A DNA stretch of 64,000 bases from Alphaproteobacteria bacterium (GCA_965228695.1 CBDDIB010000001.1:373893-437892), one strand, 5' to 3'; counted from the stretch's first letter, positions 1-64,000 are shown. The notes: generated by a model not told the origin, from the sequence alone. Numbers and translations: made by a program.

Positions 1-218
1 CCTGTGTCCAGGGCGATACTTTTCGAACGCCCTTTCGTCGGCAGAGCGCCGCTCCGGTCGAGCCAGCCGGACGGGCGGTTAGCCATCGTCTTGGAGTGAG
101 AAACTCGCATCGACGCCGCGTATTCTGAAATGCCGCCGCCCGAGGCATTCCACCGCGGACAACGTGTTAGGACGGCGGACGTGTCGAACAAGAACTAATC
201 CTTAAGACGCCAAATACC

Positions 219-249
219 TTGACATTCCAGTAAATGGAAACCTTATGTT
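219..249 (+). promoter_or_regulatory. MerR/CueR-type promoter (TTGACA-N19-TATGTT with TTCC-N7-GGAA dyad)
   Basis: TTGACA 219-224, TTCC-AGTAAAT-GGAA 225-239, TATGTT 244-249; 19-bp spacer and dyad match CueR operators. Confidence 0.8.
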
Positions 250-258
250 TGCTCGATT

Positions 259-612
259 GTGATAAGATTGTACGCGATACGCGCATTACTAGTTTTAATA
301 GTATTAATCTTCTCGACCGCGGTACCTTCGACGCCGGCGCTTGCTCACATCGTGCCAAACGGCTTTTCACCAATGATCATTGCGAAGAGCCATATCGTCG
401 AATATGACACGCTGGCCGAAGGAGACTCGGACTGCTGCCACACAAATGGATTTGGCGCCATTTGCCAAGCGGCACCCGTTCCCCGGTCGACTGCTCTTTC
501 ATTTATTTGCCGGCTGGTCGAACTTGAGAGAATCCGGCCACATTCTACAATTTCCCTCTCGAGCCTCCGTATTACCCCGCCCACTCCACCCCCAATCTTT
601 GGGACCACGTGA
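259..612 (+). CDS. CutF/CopL/DUF2946-like Cu-responsive leader protein
   Basis: Signal peptide (..PALA), DCCH..C motif, C-terminal PPTPPP; directly downstream of CueR-type promoter and upstream of cytochrome genes. Confidence 0.6.
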   Translation: MIRLYAIRALLVLIVLIFSTAVPSTPALAHIVPNGFSPMIIAKSHIVEYDTLAEGDSDCCHTNGFGAICQAAPVPRSTALSFICRLVELERIRPHSTISLSSLRITPPTPPPIFGTT

Positions 613-658
613 CTGTAGCGAGTTGAAACGTTCAGTACTTTGGATTGAGGACTAACTT

Positions 659-1273
659 ATGAAACGGAAAGTTACACTTGCCGTGATTGTAGTTGCGCTT
701 GTTTCCGCCGCAACTGCCGGCGCAATTGCCCACAGCGGCGCAACCGGTGTCGTAAAAAAGCGAATGGATGCGATGGATGCCGTCGGAGATGCGATGAAAT
801 CGCTCACGGCAATGATGCGAGGAAAGGAAACTTATGACCCGGAGCGGGTGCGATTGGAAGCACGCAAAATCAACGCCCACAGCGGCGATTCATTAACAAA
901 ACTTTTCCCGGAAGGCAGCCTGCAGCCTCCGACCGAAGCGTTGCCTGCGATTTGGACGGATTGGGAGAGGTTTTCCGAACTAGCTAAACAACTATCAACC
1001 TACGCAACGGCGCTTCAGGCGGCGGCCGATAATCAACGCCCAAGGCGCGGTCCGGCGGGTACAAAACCAAGTGGCTCCGGAATGATGCAGGGTGGCCCCG
1101 GAATGATGCAGGGCGGCCCCGGAATGATGCAGGGCGGCTCCGGAATGATGCAGGGCGGCACCAAAGTTGAACCGAGTGCGGAAATGCTCGCTCAGATGCC
1201 ACCCGACGCTTCATTTTTCCAACTCACGCAAACGTGCGCAGCCTGCCATCAAGACTTCCGCAAGAAAAAATGA
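659..1273 (+). CDS. cytochrome c' (class II) with Met/Gly-rich insertion
   Basis: Signal peptide, ALPAIW.DWE.F motif, C-terminal CAACH heme motif; GAGG RBS at 647-650. Confidence 0.85.
   Translation: MKRKVTLAVIVVALVSAATAGAIAHSGATGVVKKRMDAMDAVGDAMKSLTAMMRGKETYDPERVRLEARKINAHSGDSLTKLFPEGSLQPPTEALPAIWTDWERFSELAKQLSTYATALQAAADNQRPRRGPAGTKPSGSGMMQGGPGMMQGGPGMMQGGSGMMQGGTKVEPSAEMLAQMPPDASFFQLTQTCAACHQDFRKKK
1073..1156 (+). repeat. 4 x 21-bp in-frame tandem repeat encoding G(S/P)GMMQG
   Basis: ggc(t/c)ccggaatgatgcaggg(t/c) units at 1073, 1094, 1115, 1136. Confidence 0.95.
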
Positions 1274-2172
1274 GAGGCAAACTCGGCTGGATTGCCGCCA
1301 CCGTCTTCATGGTGGCGGCGACCGTCGCGCTCGCCGCTTGGCTGTTCGACGGACCCTCGGTACCCAACCGCGACCTGAGAGGACTCACGGGCGATATCGG
1401 TAGAGGTGCCTATGTCGCTCGCCTTGCCGGCTGCATCGGCTGTCATACTGACACGAAAGCCCGTGGCAGCGTCCTGGCAGGTGGCGCTGGAATCGAGACA
1501 GACTTCGGGACTTTCTACGCACCCAACATTACGCCCCACGACGAAGACGGAATCGGAAAATGGTCGGTAGCCGACTTTGCGAGGGCACTCACGGCAGGAG
1601 AAACACCGAACGGGGAACATTACTACCCATCTTTCCCGTACGCCTTCTACACACGACTGTCTAATCAGGACATCGTTGACCTTTGGGCGGCGGTCCGATC
1701 CGTTCCGCCTGTCGCGGGGAGAGTAAAGCCGCACGATCTCAAATTTCCCTTCAACAATACCGAGGGGATCGGCGTGTGGAAGCGATTGTTTTTTGAGAGT
1801 GGTGAGCTGGAACCATCTGCCACAGAGTCCGACGCGTTGAAACGCGGTCGCTATCTTGCTCTCGGGCCCGCCCATTGCGGTGCATGCCACACGCCACGCA
1901 ATCTGCTCGGCGGGCGCGACACCGACCGGAGATTTGAGGGCGGTGTTGGGCCGGGAGGCGAAAAAATCCCGCCCATAACGTCCGAAATTTTGTCGACCCG
2001 CGGCTGGACTTCTGACGACCTAATCTATGCATTGCGAACCGGCATAAAACCCGATGGCGACGTCATGGGCGGCACTATGGCAGAGGTCGTTCGTGACGGG
2101 ACGCGGTATTGGACCGACGCAGATCTAGCCGCAATTGCCAAATACCTCATGAAGATGGAAGTGGGCAGATGA
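1270..2172 (+). CDS. membrane-anchored diheme cytochrome c (gluconate/alcohol dehydrogenase cytochrome-like)
   Basis: CIGCH and CGACH motifs, FYAPNITP and YYPSFPY motifs; ATG 1270 overlaps upstream stop (ATGA). Confidence 0.85.
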   Translation: MRGKLGWIAATVFMVAATVALAAWLFDGPSVPNRDLRGLTGDIGRGAYVARLAGCIGCHTDTKARGSVLAGGAGIETDFGTFYAPNITPHDEDGIGKWSVADFARALTAGETPNGEHYYPSFPYAFYTRLSNQDIVDLWAAVRSVPPVAGRVKPHDLKFPFNNTEGIGVWKRLFFESGELEPSATESDALKRGRYLALGPAHCGACHTPRNLLGGRDTDRRFEGGVGPGGEKIPPITSEILSTRGWTSDDLIYALRTGIKPDGDVMGGTMAEVVRDGTRYWTDADLAAIAKYLMKMEVGR

Positions 2173-2424
2173 CTCGTAACCGCCCAAAATGACTTGAATA
2201 CCGGTTTCTTAACCCTCTGGCTGGATCCAACGCATCGAAGTGAATCGCATGCGTGTTGTTAGGCTCCTATTCCTCTTGCGAAGGTGCGGCACGTATTTTC
2301 GCGAAAGAGAAATTAGCGACAGCAGGCATTGCGGCGGCACCGTTTGCGACCCTACGGGATGTCGACGGCTTCTGCGAAGCCTTCCGCCCCCTAGCCTCGA
2401 AACATTGATTTTGGAGTGAACACA

Positions 2425-2691
2425 ATGGCAATCGCCAAACGGGAACAGACACAGGAACGCTCTCTCGCGGAGGATTGGCTGTATGCGGTCCGTTACTATC
2501 TAGGCGGGCGTCGCGCCATGTTCGTATTGGCATTGGCGGCCATTGGCGCCGGTCTCGCGTACAATTGGAGCGGTCTGGTCGCGGTCGGCATCGCGCCTTT
2601 GTTGTTAAGCGTGCTGCCTTGCCTTGTTTTGTGCGCACTTGGACTTTGCATGCACAAGAAAAGTGGCTCCCCAAAATCCAACGATGGCTAG
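2425..2691 (+). CDS. small Cys-containing membrane protein typical of Cu clusters
   Basis: Two hydrophobic segments, LPCLVLCALGLCMH motif; GGAG RBS upstream. Confidence 0.65.
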   Translation: MAIAKREQTQERSLAEDWLYAVRYYLGGRRAMFVLALAAIGAGLAYNWSGLVAVGIAPLLLSVLPCLVLCALGLCMHKKSGSPKSNDG

Positions 2692-3005
2692 GTCGGATTG
2701 CGGCACTTGTATAGTTCGAAATGTTTTGACGACGCCATGACGAAATTCGATGTGTAACTGCAAGCCAAGTGCGCAGCGTCGCGTGCGCCCAATCATGAAT
2801 TCGATTTACAAAAACCGCAGCCGGCGGAAGCAGATTGCAATCGAGACACGTCAAATTAATGACTTGGACCAACATGCCACCGTGCGATCAGGATTTTCAC
2901 GCGGACCCATCCGCCAAACCGCCAACATTGCCGCCGAACAGCAACCGACAGTCTGCCGGGCTGATGCCGCACAATCTGGACACGTATCGGCGTTGGACGG
3001 CCGTA

Positions 3006-3036
3006 TTGACATTCCAGAAGGTGGAAGTTGTATGAA
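3006..3036 (+). promoter_or_regulatory. MerR/CueR-type promoter (TTGACA-N19-TATGAA)
   Basis: TTGACA 3006-3011, TTCC-AGAAGGT-GGAA 3012-3026, TATGAA 3031-3036. Confidence 0.7.
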
Positions 3037-3319
3037 AAAAGCTCGGCGTGAAAACACGGTTAGCGGATGAAATAGCCCCGCCGAGTTGCCGACGGCTCGG
3101 CTCCTATTCTCCGTCCTCTTCTATGCTCCCTCCAAACAACTTTTAATCACCGACCAATTTCAACTGGCCACAAGAGGCAGAGATCGATTGTCCAATTCAA
3201 GAAACACGAGCCGACGATCAAACCCCGCCTCGGTCCTAATCAGACGCATATCCGTTCGACGACGTCCCCCTTCGCGATACGGATCAACTAGAAGTGCGAT
3301 GACTCTACTTCTCTGCGAC

Positions 3320-4366
3320 ATGACCAGAAAAGTGCTCGCCGGATTGTCGCTCATAATTCTTGTGGGAACGGCAAACGCTGAAGACGTTGTGTATGTCTCG
3401 CTTGGGACAACCGGAAAAGTTCAAATCATCGACCCCGCTCAAGACCGTGTCGTCGGTGTCCTTGAACCAGTTCCCGATGTCCACGGACTTGCCGTAACGC
3501 CGAACGGAAAATTCATTGTGGCCGGCAGCCTAAGCGAACAAAACTGGCTTCCATCCGAAAACTCGGACGTGCGCCCGGGTCAAAGATCCGTTCAATATGC
3601 CGCCACGATCCGCCAACCAATGGAACTGAGGCAAAAAGTCAGTTTTTTAACGATTGCTCGAACTGAGGACGGCGCAATCATACGGCGCATACGAGTACCG
3701 GGCGCCGTTCGCCATGTCGCGATAACGCCAAACGGTCGGTTTGCGATCGCAACACATCCCTATTCGAATTCCATATCCATTGTCGACCTTCAGAAGCTGA
3801 AACGACTAAACACGATACGGACCGGGACCCATCCGAATTATGTCGCCATAGGGCCCAAGGGCAAATGGGCATACGTCAGCAATACTGAAAGTAATAGTAT
3901 CAGCGAAATCGACCTGGAAGGCTGGCAGATACGACGCGAATTCTTAACCCAAGACGGCCCCGAGCATATCGTGTTGTCGGCCGACGGGAATACGCTTTAC
4001 GTCTCCCACAGCAGAGCGGGCACCGTATCGGAAGTTGCGGTGCGGTCGGGTCTGGTTGCCGCCACTCATGAAATCGGCCAAGCCTTGCATGGAATCGACC
4101 TGTCCTACGACGAGAAGACACTGTTTATCGCCGCAGAGCGGCAGAAAAAAATTCTTTCCATTGATCTCAAAACCGGCCGGGTTCGAAGTAACAGTTTGCC
4201 GTCGACGCCTTACCACGTCTCCACAATTAAGCGCGCCGGAAAGGTGTATATTTCTAGCGCAACCGATCCTGTGGTCTGGGTGTTGCGCCAAGATAGTCTC
4301 GAGTTGCTGCGTACAATACGTATCGGCGGTATCGGGCACCAAATGATCTTTGTTCCACCGACCTAA
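3320..4366 (+). CDS. YncE/YVTN-family periplasmic beta-propeller
   Basis: Signal peptide from M3320 (alternative start 3299), repeated V.VID / P..VA.SPDG blades. Confidence 0.8.
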   Translation: MTRKVLAGLSLIILVGTANAEDVVYVSLGTTGKVQIIDPAQDRVVGVLEPVPDVHGLAVTPNGKFIVAGSLSEQNWLPSENSDVRPGQRSVQYAATIRQPMELRQKVSFLTIARTEDGAIIRRIRVPGAVRHVAITPNGRFAIATHPYSNSISIVDLQKLKRLNTIRTGTHPNYVAIGPKGKWAYVSNTESNSISEIDLEGWQIRREFLTQDGPEHIVLSADGNTLYVSHSRAGTVSEVAVRSGLVAATHEIGQALHGIDLSYDEKTLFIAAERQKKILSIDLKTGRVRSNSLPSTPYHVSTIKRAGKVYISSATDPVVWVLRQDSLELLRTIRIGGIGHQMIFVPPT

Positions 4367-4435
4367 AAGGGTCCGGCGATACGCCGGCACAAACCCACGG
4401 GCGACAAACCCGGCCAAGCGAAAGGCGAAATTAAA

Positions 4436-5227
4436 TTGTTTACTCATATTCGTAACAAGGTGCTCAATCTGAGCGTTTCATTCCTTTTCGTGGCAGTCAG
4501 CCTAGCAATTTTCGATGTCGGCACAGCGTTAGCGGATTCGAACGGGACCGAATTCGACGATCGCGAAAAAAAGGCCATCGAATCAATTGTCACCGACTAC
4601 CTGTTGGAACACCCCGAGATCATCTTGCGCGCCCTACAGGTCCTTGAGGAGCGTGAGCAAGCGGCAAAAGCTGCACAAGAAAAGAGCGCCCTCGCCGCCA
4701 ATCGAGACGCCTTGGAGCGAGACCCTAATTCACCGGTAGCAGGAAATCCAAAGGGCGACGTCACAGTGGTCGAGTTTTTCGACTACCGCTGTCCATATTG
4801 CAAACGCGTAGGACCGGTGGTCGAACGGCTCCGGAAAGAAGATGCGAACATCAGGATTGTCTACAAGGAATGGCCGATACTCGGGCCAGCCTCGATGTTT
4901 GCCGCAAAAGCGGCGTTAGCGGCACGCGAACAGGAGAAATACGTCGAGTTTCACGAGAAGGTCATGGCGGCACGCACCGTCACCGAAACAAGCGTCCTTA
5001 GCGCGGCGAAGGAACTCGGTCTCGATCTCGACAAGCTGCGCGCCGACATGGAGACGCCGGAAGTCGAGAACCACATCAGACAGACTATGGAATTGGCGCG
5101 GGCCCTAGGGATCAATGGCACGCCAGCCTTTGTGATCGGCGACCGACTGATTCCGGGAGCCGCGGATTTCGCCGCGTTATCGAAAGCCGTCGCGGAAGCC
5201 CGAGCGGATCAACAATCATCGAAGTAG
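4436..5227 (+). CDS. DsbA family thiol-disulfide oxidoreductase (ScsC-like)
   Basis: EFFDYRCPYCK active site, GINGTPAF cis-Pro loop, N-terminal YLLEHPEII helix; start uncertain. Confidence 0.9.
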   Translation: MFTHIRNKVLNLSVSFLFVAVSLAIFDVGTALADSNGTEFDDREKKAIESIVTDYLLEHPEIILRALQVLEEREQAAKAAQEKSALAANRDALERDPNSPVAGNPKGDVTVVEFFDYRCPYCKRVGPVVERLRKEDANIRIVYKEWPILGPASMFAAKAALAAREQEKYVEFHEKVMAARTVTETSVLSAAKELGLDLDKLRADMETPEVENHIRQTMELARALGINGTPAFVIGDRLIPGAADFAALSKAVAEARADQQSSK

Positions 5228-5699
5228 GACTCGGCCCGATTGCGTCCGCCCGAGTCCCGCAAGCGTAGGCGGCCGAAGAAGGCTGGCGCTCGAAGCCGGA
5301 AAGTTCCAACGGCGGTATTCACTCGTCTGGGTATGCCCTGGGCGCGGGGCGCAAGCCTATTCGGAGGAAATGTGCATGGTGGCATGGCCAAAGCCGGCGC
5401 CGGCGGCGATAAAGGGCCGTTGCTACTCCATGGGATCCAGGAACCCGTTCGGCACGCCAGCCTGTCATTCCTGTCGGCGGGTCAACGCGGCGTCCCGGCA
5501 CACCATCGGCGATTTGGAAATATGCCGCCGGTCCGGGACACCGGAAAACGTGATACATGCCCGATCGCCGCTTACGTTCCAACATCGCGACGCGCGCCCG
5601 GGATAGACTGACAGACGTGGAAAACGTCGGGATCTGGATTTGAAAATGCGTCCTGGCAAAAAATCCAAACAAGGCGCTTCGACCGCGATTCCGACTGGG

Positions 5700-6191
5700 T
5701 TACCGTGCCCGCACGGCCATAAATTCGTCCGTCTTTCCATTCTTATCAAAGCTATAGACAGAATAGCGCTGGGGTTCAGGGCTTTCCATGCCAGGCGAAC
5801 CGGCTGGCATGCCGGGAACGGCAATACCGTGCGTGGTTGGGCGCTTCCGCAATAGACGCCGAACTGCCTCGACCGGAACATGCCCCTCGACAACATAGTC
5901 CCCTACCCTCGCCGTATGGCAAGCCTGGAGACCCTCCGGCACGCCGGCCATCTTCTTGACCACATCGAGGTTCTCCATATCACGAATGGAGACGACGAAA
6001 CCATGGCTCCGCATGTACTCGACCCATTTGCCGCAACATCCGCAGGAGGGCGATTTGAAGACCGTAACGGCCGTCCCGTTTTCGGCAACGGCGGCCGCGT
6101 TCGAAAGGCTCAAGACACCGGCAGTGAAAAACATCAGCGCAACCACCTTGCCAAGGGCGCTAATGAGTACGGTTGGACGGAATCGCTGCAT
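5700..6191 (-). CDS. DUF411 / CopG-like periplasmic metal-binding protein
   Basis: SPSCGCC.KW, CHTA, EGHVP, PGMPAGSPGM motifs; ATG 6191 with GGAG RBS. Confidence 0.9.
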   Translation of the reverse strand: MQRFRPTVLISALGKVVALMFFTAGVLSLSNAAAVAENGTAVTVFKSPSCGCCGKWVEYMRSHGFVVSIRDMENLDVVKKMAGVPEGLQACHTARVGDYVVEGHVPVEAVRRLLRKRPTTHGIAVPGMPAGSPGMESPEPQRYSVYSFDKNGKTDEFMAVRAR

Positions 6192-6399
6192 CGCTGTTCT
6201 CCATGTAATGATAGGTGCCTCCATTTTGCGCGTTTCTTTACCCTTCCATTCCACGTTCCGGCAACGGATCGGGTTGCGTCATATTCTTTGCTCAGTTGAT
6301 TTGGAAGTTGCGGCGCCACGTGTTGTTACTCACCTGACCTCGTCGCGTTGCACAGTTTCGTTGCAGATTCTTCGGCTCATATTTTCAACAGTCGAGGTG

Positions 6400-6876
6400 T
6401 CATCTCCGTGCACGCCGGTTGATATCATCATGCCGATTCTGGATAGATTTCGGCCACGTGCTTTTGATGAAGCCAAGGATCGCCAGAATTTCATTGTCCG
6501 TTAGATCATCTTTATAGCCGCGCATATCGGTTTCATAATTGCCGCCGACTACCGCCGCGGTCCCGTACTTCGTGATCATGAAAAGATGCCGATCATCATG
6601 ATGCCAAGTATGCCCCGTCGCGTCATGAGGCGGCGCTAGCAACCGGCCATTGGGCTGCCGTTTACGCCAATTAAATTGGCCTTCCAGATTAGCGCCGTGG
6701 CAAGACGCACAGTGTTGCGCATACAGAGTCTTGCCAAGCGCCACCACAGCCTCATCTTCGTAGTCGATCGCCACGGCAACCGGCCCGTTGTTCGACCAGT
6801 AGAACCAACCGGCCGCCAGGCCGAGCCCGACGAGACCGCTTATCGCAAACGCCAGCTGTTTCCCCGTTAACCGCAT
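6400..6876 (-). CDS. monoheme cytochrome c associated with Cu ATPase
   Basis: CASCHGANLEG, APPHD.TGHTWHH motifs; N-terminal TM anchor. Confidence 0.85.
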   Translation of the reverse strand: MRLTGKQLAFAISGLVGLGLAAGWFYWSNNGPVAVAIDYEDEAVVALGKTLYAQHCASCHGANLEGQFNWRKRQPNGRLLAPPHDATGHTWHHDDRHLFMITKYGTAAVVGGNYETDMRGYKDDLTDNEILAILGFIKSTWPKSIQNRHDDINRRARR

Positions 6877-6997
6877 GATCAGCGGGGCACCATAATCGAA
6901 TTGATAGGTTTGCCCGATATCGACGCGACACCAACGGATGCAAACATCACCGTGCGGGTGACCGTCAACCGGCGCCTGGACCGGAAACTTTCACCAT

Positions 6998-9472
6998 TCA
7001 AAGTCTCACTCTCCTCAGCCGCAATGAGTTGCCCACGACCGAGACCGAAGACAGGCTCATCGCTGCAGCGGCTATGATCGGCGACAAGAGAATTCCGAAG
7101 AAGGGATACAGCACGCCGGCCGCAACAGGCACACCGGCAGCGTTGTAGATAAATGCAAAAAACAAATTTTGCTTGATGTTGCGCATGGTCGCGTCCGCGA
7201 GCCGTCGTGCCCTCACAATAGCCGTCAGGTCGCCTTTCACTAAGGTGAAGCCGGCACTTTCAATCGCGACATCTGCGCCGGTTCCCATGGCGATCCCGAC
7301 ATCGGCTTGGGCCAGGGCAGGCGCGTCGTTCACCCCGTCACCGGCCATTGCTACCCGCGCACCCTCCTCCTGAAACTCTCGGACGATACGCGCCTTATCT
7401 TCGGGCAACACGTCGGCGCGAATTTCGTCGATGCCAAGTCGGGATGCAACCGCCCTGGCGGTTCGCTCATTGTCGCCGGTGACCATAACGATGCGCAATC
7501 CCTCTGCATGAAGCGATTTCAGTGCTTCCGGTGTCGTGTCCTTTATCGGGTCCGCAACGCTCACCAGTCCGGCAATTCGTCCTTCGACAACGACGAACAT
7601 AACGGTTTCGCCACGGTCGCGCCGTTGATCGGCAACGTCCGCCGCGGTTTTGCCGTCGAGCCCAAGGTCGGCAACCAATCTTGCATTGCCCAGCGCAACA
7701 CTCTTACCGGCGACTTTTCCCTTCACGCCCTTTCCTGTAATCGCTTCGAATTCTTGCGCCTTGGACAACGCGATGCCGCGCTCCTCCGCGCCGGCCACGA
7801 TCGCTTCGGCAAGTGGATGCTCGCTCCCGCGCTCCAGCGAGGCGGCGATACCTAAAAGTTCCGCCTCGTCTTCACCGTCCTCCGGTAGCAAGGCCATGAG
7901 CTTCGGTTTCCCGACTGTCAGAGTGCCGGTCTTATCAACTATCAGTGTATCGACTTTCGCGAAACGCTCGAGCGCCTCGGCATTCTTGATAAGCACGCCG
8001 GCCTGAGCACCGCGGCCAGTGGCGGTCATGATCGACATCGGCGTGGCCAGACCCAGCGCGCAGGGGCAAGCGATGATAAGGACGGTAACGGCCGCCACCA
8101 GCGCATAAGCCATCGCCGGCGCCGGGCCCCATACCGACCACGCGACAAACGCCAGCACGGCGACCAGAATGACCGCAGGCACGAAATAACTTGCGACTAG
8201 ATCCGCTAGCTTCTGTATCGGGGCACGGCTACGTTGCGCCTGTGCGACCATGTCAACGATCTGAGACAAGACGGTGTCCGCACCGACCCGCCGCGCCTCT
8301 ATCACCAGCGAGCCGCCGCCGTTGATCGTGGCACCGGTTACACTATCGCCTTGCGCCTTTTCGATGGGAACCGGCTCGCCGGTGAGCATGGACTCGTCAA
8401 TCGACGATCGACCCTCGATAACCTCGCCGTCTACCGGTACCTTGTCGCCGGGACGGATCCGGAGATGCTGCCCGACCCGTACATCCTCTAGAGGGACCTC
8501 TTCGTCCCTGCCGTCCGGACGAACGATATGTGCCGTCTTTGGCGCTAGATCCAACAGCGCTCGAATCGCGCCTCCCGTCCGCTCGCGAGCCCGCAATTCG
8601 AGCATCTGGCCTAGCAACACCAGCACGACGATGACCGCCGCGGCTTCGTAATAAACGCCGACATGCCCCTCCGCATCCTTAAAGCCATCGGGGAACACTT
8701 CCGGCGCCGCCGTCGCCACGACACTGAAGGCAAACGCGGCACCGACACCCATTGCGATGAGCGTGAACATATTCAGATTGCCGCTCACAACCGATTTCCA
8801 ACCGCGCACGAAAAACGGCCACCCGGACCACAAGATAACCGGCGTCGCGAGAATGAATTCCGCCCAAACAGCCACGCCTTCGCCGACCCATTGACGTATT
8901 GGAAACCCAACCAATGGCCCCATGGTCAGCAAGAGGATTGGAATCGTGAGTACGGCGCCAACCCAAAAGCGCCGGCTAAAATCTACGAGCTCCGGATTCG
9001 GGCCAACTTCGCCCGTCGGCACCCCCATCGGCTCCAGCGCCATTCCGCAAATCGGACAATCGCCGGGACCGTCCTGAATAATTTCGGGATGCATTGGGCA
9101 TGTGAATTGAGTGCCCGCGGGCATTGGCTCAGGGGGCGTTCGCCCTTCCAAATACGCTGCCGGTTCCGCCTCGAACTTTTCATGGCAGCGCTCCGAACAG
9201 AAATAGAAGCGCGAGCCTTGGTGCGTGGTGACATATCGCGCGGTGGCGCGCGCGACGTCCATACCGCACACAGGGTCGTTTGCCTCCAAAAATTCATCCG
9301 GCGCAGCGGCAAACTTCTCACGGCAACCCGCACTGCAGAAGTGATAGCTGTGGCCTTCATGATCATAGGTCGAACTGTCGGACTCCGGATCGACGATCAT
9401 CGCGCATACCGGATCTCGAATGACGTTGGTCTCGGAATGACCCAAATCTTGCTGCTGTGATTGGAAAGCCAT
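6998..9472 (-). CDS. copA: Cu(I)-translocating P1B-type ATPase with two N-terminal YHS domains
   Basis: DPVC..FCS..C twice, [31 protein letters not shown] and MSLSS Cu(I) signatures. Confidence 0.95.
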
Positions 9473-9523
9473 GTCCGTGTCCCACCAAGAGTAATGCCGT
9501 TGGAATTATGCCTCTCAGCCACA

Positions 9524-9554
9524 GACGTAGCCGTTCCAGTGACGGGAAGGTCAA
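9524..9554 (-). promoter_or_regulatory. CueR-type promoter of the P-type ATPase (TTGACC-N19-TACGTC)
   Basis: Minus strand TTGACCTTCC-CGTCACT-GGAACGGCTACGTC; close match to the ACCTTCC-N7-GGAAGGT consensus. Confidence 0.85.
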
Positions 9555-9769
9555 GACCCGGGAAGCCTCAACCCAACGACATTTCACCACGCGGACAATC
9601 CGAGACGGGATGTCGCAGGTCCCGGCGCGAAGATTCGATCTTTGCCACCTGATCTATACGAATTAATTACCCAACAAGAAGTACATTCAGATCCGTCGGA
9701 TATGATAGATTCATCAAATATTTCCGCTCTAGCCACCCAGGTTTTCCGGTCCTTTCAAGGAGCACAAAA

Positions 9770-10138
9770 GTGTCCCGCGGCGGCAAAAATACCAACAGTC
9801 TCAGCTGCGTTTGCCGCGCACTCTTCTTGACGTTGCTCCTCGTTATGCTGCTGTCAATTCCGATCTACTATTTCGGCGATTCCAGCACGTTCGAGCATCC
9901 GTCGATCGCTTCGTTGGACCAGCATGACGATTCTGAACATCACGATCATAGCGGTCACGGACACCGGTCTTCAAATTGCGGCCCGGTATCATGCTCCCCA
10001 GCCTCGCCGAATTCAGTGGCTCCAATTGTAGCCCGCTTCGCCACATCCACCTGGGTTCCTATCGACGATACCAAGCATTCGTCGATTTATCTGGATCGCG
10101 ACCCGCCGATACCGCGCCTAAGCAACTCCAAAGTCTGA
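9770..10138 (+). CDS. CutF-like leader protein (His-rich, CxxxxC, Pro-rich tail)
   Basis: AGGAG RBS 9758-9762, hydrophobic segment, HDDSEHHDHSGHGH, CGPVSC, YLDRDPPIPR tail; paralogous to 21852-22229. Confidence 0.65.
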   Translation: MSRGGKNTNSLSCVCRALFLTLLLVMLLSIPIYYFGDSSTFEHPSIASLDQHDDSEHHDHSGHGHRSSNCGPVSCSPASPNSVAPIVARFATSTWVPIDDTKHSSIYLDRDPPIPRLSNSKV

Positions 10139-10488
10139 TTGAATTTTGGGTGGTGAAATTGCCCTTTTACCGGGGTGACGTCACCTGCGTCGGGAACCGC
10201 TGAGCCGGTAACCAGCGAAATTTCGCGGTGCATTTTCCAAAATTTCTGACGGCTGTTTGGCCCACGCAATATGTTGTGTCCGGTGGCGTGTTTCAGCCTT
10301 AGGGAACACCGCACATACGAACCTTCTTCGTGGTCCTTCGCGCGCTCGTCAACCCGACGAGTCTTTCGTGAGCATATCCGATAGTGCGCCTGATGTTCGG
10401 CCACGACGTTGGCCCTTCAACCGGTTTCACCGAGTTCGGTTGAACGTTCGGCGTCAGACGATCGGATTCCAACGTGAAATTCGACCCT

Positions 10489-12048
10489 ATGATTTTCAAC
10501 TCGAACGCTTTTCTTCTCGCCTTCCTCCCGGTGACCCTATTGGGCTTCTATGCGATAGGGCGGCGTAGTCACAACGCGGCCATTGGCTTTTTGGCACTTG
10601 CGTCGTTGTTCTTCTACGCTTGGTGGAACGTTTACTTCCTGCCGCTTCTATTAGGCTCGATCCTCGTAAATTTCGCATTCGGGAGATACCTGGCCAAACA
10701 TCCGACACGCCCGAAAATTTCTCTGGGGGTTGCCGCGAATCTAGCCTTACTCGGCTATTTCAAATACGCGAACTTCTTCATCGATACGACGAATGTTGCG
10801 CTATCGACCGACATAAGCTTGGCACAGATCGCCCTGCCGCTGGCCATCTCTTTCTTCACATTCCAGCAGATTGCTTTCTTGGTGGACGTGTACAAGGGCG
10901 AAGCCGAAGAAACCAATCTGCGCGATTATGTCTTATTCGTGAGTTTCTTTCCGCAACTTGTTGCGGGCCCGATCGTTCACCATAGAGAAATGATGCCGCA
11001 GTTTGCCCAGGCGGCCCTTTCTCGAATAAGCCTTAGATCCCTAGCCGTCGGCCTGACGCTTTTCAGCATCGGACTAATTAAAAAAGTCGGCATTGCCGAT
11101 GAGATTGCAGCTTACTCGGACCCCATTTTCCATCGCGCTGAATCGGGTGAAGCCTTGACGTTATTTACCGCATGGGGTGGCGCTTTAAGTTATCACTTCC
11201 AAATTTATTTCGATTTTTCGGGCTATTCGGACATGGCGCTTGGATTGGCTTGCCTGTTCGGCATTCGTCTCCCAGTAAACTTTTATTCTCCATACAAAGC
11301 CTTCAACATCATCGAATTCTGGCATCGCTGGAATATCACCCTTTCGCGATTTTTGCGCGACTATCTCTATATTCCGCTGGGCGGCAGCCGACATGGCGTT
11401 TCGCGGCGCTACATTAATCTAATGGCGACCATGCTGCTTGGCGGCCTGTGGCACGGAGCGGGCTGGAATTTTGTGGTTTGGGGCGGGCTACACGGGCTCT
11501 ACCTGATTATCAATCACGGCTGGCACGCATTGACGGCGAAGCGTGGTCGTAATCCGAAGGTCCCCTCCGTCGCCGGCCGCATTGCCGGGACACTGATAAC
11601 GACTGTGGCGGTGGTTTTTGCTTGGGTGTTCTTTCGGGCCGATACATTCAATGGCGCCCAAACAATGATCGTGGGAATGGCGGGCTTAAATGGCATCGCC
11701 ATACCCGAGGCGGTACTCAACCAGCTTGGTCCCATCGGCAGCACATTGCTCGATTTCGGAATCAGATCGTCTCCGACCGGCGGGTTACAGTTCGGCTCCA
11801 CCTACCTGTGGGTACTGTTTCTATTCGTGATTGTCTGGGCCTTTCCAAACAGCATCGAATTACTTGCACATCATCGCCCGGCCCTAAACCTGCCAGACTC
11901 CGAGCCGCACCAATCGCAATTAACAGGACGGCGCGGCACATGGTCATGGACGCCAGTCCGCGCCGTTGCTATCGGGCTGTTCGCATTCTTGTCGCTCAAA
12001 ATTATCAATGCCGGGACACCATCGGCCTTCATCTACTTCGTATTCTGA
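10489..12048 (+). CDS. MBOAT family O-acyltransferase (AlgI/DltB-like)
   Basis: MIFNS..F start, LPLAISFFTFQQI, FPQLVAGPI, YFDFSGYSDMA, FW.RWNITLS, GLWHG catalytic His. Confidence 0.92.
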   Translation: MIFNSNAFLLAFLPVTLLGFYAIGRRSHNAAIGFLALASLFFYAWWNVYFLPLLLGSILVNFAFGRYLAKHPTRPKISLGVAANLALLGYFKYANFFIDTTNVALSTDISLAQIALPLAISFFTFQQIAFLVDVYKGEAEETNLRDYVLFVSFFPQLVAGPIVHHREMMPQFAQAALSRISLRSLAVGLTLFSIGLIKKVGIADEIAAYSDPIFHRAESGEALTLFTAWGGALSYHFQIYFDFSGYSDMALGLACLFGIRLPVNFYSPYKAFNIIEFWHRWNITLSRFLRDYLYIPLGGSRHGVSRRYINLMATMLLGGLWHGAGWNFVVWGGLHGLYLIINHGWHALTAKRGRNPKVPSVAGRIAGTLITTVAVVFAWVFFRADTFNGAQTMIVGMAGLNGIAIPEAVLNQLGPIGSTLLDFGIRSSPTGGLQFGSTYLWVLFLFVIVWAFPNSIELLAHHRPALNLPDSEPHQSQLTGRRGTWSWTPVRAVAIGLFAFLSLKIINAGTPSAFIYFVF

Positions 12049-12051
12049 TCA

Positions 12052-13182
12052 ATGACTCCAAAAAAATACATACTCGCAAGCACCATCACATTTTTGATTT
12101 TGATTATGGGCTGGTTCGGCATTGTCCTGACAATATTGGGCGTACCCACCGTTTCCAGTCAGCCACTTTGCGCCTTGCTCTCCGAAAAACAGCGCATCGC
12201 CCAGTCGCTGGTGGCCAATGGCGCGGAGAAACGGCTAATTCTCGTGTCCGGCTCGAGCACGCATTTCGGCCTGTCCGCCTGGACTATCGAAAAGTCGCTC
12301 GATATTCCAACCGTGAATTATGGCAGTCACGCGGCGATGCCGCTTTCGGTGATTTTGAGCGGCGTGAAACAGTTTTTGCGCCCTGGCGATATAGTCCTCC
12401 TGTCACCGGAATACGAGCGCTACAACGCTTCCGGCCTCAATGATGTAGTGATCGACTATTTATTCTCGTGCGGTGTCGAGGCGTTGCGAAGGCTGCCCGC
12501 GAAACAGCAAATCGAGGCGGTATTCGCACTAAGCGCCACACGGGCGGGAGCGGCCGTGGCGACATTGGCCGGCTTGGACAAGATTGCCGAGCGACTTGCG
12601 TATATAAACCTTCCCATCCCGTTGGGCGAACGGTATAGCGACGTCATCCAAGTTGGAACGCGCGGCGATGCACTTATCAATAGGCGCGAGGCGATCACGC
12701 CCTTGCATCGTGGCCGGGTCGCTCAAGCTGCCGCTTCGCCGCTGAACTTCGATGACACCAGCAATGATGTCCGGGCCATATCGTCCTTTGTATCCTGGGC
12801 GGCGGAAAATGACGTAGAGGTGATGGCCACGTGGCCCAATACGGTGAATTTCGCGGAGTACCGGACACCAAAGGCGAAATTGTTCTTTCAGCGAATTCGC
12901 GATTTCTATGAATCTCTCGGGGTTAGGGTGGTGGGAACGCCGGAAGCCGTTCTACTCGAACCCGATGCGTTCTTCGATCACCAGTACCATCTGCATCGCG
13001 ACGCCGTCTTTCGTCGCACGGCCCGTCTCATCCCACTTCTGTGCGATGCCTTAAAGGCGCCGGAGAATATTGAGAACCGCCCGAAGCGACGAACCGATAA
13101 CGCCAAAATCGCCAACCGCATTAGGAAGAAGCTGTCCAGAAACCGCGAAGTTTGTATGGCGTCGCCTAAGAAATCGCCTTGA
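12052..13182 (+). CDS. putative SGNH-like periplasmic partner of the MBOAT
   Basis: N-terminal TM, GSST motif, D..YHL near the C-terminus; 3-bp gap after MBOAT. Confidence 0.6.
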   Translation: MTPKKYILASTITFLILIMGWFGIVLTILGVPTVSSQPLCALLSEKQRIAQSLVANGAEKRLILVSGSSTHFGLSAWTIEKSLDIPTVNYGSHAAMPLSVILSGVKQFLRPGDIVLLSPEYERYNASGLNDVVIDYLFSCGVEALRRLPAKQQIEAVFALSATRAGAAVATLAGLDKIAERLAYINLPIPLGERYSDVIQVGTRGDALINRREAITPLHRGRVAQAAASPLNFDDTSNDVRAISSFVSWAAENDVEVMATWPNTVNFAEYRTPKAKLFFQRIRDFYESLGVRVVGTPEAVLLEPDAFFDHQYHLHRDAVFRRTARLIPLLCDALKAPENIENRPKRRTDNAKIANRIRKKLSRNREVCMASPKKSP

Positions 13183-13229
13183 TTGGCACGCTCGCTGGAC
13201 CGTCAAATCCACTACGCGATCATGAATGT

Positions 13230-14567
13230 CTAATCATCGGATTCATGCGAATTTTCATCGCCGTCGTCCCCGTCCTGACCTATCCAGCGCGAGAGGTAGT
13301 ATCGCTCATAGGCGAAGACCGCGATTATCGCAACGATGGCGGCGGCGACGATAAACGGGTCGGACTGTAGCTTCATCGTCGCGAACACACCGAGGACGAC
13401 CGTGTCGAGCGCAATGGCGACGATCAGCACCGCGCCGTTCGCACCGATTTGCTCACGCAGACCGCGATAGACGCCGACGTGAACAAGGATATCCATGACC
13501 AAATAGAAGAATACGCCCAGCGAAGCGATGCGGCTAAGGTCGAAAAACACGGCAAGAACCGCCGCCGCTACGACCGTATAAACCAATGTGTGCTCTTGGA
13601 TCTTGCCGGACATGCCAAAATGGCTATGCGGAATCATCTCCATATCCGTAAGCATCGCCAGCATGCGCGACACCGCAAAGACGCTCGCCAACAGACCGGA
13701 CGCCGTTGCCAAAGCGGCAAGCCCAACGGTGAAGTAAAAGCCGTATTTCCCGAGTGTCGGCTCGGCTGCCTCAGCCAAGGAATAATCCTTGGCCGCGACA
13801 ATTTCATCGATCGAGAGGCTGGACCCTACCGCGAACGCAACGATCAAATAGACGACCACGCAAATTGCAATCGACGCCGAAATAGCGCGTCCGACGTTTC
13901 GATGCGGCGACACGATCTCGGCGCCGCTGTTCGTGATGGTCGTGAAGCCCTTGAATGCAAGGATCGAGAGCGCGACCGACGCCATGAACCCAGCAATCGG
14001 AAAAGTCTCCAACTCCTTGGGCGCAGCTTCGAAGGTCAAACCCGACGCCCAGAGCGCCGCGATCCCGAACAAGACGATGCCGCCGATCTTGAGCAGCGCC
14101 ATGACGAACGAAAACACGCCGACCGACCGGTTGCCGGAGATATTGACGACATAGGCAAATACAATCAGCCCGACAGCGAGCAGCGGCACCAGATATTCAT
14201 CGGCGTCCAGGTCGAACGGCCTGAGTACATAGGTGCCGAATGTTCGCGCCACGAGACTCTCGTTGATTACCATCGAAAGCGCCATCAGGAGCGAGGCTGC
14301 GGCAGCGATCGCTCCCGGCCCATACGACTTCTGCAGAATCATCGCGATCCCGCCCGCGGACGGAAACGCGTTCGACATCTTAACGTAGGTATATGCACTG
14401 AAGCCGGTAACCACCGCGCCCGCGACAAAAGAAAGGGGGAACCAACGGCCCGCGAGTTCTGCGATCTGCCCGGTCAGCGCGAAAATGCCCGCGCCGATCA
14501 TTACGCCGGTCCCCATCGAAATGGCACCGGTCAAGGTGATGCTGTTTTCTTGGTAATCTGATTTCAT
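13230..14567 (-). CDS. APC family amino acid permease
   Basis: GTGVMIGAGIF motif, about 12 hydrophobic segments. Confidence 0.88.
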   Translation of the reverse strand: MKSDYQENSITLTGAISMGTGVMIGAGIFALTGQIAELAGRWFPLSFVAGAVVTGFSAYTYVKMSNAFPSAGGIAMILQKSYGPGAIAAAASLLMALSMVINESLVARTFGTYVLRPFDLDADEYLVPLLAVGLIVFAYVVNISGNRSVGVFSFVMALLKIGGIVLFGIAALWASGLTFEAAPKELETFPIAGFMASVALSILAFKGFTTITNSGAEIVSPHRNVGRAISASIAICVVVYLIVAFAVGSSLSIDEIVAAKDYSLAEAAEPTLGKYGFYFTVGLAALATASGLLASVFAVSRMLAMLTDMEMIPHSHFGMSGKIQEHTLVYTVVAAAVLAVFFDLSRIASLGVFFYLVMDILVHVGVYRGLREQIGANGAVLIVAIALDTVVLGVFATMKLQSDPFIVAAAIVAIIAVFAYERYYLSRWIGQDGDDGDENSHESDD

Positions 14568-14686
14568 AAGACGCTCTGGATTTTTTTGATTTGGCTGGTG
14601 ATGTCTCACCCGCATCGTCGGCCACGGCATTGCGCCCGGCCGACATGTCGGCATTGGTCGGGCACAAACTAAATTTTTCGGAAACT

Positions 14687-15220
14687 TCAGCCGATCCTTA
14701 TACGGCTTTCGTCGAGAAACTCGTATGGCGGCACGACGAGATTTTTCGGCGCCGGACCGCGTCGAATTCGACCGGAGACGTCATAGAACGATCCATGACA
14801 GGGACAGAACCAGCCGCCCCACTCGCCCCTGCGATCGCCCGGTTTCTGACCCAGCGGGACGCAGCCGAGATGCGTGCAAACGCCCACAACGACCAACCAC
14901 TCCGCGCGGTGCGTCCGCGCACGATCCGTTTCGGGATCTCTTAAATCCGCATCGTCATCCGCCCGCGCTCTGGCAATTTGTTTCGGCGTCCGGCGGTCGA
15001 TGAATATCGGGCTTCCCCGCCATTTCACGGTCACGCGTTGGCCCAGGGCGATACCGTCGAGATCGACCTCGACGGTCGAAAGGGCGCGCACATCCGCCGC
15101 CGGGTTCATGCTGTCGATCAACGGCCATACGAATGCTGCGGCGCCCACGCCGCCGACCGCCGTCGTGGCCAAGTACAAGAATTCGCGGCGCGTCTCCTTG
15201 CCGTTTGAATCGGGTCCCAT
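14687..15220 (-). CDS. petA: Rieske iron-sulfur protein (PetA-like), no petBC adjacent
   Basis: TRREFL Tat motif, CTHLGCVP and CPCHGS boxes, GPAP.NL. Confidence 0.9.
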   Translation of the reverse strand: MGPDSNGKETRREFLYLATTAVGGVGAAAFVWPLIDSMNPAADVRALSTVEVDLDGIALGQRVTVKWRGSPIFIDRRTPKQIARARADDDADLRDPETDRARTHRAEWLVVVGVCTHLGCVPLGQKPGDRRGEWGGWFCPCHGSFYDVSGRIRRGPAPKNLVVPPYEFLDESRIRIG

Positions 15221-15867
15221 CAGGCAGATCCTTCCGAAAGCCCCCAGTGACGGGGAAAGAATCGCGGCACTCGCGACGCATAGCGTCGATACGCATCACC
15301 GAGGTCAGCTTCGACATCGCGCTCCTCGCGCAATGCCAAGCGCCAGTACATGGCGACCAGTATTGGGAACATGGCAAGCGTTAGAATCGTCGGCCATTGC
15401 AGCAAAAAGCCCACCATGATCAACACAAAGGCGACATATTGCGGATGGCGAATCCGGGCATAAGGCCCCGTCATCGCCAATTGGCCGGCTTGCTGGGCCC
15501 GGAAGAGCACGCGCCACGCTGCGGATAGCAGAATGAAACCTCCGCCGATGAAAACGAAACTCAGAAGGTGAAATGGTCCGAAATGCGGATTAGCCTTCCA
15601 CCCGAACAACATTTCGGGCAAATGGCCAGCATCATGCGTAAGCCAATCGATGCTCGGATAATTGCTCTGGAGCCATCCCGAAAGAAAATAGATCGTAAGC
15701 GGAAATCCATACATCTCGGTAAATAACGCAACCAGGAAAGCGCTGAACGCTCCGAAGGAACGCCAATCGCGGCTGGTCCTCGGCTTGAAGAAACTGAAGG
15801 CGAACAGAATAAAGACGGCGGAGTTGACAATGACAAGCGACCATAAGCCGTAAGATCCAGTCTCCAT
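15220..15867 (-). CDS. isoprenylcysteine carboxyl methyltransferase (Ste14/ICMT) family membrane protein
   Basis: GPYARIRHPQY, EE and Y..Y...VPRF motifs. Confidence 0.88.
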   Translation of the reverse strand: METGSYGLWSLVIVNSAVFILFAFSFFKPRTSRDWRSFGAFSAFLVALFTEMYGFPLTIYFLSGWLQSNYPSIDWLTHDAGHLPEMLFGWKANPHFGPFHLLSFVFIGGGFILLSAAWRVLFRAQQAGQLAMTGPYARIRHPQYVAFVLIMVGFLLQWPTILTLAMFPILVAMYWRLALREERDVEADLGDAYRRYASRVPRFFPRHWGLSEGSA

Positions 15868-15869
15868 CG

Positions 15870-16112
15870 CTAGTCCCTACCGTCTCTCGGCGAGTCTTCG
15901 GTGCTATCCCCTCGGCCATGGCCGCCGTGCATGAACAGGTGCATGCCTGCGCACGCGCCCACGAGAAGGATCAACGGCAAATAACCGAGGATGTGAGCCT
16001 CGTGTTCTTCCCACAGGAAATATCCACCTATCAGCAGAAAGACCAAAAGGCCCAAGCCGTATCTGAACCGCAAGGATGCAAAAAATCCGGAATTAGCAGT
16101 TTTGTTCATCAT
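15870..16112 (-). CDS. DUF2933 family small membrane protein
   Basis: EH.AH...LP...C..MHLFMHGGHG signature. Confidence 0.85.
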   Translation of the reverse strand: MMNKTANSGFFASLRFRYGLGLLVFLLIGGYFLWEEHEAHILGYLPLILLVGACAGMHLFMHGGHGRGDSTEDSPRDGRD

Positions 16113-16134
16113 CGACCTCCCGCTGCGTTGGAAT

Positions 16135-17232
16135 TCACGTGCCCGCCCCTTGGACCATTTGATGACCCTTGCCCTGAATATCGATTACCGTGAGCACGGT
16201 CAGACTGTCTTGATCGACAACCCAAATTTTGCCGCGAGCCGCACTGGAAACGTAAAGTTTGCCCATGCCGCTTACCGATAGAAGATGATAGGGTTCGGGG
16301 GAAAGCCGCACGTTGCGGGATTGGCCCGTTGCAAGATTTACGGCAACAAGTTTGCCGTCCTCCAGCGCGGCGACAAAAAGTGTTTTTCCATCATCCGAGA
16401 GATCGATCCCATGCGGTGTAGACCCGACGGGAATTGTGTTCACGACACTCGCTGACCCTGTCGATATGACGGAAACGGTGCCGTCATCGACGTTGTTTAC
16501 GTAGAGCGATGAGCCGTCCTTCGACATGACGACATGCTCCGGACTGTTGCCCACAACGATATTCTGCATCGTCGACCAACGCTTCACGTCGACGACGCTC
16601 ACTGTCTCGTTGCCGGCGTTGCTCACGTAAACTCGATTATTGTCTGGGCTGAAAACCGCATAGTTGGGCGTCGGTCCGGTCGCAACTTCCGCCACTACTC
16701 GATACGAGGACAAGTCGATCGCGCTGATTCCGCCCTCGTCCGGGTGGGTTACCACCGCAAATCGCCCATCGGGACTTACGGCCACATGGTGGACGACACC
16801 GAACACGTCGATCCGCCGAACGGGCGCCCCGTCAGACGTACGGAGAACGGTAACCGTACTCATCGCAGCCGACGGTTGCTTGCGCTCGGGCGGCGGCAGC
16901 GCGTGATGGCTGGCATGCTCATCTTCGGCAACCCCTGCAGGCTTGGCGGGCGAACCGGACTCAGTTTCGCGCTCTGCATAGCTGCCGGCGATCAGGAATC
17001 GGCCATCGGGCGTGCCGGCCAATCCGTGAACGGCGGGAATGTCCTTGATCTTTCCACTTACCGCATCTCGCGTGCTGTCGATGACGACGACCTCACCGGC
17101 ACTACCCAACGGGACATAAATCTCCCCGGCGATGGATGCCGATGAAATAGAAGCGACCGTGACCATCCCCGCAGCAGCGGCCAGGCCGACAATTCTACCC
17201 AGCGAAAACACGTATCTGATGATCAAGTTCAC
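16135..17232 (-). CDS. YncE/YVTN-family beta-propeller with His-rich loop
   Basis: GTG 17232 with AGGAG RBS; blades homologous to 3320-4366; EDEHASHH insert. Confidence 0.82.
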   Translation of the reverse strand: MNLIIRYVFSLGRIVGLAAAAGMVTVASISSASIAGEIYVPLGSAGEVVVIDSTRDAVSGKIKDIPAVHGLAGTPDGRFLIAGSYAERETESGSPAKPAGVAEDEHASHHALPPPERKQPSAAMSTVTVLRTSDGAPVRRIDVFGVVHHVAVSPDGRFAVVTHPDEGGISAIDLSSYRVVAEVATGPTPNYAVFSPDNNRVYVSNAGNETVSVVDVKRWSTMQNIVVGNSPEHVVMSKDGSSLYVNNVDDGTVSVISTGSASVVNTIPVGSTPHGIDLSDDGKTLFVAALEDGKLVAVNLATGQSRNVRLSPEPYHLLSVSGMGKLYVSSAARGKIWVVDQDSLTVLTVIDIQGKGHQMVQGAGT

Positions 17233-17347
17233 GATAATCTCCTTGCTCGGCTCGAACCTTGAAGTCACATCGACGCCATGCCAATGCCAATCGTGGCCGT
17301 TTCGGCTTGCAAATCCTCGGCTCGCAGCTGCCTCGGAATTTCCGATG

Positions 17348-17686
17348 TCATTCTGAAATCAACCGCTTGCGTTCCTCGAATTCCTCTTTCTCAATTTCGC
17401 CTCGCGCGAATCGCTCCTCCAGTATCTCCATTCCCTTATTCTTGGCGGCAGGGTCGCCGTTCGAAGATTTGCCGCCGATCGCCCACCTCACGATGAAAAC
17501 GATCACGGCAATCAGCCCACCCCAAATTAGAACCATCATGAGCCCGCCAAACACCATGTGTCCCCACCCCCAACCATCATGCCAATAAGCTGACTGGGCG
17601 GCGGCGCTTCCGAACGAGGCGGGTAGGCCGACCAACGCAAAGCCGAACGCCAACGCGAGCCGTCTTGATCTTCTGACCATATTCAT
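17348..17686 (-). CDS. SHOCT domain membrane protein
   Basis: C-terminal EILEERFARGEIEKEEFEERK; WGHM motif, TM segment. Confidence 0.85.
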   Translation of the reverse strand: MNMVRRSRRLALAFGFALVGLPASFGSAAAQSAYWHDGWGWGHMVFGGLMMVLIWGGLIAVIVFIVRWAIGGKSSNGDPAAKNKGMEILEERFARGEIEKEEFEERKRLISE

Positions 17687-17695
17687 CTCCCGGGT

Positions 17696-17887
17696 TTAGT
17701 CCGCTGTCTGAAACCGTTTAGCCGCCAAACGGTCCGGCGCTTCCTTTGCAAACCGGCCAGGCGAGACGGCGAACTCGGTTCGGCAGGTTTCGGAGCAGAA
17801 GAAATAGGTCCAGCCATCGTGATCAACCGCCGCCCCAACTTCGTCGATATCCAAATTCCGCCCGCAAACCGGATCCTTGATATTCAT
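17696..17887 (-). CDS. YHS domain protein
   Basis: KDPVCG..YFFCSETC..F...P. Confidence 0.85.
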   Translation of the reverse strand: MNIKDPVCGRNLDIDEVGAAVDHDGWTYFFCSETCRTEFAVSPGRFAKEAPDRLAAKRFQTAD

Positions 17888-18279
17888 CGGTCCCAACCTC
17901 TCATATCCGGCTCAGGAACTGTCGATCCGTTGGTGTCGCCGCGATTGGCGCGGCGATTGTTGTGCTTCCGGTCAAACGGCAGTGTTCAAACGCTCCGAAT
18001 TTGCGCCCTTCTCGCCCGTCCATTTCCCGATCCACCAAAGTAAAATTCGCCGTCGTTGTTTTCGAACAATCTGCTCTCGCGGAGCCCTTTTTCAAAACGA
18101 CTGGAGCGTCGATCGCCTCGATACGGCCAAGGTTTCCAAGGCCGTTCGAGAACATCTTTGCAACTGTGGTCCCGTGAAGGCTTTGATTTTTTGTCATCTA
18201 TGAGTCCTGCCCATCGAACTCGGCCCGGACCATTGAGTGATTTGCGACAAGGCCCGTGGAAAATCAGTCTCGACCGCCC

Positions 18280-18603
18280 TCACGCGAACCTGGGCGCGAA
18301 GTAGTTGTATATCGGCGCGAAAACGAGTGAAACGTACCAGCCGTAGGCGAAACTCTCGGCCAGACCCAAAAGGAAGCTACTCCAACTAATCCAAGAGAAG
18401 CCTGGTAAAAGGGGCGCCCAAACCCGATTCATCGCCATATCGGGAAACCAAAGATCGAACAGAACGCAAAAGATGAATGTCAGCGCGAGGAATAACCCCA
18501 AGCTCATTCCTAGAGCAGCTACCGGAATTCGGAGATTCCGGCTGGATGGCTGCGCACCGCCAGATTGCTCATAGGAGTTTGCTCGAGACATTACGTCAGG
18601 CAT
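18280..18603 (-). CDS. DUF5676-like membrane protein
   Basis: LLPGFSWISW..FLLGL.ESF.YGWY..YN motif seen in Cu clusters. Confidence 0.65.
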   Translation of the reverse strand: MPDVMSRANSYEQSGGAQPSSRNLRIPVAALGMSLGLFLALTFIFCVLFDLWFPDMAMNRVWAPLLPGFSWISWSSFLLGLAESFAYGWYVSLVFAPIYNYFAPRFA

Positions 18604-18673
18604 AAAACGCTTCCAATCATTATTGCCACCGCTTCGACGCCAAGCCAGGTGACGTTGTACGGCATTGGGAATT

Positions 18674-18764
18674 TGACAGCGTTTTGTAACCACACGATCA
18701 CAGCCGGCGGGGCGCTCTGTAACACTTCGTCACAAATGTCCTTGTCGTGACAAACTGTTACAAA
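18674..18764. promoter_or_regulatory. putative OmpR/CopR-family binding repeats in divergent promoter region
   Basis: GTAACA-N4-GTCACA and GTGACAAA-N2-GTTACAAA 10-bp-period repeats plus TGACAG..TGTAAC between divergent operons. Confidence 0.5.
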
Positions 18765-18805
18765 ATTTTCACCCCTTTCGTCGCGCCAAGAGATATCGTG
18801 TCGGA

Positions 18806-19555
18806 ATGAATGCGGCCAACATTCAACCTGCTGGACACCTGTTGATCGTCGACGACGATCACGAAATTCGCGACCTGCTGGCTCGGTTCCTTACCAAACA
18901 TGGCTATCGGGTTACCGCCGTCGCAGACGGCAATGAAATGCAACGCTCCCTTGCCGATTGGAATTTCGATTTGGTGATTCTCGATCTCATGCTGCCGGGA
19001 AAGGACGGTCTGACCCTGTGTCGGGAACTCCGAGCGGAATCGCACACGCCTGTCATCATGCTGACGATGGTGGGGGAGGAAACCGACCGAATTGTCGGAT
19101 TGGAGATGGGCGCCGACGACTATCTCGCAAAGCCATTCAATCCGCGCGAACTCCTCGCCCGCATTAAAGCCGTTTTACGGCGCGCCAAGCATTCGCCAAC
19201 CGACCGGACAACCGGGCATCAAATGTATCTCAATTTCGCCGGTTGGAAGATCGATCTCACGCTTCGTCGGGTCGTTTCGCCTCATGGTCACGTCGTCGAC
19301 CTCAGCGCGGGCGAATTCGATCTCCTCGTTGTTTTCGCACAACACCCAAAACGGGTTTTGACTCGCGATCAACTCCTGGACTTCACCCACGGACGCTCGG
19401 AAGCGCCTTTCGATCGCAGCGTGGACATGCAGGTCAGCCGCCTGCGGCACAAAATAGAGGCTAATCCGAAAGAGCCCGAACTGATCAAAACCGTTCGGGG
19501 CGGCGGCTATATGTTTGCGGCGATCGTGGACGAAGATGGCTCGACTGATACCTGA
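18806..19555 (+). CDS. OmpR-family response regulator
   Basis: VDDD, LDLMLPG, GADDY.AKPF, winged-helix DRSVD..RLR.K..TVRGGGY. Confidence 0.95.
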   Translation: MNAANIQPAGHLLIVDDDHEIRDLLARFLTKHGYRVTAVADGNEMQRSLADWNFDLVILDLMLPGKDGLTLCRELRAESHTPVIMLTMVGEETDRIVGLEMGADDYLAKPFNPRELLARIKAVLRRAKHSPTDRTTGHQMYLNFAGWKIDLTLRRVVSPHGHVVDLSAGEFDLLVVFAQHPKRVLTRDQLLDFTHGRSEAPFDRSVDMQVSRLRHKIEANPKEPELIKTVRGGGYMFAAIVDEDGSTDT

Positions 19556-20933
19556 TACCGTCGCAAGCCGAACGCTTGCAGTTCTTATCATCGGGCTAAC
19601 CGTCTCACATATTTTAAGCATCGCCCTCTATTTCCACGACAGGACGAGTGAGATCTTCTTTAGCGGCGGCGAACACATCGGCGAACGAATCGCCACGATC
19701 AGCCGCCTCATAGAGAATTCAACCCCTACGGAGCGCCAAAGACTTGCCGCTTTGGCGGACGGCAAAAAATTGCATGTGCTTTGGACTCAAAGAAGCGCCA
19801 TAGAAAAAAAATTGGCGCAGCCTTGGAAAGCAACAATCCTCCGCGATGGGCTGTTGAAGCATCTGGAAAACGGAAAAGTGCGCGAGTTCAGATTTCAATA
19901 TGTCGACAGTGTGGCGGTTCCCATCTGGACCAACCATGCGGAGGAGTTCCATGCCGGTTCGGAAATGGGCGAATCTTTTCTGGCATCGCTGCAGTTATCG
20001 GATGCGAGTTGGCTCAACTTTGCGGCTCCAATAGAAAATCCACCTCCGTTTTGGTCTTTCCGACTCGTGCTCTCATTGCTGGTTATGTTGGCGGCGGTTA
20101 TCGCGTTGTCGGCATTGGTCGTGCATCACCTGGTCAGGCCACTCGCCATATTTTCCGCCGCGGCCCAGCGGCTCGGCACGGATGTCAATGCGCCACCACT
20201 AGATGAAAATGGTCCGGAAGAGGTACGCCAAGCCACCCTGGCGTTCAATCAGATGCAGCGAAGGCTCCGCCGGTTCGTCGAAGACCGCACGCAAATGGTC
20301 GCTGCGATCGCGCATGACCTAGGAACCCCTATCACACGGCTCCGGCTTCGGGCTGAGTTCATCGAGGACGAGCAAGAGAAACAGAAGGTTCTCGCCGACC
20401 TTGAAGACATGGAGAGAATGGTATTCGCCACGCTGTCATTCGCGCGTGACGAAGCCTCTTCAGAACCGCGCGCTGTAGTGGATTTGAATACGCTCATCCG
20501 ACGCGTCCACGACGCATTTACCGATATGGGTAAATGCGTAACGCTGACACTTAGGCCGGGTCCCGTGCCATTCAACTGTCAACCGGTCGCTTTTCGCCGC
20601 GCGCTCTCAAATCTGATCGATAATGCAGTGAAGTACGGCCGTTCGGCTCATGTACACCTGGATGAGGTCGATCAACACATCCAAATAAGGATCGACGACA
20701 ACGGTCCCGGGATCCCCGAAGAACGACAGTCGGATGTGCTCAAGCCATTTTTTCGGCTTGAGGAATCACGCGGCCGCGAAACCGGCGGAACGGGTTTGGG
20801 CCTTACCGTTGCGCGAACCATCGTACACGCCCATGGGGGAGACATCGTCCTGCGAAATAGGCCTGAAGGCGGTTTGCGGGTCGAAATAACGCTGCCGCGG
20901 CAGGGAATAGAAGACGGACAAGCCGCGTCATAG
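19536..20933 (+). CDS. HAMP-domain sensor histidine kinase
   Basis: Two TMs, HAMP, AHDLGTP H-box, NLIDNAVKY, DNGPGI, GTGLGL. Confidence 0.95.
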   Translation: MARLIPDTVASRTLAVLIIGLTVSHILSIALYFHDRTSEIFFSGGEHIGERIATISRLIENSTPTERQRLAALADGKKLHVLWTQRSAIEKKLAQPWKATILRDGLLKHLENGKVREFRFQYVDSVAVPIWTNHAEEFHAGSEMGESFLASLQLSDASWLNFAAPIENPPPFWSFRLVLSLLVMLAAVIALSALVVHHLVRPLAIFSAAAQRLGTDVNAPPLDENGPEEVRQATLAFNQMQRRLRRFVEDRTQMVAAIAHDLGTPITRLRLRAEFIEDEQEKQKVLADLEDMERMVFATLSFARDEASSEPRAVVDLNTLIRRVHDAFTDMGKCVTLTLRPGPVPFNCQPVAFRRALSNLIDNAVKYGRSAHVHLDEVDQHIQIRIDDNGPGIPEERQSDVLKPFFRLEESRGRETGGTGLGLTVARTIVHAHGGDIVLRNRPEGGLRVEITLPRQGIEDGQAAS

Positions 20934-20945
20934 AGTCGGTGGAGA

Positions 20946-21635
20946 ATGCACTCGTCACTCAAGCTTAGATTGGTCGTCGGAATAGTAGCTGTCTCTCTGC
21001 TCACCCTGGCGTATTGGGTTATGGCGCGAACTGGAGTACTCGCGCTGATCCTTGATGGACAGGCGTTGCGTCAGTGGATTGGAACGATCGGATTTTGGGG
21101 GCCGTTAGCGATCATTGGGACAATGACAGTCGCAATTCTCGTAAGCCCCATCCCAAGCGCTCCGATTGCCTTGGCGGCGGGCGCGGCCTATGGCCACACA
21201 TTAGGAACGGTTTACGTGGTCATCGGTGCGGAGGCGGGCGCCATCGCGGCCTTCGCAATAGCTCGGATTGTCGGCCGCGACGTATTGCATCGCTGGTTTG
21301 GAGACAAGGTGTCAGTAGGTCTTCTCGGATCCCAGAATCTCCTTATGGGTATTGTTTTTGCCAGTCGTCTCCTCCCCTTCATTTCCTTCGATCTGATCAG
21401 CTACGCTGCCGGGCTGACGCCTCTGTCGTTATGGCGGTTCGCGCTTGCGACCTTCGCCGGGATTATCCCGGCAAGTTTTCTGCTCGCCCATTTTGGTGGC
21501 GAAATGACTACGGGCGAGACGGAACGGATTTTGATTTCGGTGTTCGTGCTCGGGGGTATGACGCTCCTCCCCCTCGCCGTCAAATTTGCCCGTGACCGGT
21601 TCGCAACCCGGCGACCGGATGGGCACCGAAAGTGA
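20946..21635 (+). CDS. TVP38/TMEM64 (DedA/VTT) family membrane protein
   Basis: SPIPS, AGAAYG, RLLPFISFDLISYAAG motifs. Confidence 0.9.
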   Translation: MHSSLKLRLVVGIVAVSLLTLAYWVMARTGVLALILDGQALRQWIGTIGFWGPLAIIGTMTVAILVSPIPSAPIALAAGAAYGHTLGTVYVVIGAEAGAIAAFAIARIVGRDVLHRWFGDKVSVGLLGSQNLLMGIVFASRLLPFISFDLISYAAGLTPLSLWRFALATFAGIIPASFLLAHFGGEMTTGETERILISVFVLGGMTLLPLAVKFARDRFATRRPDGHRK

Positions 21636-21851
21636 TCGGCCGAACTCACCTCCCGATGTTGACGCGAACGCTCTCAGTGATCACCGCCGGACCCGGTGGT
21701 GTATTACGCCGACATCTCAGAACCGCGATCGAAAAACCGGTGGGGAGCCTGTCGACGGAACCAAACGGAATAATACCTTCGCATTTCTTGATTTCGAATT
21801 GCGGTCCACCCATATCCTGGCAATTGTGAGTCCGGTTGAAGGAAAGTCGCA

Positions 21852-22229
21852 TTGACTGACGTCGGCGAATTCGGAAAGGGCATCTTGCCAATTTTTCGCT
21901 CGGTAATTTACGGATTGCTTGTGCTGGCGATGGTTTCGGCGCCGATCTCCTATTCCGGCAACGTCCAAGCATCCGACCTTCAATCTCACTTTTCATCGGC
22001 CCAAACGGGTGAATTCGGAACCGCCGGCCACAATAATCGTGACCACAAATTACACCATTGTGGTTCTCTCATCTGCTCGCCTTTCTATAGGTCCGGCTCG
22101 TTGGTCGATTACCCGCCGTTTTCGAATTTGTCGAAGATGCAAAAGCCAAATATTGACGACACGCTTGTGAAGTCGCTCTATTTGGATTGCGATCCCCCAG
22201 TGCCGCGACGCGGTTTCTCCAAAGCTTAA
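21852..22229 (+). CDS. CutF-like leader protein upstream of cupredoxin/multicopper oxidase operon
   Basis: Signal-like segment, HKLHHCGSLIC, YLDCDPPVPRR tail; start codon uncertain. Confidence 0.7.
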   Translation: MTDVGEFGKGILPIFRSVIYGLLVLAMVSAPISYSGNVQASDLQSHFSSAQTGEFGTAGHNNRDHKLHHCGSLICSPFYRSGSLVDYPPFSNLSKMQKPNIDDTLVKSLYLDCDPPVPRRGFSKA

Positions 22230-22377
22230 TCCACCCTTCGGGTAGCACTGTCTTTCCACATTGAGGTTGCCGGAACTGACGTCTAGCGACGTTCAGCGTG
22301 GGACCGGCTGTGGTTGCTGCGCCCTACCGAAAACACCGGATGCTTTATCCGCACACAAAACTAGGAGAAATCAAATC

Positions 22378-22932
22378 ATGACATCCACTCTTGCAAGGTT
22401 ATCCATTTATTCAGTTCTCGCGGCGACGCTCGCGCTAACTATTTCCGTCGGTGCCCCCGCGACGGCGAAACCTGGCCGTGGCCATGGGCAAGAATCTGCC
22501 ATAGGCGAACCGGGAAATGCCTCTCAGGCCTCCCGCACGATCACGATGAAGATGACCGACAATCGTTTCACACCGGGAAAGGTTTCCGTTCGCAAAGGAG
22601 AGACGATCCGATTCAAGGTGAAGAATTCCGGAAATTTTGTACATGAGTTCAATATCGGAACCGCCGCAATGCATATCGACCATCAAAAGGAAATGATGAT
22701 GATGTTCGATCACGGGGCACTCGAGGTCGACAAAATACATCGGGGAAAAATGGCGATGGCTATGCCAAACGGCGCCACGATGCAACATGACGATCCCAAC
22801 AGCGTCCTGCTCGAACCGGGAGAAACCGCCGAGGTCATCTGGGAATTCTCCACCGATGCCGAGCTTGAATTCGCCTGCAACCTTCCGGGCCACTACGAGT
22901 CGGGAATGATGGGTCACATTCGCGTCAATTGA
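22378..22932 (+). CDS. cupredoxin (CopI-like, plastocyanin/azurin fold)
   Basis: AGGAG RBS, HEF, FACNLPGHYESGM type-1 Cu ligands, Met/His-rich loop. Confidence 0.9.
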   Translation: MTSTLARLSIYSVLAATLALTISVGAPATAKPGRGHGQESAIGEPGNASQASRTITMKMTDNRFTPGKVSVRKGETIRFKVKNSGNFVHEFNIGTAAMHIDHQKEMMMMFDHGALEVDKIHRGKMAMAMPNGATMQHDDPNSVLLEPGETAEVIWEFSTDAELEFACNLPGHYESGMMGHIRVN

Positions 22933-22940
22933 CAAAACCG

Positions 22941-22968
22941 GGCAGCCCGTCCACCGCGGCGGGCTGCC
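22941..22968 (+). other. intergenic stem-loop between cupredoxin and multicopper oxidase
   Basis: GGCAGCCCG...CGGGCTGCC inverted repeat, no T-run. Confidence 0.55.
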
Positions 22969-22994
22969 AATTCCTAATATTCAGGAGACAAGAA

Positions 22995-24674
22995 ATGCAG
23001 CGCATTCCGCTTAGCGTTTGGGGTTTGGCCGTCGTGACGATCGTGGTGTGGCTATCGTCGACGGCCGGCACTCAAGCTGGGACATATGATCTCACAATCG
23101 GCGAGAAAACTATCAACCTAACCGGCCGGGACAGGCCGGCCCTTGCGATCAACAACACCATTCCTGGACCGGTTCTTCGGTTCAAGGAAGGCGAAAACCT
23201 CACGATCAACGTTACCAACACACTAAATGTCGACACATCCATTCATTGGCATGGATTGATTCTGCCGTTCGAAGAAGATGGCGTGCCGGGCATAAGCTTC
23301 GACGGCATCAAACCGGGCGAGACCCATACCTATCGGTTCCCCGCACAACAGAGCGGCACGTATTGGTATCACAGCCATTCCGGGTTGCAGGAGCAATCCG
23401 GCGTCTATGGTTCCATCGTGATCGAACCGGAAAACCCCGAACCATTCCAATTCGACCGGGAACACGTGGTCGTCCTTTCGGATTGGCATGACACCAAGCC
23501 GGAACGGGTACTCGGTAACCTCAAGAAGATGTCGGACTACTACAATTTCAGCCAGCGAACGGTCGGCGACTTCTTCGACGACGTATCGGAAAAAGGCCTC
23601 GCGGCGACGGTCAAGGACCGAAAGATGTGGGGTAAAATGCGCATGGCGCCCACGGATATCGCGGATGTCAGCGGCTACACGTTTCTCGTCAACGGCAAGA
23701 ATCCCGACCAAAACTGGACCGGCCTTTTCAAACCCGGCGAGCGGGTGCGGCTCCGATTCGTCAATGCCTCCGCGATGACCTATTTCGATGTCCGAATTCC
23801 CGGATTGAAAATGACGGTCGTTCAGGCCGATGGCAACAACGTACAGCCCGTCACCGTTGACGAGTTCCGCATTGCCGTTGCGGAAACTTACGATGTGATC
23901 ATCCGGCCCGAACACGACAAGGCCTACACACTGTTCGCCGAATCGATGGCCAGGACCGGATTCGGCCGCGGCACGCTCGCGCCACGAGTCGGAATGTCGG
24001 CAAAGGTACCCGCTCAGCGAAAGCGCCCACTCCTCAGCATGTCGGACATGATGATGGATCATGGCGGCGTGAACCAAGATTCGATGACAGGAACGGACCA
24101 CGACTCGATGAAGGGCACGAACCACGGCTCGATGAAGGGCATGGACCATTCGAACATGGGCGCGCCGAAATCGGACCCATTCTATGCACCCAACAGCGGG
24201 CTTATGCCGAAGGCCGCAAATGGCGGAAAGTTTCTATCCTACGCTGATCTGAAGGCGCACAAACCGCTCTACGAGGTGCGCAAACCCACGCGCGAAATCA
24301 CCATCCGATTAACCGGAAACATGGAACGGTACTTCTGGACGATCAATGACCGGAAGTACTCAGATGCAGAGCCGCTGCGTCTGAAATACGGCGAACGTGT
24401 CCGCTTCAAGTTCATCAATGAAACCATGATGACCCACCCAATGCATCTGCACGGCATGTGGAAGATGATCGACAACGGATCGAAAAAGTGGAACCCGGTC
24501 AAACACGTCGTGAGCATCGCACCGGGCACGACCGTCTACACCGAAACCGAAGTCGACGCACCGGGCAGGTGGGCGTTCCATTGCCACCTCATCTATCACA
24601 TGGCAACGGGCATGTTCCGCGAGGTGATCGTTGAAGGCGGCCCGGACGCCAAACAAGCCAACGCCGGAGGCTAA
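22995..24674 (+). CDS. copper resistance multicopper oxidase (CopA/PcoA family)
   Basis: HWHG, WYHSH, HPMHLHG, HCHLIYHM motifs; Met/His-rich region; AGGAG RBS. Confidence 0.95.
   Translation: MQRIPLSVWGLAVVTIVVWLSSTAGTQAGTYDLTIGEKTINLTGRDRPALAINNTIPGPVLRFKEGENLTINVTNTLNVDTSIHWHGLILPFEEDGVPGISFDGIKPGETHTYRFPAQQSGTYWYHSHSGLQEQSGVYGSIVIEPENPEPFQFDREHVVVLSDWHDTKPERVLGNLKKMSDYYNFSQRTVGDFFDDVSEKGLAATVKDRKMWGKMRMAPTDIADVSGYTFLVNGKNPDQNWTGLFKPGERVRLRFVNASAMTYFDVRIPGLKMTVVQADGNNVQPVTVDEFRIAVAETYDVIIRPEHDKAYTLFAESMARTGFGRGTLAPRVGMSAKVPAQRKRPLLSMSDMMMDHGGVNQDSMTGTDHDSMKGTNHGSMKGMDHSNMGAPKSDPFYAPNSGLMPKAANGGKFLSYADLKAHKPLYEVRKPTREITIRLTGNMERYFWTINDRKYSDAEPLRLKYGERVRFKFINETMMTHPMHLHGMWKMIDNGSKKWNPVKHVVSIAPGTTVYTETEVDAPGRWAFHCHLIYHMATGMFREVIVEGGPDAKQANAGG
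24071..24150 (+). repeat. about 3 x 24-bp imperfect repeat encoding (N/D)H(D/G)SMKG(T/M)
   Basis: gaaccaagattcgatgacaggaac / ggaccacgactcgatgaagggcac / gaaccacggctcgatgaagggcat. Confidence 0.8.
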
Positions 24675-24679
24675 CGCTT

Positions 24680-25405
24680 ATGTTTCGCAGTAAATCATGC
24701 GCATTCGCCATCGCGCTCATCCTGGCGGCGGTCAACTATGTAACACCGGCCAAGGCTGAAAAGCTCGATGATGAGTTCTTCACCTTGGTCAAAATCAGCC
24801 AACTGGAGTACCGGTTCCAGGACGACAACGATATCCTGTCCTGGGAAGGGCAGGGACGGATTGGAGACGACAAGAATAAGCTTACTTTCAAGACCGAAGG
24901 CGAATACGTCCCTAAGGAAGATGTATTCGAGGGAGCCGAGGTACAATTACTGTACCAAAGGTTGATCTCCGATTTTTTCGATGCGCAAATCGGTGTCCGG
25001 CACGACATAAAGCCAAACCCGTCACGGACGTTCGGCGTAATCGGGGTCAACGGGCTGGCGCCCCAATGGTTTGAAACGGATGCCAGTTTCTTTGTGAGCA
25101 ACAAGGGCGACGCCTCGGTTCGGCTGGAGGCTGAATACGAGATGCTGCTTACGCAGCGTCTCGTGCTTGAGCCGTCCGCCGAATTGAACGTCGCCTTTTC
25201 CGACGACGAGGCGGTCGGCGTAGGCGCGGGCTTAAGCAATGCCGAACTTGGTTTGAGGCTGCGCTACGAAGTAACGCGCAAATTCGCCCCCTATATCGGC
25301 ATCAACTGGGAGCGAAAAATCGGCAAAACCGCCGATTTTGCCCGTGACGAGGACGAGGATCCTGATGTCCTTTCCGTCGTTGCCGGCATCCGCGCCTTCT
25401 TTTAA
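24680..25405 (+). CDS. copB: copper resistance outer membrane protein CopB
   Basis: QLEY, GLAPQWFE, LLTQRLVLEP, GLRLRYE..RKFAPYIG, terminal Phe. Confidence 0.92.
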   Translation: MFRSKSCAFAIALILAAVNYVTPAKAEKLDDEFFTLVKISQLEYRFQDDNDILSWEGQGRIGDDKNKLTFKTEGEYVPKEDVFEGAEVQLLYQRLISDFFDAQIGVRHDIKPNPSRTFGVIGVNGLAPQWFETDASFFVSNKGDASVRLEAEYEMLLTQRLVLEPSAELNVAFSDDEAVGVGAGLSNAELGLRLRYEVTRKFAPYIGINWERKIGKTADFARDEDEDPDVLSVVAGIRAFF

Positions 25406-25512
25406 CGGAATCGCGTACCGGACGGGTAGATCGTTCCAACCCGTCCGGTGCTCGACCGCCGGCCATTGCTCCATCGCAAGACATGTCTTAGGATTTAACC
25501 GGGAGACTTGCG

Positions 25513-26388
25513 ATGAAACGTTTTCAAACGGTTTTGATCGTAGTTGTGGCGCTCATAACGTCCAATAGCTTAAGTCATGCTAGTCGCCACAATCAGGAAT
25601 TACGACACCTCGACAGCCTCGTACTCCTTGTACAGGCATATGACGCGACATCGACGAGGCAATATGACAGGGCGCTCGCGCTCTATACGCGCGTGATCAA
25701 ATCAGCCGCTTTGTCGCCGGAACATTTGTCCAACGCCCACCGCGGTCGAGGCGACGTCTATTTTGAAAAGGGGGATTTTGACAGCGCGATCGGGGATTAT
25801 GAACGCGCGCTTACGATCGACCCGCACAACGCGGCGGCGTATACCAACCGAGGAAATATTCGGTTCCACCGGGGTTCGTTCAGCTTGGCGTTGGAGGACC
25901 TGAACAGCGCCATTATACTTAATCCCCGGGATGCCGTCGCCTTTCAGAATCGTGGCAACGTCTATTTTTATTCGGGCCAATATGGTAAAGCGGCAACCGA
26001 TTATCGTCACAGTCTGGCGTTGGATCCCGCAGATCTCTTTTCCGCCATTTGGCTCTACCTCGCGACTGCACGCAGTGGAGATGACGGACGAAGCCAGTTG
26101 CGCCAGCATAGTATCGACAAGAATCTACTCCATTGGCCCGGCCCCGTCGTATCCCTCTTTCTAGACAATATCTCGTCCGATGAACTCGTAAGTATTGCCA
26201 CCGGCTTCACGGATCGGGAACAAAGCCAATTAATCGCCGAGGCGTATTTCTATGGCGCCGAGTACCACTTGCTGCATCGCCACGTCACCGAGGCGATAGA
26301 GATGTTCGAGCGCGTCGTCCGGGAAGGTGCACCGCCACTGGTGGAACTTACCGTTACGAACGCCGAGTTGGAGAGAGTGAAGCGTTGA
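25513..26388 (+). CDS. TPR repeat protein (NlpI-like)
   Basis: Several A..NRG..Y...G.Y..A..D repeats, WPGPV, EAYFY. Confidence 0.8.
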   Translation: MKRFQTVLIVVVALITSNSLSHASRHNQELRHLDSLVLLVQAYDATSTRQYDRALALYTRVIKSAALSPEHLSNAHRGRGDVYFEKGDFDSAIGDYERALTIDPHNAAAYTNRGNIRFHRGSFSLALEDLNSAIILNPRDAVAFQNRGNVYFYSGQYGKAATDYRHSLALDPADLFSAIWLYLATARSGDDGRSQLRQHSIDKNLLHWPGPVVSLFLDNISSDELVSIATGFTDREQSQLIAEAYFYGAEYHLLHRHVTEAIEMFERVVREGAPPLVELTVTNAELERVKR

Positions 26389-26642
26389 GGGCCTGTCCGA
26401 TTTTACCGCTTGGCGACGCTATCGCTAGCCGGCTTAGAACACCGATACCCCGGCTACCGCATTAACACGTTGTTTCCGGTGCGACCGCGACGATGCCGAT
26501 CCGGTTTGAGCAAATTTTGAAACCGCGATGCCGGTAATCTGAAAATCAAAAAATTTTCGTTTTTTTTGGAACCTTCCCTCGCTGGAAGGTCGTTTTTTAC
26601 GAGAAGTGATTTTTATCAAGAGCAGTACACCGGAGGCGAACC

Positions 26643-27524
26643 ATGTCTTATTGGCGTTTCAGCGCGATGATCGCCACATCGACGCTCGTGATGTTCGGGC
26701 TGATGTATTTGAACACCTATCTGTGGACGCACCTCTTCTTCAGCGAAACGCGGGCCTACATGGCTGTTTTGATGGGGGCGACAATGGCGATCATCATGCT
26801 GGCCTTCATGCTTTCCATGTACGCCAATAAGACGATTAATTCGGCGATCTTTATCGGCGCTGCTGTCGTTTTCGCCGTCGCGCTCTGGCTCGTTCGCAGC
26901 CAGATTACCGTCGGTGACACGAGTTTCATGCGCGCCATGATCCCACACCACTCCATCGCCATCATGACCTCCAGCCGGGCAAACATTTCGGATCCCCGCG
27001 TGAGCAAACTCGCCAACGAGATCGTCTATGCCCAGGATAAGGAAATTGCCGAGATGCGTTACCTGATCGCCAGTATCGATAATTCTGGAGACGCAAAGCG
27101 GCAGGATAGCAGCAAGCCGGTACGGGTCGTGAGCCTGCAGGAAGCGCTTTCCACCGCGGAAGTGGCCGTTCTCGACCCGGAATTCATGAGTAAGGCCGAT
27201 ATCGGCACGCTGTTCCCCGACGGCGCCCGCTGTACATTCACCTATACCGAAGACAGCCCGCCGGTGCTTGCCGCCGGCCATCAGGAGGACAGCGCATCGG
27301 GGTTGCTCAAGATCAGCGGCGATTTGGTTCGGCTGGAGACCGATGCCGCATCCCTGACGCGCGGGCCGACGCTGTCGGCGCAAGGCATTTCCGTCCGCGT
27401 GGTTTCGGCCGGCGGCGCCGAATTCGACGCATGGGGAGCAGAAAAGCAGGAAGCCGATCTCCTGATCGAGCTTGAAGCCGGTTTGAAGGCCGGGTTCCGC
27501 GGGTTTTACGCCTGCCGCACCTAA
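26643..27524 (+). CDS. DUF305 domain membrane protein
   Basis: FM.AMIPHHSIAI, AQ..EI.EM; N-terminal TMs; GGAGG RBS. Confidence 0.85.
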   Translation: MSYWRFSAMIATSTLVMFGLMYLNTYLWTHLFFSETRAYMAVLMGATMAIIMLAFMLSMYANKTINSAIFIGAAVVFAVALWLVRSQITVGDTSFMRAMIPHHSIAIMTSSRANISDPRVSKLANEIVYAQDKEIAEMRYLIASIDNSGDAKRQDSSKPVRVVSLQEALSTAEVAVLDPEFMSKADIGTLFPDGARCTFTYTEDSPPVLAAGHQEDSASGLLKISGDLVRLETDAASLTRGPTLSAQGISVRVVSAGGAEFDAWGAEKQEADLLIELEAGLKAGFRGFYACRT

Positions 27525-27552
27525 CGAAGCAAATTGACGGAAGCATATTGCC

Positions 27553-28308
27553 ATGTCTGAAACTACCGAAGCGAAATCCGCCGAACTCTATCGCATGGTC
27601 ATGGATGAACATGTCTGTCCCTATGGCCTGAAATCGAAGGACCTGCTGGAGCGGCGTGGCCTCGACGTGAAGGATCACCCGCTGACCACGCGTGAGGAAA
27701 CCGATGCTTTCATGGAAAAACACGGCGTCGAAACCACGCCGCAGACCTTCATCGACGGGGAACGGATCGGCGGCTACGAATCATTGCGCGAGTATTTCGG
27801 GGAAGAAGTAGAGGACGAAGACGAGACCACCTACCAACCGGTGATCGCGATTTTCGCGGTGGCGGCCCTGATGGCGCTCGCCCTTGGCTTCGGCCTTTAC
27901 GGCACGGCGCTTCACATACGCGTCTTCGAGTGGTTCATCTCTATTTCCATGTGTTTCCTCGCCGTCCAGAAACTACAGGACGTCGAGAGTTTTTCGACAA
28001 TGTTCTTGAACTACGACCTTTTGGCGCAGCGTTGGGTCCGATACGGCTACGTCTATCCGTTCGGCGAAGCCTTGGCGGGCATTCTCATGGTTGGCGGGAT
28101 ATTGAGCGTCATATCCGTGCCCGTGGCGCTCTTCATCGGTACGGTCGGCGCCGTATCCGTATTTAAAGCGGTCTATATCGATAAACGGGAGTTGAAATGC
28201 GCGTGCGTCGGCGGCGGCTCCAACGTGCCGCTCGGCTTCGTTTCGCTGACCGAAAACCTCATGATGATCCTGATGGGCCTATGGATGGGTGCGAAGGCGC
28301 TCGGTTGA
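27553..28308 (+). CDS. glutaredoxin-MauE/DoxX fusion membrane protein
   Basis: CPYG, TTPQ.FIDG.RIGG, LKCACVGG, TEN motifs. Confidence 0.85.
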   Translation: MSETTEAKSAELYRMVMDEHVCPYGLKSKDLLERRGLDVKDHPLTTREETDAFMEKHGVETTPQTFIDGERIGGYESLREYFGEEVEDEDETTYQPVIAIFAVAALMALALGFGLYGTALHIRVFEWFISISMCFLAVQKLQDVESFSTMFLNYDLLAQRWVRYGYVYPFGEALAGILMVGGILSVISVPVALFIGTVGAVSVFKAVYIDKRELKCACVGGGSNVPLGFVSLTENLMMILMGLWMGAKALG

Positions 28309-28695
28309 TCACGCATCGGGCGGATTACGGGGAAGATCGATCTTCCCTGACGTCAACAGCAGGATCGGCTTTCTGTAGTGAAACGGTAATCACATGACAG
28401 CGCGATCCGGCGTTCCCTAATCTGATTTCTTTCGAACCGTCGTCTCGAACGGCGCACTTTATCTATGGTGCTGTAGGGGTAGAGATGGAAACTCAGGTCG
28501 CGGTCTCTAACGGCGAGCCGCCGAGCGCAACGAGCAATGCGTGAAATTTTCATCTAGCGTCGATCCAGACGGCAATTTCACAACATCGTTTAGATAGAAA
28601 AGGCCGGCACGTTAAACAATTAATCACACGGCAATCCGTCACACGAACCAAGCCCCAACACGAATTCTTTGGCATTTACGTCCTATCCGAACACG

Positions 28696-28720
28696 AAAAA
28701 GCCTCCCTTATGGGAGGCTT
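28696..28720 (-). terminator. intrinsic terminator downstream of tRNA 3' fragment
   Basis: Minus strand AAGCCTCCC-ATAA-GGGAGGCTTTTT. Confidence 0.8.
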
Positions 28721-28741
28721 CGTTAGTCGTCGATATGTATT

Positions 28742-28786
28742 TGGTTGCGGGGGTAGGATTTGAACCTACGACCTTCAGGTTATGAG
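28742..28786 (-). repeat. att site: 3' half of tRNA-fMet (45 bp)
   Basis: Minus strand CTCATAACCTGAAGGTCGTAGGTTCAAATCCTACCCCCGCAACCA = anticodon loop (CAT), T-arm and CCA; 5' half absent; next to integrase. Confidence 0.9.
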
Positions 28787-28918
28787 ATCGTTTAAGCCCT
28801 CTTTCCCGACATTGGACCGAGCTAGCTGTACTTAGATAAACTGCTGAACAAAAGGGGTTATTTTGACGCTTTCGGTTTGATAGACTATGCGGCAGATAGC
28901 GTGAATTTGCGTCCAAGT

Positions 28919-28937
28919 GGTACCCATACGGTACCCA
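28919..28937 (+). repeat. GGTACCCA direct repeat, candidate integrase arm-type site
   Basis: GGTACCCA at 28919-28926 and 28930-28937 between att and int. Confidence 0.5.
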
Positions 28938-28974
28938 GAACGGGCCGACGCGAGACACGATCGGGAGCCGCAAA

Positions 28975-30135
28975 ATGCCGAAACTCACCAAACGTCTTGT
29001 CGATTCCCTGAAGCCGGAAGCGTCCGATGTTGTGCATTGGGACGATTCACTATCGGGCTTTGGGGTTCGAGTGCGCCCGACCGGCCGAAAGTCCTACATC
29101 GTCAAATGCCGCTGTCGTGGCCGTCAGATCAAAATGACGATCGGCACCCACGGCCCCATAACTGTTGAGCAAGCCCGGACCAAAGCGCGGGGCATCATTG
29201 CCGAGGCAAAGGCAGGCCAAGATCCGTCCGCTGAGCTTTCCCGGATGCGAAAATCGCCAACGATGAAAGATCTGGGTCAGCGGTTCCTAGACGAATATGT
29301 CCCTACCCATTGCCGGCCTTCCACTGAGCGCGAGTATCGTCGGTCGGTTGAGCTATTCATCAATCCGGAAATCGGGACACGGAAAGTCATCGACATCGAG
29401 CGTACCGACATCGCCAAACTGCATCATGGCTTGCGCGACAAGCCATACCAGGCCAATCGGACGCTCGGTGTGCTTTCGAAGATGTTCAACCTTTCAGAGG
29501 TTTGGGGCCTCCGCCCGGACGGGTCGAACCCTTGCCGGCACGTAAAGAAGTACAAGGAGGAAAAGCGCGAACGTTTTCTCTCCGACGAAGAGTACAAACG
29601 GCTTGGCGAGGCGCTGCGTAAAGCGGAGGTCGAGAGGACCGAGACTCAATCGGCAATCGATGCAATCTGGCTGCTCATGCTGACGGGCTGCCGGCTGAAC
29701 GAAATCATGACGTTGAAGTGGGCATATGTAGACGTCGAAACGAAAGAGTTGCGCCTTCCCGACTCCAAAACCGGAGCCAAAACCGTTCATCTCGGCACTG
29801 CGGCGATCAATCGGCTCAAAAAGGTCAAGAAGCTCGAGGACAACAAGTTCGTCATTACAGGGAAAAAATCTGGAGGACGCCTCACAGATCTTCAGCATCC
29901 CTGGAGACGCATTCGAAAAACGGCCGGCTTGAACGATGTGCGGCTCCACGACCTTCGGCATTCTTTCGCGAGCCATGGTCTTATCGTCGGCGAAGGACTG
30001 CCCATGATCGGAAAGTTGCTGGGGCATTCGCAAATCCAGACAACGGCCCGCTATGCCCATTTGGCGAATGATCCGATCAAGTCGGCCGCCGACCGTATCG
30101 CCGATGGGATCTCGATGTCAGCGGCAGCCTCGTGA
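28975..30135 (+). CDS. int: tyrosine recombinase/integrase with arm-binding domain
   Basis: WD..LSGFGVRV.PTG.KSY N-domain; TGCR, SKTG, HDLRH, LGHS, TARY catalytic residues. Confidence 0.95.
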   Translation: MPKLTKRLVDSLKPEASDVVHWDDSLSGFGVRVRPTGRKSYIVKCRCRGRQIKMTIGTHGPITVEQARTKARGIIAEAKAGQDPSAELSRMRKSPTMKDLGQRFLDEYVPTHCRPSTEREYRRSVELFINPEIGTRKVIDIERTDIAKLHHGLRDKPYQANRTLGVLSKMFNLSEVWGLRPDGSNPCRHVKKYKEEKRERFLSDEEYKRLGEALRKAEVERTETQSAIDAIWLLMLTGCRLNEIMTLKWAYVDVETKELRLPDSKTGAKTVHLGTAAINRLKKVKKLEDNKFVITGKKSGGRLTDLQHPWRRIRKTAGLNDVRLHDLRHSFASHGLIVGEGLPMIGKLLGHSQIQTTARYAHLANDPIKSAADRIADGISMSAAAS

Positions 30136-30307
30136 CTGTCCTCCAGTCCAGTGCCAAGGCAATCTGATGGCCAAACTGTAGAAATTTCGTCGAGGGCCAA
30201 TCCGGCAGAGTCCACCTGCTGATACCGCTGGGTGCGTGGGCTGGATTTGACTGGTCCAGACTCGCGGCGGTCGATGGATTGCTGCCAGTAAACAGCCCGC
30301 ATACCGC

Positions 30308-31357
30308 CTAAATGTCCTCCTGGACCACCCCGAACAGCCGATAGACGAGCACCCTGATCTCGTCGTCGCATGCCGAATACTCATCGACGACGCTGATGAC
30401 AAAATCCGCCTGCTCGCGGGAGTGCCGGGGCAACCGCATCGCTCTCTCAAGTTCTTCCGGCGTCAGATACCGCTCCAGATAGCCATAAGGATCGACACTG
30501 CGTTTCAGGAATTCAGTTAAAAATAAGCGCCAGTGCATGCGTGCGCTGCGTTGGCGATGGGCATCCCAGCACCGCCGATAGTCTGCGACTTCCGGCGGTG
30601 GAGCGGTTTCGGCCTCACGAAGCAACCAGTCGTAAAAGGTATGCACCCGCGGATAATAAGCCTGCACGACAAGCCGGACGTCGATCTTATCTGCACAGCT
30701 ATCGAGATAGCCGCGCGCCCGCACGTTCCAGCCCGGGTTTGCGGCTCTCAGTTCGTCGCGGCTAAATACGTAGTGCGAAGTTGCCGCCGGGCCGGAGTCG
30801 CGGATCAGCCAGTTGGCCTCCACCATCAGCAGATGGTGAAGCGCCGTGCGCAGTCCACAAACAAAATCATGAAGCCCATCGTCTCCGAAGGTGCTGGCGA
30901 TCTGCCCTTCTAGCTCGGGATGTACCCATCGTGCGCGCAGACGGCGGCAATGGTCCTGCAAGCTGTGCCCCAACTCTGAATAGGTGAAAATCTCCTTGCG
31001 AATACGGGCTTCGAGAATAGTCAGTTCGTCGCGGTGGGAGCGGTAGCCGAACTCGGGACGGCGGCTGAACGTGTCGAACGCATCAAGCGCAGCCGTCAGG
31101 TCAGCAAAGGCCTGATCGAAGAGCTGTAACGCCGTCCGGATGGAACGGATTTTATCCTCAAGGTCAAAGCCGGGGTGCGCACGCAGCACATCAAGGGCGT
31201 CAGTCACGAAAAGCGTGGCAACGGCATCCCGGACCTCGTCGGGAACGGGTATGGTCCCGGCAGCAAGCGCATCGCGCACGGCTTCCTTGTGCCGCCGCTT
31301 GCGCTCCTCCTCGCCTCCGAGAATTTCTCGCAGTTTATTCTGATCGTGCATGTTCAT
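30308..31357 (-). CDS. hypothetical protein with HEPN-like RxxxxH motif
   Basis: Long ORF, helical composition, LRTALHH motif; start uncertain. Confidence 0.6.
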   Translation of the reverse strand: MNMHDQNKLREILGGEEERKRRHKEAVRDALAAGTIPVPDEVRDAVATLFVTDALDVLRAHPGFDLEDKIRSIRTALQLFDQAFADLTAALDAFDTFSRRPEFGYRSHRDELTILEARIRKEIFTYSELGHSLQDHCRRLRARWVHPELEGQIASTFGDDGLHDFVCGLRTALHHLLMVEANWLIRDSGPAATSHYVFSRDELRAANPGWNVRARGYLDSCADKIDVRLVVQAYYPRVHTFYDWLLREAETAPPPEVADYRRCWDAHRQRSARMHWRLFLTEFLKRSVDPYGYLERYLTPEELERAMRLPRHSREQADFVISVVDEYSACDDEIRVLVYRLFGVVQEDI

Positions 31358-31439
31358 GATTCTTCGAACAATTGTACCAAGCGAATGGATTTGCCGCACG
31401 AAATCTGTCAGTGAAACAGTGCCATCCGCTAGCGGTGAC

Positions 31440-31478
31440 AAAAAGGGGCGGCGCGGGTTGGAAGGCCCGCGCGGCCGC
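31440..31478 (-). terminator. intrinsic terminator downstream of ParB-like gene
   Basis: Minus strand GCGCGGG-loop-CCCGCGC followed by CCCCTTTTT. Confidence 0.55.
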
Positions 31479-31491
31479 GCAGATGGCTATG

Positions 31492-31527
31492 GAAGCCGGG
31501 CCGTGCAGGACAGCACGGCCCGGCTTC
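31492..31527. repeat. perfect 15-bp inverted repeat
   Basis: GAAGCCGGGCCGTGC-AGGACA-GCACGGCCCGGCTTC just after the ParB stop. Confidence 0.85.
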
Positions 31528-31534
31528 GAGAGAG

Positions 31535-33131
31535 TTACGAGGCTTTCTCAAACAGCTTACCGGACGCCTTCCACTGCTCGATAGCGGGCAGCCCCTTGCG
31601 CTTGGTGTAGCCCTGCATCGGGAAACGCATGTAGCGCGGCAGCCAGCCCTCCACCTTCGTCCGGCCTTCGGTTCCGCCAAGGCAAGCCTTGATGATGTCC
31701 TTCTGCACCTTGGCCGTACCGACCACGTTAGCGGTTGCCGATCTTTTCCCGGCGACCTCGGCCAGCATGGCGTTGATCGCGGGCTTGTCGCGCAGCAGGT
31801 CGAAAAACACATCCTCCGGCTGCCACCACTGGCCCATATCCACCTTGAGGATATGGCCAAGGGCCTCGATCACGGCGGTGCCCGCGCTCAGGCTTTCGCC
31901 CATGACAAAGGCAAGGATGCGCATGATCTCCGTATCGCCAAGCTGCATTAGCCGGGCGAACACGGCGGTCAGTTCCGGGCCGCTGCCGAACGGGCTGTCA
32001 TTCAGCAAAAACGCGCTGTCGTCCTCTAGCTGTAAAAGCGTGGTGACCGCATCACGCTCCTTGGCGAACGCTCCCTGTGCCTTGCTGTCCCTGATGCTGG
32101 CGGCAATTGCCGCACTGCCGTTCGCCTTCTGCATTTCGGGGTCGACCTGCCACAGGCCGGACCCGGCGATCACATGGGCGACCATGAGGCGCAAGGCCAC
32201 CTGCGGGACTTTGAGCAATTCGGTACGGACGGCGTTGTGGCGGTGCAGGTCGCAATAACGAATCGCGGCCTTGGTCAGTTCCGGCTTGGGATCGGCTTTG
32301 AGTTCGCCGCTGGCCTTCGCCGCCGCCCGGTCGAGGCGCTTGGCCTCCTTTTCTTCAATCCAGCCTTCGTGGAACTCGACCTCGCCGCTGCTGCGGCATT
32401 GGATATAGACCTTGCCGCCGTCCTTCTTGCCGCGCTTGACCTTGTCGTAGCGGCCAAAGTAGTCGGCATTCTCCAGAATGAGCACATCGGCCCAGCCGCT
32501 TTCGAGATAGCGCTGCTGGCGCTCGATCACCGCTTCCATTTGCAGCTTCCAGAACGCCCCGGCATCGTCAAAGAACTGCTCTTCGCCGAACAGGTCGCCG
32601 AAGATGGACGCCCGCGCCACCGAACAGCCACGCCTTGAGCGCCCTACCTGTCGGGGCGCGATCCTTGGGATCGCGGAAGCGCTTGAACCAAGCCCTCTGC
32701 TGGCTCTTGCCCGCCATCGTCAGGGTGCGCATGGTTTCGGCGCTGATGTCGCCGCTGCGGTAGGCATTCAGGATCGGCGGGTGAAGATTGGCAATAGCCA
32801 GCCGCTGCCCGACCAGCCGTTCCGTCACCCCGAAATGCGCGGCAATGTCGGCGATGCTACGCCCCTGATTTTTCAGGGCGGCAAAGGCTCTGTACTGGTC
32901 AACCTCGTCCATCGGCAAGCGGGCGATGTTCTCGGCAAGCGATGCCTCGATGGCTTTGGCATCGTCACCGTCCTCAAGCACAATGCAGGGCAGCGGATCG
33001 AAGCCGCCGTCTTCATCGGCAATGACCTGACAGGCTTTGCGGCGGCGCTGCCCGGCGACAACTTCAAAGCCTTCGCAGTTCGGGCGCACCAGCAATGACT
33101 GGATCACGCCGAGGCTACCTCTTCGCGCCAT
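31535..33131 (-). pseudogene. ICE ParB/RepB/Spo0J-like gene, frameshifted and 5'-truncated
   Basis: ParB motifs (VVAGQRR, ASLAEN..R) in 32568-33131 continue in another frame (GDLFGEE..) in 31535-32620; junction near 32605-32615. Confidence 0.8.
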
Positions 33132-33298
33132 AGCCTGCCTCCTTGCCGTGAATGCGGTGAAACCGCGTCAGACAGGAGATAAGGACGGCGACTCCGGGCG
33201 ATCCTCGCGCTTTCCTCGCGCTATCCCGTGCGCTGGTTCGAGCCCGACCGCCGGAACCCGGTCTGATGGCACGCAGCGGGACTAACCCGCTGGCCTTC

Positions 33299-33751
33299 CT
33301 AGCTGTGATATGCCTCGTTCACCGGCTCGGAAGCCGCCAGGCAGGCGTTCAGGATCGTAAGGGAATGCCTCAACAGCTCAGCGCTTCTTTCGGGTGCGAA
33401 CCAGCGACCGTTGAACTTGCCGCCATGAAAAAGGTTGTTTCTAACCCGGCGCACATAGAGCAGGACACGGTCAGATTGAAGATCGGTTTGGGGAGGAGCC
33501 GCATCCCAACTTAACACGCCGTCTTCGACCATCTGCTTGTTCGGTGGGTGTTCAAGCATATAGGCAACGGCTTCCTTGAGCGCTTCGTCTTGCGGCTCAT
33601 CAAAGATCGCGGCAACGGATACGGCGAAGCCGCGCCAGTTTGGGTCGGCGGGACCGTCACCGTTGTGAAATCCGGCGGCCTTCAGCGCATATTCAAAACG
33701 GGCGAATGTCCTGAATAAATTCGTAGCCAGCATGTTAAGTTCATGTTCCAT
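33299..33751 (-). CDS. small HEPN-like protein
   Basis: RRVRNNLFHGGK (RxxxxH) and F.RFEYALK; starts 3 bp after the Argonaute stop. Confidence 0.7.
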   Translation of the reverse strand: MEHELNMLATNLFRTFARFEYALKAAGFHNGDGPADPNWRGFAVSVAAIFDEPQDEALKEAVAYMLEHPPNKQMVEDGVLSWDAAPPQTDLQSDRVLLYVRRVRNNLFHGGKFNGRWFAPERSAELLRHSLTILNACLAASEPVNEAYHS

Positions 33752-33754
33752 CCG

Positions 33755-35212
33755 CTAAATGTATCTCGTGTAGTCGGTGCTTATAGCCTGGCCTTCTTCT
33801 AAATATTTCAGGACTTCGCCGACCTTACGCGCCGCCCGGATCGGGATCGGCAGCCGCTGATTCATCTGTGTCGAGTTCCAGTTGATCTTGGTCAGCGAAA
33901 AAACCTCATCGGCAATCTGCGATATCGTGCTGTCGCAGCTTTCATGGGGGCAGAGCAGCAGAGGTCGCGGATCGTATTGGCCCGGATAGGTGCCGTAATA
34001 AGGAATGCTGCCGTTTGTGTAGAGCAGGCCCTTGCCGGCAAGATTTACGAACGTGCCGCGAAGCACCGGATAGTTGCCGTCACGCAAAATTTTCACCGCG
34101 TACGATTCCTGGACCCAGACCAGGTCCCGGAGTTCGGTACCGGCCTCATTAAGCGCCTTCAAAGTGCCTTCCGCCTCATCGCTCCGGAAGCGCGAGGTCT
34201 TCAGGACAATCACGCGCGCAGGGAAATGTTTATGGTGGTTCTTGTAAGCCGAGAGCACCTGAGAGGTCAGCTCATAAGCATCGTTGAAGGTCATATAAGG
34301 GTGCCGGCCGCGGCTTTCGGTCTGGGCGCGCTTGCCTTTCAGAATAAAACCGCGGCCGCGCTCATCGAACATTTGCGCCGCGCTCGTAAAGAGCTGCTGG
34401 CCGCCGGCTTCCCGGTAAAAGCTGATTCCAACGTAGCAAGCCGCGTATTCGCCCTCGCGCGGCATCCGGCGCCACGGAATGCGGCCGCTACCCTTGTAGT
34501 AGAGCGTCGTCATCAGGTTCCAGGTTCTGTCAGCCTGATCCTGTATGTCGCGGTCGCGACTTTCCTTGATCTTTCGAGGGATCGATGCCTTCTCATCGAG
34601 AACATCTTCCCAGACGATCTGGATTGGAAAACTCAGGCCCATGGTTCTGGCCTTGAGCATGCCCCGGAAATTCGGGGCATCCGAACCGCTGCTGTCTTCT
34701 TTCTCGGTCGTGCTCTTTGAATCGACCTTGGCGTTCCAGACACGCTCGATCAAAGCGACGGGAAGCGCGACGATCGCCACGTCCGGCCTGTGGCTGCTGT
34801 CATCGAGAGTCTGCAATTCGGAGACGATCTCCGCGACGGCCATCTCCACCGCCTTGTAGTGGTCGGGTTCCTTCCTGATCTTCTCGATCTTGCTTTGAGG
34901 CAGGGCCGCCGTCGCGCCGTCCTCTATCTCAAACCGGCAACGGAAGGGGTTGTTATTGCCAAGCCCCGGAAAGTCCGGGTGCAGGTTCGGGTGCTTCTCG
35001 GTTTTGCCCTTGAATCCCGTCGCGGCATCGGCCAGGAATTTTTGTGTATCTTCGACTGTCTTGGCGCTACCGACGACAGCAAGCCGGATCATTTCTCCCA
35101 GTGGCGGCTGCAGCGGTCCGGCTTCGACAAGCCCCAGACGCGGGTCCGGGTGGTGATGCTGGTCACCAAACTCCAGTTCCGGCTCTTCGAATATCTTGCT
35201 TTCGAAATCCAT
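33755..35212 (-). CDS. short prokaryotic Argonaute (MID-PIWI, catalytically inactive)
   Basis: EPELEFG, LYYK..PW, YVGISFY (Asp replaced), [17 protein letters not shown]; 485 aa, no PAZ. Confidence 0.92.
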
Positions 35213-36534
35213 TAGACAGCGAGCCTTTGCTGGTCATCGGGCTCTTCGGCCTTTTTCTTCGGCGTGCCCCAGACATCTTCGGGCACCCGCGTTTCGAGGG
35301 AGACCTGTGGTGGTTCACCGAACCGTAGACAGGGCTCGGTCCCGGCGTCTTGCTCAAAGAGATCGCCTTTGGCGCGATCCGACTGCGTGAGAAAGCGGTG
35401 CCACATGATGACCTGCCCGCGCAGCGAGGCGCTGTTGTCCATCCGTTTTTTCCCGGACAGCAGCGCATGCGGATAGGAATGCGGCGTAAATCCGTTGGTG
35501 GTGAAGAAATAGGTCGGCGTGATCACCAGGAACCACTGATCGTCCAGCAGCTCGAACCGGGGAACGAACGCGTGGTGACGCACAAAGTCCACGCGCCCCT
35601 CTTCCTTCTTGCTGGTGATGACGTTGACCACGTCGGCGCTGGTCTTTTTCTTCGACGCTTCATAGGGGAATGTGCGCGTTTCATTGGCCCGAAGCGCCCT
35701 GAAATAAAACAGCTTGTTGTCCTTGTGCCAGCCCAGGTCTTCCCAGACCTGGTGCTTGAGTGCGTTTTTCAGCAGGAACGCGAAGTGGTTTTGTTCATCG
35801 AGGTCTTCGTGAAACGCGAGATAGCTCGTCTCGATGGCTTCGACCTGATCAAGATCGACAATATCGCGGCACGGTGATGTCCGCGGATCATGGAATGACC
35901 AGAACGATCCGCCGCGTATAACCCAGTCGAAGCGCGCGGGCTCATCGCCGTCAAGCAGGATCGCGGCGGCCTTCTTGCCGGTATGGGGTGTTGAGGCAAC
36001 GTAGATTTCCGGGGGCAACGTGATAGGCAGAATATTGACGAGCGCTTCCTCGCCGCCGCCAAGCGGCGGAACGTAGTAGCCAAAACCAGCCTTAGGAACT
36101 GTAAGGGCTGCGAGGCGGTCCACAGCATTACTGTCGAGAATGTCGCGTTCCTTGCTGAATCGAAGCCGGCGCTCGCCCTCTGTGAAACCGTTCGGCACCT
36201 CCTGCCAGTAAAAGGTTTCATCCGAGCGCCGGTAAAGGACGATAATCACGGGCAGGTTCGAACCGCGCCAGTAATCCAGGTCTTTATTTCTTAGAAGATA
36301 ACTGAAGCCCTGGTCATCTTCCGATGTATATATGCCCGACTCTGTTGCCTTCACCTGGACAGCAATCATCCGCGCTAGCGGCCGGCCATCATCCATCACC
36401 TCGGCAATACCGTCGATGCCGGCCTCGAGTCGTGAGCGGCCGTCAAACTGAAAGCCGATATTGAGAAACCGCAAGCGCGCTGCCGCCTCGCCGATTTCCC
36501 CGAGCATCTGGCTGGATGTAAGAATCTTCGACAT
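35212..36534 (-). CDS. DUF4365 (DREN) PD-(D/E)xK nuclease fused to APAZ domain
   Basis: GE.GE, GIDG, QVKAT nuclease motifs; C-terminal [20 protein letters not shown] motifs; TAATG overlap with Ago. Confidence 0.85.
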
Positions 36535-36771
36535 ATCTCCATCATAGAACAATCTAAGAACATTTGGTATCAGATTGTGCCTGCTACATGCCATGGTTGT
36601 GGGCAACTTACGACCTCGGCATGAGGTATGATCGCTGCACCGGGGTCGGGAGCCGCGTCTTCGCTATAAGGAAGCGAGAGAGAGTCCGGCCTGCTGGGGT
36701 TCCACCGGACATACCCGAAAAAACAAGAAGAACAGACAGCCTTCAACCAGCATCCTGCCTTTGACCCGCGT

Positions 36772-37893
36772 TCAGCGCGAACCCGTATCGGTGCGCCATC
36801 GGGAGTCGAGCGGTCCCCAAAGAATTTGATGAGGGTCGCGCCGCGCGGCCTCGATCTCTTTTGCGGTGACGGCATAGCGCAGGAAATTGCCCTCGTGGTC
36901 CTCAAGGCAGGTAAAAATTCCTCCGCTCTCATGCAGGATTTTCCTGGGATCGGCGTAGGTGCCGCGTCCGATCATCGTGGCAAGCCGTTCGGGATCGTGG
37001 TGCTCGTACAGGAATGGGTCGAAAGCGCGCGGCGTCTGCGTCTGCGCGATAACGGCGCCCAAGGGCTTGTTCCAGTAATACTGGACGCGCAGCGCATCTT
37101 CGTGAAGGACGGTGTGGTCGTAAAATATCCGCGCCACCAGCTCACCGAACTGGATGGGATGCAGCTTTTCGCAAATGATGTGCTGGAATCTATGAAGCCG
37201 GAACTGCCGATGGACGCCGCCGTCAAAGGCGCAAATAAGGCCGAGGTTGCCTGTCCGCAGCGCAGCTCCCAGCGTAATCAGATTGTCGAAGAAATCGAAC
37301 GCTTCGAACCTCGTGTCGCGCGTGTCGATCTCGACAATATAAAGCGAATAAGGCGGCCCGTAGAAGAATTCCGGGAACGGCGGATCGCCTAGATAGCATG
37401 AATGCATGTCTTTGCGCATCGCATAGGCGCGTTCGATCATGCCGAGATAGGCGATGCCCGGCATAAAGTCTTTCGGAACAACACTGTCCGGGACAGGATC
37501 ATCGCGCGTCCGGTGATCGTGGGAAGCGTGACCCTTTCGGCACAACAGCCAGAAGATTTTGCCGAGCCAGAGCGCAAGAAGTTCAGGATCAAGCTCCTGC
37601 ACAGCGGCAAAGGCATCGCCGGAACGCACGCGGCGCGAAATCTCCGATTCCAGGCGGCCAAAACGATGATGATTGCATTTCTCGCAAATATCGACCCTGA
37701 CGCTCTTGTAAGTCCTGCCGGCAAAGTTGGGGAGCGTCAGCCGCGCCGTTTCCAGCTTGTGATGTTTTTGCAGCCAGCGCGGAAAGATATGCTCCTGCGT
37801 CTTGGAAACCCTGCCGAACTTGCGCCCGCACAGCGGGCAGTGGGTTGCAATATCCCGCAGGGCCAAAACATCGCTTATCATCCGCAGGGACAT
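36772..37893 (-). CDS. HNH-like (treble-clef) nuclease domain protein
   Basis: CPLC..EHIFP.W..CEKCN N-terminal signature; 2-bp gap to upstream gene. Confidence 0.65.
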   Translation of the reverse strand: MSLRMISDVLALRDIATHCPLCGRKFGRVSKTQEHIFPRWLQKHHKLETARLTLPNFAGRTYKSVRVDICEKCNHHRFGRLESEISRRVRSGDAFAAVQELDPELLALWLGKIFWLLCRKGHASHDHRTRDDPVPDSVVPKDFMPGIAYLGMIERAYAMRKDMHSCYLGDPPFPEFFYGPPYSLYIVEIDTRDTRFEAFDFFDNLITLGAALRTGNLGLICAFDGGVHRQFRLHRFQHIICEKLHPIQFGELVARIFYDHTVLHEDALRVQYYWNKPLGAVIAQTQTPRAFDPFLYEHHDPERLATMIGRGTYADPRKILHESGGIFTCLEDHEGNFLRYAVTAKEIEAARRDPHQILWGPLDSRWRTDTGSR

Positions 37894-37895
37894 GA

Positions 37896-39278
37896 TCAGT
37901 CAGGCATCCCGTCAGTGGGGTCGAAATCGGATTCCCCGCCGCTGATGCCGGCAAACACGTCATCGTCTTCCCTGTATGACTGAATCGCGGCGACAACCGC
38001 CCTGTTGCTCTTAACGATCGCTTCAACCAGCTCTTTGAGATAAGCCGTCGTTTCAGCGGTGGCACCTATATAGCCGGCACGGATCAGGTCGAGAAAAGGC
38101 CCTTGCCGCAAGTAGCGGCCGGCCAGACTCTCAAAACTCACGCGGACCGCACCGCGCGGCCCTTTACATGACGGATCAGCCCGCTGCCGCTCAAAATGAT
38201 CTATCGGCATAACGATCCCGGCATTGCCGAGTGCGCCGCCACGCTTGACGAACTTGATATAGAAAACCTGCGAATTGAGACGGTACTCGTACGGACCAGG
38301 CGGATGTTGTTTTGCGAACTTGCGCATCCGTTTGATCTCGGAGTCGAGGTTGGCATCCGGGCGATAAACCCAGTCAGTATCCCGGTCCTTGCGCTTGTGA
38401 GGTTCAAGCATTTTGTACTGGACCATCACAATGTTCTGGCGCGTCGCATTGACATAGATGAGATCGACGCCGAAGACCTTTTCAAGCGGGCGGCGGTTGG
38501 CGGTGAAGACTTCAAGCCGTTCACGCCCCTTCTCGAACACGGCCCGGCCTGTGATGTCGCTGCCGGTCAATTCGTAGTCAGGGAATGTGCGGGCGTCGTG
38601 CTCGACGACGGAATCTTCCATGATGTTGACGCGGGCGAGCGCTGTGTCCTGGTTCCTGGCGAGTTCAAGCGAGACAGCCTGATCGCCGGGCGACAGGCCG
38701 AATGCGCGCAAGGCCGTGTGCACCGCATCTTCTTGGAAGGCATCCATGCTACGGAAATATTTGGGGGCTGAAAGCGACGCGACGGCCGCGCGCATAGCAC
38801 CGCGATTTGACTCGATGGCGGCGAGCTTCTCGACCAGATGAGCGCTGAGCTTTGGCGATAAAGCGATAACGGATTCGCGAGAATCCAGCCTATCACGAAG
38901 ATTGCGCGTATGGGCGTTGTCGGTGACAAGCTTGATAATTTCAGATTTTGACGACGGCTGGATATGCTGGGCGCGCTTGACCTTGATCCGCGATTCCAGC
39001 GTTGTGATGGCGCTGCGCGAACTGGCCAGCCCGAAATAAACTTCACTGCCGTCGTCGCCCTTGCCGATGACGAGGCAGGCAGTCGGTACGCGAACCTTCT
39101 CGAACAGCTCGTGCGACCGTGCGATTGTGAACTCGTTGGCGCCGCGTCGTGACTCACGCAGGCGCGACCATTCCTCACTGTCAAACTGAAACACCACGAG
39201 GGGCTTCTTCTGCACGAGTCGTTTCAGGTTTTCGAGCCACTCATCTGACTTCTTTTTTCTCTTCTTCGTTTGTTTCAT
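37896..39278 (-). CDS. putative PD-(D/E)xK nuclease
   Basis: ED..EHD, LE..GVDLIY, VMVQYK restriction-like motifs; abuts helicase stop. Confidence 0.65.
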   Translation of the reverse strand: MKQTKKRKKKSDEWLENLKRLVQKKPLVVFQFDSEEWSRLRESRRGANEFTIARSHELFEKVRVPTACLVIGKGDDGSEVYFGLASSRSAITTLESRIKVKRAQHIQPSSKSEIIKLVTDNAHTRNLRDRLDSRESVIALSPKLSAHLVEKLAAIESNRGAMRAAVASLSAPKYFRSMDAFQEDAVHTALRAFGLSPGDQAVSLELARNQDTALARVNIMEDSVVEHDARTFPDYELTGSDITGRAVFEKGRERLEVFTANRRPLEKVFGVDLIYVNATRQNIVMVQYKMLEPHKRKDRDTDWVYRPDANLDSEIKRMRKFAKQHPPGPYEYRLNSQVFYIKFVKRGGALGNAGIVMPIDHFERQRADPSCKGPRGAVRVSFESLAGRYLRQGPFLDLIRAGYIGATAETTAYLKELVEAIVKSNRAVVAAIQSYREDDDVFAGISGGESDFDPTDGMPD

Positions 39279-40724
39279 TCACACTCCTGGGTTCAGTACC
39301 GGATTTGTCGAGATAATCGTCAACGACCGCGCCCCGCGCGTAAGCGCGACATACAGTTCTTTTTTCGAAAGCGATGTCGCGTCCAGAACAATGCCGTGAT
39401 CGAATTCCAGCCCTTTGACCAGCAGCGTCGTGCCGATCAGCCTGCGCCGCCCAACGGGACGGCCCTTGTGGCGGAATTCACCGTGATACTTCTCGGCGGC
39501 TTCCGCTAGAGAAAGCTCCGGGTGCAGCACATGTTTTCCGAGCACCCCCAACGCCCGGTAGAACAGGTCGGCGCGGACGACTTCGACGCCTGCGGTCTGT
39601 CTAAGCGCCTGCAGAAACCCCGTCATGGCGGCGCTGCCGGGCGCGACCAGATAGGCATTGGCATTGCGGGCCGCTTCGGGGTTCCGGGTATTGGCCCGGA
39701 TATTGACCTGCTCGCCGCGAACCGTTCCAGCGGGAAGATTCTGCTCAACGGCGGTCATGCATCGTTTGGCGAAGACAACGACCTCCTTCAGGCGTGCCGT
39801 GTCGGTTCGCGCCCGCTCGACCTTCCGAATGAACGAGAACAGGTCTTTCCCCTCGACTTCTTCGATCGAGGAAAAGCGGCCACCAAGATTCCGCGATAGC
39901 TTATGGCACTTGGCCTTGTACTCTTGGCTGCCCCTGTGAATGGCGATCACGGTATGGGCGCGGTCGCACTGGAAATAACGGCAGGCGTTGCCCTGCGACT
40001 GAATAAGCGCCTGCGGATCGGCATTGGCATGCGTGAAGGTAACAGCGGCCGGACGATCCGCGTTCAGATCGACAGGCTGGTCCTGCTCAAGGCGTGTACG
40101 AACATTGCGCAGCCATGTGCCGAAATCGCCCGCGCCGGCCTGTATCCAGCGGTGGGGCACGTCAAGGGCGCCAAGCTGTTCAAAGCGTCCTTCAACGTCG
40201 CGCTCCCAATCTATGGGGCTCTGACCGTCAAAATCGAAGATACCTTGCAGCGGATCGCCAAGTATCCGGCACGGCAGGTCGCGCGCCAGTTTGAGAACGA
40301 TGCCGTGCTGGGCGGCCGAACAATCCTGGTATTCATCGACATAGAGCCCGTCATAGGACGCGCGGACAATCCTGCGGATAAACGCATGATCGAGCAGACC
40401 CGCACAGACTTCGTATAGCGCGTTCCACTGCTCGTTATCCGCGGGGCGCTCATCAGCCCAGCCACATGTACCTGAATAAGAAAGCGAAAGCCGCAATGAC
40501 CAGCTTGCGATCGTATCAATGCGATAGAGCCTGTCACTGACGCCAAGGGCGCGCATTTTGCGCCGCAAGGCGTTCACACCCGCATAGGTGTGGGTCAGGA
40601 TCAGTTGCCGTCCGGCGCTCCGGGCTGTCGACTCCGCGATCAGGTGGGTTTTGCCGTACCCGGCCGGAGCCACGACATAGCCGGCCCCTTGGTGCGCGGC
40701 AAGGATGGCGGACAGCTCACACAT
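39279..40724 (-). CDS. UvrD-like SF1 helicase (GajB-like)
   Basis: APAGYGKT, VDEYQD, GDPLQ.IF, KGLEFD, LYVALTRG; overlaps OLD nuclease stop. Confidence 0.88.
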   Translation of the reverse strand: MCELSAILAAHQGAGYVVAPAGYGKTHLIAESTARSAGRQLILTHTYAGVNALRRKMRALGVSDRLYRIDTIASWSLRLSLSYSGTCGWADERPADNEQWNALYEVCAGLLDHAFIRRIVRASYDGLYVDEYQDCSAAQHGIVLKLARDLPCRILGDPLQGIFDFDGQSPIDWERDVEGRFEQLGALDVPHRWIQAGAGDFGTWLRNVRTRLEQDQPVDLNADRPAAVTFTHANADPQALIQSQGNACRYFQCDRAHTVIAIHRGSQEYKAKCHKLSRNLGGRFSSIEEVEGKDLFSFIRKVERARTDTARLKEVVVFAKRCMTAVEQNLPAGTVRGEQVNIRANTRNPEAARNANAYLVAPGSAAMTGFLQALRQTAGVEVVRADLFYRALGVLGKHVLHPELSLAEAAEKYHGEFRHKGRPVGRRRLIGTTLLVKGLEFDHGIVLDATSLSKKELYVALTRGARSLTIISTNPVLNPGV

Positions 40725-42429
40725 TGTCGATCCAGCCCCGCAAGCTGGTAAGCTGCCGGACCAGATCGCTTTGACGGATGGCGTTGTCAGCCAAGTGGTC
40801 GGAAACCGCTGCCGCCCAGTCGCGGCCCCAGCTTTGCCGCTTGAACCAGTCGCTGGCCTTGGCCGCCCTGCCGAGCGCGATGCGAATTTCCGGCGTGTCG
40901 GCCCACGCCGCAAAATCACGATCAAAACCTTCGCCAAACTGGGTCCGCATCTGATTCAGAAGGCGGGCATCGTCATTCCAGATGGCACGGGCTGCGTGGA
41001 AGGATGCCGTGACGCCCGCCCACGGAAGATCCGCGAACACGCGTTCTTCTATCGACAGCGCGCCGTCCCACTTCGCGACCGTGATACCTGCATTACGCAA
41101 GGCTTGCGCATCGGCATCGGAGAAATCCCCCGGCGCATCGGAATCGGCCAGAACGGCGACATCGTAGCCAAGCGCTTTCAGGTTCTCGGCGATCTCCCTG
41201 ATCTTGCTCACACCAACCGCGTCGAACAACGCAACACCGCGATAGGCGAAGGAATCCTTGTTTTCGGACAAGGTCCAATGATCGTCCAGGCCGCGTAGAA
41301 AACCGACCTCGGTAGCGCCTTCGCAAACGATGATCTTGGGCGCGAGAAACGCTTCGGCACCTGAACGTATTTTGCCCTGTATGGAATCCGCGATGGCAGG
41401 CTTGTTTGCCGCCACCACGTCAATGCGTCCGCCATCGCAATGGACGATATGCAGGTCATCGACAGTCAGTTCGCGCAACACGACGGGCGAGTGGGTGGTC
41501 AGGAAATATTGCCCCGTATCGTCTTCTTTCAAATGTTGCAGGAGCCGGGCAATGCGGTGAGGCTCAAGCCCCACCTCGACCTCATCGAACAGCGTGATAT
41601 GCGGCGCACGCAGCGCTTGTTTCTGCAAACCGGTCGTCAGCATACGCTTGGAACCGAGTCCAAGTTGCCTGAGTGGCATGTCACCGTCATGCAGGGCAAG
41701 GCCAGCCATCCGTACGTTGATGGCGTCGGAATCTAGATGCGCCTTGTAGGATGCGGCAACGTTGACGCCAAGCGCGCGAGCGGTCGTCTCGGCCGCTGCC
41801 GCTACATCGTCAAAGCCTGCCAAATCCTCCACCCGCCGGGCTTCCAGGGCGGATTTGGCGGCACGCGCTGCATCGGCCAGTGACGACGAAATATTTTCGG
41901 TTTCGGTGAGCTGGCTCAGAATCGAGCCGCGCGACCATGTCAAGTGGCGGTCGGAAATCGCGCCAATCAGGCTGACCGACACCCTGGCCCGATCGTTCGC
42001 TCTGAACGGGACGCCTTCATCCTCATCGTTCTTGATGACGGACCATGACGGCTCAAGGTCATCCGCCACTGCAAGGCGGACCCGCAGCGCATCTTCGAGG
42101 CCGTCACCGGGATCGTCAGCGCGAGCAAGCGTTATAGCATTCCAGCCGCACAGCGCGTGACCGTATTTTTCAAGGTCGCGGAACGCATCCGGCAGATCGC
42201 CGAGAACGGCTTCTATCGTGATTGGATTCTCCGGATTGCATAAATGAAAGTCGGCATCATCAAACGACAGGTTCCACTGTGGATGGAAGACCCGGCGCAG
42301 CGCCTCAAGGATTGTCGATTTGGTCGAATCACCGCGCCCAATCAGACACAGAACATTGCGGTCCGGTACCGGCCAGTCGAGTTCGCGGATACCCCGGAAG
42401 TTTTCTACCGATAGATGGCGTATGCGCAT
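40717..42429 (-). CDS. OLD-family ATP-dependent nuclease, ABC ATPase + TOPRIM (GajA-like)
   Basis: ENFRGI, GRGDSTKSTIL, LGLGS, DEVEVGLEP, TTHSP, VCEGATE, ADSD. Confidence 0.9.
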   Translation of the reverse strand: MRIRHLSVENFRGIRELDWPVPDRNVLCLIGRGDSTKSTILEALRRVFHPQWNLSFDDADFHLCNPENPITIEAVLGDLPDAFRDLEKYGHALCGWNAITLARADDPGDGLEDALRVRLAVADDLEPSWSVIKNDEDEGVPFRANDRARVSVSLIGAISDRHLTWSRGSILSQLTETENISSSLADAARAAKSALEARRVEDLAGFDDVAAAAETTARALGVNVAASYKAHLDSDAINVRMAGLALHDGDMPLRQLGLGSKRMLTTGLQKQALRAPHITLFDEVEVGLEPHRIARLLQHLKEDDTGQYFLTTHSPVVLRELTVDDLHIVHCDGGRIDVVAANKPAIADSIQGKIRSGAEAFLAPKIIVCEGATEVGFLRGLDDHWTLSENKDSFAYRGVALFDAVGVSKIREIAENLKALGYDVAVLADSDAPGDFSDADAQALRNAGITVAKWDGALSIEERVFADLPWAGVTASFHAARAIWNDDARLLNQMRTQFGEGFDRDFAAWADTPEIRIALGRAAKASDWFKRQSWGRDWAAAVSDHLADNAIRQSDLVRQLTSLRGWIDNV

Positions 42430-42437
42430 GGACGCCC

Positions 42438-44747
42438 CTACGGAATTGTGTCGAAGCGTACGTAGAACTCCTTGTCCCCGTCAGTGATCTGAAATGCCGG
42501 CTCGAGAGCTTTTGGCACGGGGATGAATATTCGGTTCTTCGTTACGATCGTGGTTGTAGGGAACATCGAGCCGCCTGTCTGGTCGGTCTCAAGAGGCGAT
42601 TTTAGTTCAATGTCATAGTAAAGGCTGAGTTCTCCTGTTGCGTCCGTGAATATATAGATGACGCGGTGCGCCCCCCAGATCAGTTTGGTTGTGTGCGGCC
42701 AGCGCAGAAACTCCCCTTCTCTTTTGATGATACGGTCCGAGAGCGCAAGGAACATTTGGAAATTGTTGAGCTTCGGGTGCTCGGCTGCAACGGTGAGGAC
42801 TTTCTTGTCACTTTGCAGGTCATCCCGCATGAGCGGCGGCGAGGCCTCAAATTCGTTGGCTGGCGGCGCACCATCGGCCGGTCCGATGATGTCGGGGAAT
42901 TCTTCTTCGACGCTGCCGACCTGTTCTTTGCTGACTTGTTGCCGCTGTACGGAAGTGCGGCTTCTGGAAGTCCTGAGAACTTCGGAAAAATCCGCGTTGC
43001 CGGCAAGATAGTCAGCCAGCAACGATTCGATAGCCCCGTAATCGCCCTCCTGAAGGCGGAACAGCTCCTTGTTCTCCTTCAGCCTTTTGAACAGGGCGTC
43101 GCGGCCCTGCTTGGTCGAGGACGGCACGTGATCCCGGATATGGGGATAGACATGCTCGCGCACGAAATCCTTCATGAAACCGTCGAACACATCGCGGGCG
43201 GCGGTATAGCATTCGAGAACGATCTTCACGGACTGGATATCGCGGGCGATCGACAGGAGCAGCGCGATGTCCCTTTTCTCGGCGTGAAAGGTGACGCCAT
43301 GGCTGATCGTGGCGAAAGCCGCATCCACGTCCGGCATGAGATAGTCATCAAGAAGAATGCCGCGCAGCCGGACAAGAAACATGGCCTCTTCGAACGTAAG
43401 CTGCGTGGCGGCAATCCTGTCAACGATGACGTGCTCTGGCACCTGCTCCAGATGAACGATCTCATTCAGGTAGCGAAGCTGAAGCTTGCGGCGCGGATTG
43501 GCCTGGCTGACATGAAACAGATTGGCCTGATCGGTTCCAAATCGTTTCAGGATCGTGCTGTCCTGACCCACATAGAAATGTTTGGGCTTGTTCGGCTCGT
43601 AGGTCTGCACCTCGCCGAGCGGTATCATCGTGTCGGCGGGCAACACGGAGATTTTGACCTTATGCGCAAGCGCAAACTGGCCGTGCGAGAGGATATATTG
43701 CTGGAACTGCTGGTTCGCGTCGGCCGCGTCGGTCTGCGCAATGTCGGCGGACGCCTCGGCCTCGATCAGCTCAACAAGGTTCGCAACATGCTGGATGCTG
43801 TCCCGGCTAAGGGCCTCCCGTCCTGCGGTTGGGTGAAGGATGTCGAGATTGACAAATCCGCCCAGCCCGTAGTGGCCGGATACCGGGATCGGTGCGAGGC
43901 CGAACAGATTGCGGAATCCGTGCGTGGGTCCGCTCTGCTGAACCAGGAATACTTCGCCTTTGATGGGTACGCCGTTCAGCGAGATGTCAGTGAGCCGCGC
44001 CAGCATCCGGCTTTGGGCGTTGATTGAGACTTGCAGCGTCCCGGCAAACTCGCCGCGCGATACTGCGCGAGATGATACCTGCTCAAAGCCCGCGGCCTTT
44101 CCGGCAAGCGTGTCCGCAAAGCCCTGCTGGCTGATAAGCTGTCCGTTCACCAAAACGGGAACCGGCAGGAACTGCACATACTGTTTCAGGTATTCGCAGG
44201 TTGCGGCTTCATCGATCGGATAGGCGGGGTCGAGTTCAGCATCAATCAACGTCCCCGGCTCGCGGTCATCGGCGATGCGTTCGAGATCGATGCAGTCCTG
44301 CGCGATCTTGAGATCCTCGCGCCGCGCCGTGCTGATGAGCGTCGTATCGGAGTCGATGTTACGGGTTTCCACGCGCAGCGCCGTGCAGACGCCGAAATTC
44401 GCCATCGCGCCGATCCCGAACGTTCCAATGACGCCGGACTGCTGGGCAAGTTCGGATTTCTTGCCGCTCGAACCGGCCTTCCAGAAATTGTTCTTAAGGA
44501 CATCCTCGGCCATGCCGATGCCGTCATCGCGCACGGTCAGCCGGTTCGCCTCGACGGTAATTTCGATTTTGCGTTCGGCAGCCACAAGTCCTTGCGCCGT
44601 GCAGCGCATGAGAATTGCGTCATAGGCGTTCTGCACGTTTTCGCGAAGGAAGGCTTTGGGAGAGTCGTAAATCTCCGATGACAGGATTTCGAGAATCCTG
44701 CTTGTCTCAACATCGAATGCGATCTGTTCCTTGGCTGGCGCCGTCAT
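42438..44747 (-). CDS. Hsp90-like GHKL ATPase with long uncharacterised C-terminal region
   Basis: IYDSPKAFLRENVQNAYDA, DDGIGM, IGTFGIG, GT motifs. Confidence 0.85.
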   Translation of the reverse strand: MTAPAKEQIAFDVETSRILEILSSEIYDSPKAFLRENVQNAYDAILMRCTAQGLVAAERKIEITVEANRLTVRDDGIGMAEDVLKNNFWKAGSSGKKSELAQQSGVIGTFGIGAMANFGVCTALRVETRNIDSDTTLISTARREDLKIAQDCIDLERIADDREPGTLIDAELDPAYPIDEAATCEYLKQYVQFLPVPVLVNGQLISQQGFADTLAGKAAGFEQVSSRAVSRGEFAGTLQVSINAQSRMLARLTDISLNGVPIKGEVFLVQQSGPTHGFRNLFGLAPIPVSGHYGLGGFVNLDILHPTAGREALSRDSIQHVANLVELIEAEASADIAQTDAADANQQFQQYILSHGQFALAHKVKISVLPADTMIPLGEVQTYEPNKPKHFYVGQDSTILKRFGTDQANLFHVSQANPRRKLQLRYLNEIVHLEQVPEHVIVDRIAATQLTFEEAMFLVRLRGILLDDYLMPDVDAAFATISHGVTFHAEKRDIALLLSIARDIQSVKIVLECYTAARDVFDGFMKDFVREHVYPHIRDHVPSSTKQGRDALFKRLKENKELFRLQEGDYGAIESLLADYLAGNADFSEVLRTSRSRTSVQRQQVSKEQVGSVEEEFPDIIGPADGAPPANEFEASPPLMRDDLQSDKKVLTVAAEHPKLNNFQMFLALSDRIIKREGEFLRWPHTTKLIWGAHRVIYIFTDATGELSLYYDIELKSPLETDQTGGSMFPTTTIVTKNRIFIPVPKALEPAFQITDGDKEFYVRFDTIP

Positions 44748-46195
44748 TACTTCAACCTCGCCGCATATTTGTCACGTATCTCAATGACCGCGCCGTCGGC
44801 TGCACCGGCGATCAGCGGCAGCTTCAACAGCTCTGCAAGGCGCTGCCGATTGTCGGCAGCCCACAAGGCATCCATAAGTGCAATCGCTTCGGCCGTGCTT
44901 TCGGGCGGGTCGAACGTACCTGCGATCCCGACTTGGTCATCAAGACGGATCAGGCAGTCAAGGAGCACGCGGCGAGCCAGCGGCTCCGCCGGCGCCAGTG
45001 GCGAGAGGATTTGCACGGCGGAACCATAATCGCCGTTATCATACGCGGCCTGGGCCTGCGTCAGCAGGACCGTGTTGCGGTCCGGTCTGACGAATGGTTC
45101 CGGTGGCGGATCGAATGAAAAATCCAGATAGCCGGTCTTGTTAGGCGGCAATGAACGAGCACCCCAAATAGGCATACGCAAATTGTCATTGTGCATTTCG
45201 CGAACATGCAAACGGCCCTTCCTGTTCGGGACATCAAGTTCCACGACATTATAGGCGCGGCCATGGCGGAAGGCGGCGCCGCCGCACAGCGTACCGGCGC
45301 TGATAACGGTGATGCGGCGATCGGGACCGTGACGGAAACGCGTATCAAGAAACTGCGGCTTGTGTTGATGACCGTGGAACCCAAGACTGAACCCGCCATC
45401 GACGAGATTCTGGACAATATCGGGGTCCATATAATCAACCTCCGCCGGCGGTCCTTCCGTGTTGTGATGCCAGACGGCAATGCGCAGATGCTCCTGTGCA
45501 CTTGATAACTGGCGTAGCCGCTTTCCTGCATAGGCGATGCAATCGGGGTGAATAGCGCCTTGGCGGTTCAAGAGGTCGTTATTGTGGCAACTGCAAAATC
45601 CGACCACGACGATCTCAAGGTCCGGAAGCTCGAAGACATCAAGCTGGCTGTCCGGTTCTAGAGAATAGGCGCGCTGCCCGTCATAAAAGCGGCCGTAAAA
45701 ATCGACGAACGCCGCAAAGCGCTGGCGGTACATGTCCCAGTCGGTAATCTCAAAGAGAGAAAAGTCATCCCATGACCAGCGCATCGGCGAATCCGGCTTG
45801 AAGAGTTCGGCGACAAGCGCCTTGTCGGTGCCGGCGGTCATCTCGATTGACGTGAGGGACTCGCGGAAATGGTGGTCGCTTACATCGTGATTGCCGGGGA
45901 TAAGAATGACACGCCGCTTGTCACCTCCCACAAAGCGGTCGGTAAGTTCGTTAAGGAAGGCTAACGCTTCATCGTATTGCTTTCGCAGTGCCGCTTCTGC
46001 GTCTGCCGCACCATGCCTGACGCCCTGAATGATATCGCCACTAACAATTATGAGTTTGGGCGGTTCAATGCGCGGGTCGTCATGTAACGTGTATCTGTCG
46101 CGGTCCCTTTCGAGAGAGTCGAGCAACACCTGGTTGCCGATCGGGTTTGCCGGATCGCGGTGCAGATCGGATATGTGGAGCACACTGAGCGTCAT
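44747..46195 (-). CDS. calcineurin-like metallophosphoesterase with C-terminal helical (TPR-like) region
   Basis: HISDLH, SGD, PGNHD, WHH, HGHQH motifs; 1-bp overlap with the ATPase start. Confidence 0.88.
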   Translation of the reverse strand: MTLSVLHISDLHRDPANPIGNQVLLDSLERDRDRYTLHDDPRIEPPKLIIVSGDIIQGVRHGAADAEAALRKQYDEALAFLNELTDRFVGGDKRRVILIPGNHDVSDHHFRESLTSIEMTAGTDKALVAELFKPDSPMRWSWDDFSLFEITDWDMYRQRFAAFVDFYGRFYDGQRAYSLEPDSQLDVFELPDLEIVVVGFCSCHNNDLLNRQGAIHPDCIAYAGKRLRQLSSAQEHLRIAVWHHNTEGPPAEVDYMDPDIVQNLVDGGFSLGFHGHQHKPQFLDTRFRHGPDRRITVISAGTLCGGAAFRHGRAYNVVELDVPNRKGRLHVREMHNDNLRMPIWGARSLPPNKTGYLDFSFDPPPEPFVRPDRNTVLLTQAQAAYDNGDYGSAVQILSPLAPAEPLARRVLLDCLIRLDDQVGIAGTFDPPESTAEAIALMDALWAADNRQRLAELLKLPLIAGAADGAVIEIRDKYAARLK

Positions 46196-46201
46196 CGCGA
46201 T

Positions 46202-46939
46202 CTAACTCCGCGCTGCTTCCGCCGCGACGTGTCCGGCGAGTTCGGTGACGAATGTGCGCAGGCCAGTCAAGTCGCTCAGCTCCGCATAAGCGCCGTCCGC
46301 CGAAGCCGAGCGCGGCGATGTCAGAATTGAGGCTGTTGTATAAAGCTGCTCCTGCACCAGCTTGCGGCAGAGGATGTTATAGCGCTCCGCGTAGGACGCG
46401 CCCTGAAACTCCTTGAATACGGGGAAATGCGGCGAGGTATCCCGCACCGGCGAGCGCGATGCCGGCGCGTCTTCTAGCAGCATCAGCCAGCCGACGAAAG
46501 GGCGCGGCTGCTCACCAAACGCGCTTTCCCGATAGGCCGTCCAGAGATCATGCGCCGTGCCGATGGCTTCTTCCGAGCGGTTGTTGAAATTGTTGCCGAA
46601 AGACGGGCCGACCTGGCTTTTGAACTCGAGCGCCGCGATCAGACGGCCTTCATTGATAACCAGAAGGTCCCACAGCTTCGTGGGCCGAAAGTAGCCCGGC
46701 AATGTCAGCACGCGGCGATTCTGGTGGATATCGGCATGGTCAAGGCCGTTGGCCCGCACGATGTCGATCACTAGGGCGATAAAGCCATCCATGTTCTTGC
46801 CGCCGGTGACGCCGGCGCGTTCGCCCTGATCGGCCTTGCCGGCTTCAATCTGCTTCTGGCGCGCCTTTTCGCGATTCCCCCAAAACGCCTGGACGGCTTC
46901 GCGGGCCTTTCGTTCGTAGTCGGCAAGATCAATGGCCAT
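46202..46939 (-). CDS. PaeR7I/XhoI-family type II restriction endonuclease
   Basis: [48 protein letters not shown]. Confidence 0.92.
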
Positions 46940-46947
46940 GAACCCCC

Positions 46948-48666
46948 CTATTCGCCGTTACCGCCGATGGCGGCACGTTCTTCTTTTGACAGGCCATAGA
47001 GCTTGGCGACGGCCTTGTTGCAGGCGTCAACATCATTGCGCGCCGCCGCTTCGATCAGCTCGGCTTGCTGGGCTGCGGAAACATCCTGCCAGCGCGGCAG
47101 GCGGATGCGCCGCAGATATTGCGCCTGAAACCGCAGATACCCCCCGCGCATGCGGGTCGCGTAGATCGACACGAAGAGCTTGGCGATGCCCGAGCGCAGC
47201 ACGGCGCGCAGCGCCCTCAGATCCCACTCGTCTGAAACGATGAAGTAAAGATTGTGGTGCGGGTACAGGCGCCCGTCTTCATAGACGATGTGCGCTTCGC
47301 CCTTAATGTCGGGGATCAGCAGCTTGGGTCTTCCGGCAAGCGCCGGATAAATCCGGTCGATCGTCCGGTACCAGTTGGCGGGCGCTTTCTGTGCAACATG
47401 CCGTTTGGCGATCTGATCCTTACGCGCTTCCAGAAAGGCTTTCAGGCGGGGATAGTCGTTCAGATCGACAAGACCACCGCTATCAGCAAACGGATTGATA
47501 ACGCCGAGGCCGCGCCATTTGACCTCGCCGCTGTCGATATCGCGGGTCATGGCCAGCGGCAGCTTGCGGTCCTCCTCCACGTCGAGTTCGTCGAACGGGC
47601 CGATAAAAGCCTTGTCCGCGCCTGTCGCCACGCCGATCCCGACCTTGCACCCGGCATCTTCAATGGCCGGGTAGTCGCGTTCCAACCGGCGGATCAGCAT
47701 GAGCTGGTCGGGCGATTCCAGAATCCAGGGCTGCGCCCCGGCGGCCACATCAGCCATTTCCTTGACCGGCCCGTCGGCGGGCGGTGCGTCGCCCGTCAGC
47801 AACTGTACAGCAAGCTCGTCGAGAACGGCTTTGTCGATGGCCGGGCGGTGCGCGATCCGCGTCTTGCCCGGCTTTTCTTTTGTGATGATGGTGATCGCCG
47901 GATAGGCGATGACCTCGGCATGAAAAGCCGGCGTGTCCGTCATATCGACATAGGCTTTCAGATGGTAGCTGTCAGCCACCATCTGCCGTAGCGGGCCGCC
48001 ATAGCGGTTCTTCATCCAGCGGTCGGCGCAGATAAAGCCCAGCGTGCCGCCATCGGCCAGCAATGTGAGCGACCGTTCGATGAAAGGGATATAGATGTCG
48101 GCGCGGTCGAACACGGTGCGGTAACGCGCTCGGTACTCGGCAATCAGCGCGTCGGGGATCAGCTCCTGCCGCACATAAGGGGGATTGCCGACAACAAAAC
48201 CGAACGCGCCGGGCAGATCGGTCAGCAGGAAATCCCCCTGTAAGAGCCATGTGCCGGCAAGCTGTTCTGCGGCCTCCGCGTCGATACCGGCCTCTCTCAG
48301 CGCGGCAATCACCTTGCTGCGCGTGGCCCCGAACGATGATTCGTGTAGCTCGACGCCGCGTATGCAAGGCGCCAGCACCGTGGCTGCATCGCCGGACGGA
48401 TCGCCTTCTCGCCAGCTTGCCAGCAGGCGCCCGATCACAGTCTGCAAAAAATCGCCGTCACCGAAGGACGGCTCCAGAAGGCGGTAGCTGTAAAGCGGAC
48501 GGTCGGCCGTATAGCCGGCAAGATCGAGAATGAACTCGACCACTTCGCGCCTTGTATAGATCGCGCCGCGTTGCTCGATCCCGGCGGCAGCAAGAAGGGC
48601 GACAGCATCGGTCACCGGGCACAGGCCCGGCAGCGACGCTTGCTGTGCGGAAGACAAAACGGCCAT
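46948..48666 (-). CDS. N6-adenine DNA methyltransferase (M.PaeR7I/TaqI-like, gamma class)
   Basis: [11 protein letters not shown] motif I followed by VGNPPY motif IV; TRD with RFQAQYLR. Confidence 0.93.
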
Positions 48667-48866
48667 CAGGCGACCTCCCGCCCCGGCCGCACATCGATCG
48701 GCCGATCGTCGCGGTGCCGCTGCAAAAACTCGCGCATAGACCGGCGAATCAGCCACGATGCGCTCACATCGCTGCGCCGCGCAAGCTGATCCAGGGCCTC
48801 GTAATCGTCAGGGTCCACCGTAACGGTAACGCGCTTCAGGGGTTTGGTTTTCTTGCGGTTGGGCAT
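48666..48866 (-). CDS. ribbon-helix-helix (CopG) regulator heading the defence operon
   Basis: [23 protein letters not shown]; stop overlaps MTase ATG. Confidence 0.8.
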
Positions 48867-49134
48867 TTCCAGCTCATATAGGTGATGCATAGTTTCATAC
48901 GACCATACACTAGATATGCCGACCTGAAACAGGATTTTCGCTATATATGGCGCAATGCCGTGGAAGATGCGCCTGCATCACATCCCGCGACCAAAATCCC
49001 AATCCCGCGTGCGGTGGCTGGAGTGGCTTGGCCCTTTAAGTCCGTCGAAGGCCTTTGGTGCGGGTTGCCGGCCTGGGGTCACCGGTGTCGCAACCGCCCC
49101 GGCCGCCATCATCACCATCGTCATCGCCGGCGGC

Positions 49135-49318
49135 GCGGACGAACTCTTCCATCAGATCAATGCGGCCGCGTCTTGCAGCGGATGTCCCGTACGAGCTGTT
49201 CGGCCGTCTCACACGGCCCGGCGTTCCGTCTCATCTTCGCTCCTTGGAGAGCTGCGATAAGCAAAAATCCTCCTTGTCAGTCAGGTCGATTTTGTCTCAT
49301 TGGTGCTGACACCGAACA
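49135..49318 (-). mobile_element. IS3-family left-end remnant
   Basis: Minus strand TGTTCGGTGTCAGCACCAATGAGACA end, AAGGAGCGAAGATG start and degenerate MRR..AEQLVRDIR.KTR orfA start ending at a stop. Confidence 0.6.
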
Positions 49319-49360
49319 AAATCGCCCGACAACCCATTACATTAGTGTTGCAGCAGGAAC

Positions 49361-49669
49361 CTAACTGTCGCGCCGGTTCCAGACCAGGAACGCCGCCCCT
49401 TCCTCCTCGAACAGCGCCGCCCGGATTGGCTCGGGAAAGCTCGGGTCGTCGAGCTGGACGCTGAGATAGTCCCGTGGTTCGTCGCCGTTGGTCTTGGCCT
49501 TCCAGGCGGCGCCGAGCTCGGCACGACCGGCATAGACCCGGAAGTCCGGGGCACCTTCGCTCTTCTTCGCATCATTGGCGACGATCCTGGCCTTGACGTT
49601 GACCGTCAGGGTGCGGATCGTCCCTGTGTAGCCGTCCTTGCCGGTTGTAAAACTTCCGATCGTAGCCAT
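49361..49669 (-). CDS. DUF736 family protein
   Basis: MATIGSF..G.IRTL, APDFRV, GAAW, YLSVQLDDPSF. Confidence 0.9.
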   Translation of the reverse strand: MATIGSFTTGKDGYTGTIRTLTVNVKARIVANDAKKSEGAPDFRVYAGRAELGAAWKAKTNGDEPRDYLSVQLDDPSFPEPIRAALFEEEGAAFLVWNRRDS

Positions 49670-49672
49670 CGT

Positions 49673-49930
49673 TCACGTCTCCTTTGGTTGGGTTGTAGTT
49701 GAGGATGGGCGCGTGTCGGAAAGCTCTTTGCGCGCCCGCTTGAAGCCGGGATCGGCGTTGATGAACGCCTCCAGCATGAAAGGAATGAGGTCGGCGACAC
49801 TCTCCTTCTGGCCGTAGGCCCGGCGGTAGATTTCGGCATAATCGTTCAGCGCCGACTTCAGATCGGCGTCGGCGGTGAAGGTGATCTTCACCGCCTCGCG
49901 GTCGGGGAGCTTGTCGAGTTTCAGGGTCAT
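49673..49930 (-). CDS. DUF2274 family protein
   Basis: LKL.KLPDR..VKIT, L.DYA.IY..YG, LIP.ML..F..D..F. Confidence 0.88.
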   Translation of the reverse strand: MTLKLDKLPDREAVKITFTADADLKSALNDYAEIYRRAYGQKESVADLIPFMLEAFINADPGFKRARKELSDTRPSSTTTQPKET

Positions 49931-51246
49931 CGGATCACTCCCAGGTCGCGATAGGGCCGGAGCACCAGATCCTTGTTGACGATGATGCGGAGCGGCCAGC
50001 CGGGACGAATGGTGATGGTTGGCTGGATGTTGAGGTTGCGCTCGGTGATGCGCTGGCCGACCTGACTGGCGCTGTCTTGAGACGACTCGCGGATCGCCTC
50101 GACGAGGTCATCCTCTTCATCGCCAAACGTCAGCTCGGTGCCAACGCCAAGCAGGGTCGAGAGCACGATGCCTTTCAGGAGCCGCCAGGTGTGGAAATCG
50201 ACCTCGTCCTCGAGCCCGGCATAGCCGGCGGTGTCGGTCGCGGGCAGGTTTTCGATCACCATGGAGGAGCCGTCCGGCATGATGATCCGCTGCCAGACGA
50301 CAAGCGCGCGGTCCTGGCCAAAGGCGATGACGCTGTCGTAGGTGCCAATCAAACGCGACCCCTGCGGGATCAGCAGATAGCGGCCGGAGACCGTGTCGTA
50401 GATATTCTCCGTGATCTGAGCAGTGACGCGACCCGGCAGATCGGAGTTGATGCCGGTGAGAAGGCTGGCGGAAATGACCGTACCCGCCATCACCTGGTAA
50501 GGCGACGCCGGGTCCTGCAGCGCGTGCGGATTATAAATGTTCGCATCGACGCCCTGGTCGAGGAAGTCGAGCTTGCGGCCTTGCAGGTTCTGGTCGTTCT
50601 GGCGGTCAAGCACCAGCAGACCGCGTGGGTCACCGCCGCCGGCGACTTCAAAGGGATTGCGGTCGGCCGGCGCGGCGCCGGGCGCAGTGTGTATTCCCGC
50701 CCCCGAGACATCTGCCTGTGTGGCCTCGGCCGTGCCGGAGGTGAGCTGAAAGAATACGCCCGCTTCGCGGCCTTGTTGAGCGAGTCGAGCTTGGCGAATG
50801 CGTTCGGCGCGGGCCGCATCATCCTCCGGGCTCGGACGGAACGGCAGCGCCGGTGCCGGTTCGAGTCCCAAGTCCCGTTCGGCGCCGACAACGGCGGGCC
50901 CGATATCACCGGGCAGCGGCGGACCAAGCTGAACGGGTGGCCGCGGGATATCGCTGTAACGTCGCGGCAGGGCTTCGAGCCCATCGGGAGTCGGATTGTT
51001 GTCGGTCCGGTAGAGCTCACGCCCGTTATCGTTGCGGTCGAACAGACGCGGCGGATCGAGCGCGAAGATGGTCGCGCCGAGGATCAACAGCAGTCCGGTA
51101 CCGGAGAGAGCGATCAACACCCGCCGGTTGATCCGCGTGACCGGTCGTGGCGTGGCGCGCAACGCCAACTCTTCCGGATCGATCTTCGGGGCGGCCGAAG
51201 CCGGCGGTTCGGGACCCGACGGGTCGTCTCGGCGCTCATTCATCAT
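49927..51246 (-). CDS. trbI: conjugal transfer protein TrbI (VirB10)
   Basis: SPYQVMAGTVI.ASL.TGINSDLPG, IPQGSRLIG, NIQPTITIRPG. Confidence 0.95.
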   Translation of the reverse strand: MMNERRDDPSGPEPPASAAPKIDPEELALRATPRPVTRINRRVLIALSGTGLLLILGATIFALDPPRLFDRNDNGRELYRTDNNPTPDGLEALPRRYSDIPRPPVQLGPPLPGDIGPAVVGAERDLGLEPAPALPFRPSPEDDAARAERIRQARLAQQGREAGVFFQLTSGTAEATQADVSGAGIHTAPGAAPADRNPFEVAGGGDPRGLLVLDRQNDQNLQGRKLDFLDQGVDANIYNPHALQDPASPYQVMAGTVISASLLTGINSDLPGRVTAQITENIYDTVSGRYLLIPQGSRLIGTYDSVIAFGQDRALVVWQRIIMPDGSSMVIENLPATDTAGYAGLEDEVDFHTWRLLKGIVLSTLLGVGTELTFGDEEDDLVEAIRESSQDSASQVGQRITERNLNIQPTITIRPGWPLRIIVNKDLVLRPYRDLGVIR

Positions 51247-52295
51247 CGGCGATCACCCACGTCGAATACGTCTTTGTCACTCGCGCTCAAGGCGTGCGTT
51301 TGTTCACGGCTTGATACGGCCGGCCGGCCATCGGTGCGGGTGATGCGCACCACCAGCTGGGGATCCTCGCCAAGGCGGAGCTCGGCGGCGGCGAAGAGCC
51401 GGTCGACGATGTAAAAGCGGCCGCGGACCCGGTAGTTGACGAGCTGGTTCTCACCGTCCGGTCCGACAACGAAGAGCGGCGGCGCCTCGCCCTGGTCGAG
51501 ACGGGCTGGAAACTGGATGTAGACCTTGTGGGTGTCGTCGAAGACGCGCACCGGCCGCCAGGACGGCGTGTCGCCCCTGACGGCATAGCGGAAGCGCAGC
51601 TTGTCGATATCGAGCCCGCTGTCAATGACGCGCTCTGCGGCTTCCTCGGCCGCCGCGTTGCGGCGCGTGAGAGCGAGGAGTTCGTCGCGAGGATAGTGCC
51701 AGGAGACCGACGCCATATAGGTCTCGGGTGTGCTGGTGAGCTCCAGGTGATAGGCGCGCCGGTCGGTGATAATGACGAGGTTAGTCCGCAGATCCTCGGC
51801 GATGGGCTTTACCAGCACATGGGCGCGCGCGTTGTCCCCAGACCCGCTTACCGTGTCGCCGATCACCCAGCGGACGGTGTCGCCGGCCGAGACGGCGACG
51901 ATTTTTTCGCCGGGCTGGAGCGCGATGTCGCTGACATTCTCCGGCGCAGTGTAGAGCTGATAGAGCGCGCCTTCCGTATAGGGATAGACCTGGATGGCGT
52001 TGACGTAGCCGTCCGCTGTCGGCTCGACCTTGGCGGCTTCGTTCGCGTCGATAACTCGATCTTCCGGTGGTCGCTCATCTTCCCCGCGTGGCGCTAGCTC
52101 ACCGGGCAGCCGCTTCAACTGACCCGGCAAGGGGAGCGGCTCGGGTACGGTCACGACCTGGACGGGACGCGGCGGCTCGGCCGTCAGGGCGGCCGCGTTG
52201 AAGTCCTCTGCGTCATAACTGATCTCGAGCGGTAATTGCTTGGTAGCGCAGGCAGCCAGAAAGACGGGCACTGCGAGGATGAGTAGTTTCTTCAT
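51243..52295 (-). CDS. trbG: conjugal transfer protein TrbG (VirB9)
   Basis: Lipobox LAAC, NAIQVYPY.EGALYQ, AGDTVRW, TNL.I.TDRR.Y, VNYRV. Confidence 0.95.
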   Translation of the reverse strand: MKKLLILAVPVFLAACATKQLPLEISYDAEDFNAAALTAEPPRPVQVVTVPEPLPLPGQLKRLPGELAPRGEDERPPEDRVIDANEAAKVEPTADGYVNAIQVYPYTEGALYQLYTAPENVSDIALQPGEKIVAVSAGDTVRWVIGDTVSGSGDNARAHVLVKPIAEDLRTNLVIITDRRAYHLELTSTPETYMASVSWHYPRDELLALTRRNAAAEEAAERVIDSGLDIDKLRFRYAVRGDTPSWRPVRVFDDTHKVYIQFPARLDQGEAPPLFVVGPDGENQLVNYRVRGRFYIVDRLFAAAELRLGEDPQLVVRITRTDGRPAVSSREQTHALSASDKDVFDVGDRR

Positions 52296-52987
52296 GGGGT
52301 ATCTCCCGAGATGAGGTCGCGGCTCCAATTGAGCGCGTGGACGTAAATGCCGAGCGGGTTCTTCCTGAGAACCTCTTCGTTGCGCGGGCGCTGGAGCACG
52401 ATGGAGAGGACGGCGGTGTAACGGGTGGTGTCGGCGAGGACCCCGTTTTCGAAAGACTGCTCGCGCCAGCGCACATCGAAGCTGTCGCCGGATGATCGCA
52501 CGACACTGGTCACCTCGACGGTGATAGTGCGCTGACCGACCCGGGAGAACGGATCGTTCTCACGCGCATAGTCGTTGAGGCTGTTGGCAGCGCGGTCGGT
52601 GGCGTAGTCGTAGGCGCGCAGCCAGTTCTGCCGCACGACGATCGGGTCGATCGAGAGCGAGCGGACATTCTCGATGAAACGCGCCAGATGATAGGCGACC
52701 TGCGCGTCGGTCGGCTCATAGGCGGCAATCGCCGGGCCGACAGCACGGGTCTGCCCAAGCGTGTCAATCTCGACGACATAGGGCGTGATGGTGCTGCGCC
52801 CGGCTTGCCAGACGACGCCCCCCGACAAACCGATGGCGAGCGCCAGGCAGCCAAAGGCCATGAAGCGCCAATTGCGCGCCTGGACGCGCGCCGAGCCGAT
52901 GCGCTCGTCCCAGACCTGGGCCGCCTTCTGATAGGGCGTCACCGGCTCGGGGGTTTCGCCATAGGTCGTGGTCGGTCGTTTGAACAT
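52292..52987 (-). CDS. trbF: conjugal transfer protein TrbF (VirB8)
   Basis: TPYQKAAQVWDERIGSARVQA.NW, NPLGIYV. Confidence 0.95.
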   Translation of the reverse strand: MFKRPTTTYGETPEPVTPYQKAAQVWDERIGSARVQARNWRFMAFGCLALAIGLSGGVVWQAGRSTITPYVVEIDTLGQTRAVGPAIAAYEPTDAQVAYHLARFIENVRSLSIDPIVVRQNWLRAYDYATDRAANSLNDYARENDPFSRVGQRTITVEVTSVVRSSGDSFDVRWREQSFENGVLADTTRYTAVLSIVLQRPRNEEVLRKNPLGIYVHALNWSRDLISGDTP

Positions 52988-52997
52988 CAATCGTCCC

Positions 52998-54332
52998 TCA
53001 GTCATCGTCTCTTAGTCGGGGATTTTCGCCGGAGGCCGGGCGGTCGCCATCGCGGATCGTGTGGGCCGTCACGGTCGCGCCTTCACGCAGCCGCTGTTCT
53101 CGCCGCAGCTTGTGCGCCCAGTCGGGCGCGCTGCTTGCCGCGGCCGCGGCGCCGGTCGACGCCTCACCGCCGCTGGGACGCGTACCGCCCGTCGCGGTGA
53201 AAGCGCCGCGCTGACCGTCTGCAAAAGATTGCCGCGCGCCCGATGTCGCGCGTCCCGCAACGCTGCGAACGCCCTGACCGACAGCACCGGCGCCGGCGCG
53301 GGCGACGCCGGCCGCCCCCGCCGCAACGCCTGCCGCGCCAGAGGCGCCGGAGGTCGCGCGCGCCAAGCTGTAGGCACCGCTCGCCCCGCCAGCCATGGAC
53401 GATGCCGCGCGGGTCGCAGCGCCTGCGCCTACACCGAGAGCCCGCGCACCGCCCATCGCTACGCCGGCCGCTGCCGCCCCTCCTATGGCGAGCCCGGCGG
53501 CGGAACCGACCGCGGCGCCCGCGCCGAGTTGCGGCGCACCGGAGACCAGGCCGGCGGCGATGCCAGGTCCGAAGATGCCAAGCATGAAAATCGCCAGCGC
53601 GCCGAGGACGGTCGAGAGCGCCTGTTCGATGGTGATCTCGTCGCCCGCAAAGGACGCGGCGAACGATCCGAACAGCGTGGAGCCAATGCCGACGATGACG
53701 GCGAGCACCATCAGCTTGATGCCGGCCGCGACCACGTTGCCGAGCACCCGCTCCGCAAGAAACGCCGTCTTGCCCCAGAGCGCGAAGGGAACGAGGACGA
53801 AGCCCGCGAGTGTCGTCAGCTTGAACTCGAGAATGGTGATGAAGAGCTGGATGGCGAGAATGAAGAAAGCGAGCAGCACGATGATCCACGCCACCATCAG
53901 CACCGCGATCTGAACGAAGTTCTCGAAGAAGGCGATCGGCCCGATTAGCTCTTTCATCTCTCTCAGAAGCGGATCGGCGGCGACAAAGCCCGTGTTGGCG
54001 ACGAAGCCCGGCCGCATCAGGTCGTCGGCCGTGATCGGAGAATTGCTCGCCCGCAACCCTAGTCCCGCAAACGAGTCAAAGATGACATCGGCGAGGAAGG
54101 AGAAGTTGTTCAGGATGAACGCGAAGGCGCCGACATAGAGCACCTTCTTGATGAGAGCGGGAATAACCGACTTGTCGTCGGAGAGTGCCCAGAACAAGCC
54201 GGCGAGCGTGATGTCGATGCCGATCAGGATCGTCGTCAGGAACGCAACGTCCGGCCCGAGGAATCCGAAGCCGGAGTCGATGTATCTGACGAAAGTCTCC
54301 GTGAACTGATCGATGACGCCGACATCATCCAT
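52998..54332 (-). CDS. trbL: conjugal transfer protein TrbL (VirB6)
   Basis: YIDSGFG, EFKLTTLAGF, GLVSGAPQLG, Ala/Gly-rich tail. Confidence 0.95.
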   Translation of the reverse strand: MDDVGVIDQFTETFVRYIDSGFGFLGPDVAFLTTILIGIDITLAGLFWALSDDKSVIPALIKKVLYVGAFAFILNNFSFLADVIFDSFAGLGLRASNSPITADDLMRPGFVANTGFVAADPLLREMKELIGPIAFFENFVQIAVLMVAWIIVLLAFFILAIQLFITILEFKLTTLAGFVLVPFALWGKTAFLAERVLGNVVAAGIKLMVLAVIVGIGSTLFGSFAASFAGDEITIEQALSTVLGALAIFMLGIFGPGIAAGLVSGAPQLGAGAAVGSAAGLAIGGAAAAGVAMGGARALGVGAGAATRAASSMAGGASGAYSLARATSGASGAAGVAAGAAGVARAGAGAVGQGVRSVAGRATSGARQSFADGQRGAFTATGGTRPSGGEASTGAAAAASSAPDWAHKLRREQRLREGATVTAHTIRDGDRPASGENPRLRDDD

Positions 54333-54350
54333 TGCGCGTATCCCTAAGCC

Positions 54351-55076
54351 CTAGCGGCTGTAGCTGCTGCCATCGCCCATGAAGCGCGCGAAGCGAGCGC
54401 GGGCCTGTTCGCGGGCGGCAATGGCGCTAGCGCTCTCCAGCGCGTCGGCACGGGCGGAGGCGGCAAGCAAGCTCTGGAGCTGCATCGATTGCTTCGCGGC
54501 CAGCGCGGTCAGTTGATTGCCGGCCTGAACCGCCTGCAGATTGCCGACCGCGCCCTGGCTCTCGGCGACCAGCCGGTCGAGGACGAAAGTGTCGGTGCGC
54601 ACCTGGCCCACCACCTCCGCCTGGACTTCGAGGCTGTGCTGGAACCCGCCGCGCGCGAGCCGCCATGCCTCCTGCGCGTCCTGGACGATCTGGGAGTTGG
54701 AGACGGCCGCGTCATACTCTTCGGGAAACAGCCGGCGATAAGTGCTGTCGATAGCCGAGACCTGATAGGCGATGCCTTGCGCGTTCCGGATCAACGTATC
54801 GACCTGGCGCAAGGAGGCTTGCAGGTCCCCGGCCACCGAGGTCGGCAGGCTGGCGAGGTTCTGCGCCTGGTTGACCAGCATCTGCGCCTCGTTGGCGAGC
54901 TGATTGATCTGGTTGTTGATCTGGATGAGCGCGCGGACCGCCTGCATGAGATTCTGCCCGAAATTAGCGCCGTCGAAGACGGCGATTGCCTGCGCGGGCG
55001 GTACCGTCACGTTCATACCCGCCAAACCGAGCGCCAATGCGGCGCAGGCGGAGAGAAGTTTCCTTTTGGGAGTCAT
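54351..55076 (-). CDS. trbJ: conjugal transfer protein TrbJ (VirB5)
   Basis: VFD..N..QN, QINNQI..L.NEAQML.NQ, SQGAVGNLQA.QAGNQL. Confidence 0.93.
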   Translation of the reverse strand: MTPKRKLLSACAALALGLAGMNVTVPPAQAIAVFDGANFGQNLMQAVRALIQINNQINQLANEAQMLVNQAQNLASLPTSVAGDLQASLRQVDTLIRNAQGIAYQVSAIDSTYRRLFPEEYDAAVSNSQIVQDAQEAWRLARGGFQHSLEVQAEVVGQVRTDTFVLDRLVAESQGAVGNLQAVQAGNQLTALAAKQSMQLQSLLAASARADALESASAIAAREQARARFARFMGDGSSYSR

Positions 55077-55780
55077 CGTCCGTGGTCCTCCGTGTTGTCC
55101 CACGTCCAGCTCTCCCGGCCGTTGGCCAGGATCTCGACGCGGTAGTGGTAGGTGTTAAATTCACTGATGGCGGCGACGGAAGCACCGAAGGGTCTCACAC
55201 GGCCGGTTCCGAAGCCGTCATAAACGCCGTAGAAATGGCCATCGGCGTAGGTATCACCGAAGACGTAGCCGTCGGTGAAGTCGAGCGCGACGCCGCCATA
55301 GGCGACTTCGCTCACATCCGCGCTCAGTCCGATACGGGCGTGGCAACCTTCAAAGGTCGCGGATGCTATCCCGCCATAGCCGCGCTGCAGGATGGCGCCG
55401 TCGCCCGGCCGGTTGGCCGCGGCGATCTCCGGAAAGTCGGTTTCGCCGCAATGGCCGCCGATCGAGGCGACGCGGATTTCGTCCACATCCGGATGAAGCG
55501 GAATGCAGAGCGATCCGCGCGCGGTCGCAGCCTCGTCGTCGAGCCATTGGCGAATGGTCTCGCGGGCGTCGCGCTTATTCCAGATATGCTCCCACGCCCC
55601 GCTGCAGGAGCGCGACACGGAAAGCCGCGCGTCGCCCCTGACGGTCATGACAGTCAAGAAAAAGCCGGGGCAATCGTCATCCCGCCAACAGTGCGGCCAA
55701 CTCTCCTCAGCCATCGCCGGCGGCGCGGCCAGCACGACGGCGAGCGCGACCGCGCCCACCATCTCAAGCGGTGGTTTCAT
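55073..55780 (-). CDS. hypothetical secreted Cys-rich protein inside trb operon
   Basis: Signal peptide ..PPAMA, six Cys; overlaps trbE stop and trbJ start. Confidence 0.7.
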   Translation of the reverse strand: MKPPLEMVGAVALAVVLAAPPAMAEESWPHCWRDDDCPGFFLTVMTVRGDARLSVSRSCSGAWEHIWNKRDARETIRQWLDDEAATARGSLCIPLHPDVDEIRVASIGGHCGETDFPEIAAANRPGDGAILQRGYGGIASATFEGCHARIGLSADVSEVAYGGVALDFTDGYVFGDTYADGHFYGVYDGFGTGRVRPFGASVAAISEFNTYHYRVEILANGRESWTWDNTEDHGR

Positions 55781-58253
55781 GAAAGGTCTCCTTTGTCTGC
55801 TCGGTGATGTGCTGAAGTTCATCGGGCACGATTAGGTCGGCGGCCCAATCGAGGCCCTTGGCGCGCAGCCATGAGTCCGCGAACTCGTCTTCGCCGTGGG
55901 CGGCGATCAGCTCGGTCATCAAGGCTTGGTCGGGCTTGGTGCTGGCGCCGGTGAAGGCGAGCGCGACGGGTCCGAGACCGAGCTCGAACAGCCGATTGCC
56001 CTTTCGCGACTGGAAGTAGTAGTCACGCTTTTCCACGGCGCTGGCGATGATCTCGATCTGGCGGTTATTGAGCCCGAAGGCTTCGTAAACCGCCTTCGCC
56101 TGCGGTTCGATCGCCCGGTCGTTCGGCAGAAATATCCGGCTGGGGCAGCTCTCGATGATCGCCGGCGCGATGGAACTGCCGGCGATGTCCGACAGGCCTT
56201 GCGTCGCGAAGACCACGGAGACGTTCTGCTTACGGAGCGTCTTCAGCCATTCACGGATGCGCGCGGCAAACGCCGGGTTGTCGAGAAAGAGCCAGGCCTC
56301 ATCGAGGATCAGAAGCGACGGCCGCCCGTCGAAACGGTCTTCGAGACGGTGAAAGAGATAGGTCAGCACCGGCAGCACCGCGCCGGTCTCGTGCATCAGC
56401 TCTTCCATCTCGAAGCACTGGACGGCACTCAGCTTGAGCCGGTCGTCATCGGCGTCGAGCAGCCGGCCGTATGGGCCTTCGAGCGTGTAGGGCTGAAGCG
56501 CCTGGCGTAGCTCGCTTCGTTGCAGAAGAGTCGCGAGGCCGGTCAGCGTGCGTTCGGGCTGCGGCGCGGCGGCGAGATTCGACAGTGCCGACCAGACCGC
56601 ATCCTTGACTTCCGGCGTGACCGCGACGCCTTCGTGGGCGAGAAGCCCGAGCACCCAGTCTTGCGCGAAGGACTGCTCCGCCGTCAGATCGATCCTGGCG
56701 AGCGGCTGGAAGGCGAGCGCGTCCTTAACACCTTCCGTAGCGGCGCCTAGATCGAACCAGTCGCCGCCCATGCCGAGAACCGCGGCACGCGCCGAACAGC
56801 CCTTGTCGAACAGGGTGATCTGCGCGTCCGGGTAACGCCGAAACTGTAGCGCGATCATCGACAGCAGCACTGATTTGCCGGCGCCGGTCGGGCCGACCAC
56901 CAGCGTATGGCCGACATCGCCGATATGGGTGACCAGCCGAAACGGCGTGGTGCCGTTCGTCCGCACCGTGAGGAGCGGTGGACCGTCCAGATGGTCGTTG
57001 CGCGCCGGCCCAGCCCAAGTAGCGGAGAGCGGCATGAGATGGGCGAGATTGAGCGTGTTGATCGGCGCCTGTCGGACATTGGCGTAGACGTGGCCGGGCA
57101 GCGACGACAACCAGGCTTCGACCGCGTTGGCGCTCTCCTCGATGGTCGCGAAGCCGCGCCCGTCAATGACGCGCTGGACGGCGCGCACTTTCTCGCGGAC
57201 GGCGCCCGCATCTTTGTCCCAGACAATGAAGGTGGTCGTGACATAGCCGTAGGCGACCAGATCGGCGCCGAGCTCCTGGAGCGCCATGTCGGCGTCTTCG
57301 GTCTTGTTGTCGGCGTCCGTATCGACAAGCACCGACTGTTCGTTGGTCATTACCTCCTTGATGATGGCGGCGATCGATTTGCGCTTGGCGAACCATTGCC
57401 GTCGAAAGCGCTTGATCACCTTCTCTGCCGCTGCCTTGTCGAGCGGCAGGAAGCGCGTCATCCAGCGGTACTCGAAACCGAGATGATTGAGGGCGTCGAG
57501 CAGCCCCGGCGTGGTCGAACCCGGAAAGCCGAGCACGGTCAGGGCGCGCAGGTGGGCGTCGCCCAGCATCGGCGCCAACCCGCCGGTCAGCGAGGTGTCG
57601 ACCAGGACCGCATCGAGATAGACAGGAATCTCGGGCGCCACGATCGGATGCCGATTGTTCGAGATGCAGTTGTGCAGATAGGTCAGCGTTTCTTCATCGG
57701 AGAGCGGCGCGACCTCCGGCATGAGCTGACCCAGGAGATCGAGCGCTCGATCCGTCTGCTGAACGAAGGCGTCGAGATGGTCGCGGTAGTCGGAACCGGG
57801 CCGGCCCCGACCCGGACGTGTGTCCCCGCCTTCAACCAGCATGCCTTCCATGCGGCCGATGTTTTCGGCAGGCGGCAGATAGACGAAGGTCAGCACGTAG
57901 GCGCTCTCGAAAAGCACACTCGACTCCTCGAACGCCGCACGTCGTTCTTCGTCCACGAGCAGCGAGACCGGATCAGGAAAGTCGGACGCCGGATAATCGC
58001 GCGCGGCGTGGCGTTCGGCCTCGAAGAACAACGCCCAGTTCGAGCCGAAGCGGCGCAGCACGTTGTTGATCCGCGCGCAGGTGCCGATAAGCTCGGCTTC
58101 GGTGGCGCTCTCGAGGTCGGGACCGCGGAAGCGCGCCGAGCGCTGGAAGCTGCCGTCCTTGTTGAGAACGACGCCCGGCGCCACGAGGCAGGCCCAGGGC
58201 AGATAGTCGGCCAGCAGCGCCGGGCGCTTTCTATATTCGGCCAAGCTCAACAT
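55764..58253 (-). CDS. trbE: conjugal transfer ATPase TrbE (VirB4)
   Basis: LADYLPW..NKDGSFQ, GPTGAGKS, LDEAW, FATQ. Confidence 0.95.
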   Translation of the reverse strand: MLSLAEYRKRPALLADYLPWACLVAPGVVLNKDGSFQRSARFRGPDLESATEAELIGTCARINNVLRRFGSNWALFFEAERHAARDYPASDFPDPVSLLVDEERRAAFEESSVLFESAYVLTFVYLPPAENIGRMEGMLVEGGDTRPGRGRPGSDYRDHLDAFVQQTDRALDLLGQLMPEVAPLSDEETLTYLHNCISNNRHPIVAPEIPVYLDAVLVDTSLTGGLAPMLGDAHLRALTVLGFPGSTTPGLLDALNHLGFEYRWMTRFLPLDKAAAEKVIKRFRRQWFAKRKSIAAIIKEVMTNEQSVLVDTDADNKTEDADMALQELGADLVAYGYVTTTFIVWDKDAGAVREKVRAVQRVIDGRGFATIEESANAVEAWLSSLPGHVYANVRQAPINTLNLAHLMPLSATWAGPARNDHLDGPPLLTVRTNGTTPFRLVTHIGDVGHTLVVGPTGAGKSVLLSMIALQFRRYPDAQITLFDKGCSARAAVLGMGGDWFDLGAATEGVKDALAFQPLARIDLTAEQSFAQDWVLGLLAHEGVAVTPEVKDAVWSALSNLAAAPQPERTLTGLATLLQRSELRQALQPYTLEGPYGRLLDADDDRLKLSAVQCFEMEELMHETGAVLPVLTYLFHRLEDRFDGRPSLLILDEAWLFLDNPAFAARIREWLKTLRKQNVSVVFATQGLSDIAGSSIAPAIIESCPSRIFLPNDRAIEPQAKAVYEAFGLNNRQIEIIASAVEKRDYYFQSRKGNRLFELGLGPVALAFTGASTKPDQALMTELIAAHGEDEFADSWLRAKGLDWAADLIVPDELQHITEQTKETFHETTA

Positions 58254-58534
58254 CCGAGATGCCCCTTGTGGCGAATGTGCCGGACCAGCACTTCCATGAA
58301 GCTCGGGTCTTTCTTGGCGGCATAGACAGCAGCGCCATGGCCGACGATCCACACGATGAGTCCCGCCAGCCAGAGCTGAAGACCCAAGCCCAACGCGGCG
58401 GCGAGCGTGCCGTTGAAGATTGCCACTCCCCGCGGCGCACCGCCCATCAGGATCGGTTCGGTCAGCGCCCGGTGCAGCGGGATCTCGAAGCCCTCGATGT
58501 GACCGGCAACGCTCATGCGATGAGAGCCCGTCAT
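58247..58534 (-). CDS. trbD: conjugal transfer protein TrbD (VirB3)
   Basis: PLHRALTEPILMGGAPR, KKDP.F. Confidence 0.92.
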   Translation of the reverse strand: MTGSHRMSVAGHIEGFEIPLHRALTEPILMGGAPRGVAIFNGTLAAALGLGLQLWLAGLIVWIVGHGAAVYAAKKDPSFMEVLVRHIRHKGHLGC

Positions 58535-58881
58535 GCTATGACCGCTCCGCCGCCGAAGGAGAAGAAGGACAGGAAGAAGCTCGTTGCGGCAAAGGCGATG
58601 GAGAGCCCGAAGACGATCTGGATCAGTCGCCGGAACCCACCGCTCGACTCACCGAAGGCGAGCGACAGACCGGTGATGACGATGACGATCACGGCGATGA
58701 TGCGGGCGACGGGACCTTCGATCGATTCCAGGATCGCCGTAAGCGGCGCCTCCCAGGGCATGCCGGAGCCGGCCGCATGGGCGGGATCGGCGCCGGCAAC
58801 CACGGTGCCAATCAGAAGACCGAGACAGGCTGCCTGCCGGGCGGAAAAGCAGAAGCGAAGATCGGAGGCGATTGGATTCAT
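58531..58881 (-). CDS. trbC: pilin TrbC (VirB2)
   Basis: GSGMPWEAPL..IL.SIEGPVA, FGLSIAFAA.SF. Confidence 0.93.
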   Translation of the reverse strand: MNPIASDLRFCFSARQAACLGLLIGTVVAGADPAHAAGSGMPWEAPLTAILESIEGPVARIIAVIVIVITGLSLAFGESSGGFRRLIQIVFGLSIAFAATSFFLSFFSFGGGAVIA

Positions 58882-58897
58882 GGGCGTCTCCTTGAAA

Positions 58898-59878
58898 TCA
58901 GGCGGTTGGAACGAGTTGGATCGGGGTCAGCGGCTTGAGGCGGTAGTCGCCGTCCGAGGCGAGGCCTTCAAGCGCGGCGACGGTTTCGACGCGACGCGCC
59001 GACCCGCGCCCTTTGAGAAAGACAATGATGTCGATCGCCTCGGCGATCAGCCGGCGCGGGACCGTCACCACCGCTTCCTGGATGAGCTGTTCAAGCCGGT
59101 AGAGGCCGGCATGGGCGGAGTTGGCGTGCAGCGTGGTGATCCCGCCGGGATGGCCCGTGTTCCAGGCTTTGAGCATGTCGAGCGCCTCCGGCCCCCGCAC
59201 CTCGCCGACGATGATACGGTCGGGTCGGAGCCTCAGCGTCGAGCGCACCAGATCGGCGAGCGCAGCGACGCCGGGCTTGGTCCGCAGGCTGACGCAATCC
59301 ACCGCCGCGCAGTGGAGCTCGCGCGTGTCCTCGATCAGGATCACCCGGTCGCCGCTCGCGGCAACCTCTGCGAGGAGCGCATTGACCAGCGTGGTCTTGC
59401 CAGAGCTGGTGCCGCCCACGGCGACGATGTTTTTTTGCGCTTCGACAGCTTCCTGGAGCGCTTTCGCCTGGAGCGGCGTCATGATCTGGGCGTCGACATA
59501 GTCGGAGAGCCGGTAGAGCACTCTCGCCGGCTTACGGATCGCGAAGCACGGGCTTGGCGAGACCGGTGGCAACAGGCCTTCGAACCGTTCTCCGGTTTCC
59601 GGAAGCTCTGCCGATACGACCGGGCGGTCGCGGTGGCACTCCTGTCCGATATGACTGGCGACCAGCCGGATAATCCGCTCGGCCTCGGACGCCTCAAGCC
59701 GGTCGCCGGTGTCGATGCGCCCGTCGCCATGGCGGTCGATCCAAAGCCGTCCGTCGGGGTTGACCATCACCTCGATCACGGCCGGATCGGTAAGCGCGGT
59801 TGCGATCGCGGGTCCCATGGCGGTGCGCAGCATCGTCCGTTGCCGGTCGAGCGTCGTGGGATTGAAACGGTCACTCAT
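58898..59878 (-). CDS. trbB: conjugal transfer ATPase TrbB (VirB11)
   Basis: EVMVNPDG, GGTSSGKTT, LRLRPDRIIVGEVRG, WNTGHPGG. Confidence 0.95.
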   Translation of the reverse strand: MSDRFNPTTLDRQRTMLRTAMGPAIATALTDPAVIEVMVNPDGRLWIDRHGDGRIDTGDRLEASEAERIIRLVASHIGQECHRDRPVVSAELPETGERFEGLLPPVSPSPCFAIRKPARVLYRLSDYVDAQIMTPLQAKALQEAVEAQKNIVAVGGTSSGKTTLVNALLAEVAASGDRVILIEDTRELHCAAVDCVSLRTKPGVAALADLVRSTLRLRPDRIIVGEVRGPEALDMLKAWNTGHPGGITTLHANSAHAGLYRLEQLIQEAVVTVPRRLIAEAIDIIVFLKGRGSARRVETVAALEGLASDGDYRLKPLTPIQLVPTA

Positions 59879-60392
59879 CGTCTGCTTCCCCCAGGTCGCT
59901 GCCGTTCCCGGCACCGCCGTTGGGAGACGAGACCGCCTTTGCGGCACGGAGCGCGTCGATCTCGGCTTCGGTGAAGAAGTCGCTCTCGCTGGGCGCGACC
60001 TCTTCGAGGACGTCGCGGATCATCGATTTGCCGCCCGCCAGACGACGGCCGAGCTGCGCCACGAAGAACTCGAAGCGCTCCTTGCCGAGCGGGCGGGCAG
60101 CGTCCTGCTCCGCTTCGGGCAATGGCGGCGTGATCGTCAGGTAGTAGCGCACGAAGAGCGCCAGACTTTCGGAAACGATCGTCTGATCCCGTTCGAGGCG
60201 ATCCAACTGACGGGACAAGCGATCGAGCCGCCGGACGATGGCCGCGTCGCGCTGATCGTCGCGCTCCGGCGACAGGAAGGCGGCGAGCGCCGCATCGGTG
60301 ATGGCGGATTTCGAGGCGCCCGGCCGCCGGGCCGCCACGCCGAGCCGTTGATCCACCTGATCGGAGAGATAGACGCAGAGACGGGGTTTCAT
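59871..60392 (-). CDS. CopG/RHH-family protein between traG and trbB
   Basis: R...YL, SKSAI..AAL..FLSP, RRLDRL; conserved position in Tn4371-like ICEs. Confidence 0.85.
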   Translation of the reverse strand: MKPRLCVYLSDQVDQRLGVAARRPGASKSAITDAALAAFLSPERDDQRDAAIVRRLDRLSRQLDRLERDQTIVSESLALFVRYYLTITPPLPEAEQDAARPLGKERFEFFVAQLGRRLAGGKSMIRDVLEEVAPSESDFFTEAEIDALRAAKAVSSPNGGAGNGSDLGEADDE

Positions 60393-60406
60393 GGGCAGCG
60401 CCTCCT

Positions 60407-62461
60407 CTAGAAGCTCGGGATCAGGTCGTCGTCGGCCTGATCCCCCATTCCGTTATTGAGGGCATGGGCGCGCCGGACGGTCGCGGCGTTGCGGGCGAGC
60501 TGGTCCACCCGCCGTGCATCGGCGGGATCGAACTCGTCATCGACCAGCCCCGCATCCGGCGCGCGTTCGGGCCGGTGCTTCGCGGGCGCTTCCTCCGGCA
60601 GCGCGGGATGGCGCTTGAGACCCCCTTCGTCGTCCTGCCCGCTGGAGACGAGCTCGGCCCAGGGCTTGATCAAATCGGCGTGGGGCGTACGCACTTGTCC
60701 TGACCAGTCGTCGGTGCGGGATGGCGGACGGTCCGCATAGGGACCATCCCCAGAATCCGACTTTGGCAGGCCCGGTGGGGGGCACACCCGGCCCGTGAAG
60801 TTGGCGTCCTCGAAATAACGCAGCTTCCTGGCGCGGATCGGCGGCTGGCCGGAGACCATGACAATCTCCTCGTCCGCCGGAAGCTGCATCACCTCGCCGG
60901 GGGTCAGCAGTTGGCGCGCCGTCTCTTGACGCGAGACCATGACATGCGCCAGCCACGGCGCGAGCCGGTGGCCGGCATAGTTGCGCTGGGCGCGGAGTTC
61001 CGTCGCGGTGCCAAGCGAGTCCGAGATGCGCTTGGCCGTGCGCTCGTCGTTCGAGGCGAACGCGACCCGGACATGGCAATTGTCGAGAATGGCGTTGTTC
61101 TCGCCATAGGCCTTGGAGATCTGGTTGAGCGACTGCGCGACCAGAAAGCTGCGGATTCCGTAACCTGCCTTGTAGGCGAGCGCGCTCTCGAAGAAGTCGA
61201 GCCGCCCGAGCGCGGGGAACTCATCGAGCATCATTAGGAGCTGGTGGCGGTGTTTCTGGTCAGGATCGCCCTGAAGGCGCTCGGTCAGCCGGCGGCCGAT
61301 CTGGTTGAGCACGAGACGCACCAGCGGTTTGGTGCGTGACAGGTCCGAGGGCGGAATAACCAGGTAGAGCGAGACCGGACGTTCCGCGTCCATCAGATCG
61401 GTGATGCGCCAGTCGCAGGCGCTCGTGGTCTCCGCCACGGTCGGGTCGCGATAGAGCCCGAGGAAGGACATGGCGGTCGAGAGCACGCCCGACCGTTCGT
61501 TCTCGCTCTTGTTCAGAAGTTCGCGGGCGGCCTGCGCGACGACGGGATGGACCTGCGGATTGTCCTCCGTACCCAGATGATTGGTGCTCATCATGACCCG
61601 GAGTGTCCGCTCGAAGGATCGCGAAGGGTCGGAGAGGAACGCCGCGACGCGGGCGAGCGTCTTCTCTTCTTCTGCGTAGAGGATGTGGAGGATCACGCCG
61701 ACGAGGAGCGAGTGGCCCGTTTTCTCCCAGTGCGTCCGCCGCTCCAGACTGCCTTCGGGATCGACCAGAATGTCGGCGATGTTCTGGACGTCACGGACCT
61801 CGTTGCGGCCTTTGCGCACTTCCAGGAGCGGGTTGTATCTGGCGCTGGCTGGATCGGTCGGATTGAACAGCAGGCAGTGCGAGAACTTGGCCCGCCAGCC
61901 GGACGTGAGCTGCCAGTTCTCGCCTTTAATATCGTGGATGACGGCGGAATGCGGCCAACTCAGCAAGGTCGGGATGACGAGTCCGACGCCCTTGCCGGAT
62001 CGCGTCGGCGCGAAGCACATGATGTGCTCCGGCCCGTCATGGCGCAGATAGCGTCCTTTCAGACGCCCAAGAAAAACGCCCGCGGGATCGAATAGCCCCG
62101 CCTTCTCGATCTCCGTCTTTGACGCCCAGCGCGACGAGCCGTAAGTGGTGACCAGCCGGTTTTGTCTCGCCCGCCAGAGCGATCCGATAATGGCGACGAC
62201 GACGCCGAGGACGCCGCCCGCCGCCGCGATGGCGCCGGCTGTGTTGAAGATCGTCGGGGCATAAGCCTCATAGGCGTACCACCACTCGAACACCCGCCAC
62301 GGCAGATAGACCGGATAGTCGCCGATCGATACCCAAGCCGGGCCGAGACGCGGCTGATAACCGAGCTGCCCCGCCGTCCACTGCGTTGCGAACCAGACCG
62401 CACCGATCACAATCCCGAAAACGAGAAAAATTTGGCCAATAAGAAGCTTGGTTGGAGTCAT
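60407..62461 (-). CDS. traG: type IV coupling protein TraG (VirD4)
   Basis: TYGSSRWA, APTRSGKGVG, DIKGEN, LDEFPALG. Confidence 0.95.
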   Translation of the reverse strand: MTPTKLLIGQIFLVFGIVIGAVWFATQWTAGQLGYQPRLGPAWVSIGDYPVYLPWRVFEWWYAYEAYAPTIFNTAGAIAAAGGVLGVVVAIIGSLWRARQNRLVTTYGSSRWASKTEIEKAGLFDPAGVFLGRLKGRYLRHDGPEHIMCFAPTRSGKGVGLVIPTLLSWPHSAVIHDIKGENWQLTSGWRAKFSHCLLFNPTDPASARYNPLLEVRKGRNEVRDVQNIADILVDPEGSLERRTHWEKTGHSLLVGVILHILYAEEEKTLARVAAFLSDPSRSFERTLRVMMSTNHLGTEDNPQVHPVVAQAARELLNKSENERSGVLSTAMSFLGLYRDPTVAETTSACDWRITDLMDAERPVSLYLVIPPSDLSRTKPLVRLVLNQIGRRLTERLQGDPDQKHRHQLLMMLDEFPALGRLDFFESALAYKAGYGIRSFLVAQSLNQISKAYGENNAILDNCHVRVAFASNDERTAKRISDSLGTATELRAQRNYAGHRLAPWLAHVMVSRQETARQLLTPGEVMQLPADEEIVMVSGQPPIRARKLRYFEDANFTGRVCPPPGLPKSDSGDGPYADRPPSRTDDWSGQVRTPHADLIKPWAELVSSGQDDEGGLKRHPALPEEAPAKHRPERAPDAGLVDDEFDPADARRVDQLARNAATVRRAHALNNGMGDQADDDLIPSF

Positions 62462-62749
62462 CGATCTCTTGCCGCTTTGTTCGAGCAAAACGCCCGTTGC
62501 AGTCGGCAAAAGATCGCGGTGAAATCAGCTTTTAATCAATGAAGTAACTTCCAAGGTGATCCAAGTGTTCATAAATGAAGAAGCAAGCGCCAGTTAAGGC
62601 AAAGATCAGCAAAGATCATCCGGACTTATTTTTAGAGGACGGAACCGCTATGATCTTGGATGGAGTTGGATCGAAGCGATGGCGTGTCGCGAAAAGCGCG
62701 CAAACGCTGTCTGATGGGGCATTCGCGGGGGCTGAAAAGGAGATGATCC

Positions 62750-63811
62750 ATGCGTTTCGCTCGTCGTTCCGCCCTGCTGGGTTTCGCGGCGCTCTCGTTT
62801 GCCGCGTGCGGCATCGCCAACGCGGCAACAGCGGCCGAATATGAGGTTCGCGCCTTCGACGGCGGACCCGCCTGGTTCGTCTATGACGAGCCTGTCGATG
62901 TCGCCCTCCATGTCCTGAAACCCGACGACCCGAAATGCCATGAGGTCGGCGAGATCATCCTTCTCTTCGAAAATCGAGATCAACTGCGCAATGACGCCCT
63001 GATCGAAACCGCCGCGCTCACGGGCATGGCCCATTATGCCGAGCTCTGCCGCTCGCTCGGCGCCAATCCGTCGAACCAACGCAAGGTCACGGGGATCATT
63101 GCCGGCGACGGCACGCCCGATGCACGGGGCCGGATCATGGGCGACGCGCGCGTCCTCGACGCAATGGTCTCCTCGTTCACCGGCACGTATCAACTTCGGG
63201 TTCGCCGCAACACCGTCGCCGCCAGCGGCGCTGATGATGCAACCGCTGCCATCATCGCAGACCGGGATGAACGGCTGGCCGCGGCGCGGGCCGAACAGGA
63301 GGCGGCGGATCGAGCACGCGCAAACGAGCGAGCCGCGGAGATCGCCGAGATCCGCACCACCTATAACGCGGCGTTGGCGGAAAGCGTTGCCAAGGCGCAC
63401 CCGGCAGGGCTGGTTGGGCGGGTAACCGGCGGTGATCGCGCTGCGCTGACCGGTGTCTGGTCCGCCAGTCGGGCTGACTGCGCCAACGAGCGCGTGATCC
63501 TGTTCGAGCGCGACGGCGCCGGCACGATCGAATGGTGGCGCGCGTCAAACGAGGATGTTGGCTTCCTGCCATGGCGCACCGGCCGATGGGAGCTGCGCGA
63601 CGACACAGTGATCATGAGCTTCAACCACCGTGTCGAATATGACCGCTTCCGGCAAGACCTCCAGTCGGGCGCCATCAATGAGACCGTCCAGTTCGACCTC
63701 AAAGACGTAGACGGGTCAGAGCTTAGGCTTGCGACCACCAGCGGCGGGTTTTCGCCCGAAGCGTTGTTCCTGGGCGGAGCGGAAAAGCTGTTCTTTAGAT
63801 GCGGGAGTTGA
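62750..63811 (+). CDS. hypothetical exported protein
   Basis: MRFARRSALL..FAAC signal (possible Tat/lipobox), central coiled coil, RBS AGGAG. Confidence 0.65.
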   Translation: MRFARRSALLGFAALSFAACGIANAATAAEYEVRAFDGGPAWFVYDEPVDVALHVLKPDDPKCHEVGEIILLFENRDQLRNDALIETAALTGMAHYAELCRSLGANPSNQRKVTGIIAGDGTPDARGRIMGDARVLDAMVSSFTGTYQLRVRRNTVAASGADDATAAIIADRDERLAAARAEQEAADRARANERAAEIAEIRTTYNAALAESVAKAHPAGLVGRVTGGDRAALTGVWSASRADCANERVILFERDGAGTIEWWRASNEDVGFLPWRTGRWELRDDTVIMSFNHRVEYDRFRQDLQSGAINETVQFDLKDVDGSELRLATTSGGFSPEALFLGGAEKLFFRCGS

Positions 63812-64000
63812 TCATCGTACATTGTGGTTCAGTCCGAAGAAGGTGGTCACTGATCAATCTGTGATATAACGATTTGACGCGATACATCAGCGCGCCAATG
63901 GCCCTTTGTGTCCGTCTGCCAGGCAGTGTTCGTGTGAATGATCCGCCAGGGTCTCGCCGACAGGAATCCTGTTTGTCGAGACTAATGAGGCGTCGAGAAC

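Follow-up and report, generated by a model that had tools for sequence, protein, structure and literature searches.

A conserved calcineurin-like phosphoesterase and Hsp90 paralogue gene pair, a candidate two-gene immune module of mobile elements

We describe two adjacent genes, encoding a calcineurin-like metallophosphoesterase (MPE) and an Hsp90-like ATPase, that form one conserved module: their pairing is not due to chance, because the MPE gene or a remnant of it lies directly upstream of the Hsp90-like gene in every informative locus and the two proteins have evolved congruently. Our favoured reading, held with moderate confidence for the full mechanism as proposed, is that the two genes make up a horizontally mobile immune module, with the phosphoesterase as effector and the Hsp90-like protein as switch and sensor.

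The pair lies in a 64,000-nucleotide window from an Alphaproteobacteria bacterium (GCA_965228695.1, CBDDIB010000001.1:373893-437892), and all coordinates below are positions in this window. ORF calls place the MPE gene, encoding a 482-residue phosphoesterase with a helical tail, at 44747-46195 on the minus strand, and the gene for the 769-residue Hsp90-type ATPase at 42438-44747 on the same strand; the MPE stop codon (TAA) overlaps the following start codon (ATG) by 1 nt, reading TAATG (44747..44749, minus strand). One flank carries an XhoI restriction endonuclease (PF04555, 3.8e-103) with its methylase, and the opposite flank carries GajA (4.3e-196) and GajB (2.5e-154), i.e. Gabija. The ORFs, the 1-bp overlap and the placement between restriction endonuclease and Gabija genes given in the initial annotation are thus confirmed by ORF calls and domain matches. 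A short pAgo system lies near the pair within the window, where the gene run holding the pair is bounded by an integrase on one side and a Trb T4SS on the other. Pfam searches detected no HAD domain in either immediate neighbour of the pair; the sole HAD-type match found in the window belongs to the P-type ATPase encoded well away from it, at 6998-9472.

Gene linkage and genomic context

Linkage was counted across 109 loci, 85 of which were informative, having the GHKL N-terminus present and at least 1500 nt of upstream sequence. The Hsp90-like gene was directly preceded by the MPE gene in 85/85 of these (81 full-length, 4 remnants, 0 without), in the same abutting layout as in the window, the end of the MPE match and the GHKL match being 0-88 nt apart. 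The loci span Alpha- and Gammaproteobacteria, Acidobacteriota, Nitrospira, Dehalococcoidia, Rhodothermales, Planctomycetota and Bacteroidota, and the genes flanking the pair vary between them. The distance matrices of the two proteins are closely correlated (Mantel r 0.969, 75 non-identical pairs), a value that 0/999 permutations reach. Co-occurrence elsewhere, proposed at the outset as a check on the pair, therefore holds in many phyla, and the linkage is obligate. The two genes are separate in 81/85 loci, and the 150 best cluster representatives do not exceed 813 residues; the one fused ORF found, P0172, is an aberrant singleton with at least 119 nearest relatives, all unfused among those listed, so it provides no solid Rosetta-stone support.

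The distribution of the pair is very patchy. It was found in 0/40 relatives and 0/400 other genomes of the phylum, and homologues near 70% identical occur across distant phyla, indicating horizontal spread. Recognised defence genes, comprising R-M, Gabija, Dsr2, ThsB-TIR, GmrSD, a PifA-like gene and ABC-3C, lie within 6.5 kb of the pair in 11 of 21 genome loci, and 5 more loci have mobile-element genes only; the pair does recur in other defence islands, where a search for it had been proposed, with defence or mobile-element neighbours in 16/21 loci. A clear signal of either kind was absent from the other five (L007, which is short, L010, L014, L015 and L017). PADLOC v2 holds no model for either protein, and the best matches are weak: TmtA at 21.6 bits, covering residues 18-119 of the Hsp90-like protein, and PDC-S60 at 20.1 bits.

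The same surroundings could point to a module that serves conjugative elements themselves, in addiction or stabilisation (toxin-antitoxin-like) or in competition between elements, rather than against phages. The phosphoesterase would then be a toxin that the Hsp90-like protein holds in check until the element is lost or a competitor enters. The pair adjoins integrases, relaxases, serine recombinases or transposases in five loci (L003, L004, L016, L018 and L021), the window copy sits between integrase and Trb T4SS, plasmid matches are on conjugative plasmids (megaplasmids) in 4/4 cases, and 50,697 deposited phage genomes gave no match, all of which would suit such a role. Defence systems commonly travel on the same mobile elements, so context cannot separate an immune reading from this one. 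We nevertheless consider it unlikely, given that classical anti-phage genes adjoin the pair in 11/21 loci and that the nearest named relatives of the effector are validated anti-phage proteins.

The phosphoesterase and its relatives

The catalytic core of the MPE, residues 1 to ~360 (45116..46195, minus strand), is a calcineurin-like dimetal phosphoesterase by its domain match, invariant motifs and fold, and is the predicted effector. PF00149 matches residues 4-280 (E 3e-10) with 41.3 bits, above the gathering threshold of 21.5, and the five superfamily motifs (DxH, GD, GNH[DE], H and GHxH) are all found. The catalytic site is intact, as had been noted from the sequence, with D10/H12, D54, N102/H103, H243/H244 and H274/H276/H278 invariant in 32/32 aligned homologues. 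Pfam detected no P-loop domain in the 482 residues, and the DS9_1 profile and the alignment show no PUA or other N-terminal domain ahead of motif I.

Residues 373-482 form a C-terminal helical tail (44750..45079, minus strand), which the model and co-folding suggest is an adaptor docking on the Hsp90-like protein. The structural model of the MPE (mean pLDDT 84.5) has eight helices between residues 373 and 481, with block pLDDT mostly 86-96. Among close homologues the tail varies more than any other part of the protein (identity 0.56 vs 0.68 for the core), and R408, P431, E436 and K476 are invariant in the aligned homologues. The helical nature of the tail thus stands as initially described; its TPR-like character is not established, the sole basis being a sub-threshold Pfam match to ANAPC3 (E 0.0091).

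The best structural match to the core, well above the others listed, is Bacillus subtilis YydB (PDB 9a6c_B, an integrative YydD-YydB model), with Z 26.0, rmsd 3.5 and 18% identity over 300 aligned residues. YydB has about the same length as the MPE (481 residues), and its alignment covers chain residues 1-317, leaving the tails of both proteins outside. YydD, its partner in that model, is the product of a neighbouring gene; it gave no match to the GajA query and is absent among the matches listed for the Hsp90-like model. SMPDL3A matches with Z 20.3, the YydB and SMPDL3A alignments spanning model residues 1-364, while the cyclic-nucleotide phosphodiesterases Rv0805 and GpdQ reach Z 19.0 and 18.6, and the nucleases Mre11, SbcD and Mre11:Rad50 chains 16.2-16.7. 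The 50 structural matches listed include no PPP-type protein phosphatase.

At the sequence level, the NCBIfam model DS9_1_antiphage matches MPE residues 4-301 through profile positions 195-471 of 486 (E 1e-14), and DS9_1_antiphage and DS8_antiphage are the two commonest families among MPE homologues (32/32 and 30/32, respectively), with MPE scores far under the equivalog cut-offs (54.3 vs 420 bits for DS9_1, 26 vs 790 for DS8). The closest relatives of the MPE are DS-9A and DS-8, both validated anti-phage phosphoesterases, and SMPDL3A, which the accessible text of one study likewise reports as a structural neighbour of DS-8 (PMC13092281). In view of these matches and the SMPDL3A-like fold, it may also belong to the Calcineurin-CE conflict-effector clade of Nicastro et al. 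2023, compared here through a partial description of that clade. According to the portions of the two reports available to us, metallophosphatase effectors are validated in DS-8 and DS-9 (PMC13092281), defence by DS-8 and by DS-9/PUA-Cal-HAD is lost in catalytic-site mutants (PMC13092281; 10.64898/2026.01.15.699771), and the Calcineurin-CE of PUA-Cal-HAD converts dNDP to dNMP and also cleaves NAD+ (10.64898/2026.01.15.699771). A nuclease or a nucleotide-degrading enzyme had been proposed initially. Nucleotide degradation is the alternative that we favour, and a nuclease role appears less likely from the structural comparisons, because Mre11 and SbcD score Z ~16 against 26 for YydB and 20 for SMPDL3A.

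The Hsp90 paralogue and its predicted docking

The N-terminal GHKL ATPase domain of the partner protein (residues 1-215; 44103..44747, minus strand) is defined by a PF13589 match to residues 34-146 (E 1.3e-10), by invariant motifs and by PDB profile matches, and confirms the Hsp90-type domain that had been recognised at first reading. The PDB sequence and profile matches listed for it are all N-domains of the Hsp90 family, led by TRAP1 (5.7e-23), and the catalytic site is intact, with E36, N40, D43, D74, G76, G78 and G105-G119 invariant in 56/56 family members. The initial annotation had left about 500 residues beyond this domain as unknown sequence. Those up to ~550 in fact align with full-length Hsp90, and only ~600-769 are unmatched: full-length Hsp90 chains comprising N-terminal, middle and C-terminal domains cover model residues 1 to ~550 in VIA alignments with Z 21-24 (best Z 24.3; 8eob_B with Z 23.8 and 2cg9_A with Z 21.8 cover residues 5 to 537-550), and Foldseek aligns the model with full-length Hsp90 over 625 columns (1.6e-22). 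Constructs of the N-terminal and middle domains stop at model residues 437-439 (e.g. 4ivg, Z 22.6, in VIA).

On this basis, residues 216-440 (43428..44102, minus strand) are the middle-domain equivalent, which includes a T307-A308-G309-R310 loop invariant in 56/56 members; R310 may be the counterpart of the Hsp90 catalytic arginine, which touches the gamma-phosphate of ATP, an equivalence suggested by the position of the loop rather than by residue-level alignment. Residues 441-556 (43080..43427, minus strand) are the C-terminal-domain equivalent, which holds the helix 452-469 to which co-folding assigns the docking site. A low-confidence linker follows at residues 557-599 (42951..43079, minus strand), with pLDDT below 50 at 557-571 and 594-599, and ranks with the most variable parts of the sequence.

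The remaining residues, 600-769 (42441..42950, minus strand), form an extra beta-rich C-terminal domain, a candidate sensor or regulatory domain from its model and conservation, with strands from 601 to 768 and block pLDDT of 71-92 in the model of the whole protein. It has no counterpart in any aligned range of the Hsp90 matches listed in VIA, no Pfam family match and no usable Atlas match. These 170 residues are conserved to the same degree as the ATPase domain (identity 0.75 among close homologues; W691 in 56/56, Y711 and P743 in 55/56), no entropy peak was seen after residue 630, and family length is steady at ~765-785 residues down to 21% identity. The protein is a divergent Hsp90 paralogue rather than an HtpG orthologue. 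It has an Hsp90-type Bergerat-fold ATP site and, in the predicted model, middle and C-terminal dimerisation domains; its identity to Hsp90 chaperones is 13-19%, and its curated equivalog scores fall short, matching residues 8-205 only (NF003555, HtpG, 68.2 vs 371 bits; NF010683, HSP90 family, 87.1 vs 455).

Co-folding of the pair, which had been suggested as a check, gave a score of 0.66 (runs 0.66, 0.76 and 0.66) against 0.00 for the best of three controls, a mark reached by 58/80 solved complexes and 2/110 mismatched pairs in a calibration that is rough because custom alignments were used. The input was the MPE tail (residues 350-482) without the catalytic domain, so the result bears on binding and not on inhibition or activation. 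The runs share at least 46% of contacts, with partner pLDDT of at least 80, and place MPE residues 369-386, 405-413 and 432-436 against residues 446-474, 494 and 518 of the Hsp90-like protein. Set against its controls, the co-fold lends support to helix 452-469 as the docking site of the MPE tail.

Eukaryotic PP5-Hsp90 likewise joins a metallophosphatase-superfamily enzyme, a helical repeat domain and Hsp90. The helical domain of PP5 is N-terminal, whereas the MPE is SMPDL3A/YydB-like with a C-terminal helical domain. The analogy to PP5, a TPR-phosphatase activated by Hsp90, that was drawn initially fails on the points compared: an EEVD-type C-terminal peptide occurs in 0/56 Hsp90-like family members, the predicted docking helix is internal rather than at the C-terminus, and the 50 MPE matches listed include no PPP-type enzyme.

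A fold that is a complete Hsp90 in the model, together with strong whole-length conservation of both proteins, could also be expected of a dedicated physiological chaperone-client pair, in which the Hsp90 paralogue would fold or regulate a CpdA-like phosphodiesterase in nucleotide signalling or phosphate metabolism. Homologues are indeed annotated as 'molecular chaperone HtpG' and "3',5'-cyclic AMP phosphodiesterase CpdA", names that are no functional test, and Rv0805 and GpdQ match the MPE structure well (Z 18.6-19.0). The patchy spread (0/40 and 0/400 genomes), the near-70% identity across distant phyla that marks horizontal spread, and the embedding in defence islands and mobile elements make this role very improbable. 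We give equally little credence to a DNA-targeting system, in which an Mre11/SbcD-like nuclease would be loaded on foreign DNA by a MORC/MutL-like GHKL clamp: Mre11, SbcD and Mre11:Rad50 chains (Z 16.2-16.7), one A2 member matching TIGR00619 sbcD (E 9e-4), weak PADLOC REase_II and TmtA matches to the N-domain, and GHKL ATPases in R-M-linked systems and in Tiamat, a DNase (10.64898/2026.09.30.754977, as far as its accessible text goes), speak for it, but the nucleases fall clearly below YydB (Z 26.0) and SMPDL3A (Z 20.3), the top GHKL matches are all Hsp90 chaperones, GyrB and Topo VI-B come only at ranks 47 and 50 among the matches listed, with alignments limited to the first 339-353 residues, the HSP90 family model reaches 87 bits where the MutL and Topo VI-B equivalogs reach 17-20, and Pfam detected no DNA-binding domain.

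Proposed mechanism and relation to known systems

The immune module that we favour would travel as cargo on an integrative conjugative element. Its effector would be the dimetal phosphoesterase of the upstream gene, from the clade of DS-9A (PUA-Cal) and DS-8, most likely hydrolysing free nucleotides or dinucleotides (dNTP/dNDP, NTP or NAD+-type substrates). The downstream gene would supply a complete Hsp90 paralogue, with ATPase, middle and dimerisation domains and a conserved C-terminal domain, acting as switch and sensor, a part taken by STAND/NACHT ATPases elsewhere. The effector tail on helix 452-469 would keep the enzyme restrained; an infection cue would then cause ATP-dependent clamp movement, freeing or activating the phosphoesterase, and falling nucleotide pools would halt replication of the invader through abortive infection or growth arrest. 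The initial suggestion of a sensor ATPase switching on a phosphoesterase thus remains the best reading, in which the docking step has the support of a co-fold of the tail only, and substrate, trigger, direction of regulation and phenotype are those that we infer for the pair. Two observations run against the proposal: the parts that would have to recognise a fast-evolving invader are not hypervariable (the extra domain at 0.75 identity), and MPE folds also include nucleases and cyclic-nucleotide phosphodiesterases.

A more specific version, possible but with the balance against it, is that the Hsp90 paralogue itself is the immune receptor, treating a phage protein or phage-induced misfolding as a chaperone client, so that capture and ATP-driven clamp closure would push the tail off helix 452-469 and a nucleotide-degrading enzyme would be set free. 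If so, the pair would represent a pattern-recognition switch derived from a chaperone. The two genes would make up an obligate unit that has a conserved C-terminal domain of its own and differs from the Hsp90-effector proteins of the 2023 prediction, which are fused and hypervariable in the second-hand description.

Nicastro, Burroughs, Iyer and Aravind reportedly predicted, in 2023, Hsp90-like defence proteins with HD or Calcineurin-CE effectors. In its accessible text, the Tiamat preprint refers to that work for Hsp90-like proteins of defence systems whose effectors are HD or calcineurin-like phosphoesterases (10.64898/2026.09.30.754977). The module is therefore not new in the sense first claimed: the general idea was predicted on paper in 2023, DS-8 and DS-9 effectors have been validated since, and it is the split two-gene form that is set apart, by a partial and second-hand description. 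The pair shares with those predicted systems a calcineurin-type effector with an Hsp90-type ATPase, a proposed analogue of the STAND switch and conflict contexts; unlike the predicted proteins, as the available part of the citing preprint describes them, it has a separate effector gene in 81/85 loci rather than an N-terminal fusion, and its C-terminus is conserved at a constant length of ~765-785 residues. Our literature search found no experimental test of pairs of Hsp90-like proteins and calcineurin-type effectors.

The effector domains of DS-9/PUA-Cal-HAD and DS-8 are homologous to that of the pair and have the same SMPDL3A-like fold. The PUA domain fused to the phosphoesterase and the HAD partner of DS-9 are missing here, where the partner is an Hsp90 paralogue, and DS-8 is a metallophosphatase-NACHT fusion of ~990 residues, in contrast to the 482-residue MPE without NACHT. 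Hsp90 chaperones (HtpG, TRAP1, Hsc82 and GRP94) have the same type of N-domain, the ATP motifs and the three-domain fold to ~550, but not the ~170-residue C-terminal domain, the obligate phosphoesterase partner or the patchy mobile distribution. Tiamat (TmtA), a single-protein GHL-ATPase/DNase, likewise combines an anti-phage context with an Hsp90-like ATPase at the N-terminus; its DUF3684 and NOV_C / PD-(D/E)xK nuclease are missing from the Hsp90-like protein in Pfam searches, and the accessible text of the Tiamat preprint does not count Hsp90-like antiphage proteins as part of the Tiamat clade (10.64898/2026.09.30.754977).

A conserved, mobile two-gene module

The Hsp90-like gene P0001 (769 aa; ORF at 42438-44747, minus strand) and the metallophosphoesterase (MPE) gene P0002 that precedes it (482 aa; ORF at 44747-46195, minus strand) form a real, conserved and mobile two-gene module. 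As the initial annotation claimed, the two genes overlap by 1 bp, the single base common to both in the TAATG junction, and are placed between restriction endonuclease and Gabija genes, with an XhoI endonuclease and methylase on one side and GajA and GajB on the other. Their adjacency within the window is weak evidence alone, since all genes there are spaced by few bases. A promoter/terminator scan was uninformative (2 promoter-like sites versus 5.1 expected), and no tRNA was found in the window.

With the Hsp90-like protein or its alignment as query, we fetched 109 loci, 24 of them from species genomes, 5 from viral contigs and 80 from metagenomes; setting aside 5 without the GHKL N-terminus and 19 with less than 1500 nt upstream left 85 for the linkage count. 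A homologue of the MPE that covers 400 residues or more lies directly upstream of the Hsp90-like gene in 81 of these loci, and a truncated MPE remnant in 4 (L015, L046, L065 and L058), giving 85/85 with an MPE or remnant in that position and 0/85 with neither. In two loci, L007 and L038, the MPE match is broken across three frames. According to record titles, the hosts comprise Alpha- and Gammaproteobacteria, Acidobacteriota, Nitrospira, Dehalococcoidia, Rhodothermales, Planctomycetota and Bacteroidota. Flanking genes vary between loci, and the XhoI pair together with two genes without an assigned family (P0007 and P0008) are common only to the window and the Chelativorans intermedius locus (L001). 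For 75 non-identical pairs, the distance matrices of the MPE and the Hsp90-like protein are strongly correlated (Mantel r 0.969, matched by 0/999 permutations). Such a correlation is expected of adjacent genes moving together; it demonstrates that the two are inherited jointly and does not demonstrate interaction.

Several loci carry an MPE cut down to its tail or otherwise truncated beside an intact Hsp90-like gene (L015 6127-7980, L058 and L113 7537-7995), and the same state is seen in L046 and L065 (about 3747-3995). Most of the MPE in L015 is replaced by a 518-aa ORF without a Pfam family, possibly a mobile-element gene. These truncations suggest recurrent inactivation of a costly effector. 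A lone fused MPE-Hsp90-like ORF, P0172, was rejected as a Rosetta-stone fusion: it occurs as a single sequence on a single contig, and the 119 nearest relatives among the matches listed are all unfused.

The search for the pair in other defence islands, proposed in the initial annotation, was made by scanning ORFs up to 6.5 kb from the pair in 21 genome loci. Recognised defence genes were present in 11 of them, including R-M types I and II, Gabija, Dsr2, ThsB-TIR, GmrSD, a PifA-like gene, ABC-3C and PDC-S36; a further 5 contained only integrases, relaxases, recombinases or transposases, and 5 gave neither a clear defence nor a clear mobile signal. The Hsp90-like gene occurs on 4 of 72,556 plasmids, all four conjugative. 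On the Pseudomonas aeruginosa megaplasmid pPUV-3 the pair, annotated as 'metallophosphoesterase' and 'ATP-binding protein', adjoins an ABC-three-component (ABC-3C) system (L112 708-4359), an arrangement also seen in Oceanibaculum pacificum (L013 10611-14271). Prophage genes lie beside the Hsp90-like gene in 2 of the 4 viral-contig loci examined; the gene was detected in 0 of 50,697 deposited phage genomes and was not found in 40 host relatives or 400 other genomes of the phylum.

In the window itself, the pair belongs to a run made up of a short pAgo and the REase-APAZ protein paired with it, the two genes without a family, Gabija, the pair and the XhoI R-M genes. On either side of this defence-type run lie a tyrosine integrase (28975-30135, plus strand) and the segments 32568-33131 and 49361-62509 (minus strand), which between them encode a ParB_N protein, a DUF736 protein and a Trb-type T4SS; the T4SS, at 49927-62509, comprises TrbI, TrbG/CagX, a VirB8-like protein, TrbL, TrbE, a TrbB-like ATPase and a TraG coupling protein. 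The integrase-to-Trb region is an integrative conjugative element, with the defence run in its cargo region. The G+C content is 54-60% before about 46 kb and 61-67% after it.

Folds, active sites and predicted docking of the two proteins

Residues 34-146 of P0001 match Pfam HATPase_c_3 (E 1.3e-10) and residues 8-205 match the NCBIfam 'HSP90 family protein' (9.6e-25), in agreement with the Hsp90-type GHKL domain assigned initially; all matches listed from PDB sequence and profile searches are Hsp90-family N-domains. A structural model built with 56 family members (mean pLDDT 84.2) retrieved full-length Hsp90 chaperones as the top Foldseek matches (TRAP1 at 1.6e-22, then HtpG, Hsc82 and GRP94) over alignments of 620-690 columns. 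In VIA-align (Z 21-24), matches to NTD-MD constructs stop at 437-439 and those to full-length chains at 537-550, and by these extents residues 1 to about 550 make up a complete Hsp90 with ATPase, middle and C-terminal domains. The initial annotation had described about 500 aa of unknown sequence; up to about residue 550 this is Hsp90 by fold, and what remains is a beta-rich C-terminal domain of ~170 residues, which follows a linker modelled with low confidence (557-599) and lies outside the aligned range of every match listed. ESM Atlas searches with residues 215-769 and 596-769 returned unnamed clusters only, or nothing.

Invariant positions in 56/56 members include E36, N40, D43, D74, G76, G78 and the glycine-rich loops, as well as the TAGR loop (307-310) of the middle domain and W691 of the extra domain. 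The family spans at least 177 clusters at 50% identity (E <=1e-30), almost all of 750-815 aa, and its conservation is even from end to end, with no hypervariable C-terminus; domain identities were computed on every second homologue (60/120 GHKL and 53/120 MPE sequences, the window protein counted). Against BFVD, the P0001 model matched a giant-virus Hsp90 first and then phage RIIA proteins (E about 1e-15, TM about 0.3), and PHROG RIIA families match its N-domain at 1e-7. This resemblance may be confined to the shared GHKL domain. RIIA is known for countering exclusion, and the likeness ties a host module to such a phage protein.

The phosphoesterase P0002 matches Pfam Metallophos over residues 4-280 (E 3e-10), and its calcineurin-like motifs are indeed intact, with five metal and catalytic motifs invariant in 32/32 aligned homologues. 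In its model (mean pLDDT 84.5), the MPE core extends up to about residue 360, and eight predicted helices at residues 373-481 correspond to the helical C-terminal tail described from the sequence. The best structural match of the core is Bacillus subtilis YydB (Z 26.0 over 300 residues), with further matches to SMPDL3A/3B (Z about 19-20) and to Rv0805 and GpdQ (about 18-19), and weaker ones to purple acid phosphatases (about 17) and Mre11/SbcD (about 16); searching PDB sequences with either the MPE or its profile yielded no match. When MPE members were compared with 18,950 NCBIfam families, DS9_1_antiphage (32/32) and DS8_antiphage (30/32) were the two commonest matches, all with scores far below equivalog cut-offs.

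Co-folding of the two proteins, a check put forward with the initial annotation, was performed with the full Hsp90-like protein, MPE residues 350-482 and user-made alignments. The runs scored 0.66, 0.76 and 0.66 (median 0.66), compared with 0.00 for the best of three controls; the calibration mark is reached by 58/80 solved complexes and 2/110 mismatched pairs, and is only rough for user alignments. The runs share at least 46% of contacts, with partner pLDDT of at least 80. On the MPE side, the predicted interface comprises tail residues 369-386, 405-413 and 432-436; on the Hsp90-like side it comprises 446-474, 494 and 518, and its centre is helix 452-469, at the beginning of the region equivalent to the CTD. 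The invariant MPE residue R408 and Y469 of the Hsp90-like protein (at least 90% conserved) fall inside these ranges. The co-fold, whose MPE part is residues 350-482, supports predicted binding of the MPE tail to the Hsp90-like protein. An exposed amphipathic helix in the C-terminal domain of HtpG has been proposed as a client-binding site, and if helix 452-469 is equivalent to it, the MPE tail would occupy the client site.

Relation to known systems and a proposed mechanism

Hsp90 is among the best-studied chaperones, and metallophosphatase effectors in bacterial defence were validated only in 2026. In two such systems, DS-8 (metallophosphatase-NACHT) and DS-9 (metallophosphatase with HAD), protection of E. 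coli against phages depends on the active site of the phosphatase (PMC13092281). A DS-9-type PUA-Cal-HAD system depletes dNTPs, and its Calcineurin-CE turns dNDP to dNMP and can cleave NAD+ (10.64898/2026.01.15.699771). P0002 falls outside both, because it has neither the PUA domain and HAD partner of DS-9 nor the NACHT partner of DS-8. The analogy with eukaryotic PP5-Hsp90 drawn in the initial annotation does not hold: an EEVD-type C-terminal peptide is present in 0/56 members, docking is predicted on an internal helix, and the enzyme resembles SMPDL3A and YydB and not a PPP phosphatase.

PADLOC v2 has no model for the pair and RefSeq names are generic only. Our literature search led to the Tiamat and ParA preprints but to no experimental study of the pair, nor to an experimentally tested immune system built on Hsp90; Nicastro et al. 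2023 and Mordret et al. 2026, with their supplements, may list the family. The pair had been put forward as new, but the combination of Hsp90-like and calcineurin-type proteins was already predicted in 2023 by Nicastro et al. and, in the second-hand description of that work in the Tiamat preprint, called putative. Compared with the Hsp90-like effector proteins as given there, the effector here is a separate gene, the sole fused ORF found being an aberrant singleton, and the Hsp90-like protein has a conserved C-terminal region whose length is fixed. In terms of that description, the pair is a split-gene, conserved-sensor variant of the predicted class and not a categorically new system.

The pair is probably a defence system. 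What we observed are linkage of the genes, the folds of their proteins and intact active sites, the kinship of the effector and the genomic context, and the best-supported reading is an immune module with an Hsp90 paralogue as ATP-driven switch and a phosphoesterase as effector. The MPE tail is predicted by the co-fold to dock on the Hsp90-like protein, and the resting complex may restrain the phosphoesterase; an infection cue would act via the ATPase cycle of the Hsp90-like protein, and the phosphoesterase would deplete nucleotides. Direct recognition of fast-evolving phage proteins is argued against, because the putative sensing parts are evenly conserved; this pattern fits better with a cue that is itself conserved, for example a signal from the host or a generic folding client.

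HSP90- or HSP70-like NTPases can stand in for STAND NTPases, according to the ParA preprint (10.64898/2026.10.19.760177). At stake is whether a protein with a chaperone fold can serve in place of STAND/NACHT ATPases to switch an immune effector that depletes nucleotides, and which signal such a conserved sensor reads. The family is amenable to testing, with two genes of constant length, catalytic sites intact in both and a predicted interface that can be mutated; its cultured hosts include Pseudomonas, Rhizobium, Methylocystis and Chelativorans, and as a target for experiments the pair is, in our view, of moderate to good interest.

Other contents of the island and its surroundings

The short pAgo (33755-35212, minus strand; PADLOC pAgo_I, E 3e-174) and its REase-APAZ partner (35212-36606, minus strand; Aga_REase-PNTD1-PNTD2, E 2e-179; Pfam DUF4365) form a SPARDA-like short pAgo system within the island that carries the pair. 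P0007 (460 aa, no family) and P0008 (373 aa) abut each other at 36772-39278 (minus strand), the latter with only a sub-threshold HNH_5 zinc-ribbon match. They recur in C. intermedius (L001 13934-16428) at 84-91% identity with their order kept, between Gabija and the pAgo partner, and are a candidate further two-gene defence module.

The Gabija slot of the window (39279-42429) holds a different subtype from that of L001 (10319-13893) in an otherwise syntenic island. The best PADLOC models are PDLC04168 and PDLC04173 in the window, and PDLC00100 (GajA) and PDLC00149 (GajB) in L001; tblastn of the window Gabija against that of L001 gave no match at 1e-5. The difference looks like a cassette swap within a conserved island. 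The longest GajB ORF in the window (39279-40937, minus strand) has a TTG start and overlaps GajA by ~220 nt; its true start is probably downstream, because residue 82 is the first one that the PADLOC GajB match covers. Positions 1-28300 of the window contain a copper and redox cluster, with a P-type ATPase carrying YHS/HMBD domains (6998-9472), a two-component system (18806-20933), a multicopper oxidase (22929-24674) and CopB (24680-25405), together with a cupredoxin, ScsC/DsbA-like proteins and cytochromes c.
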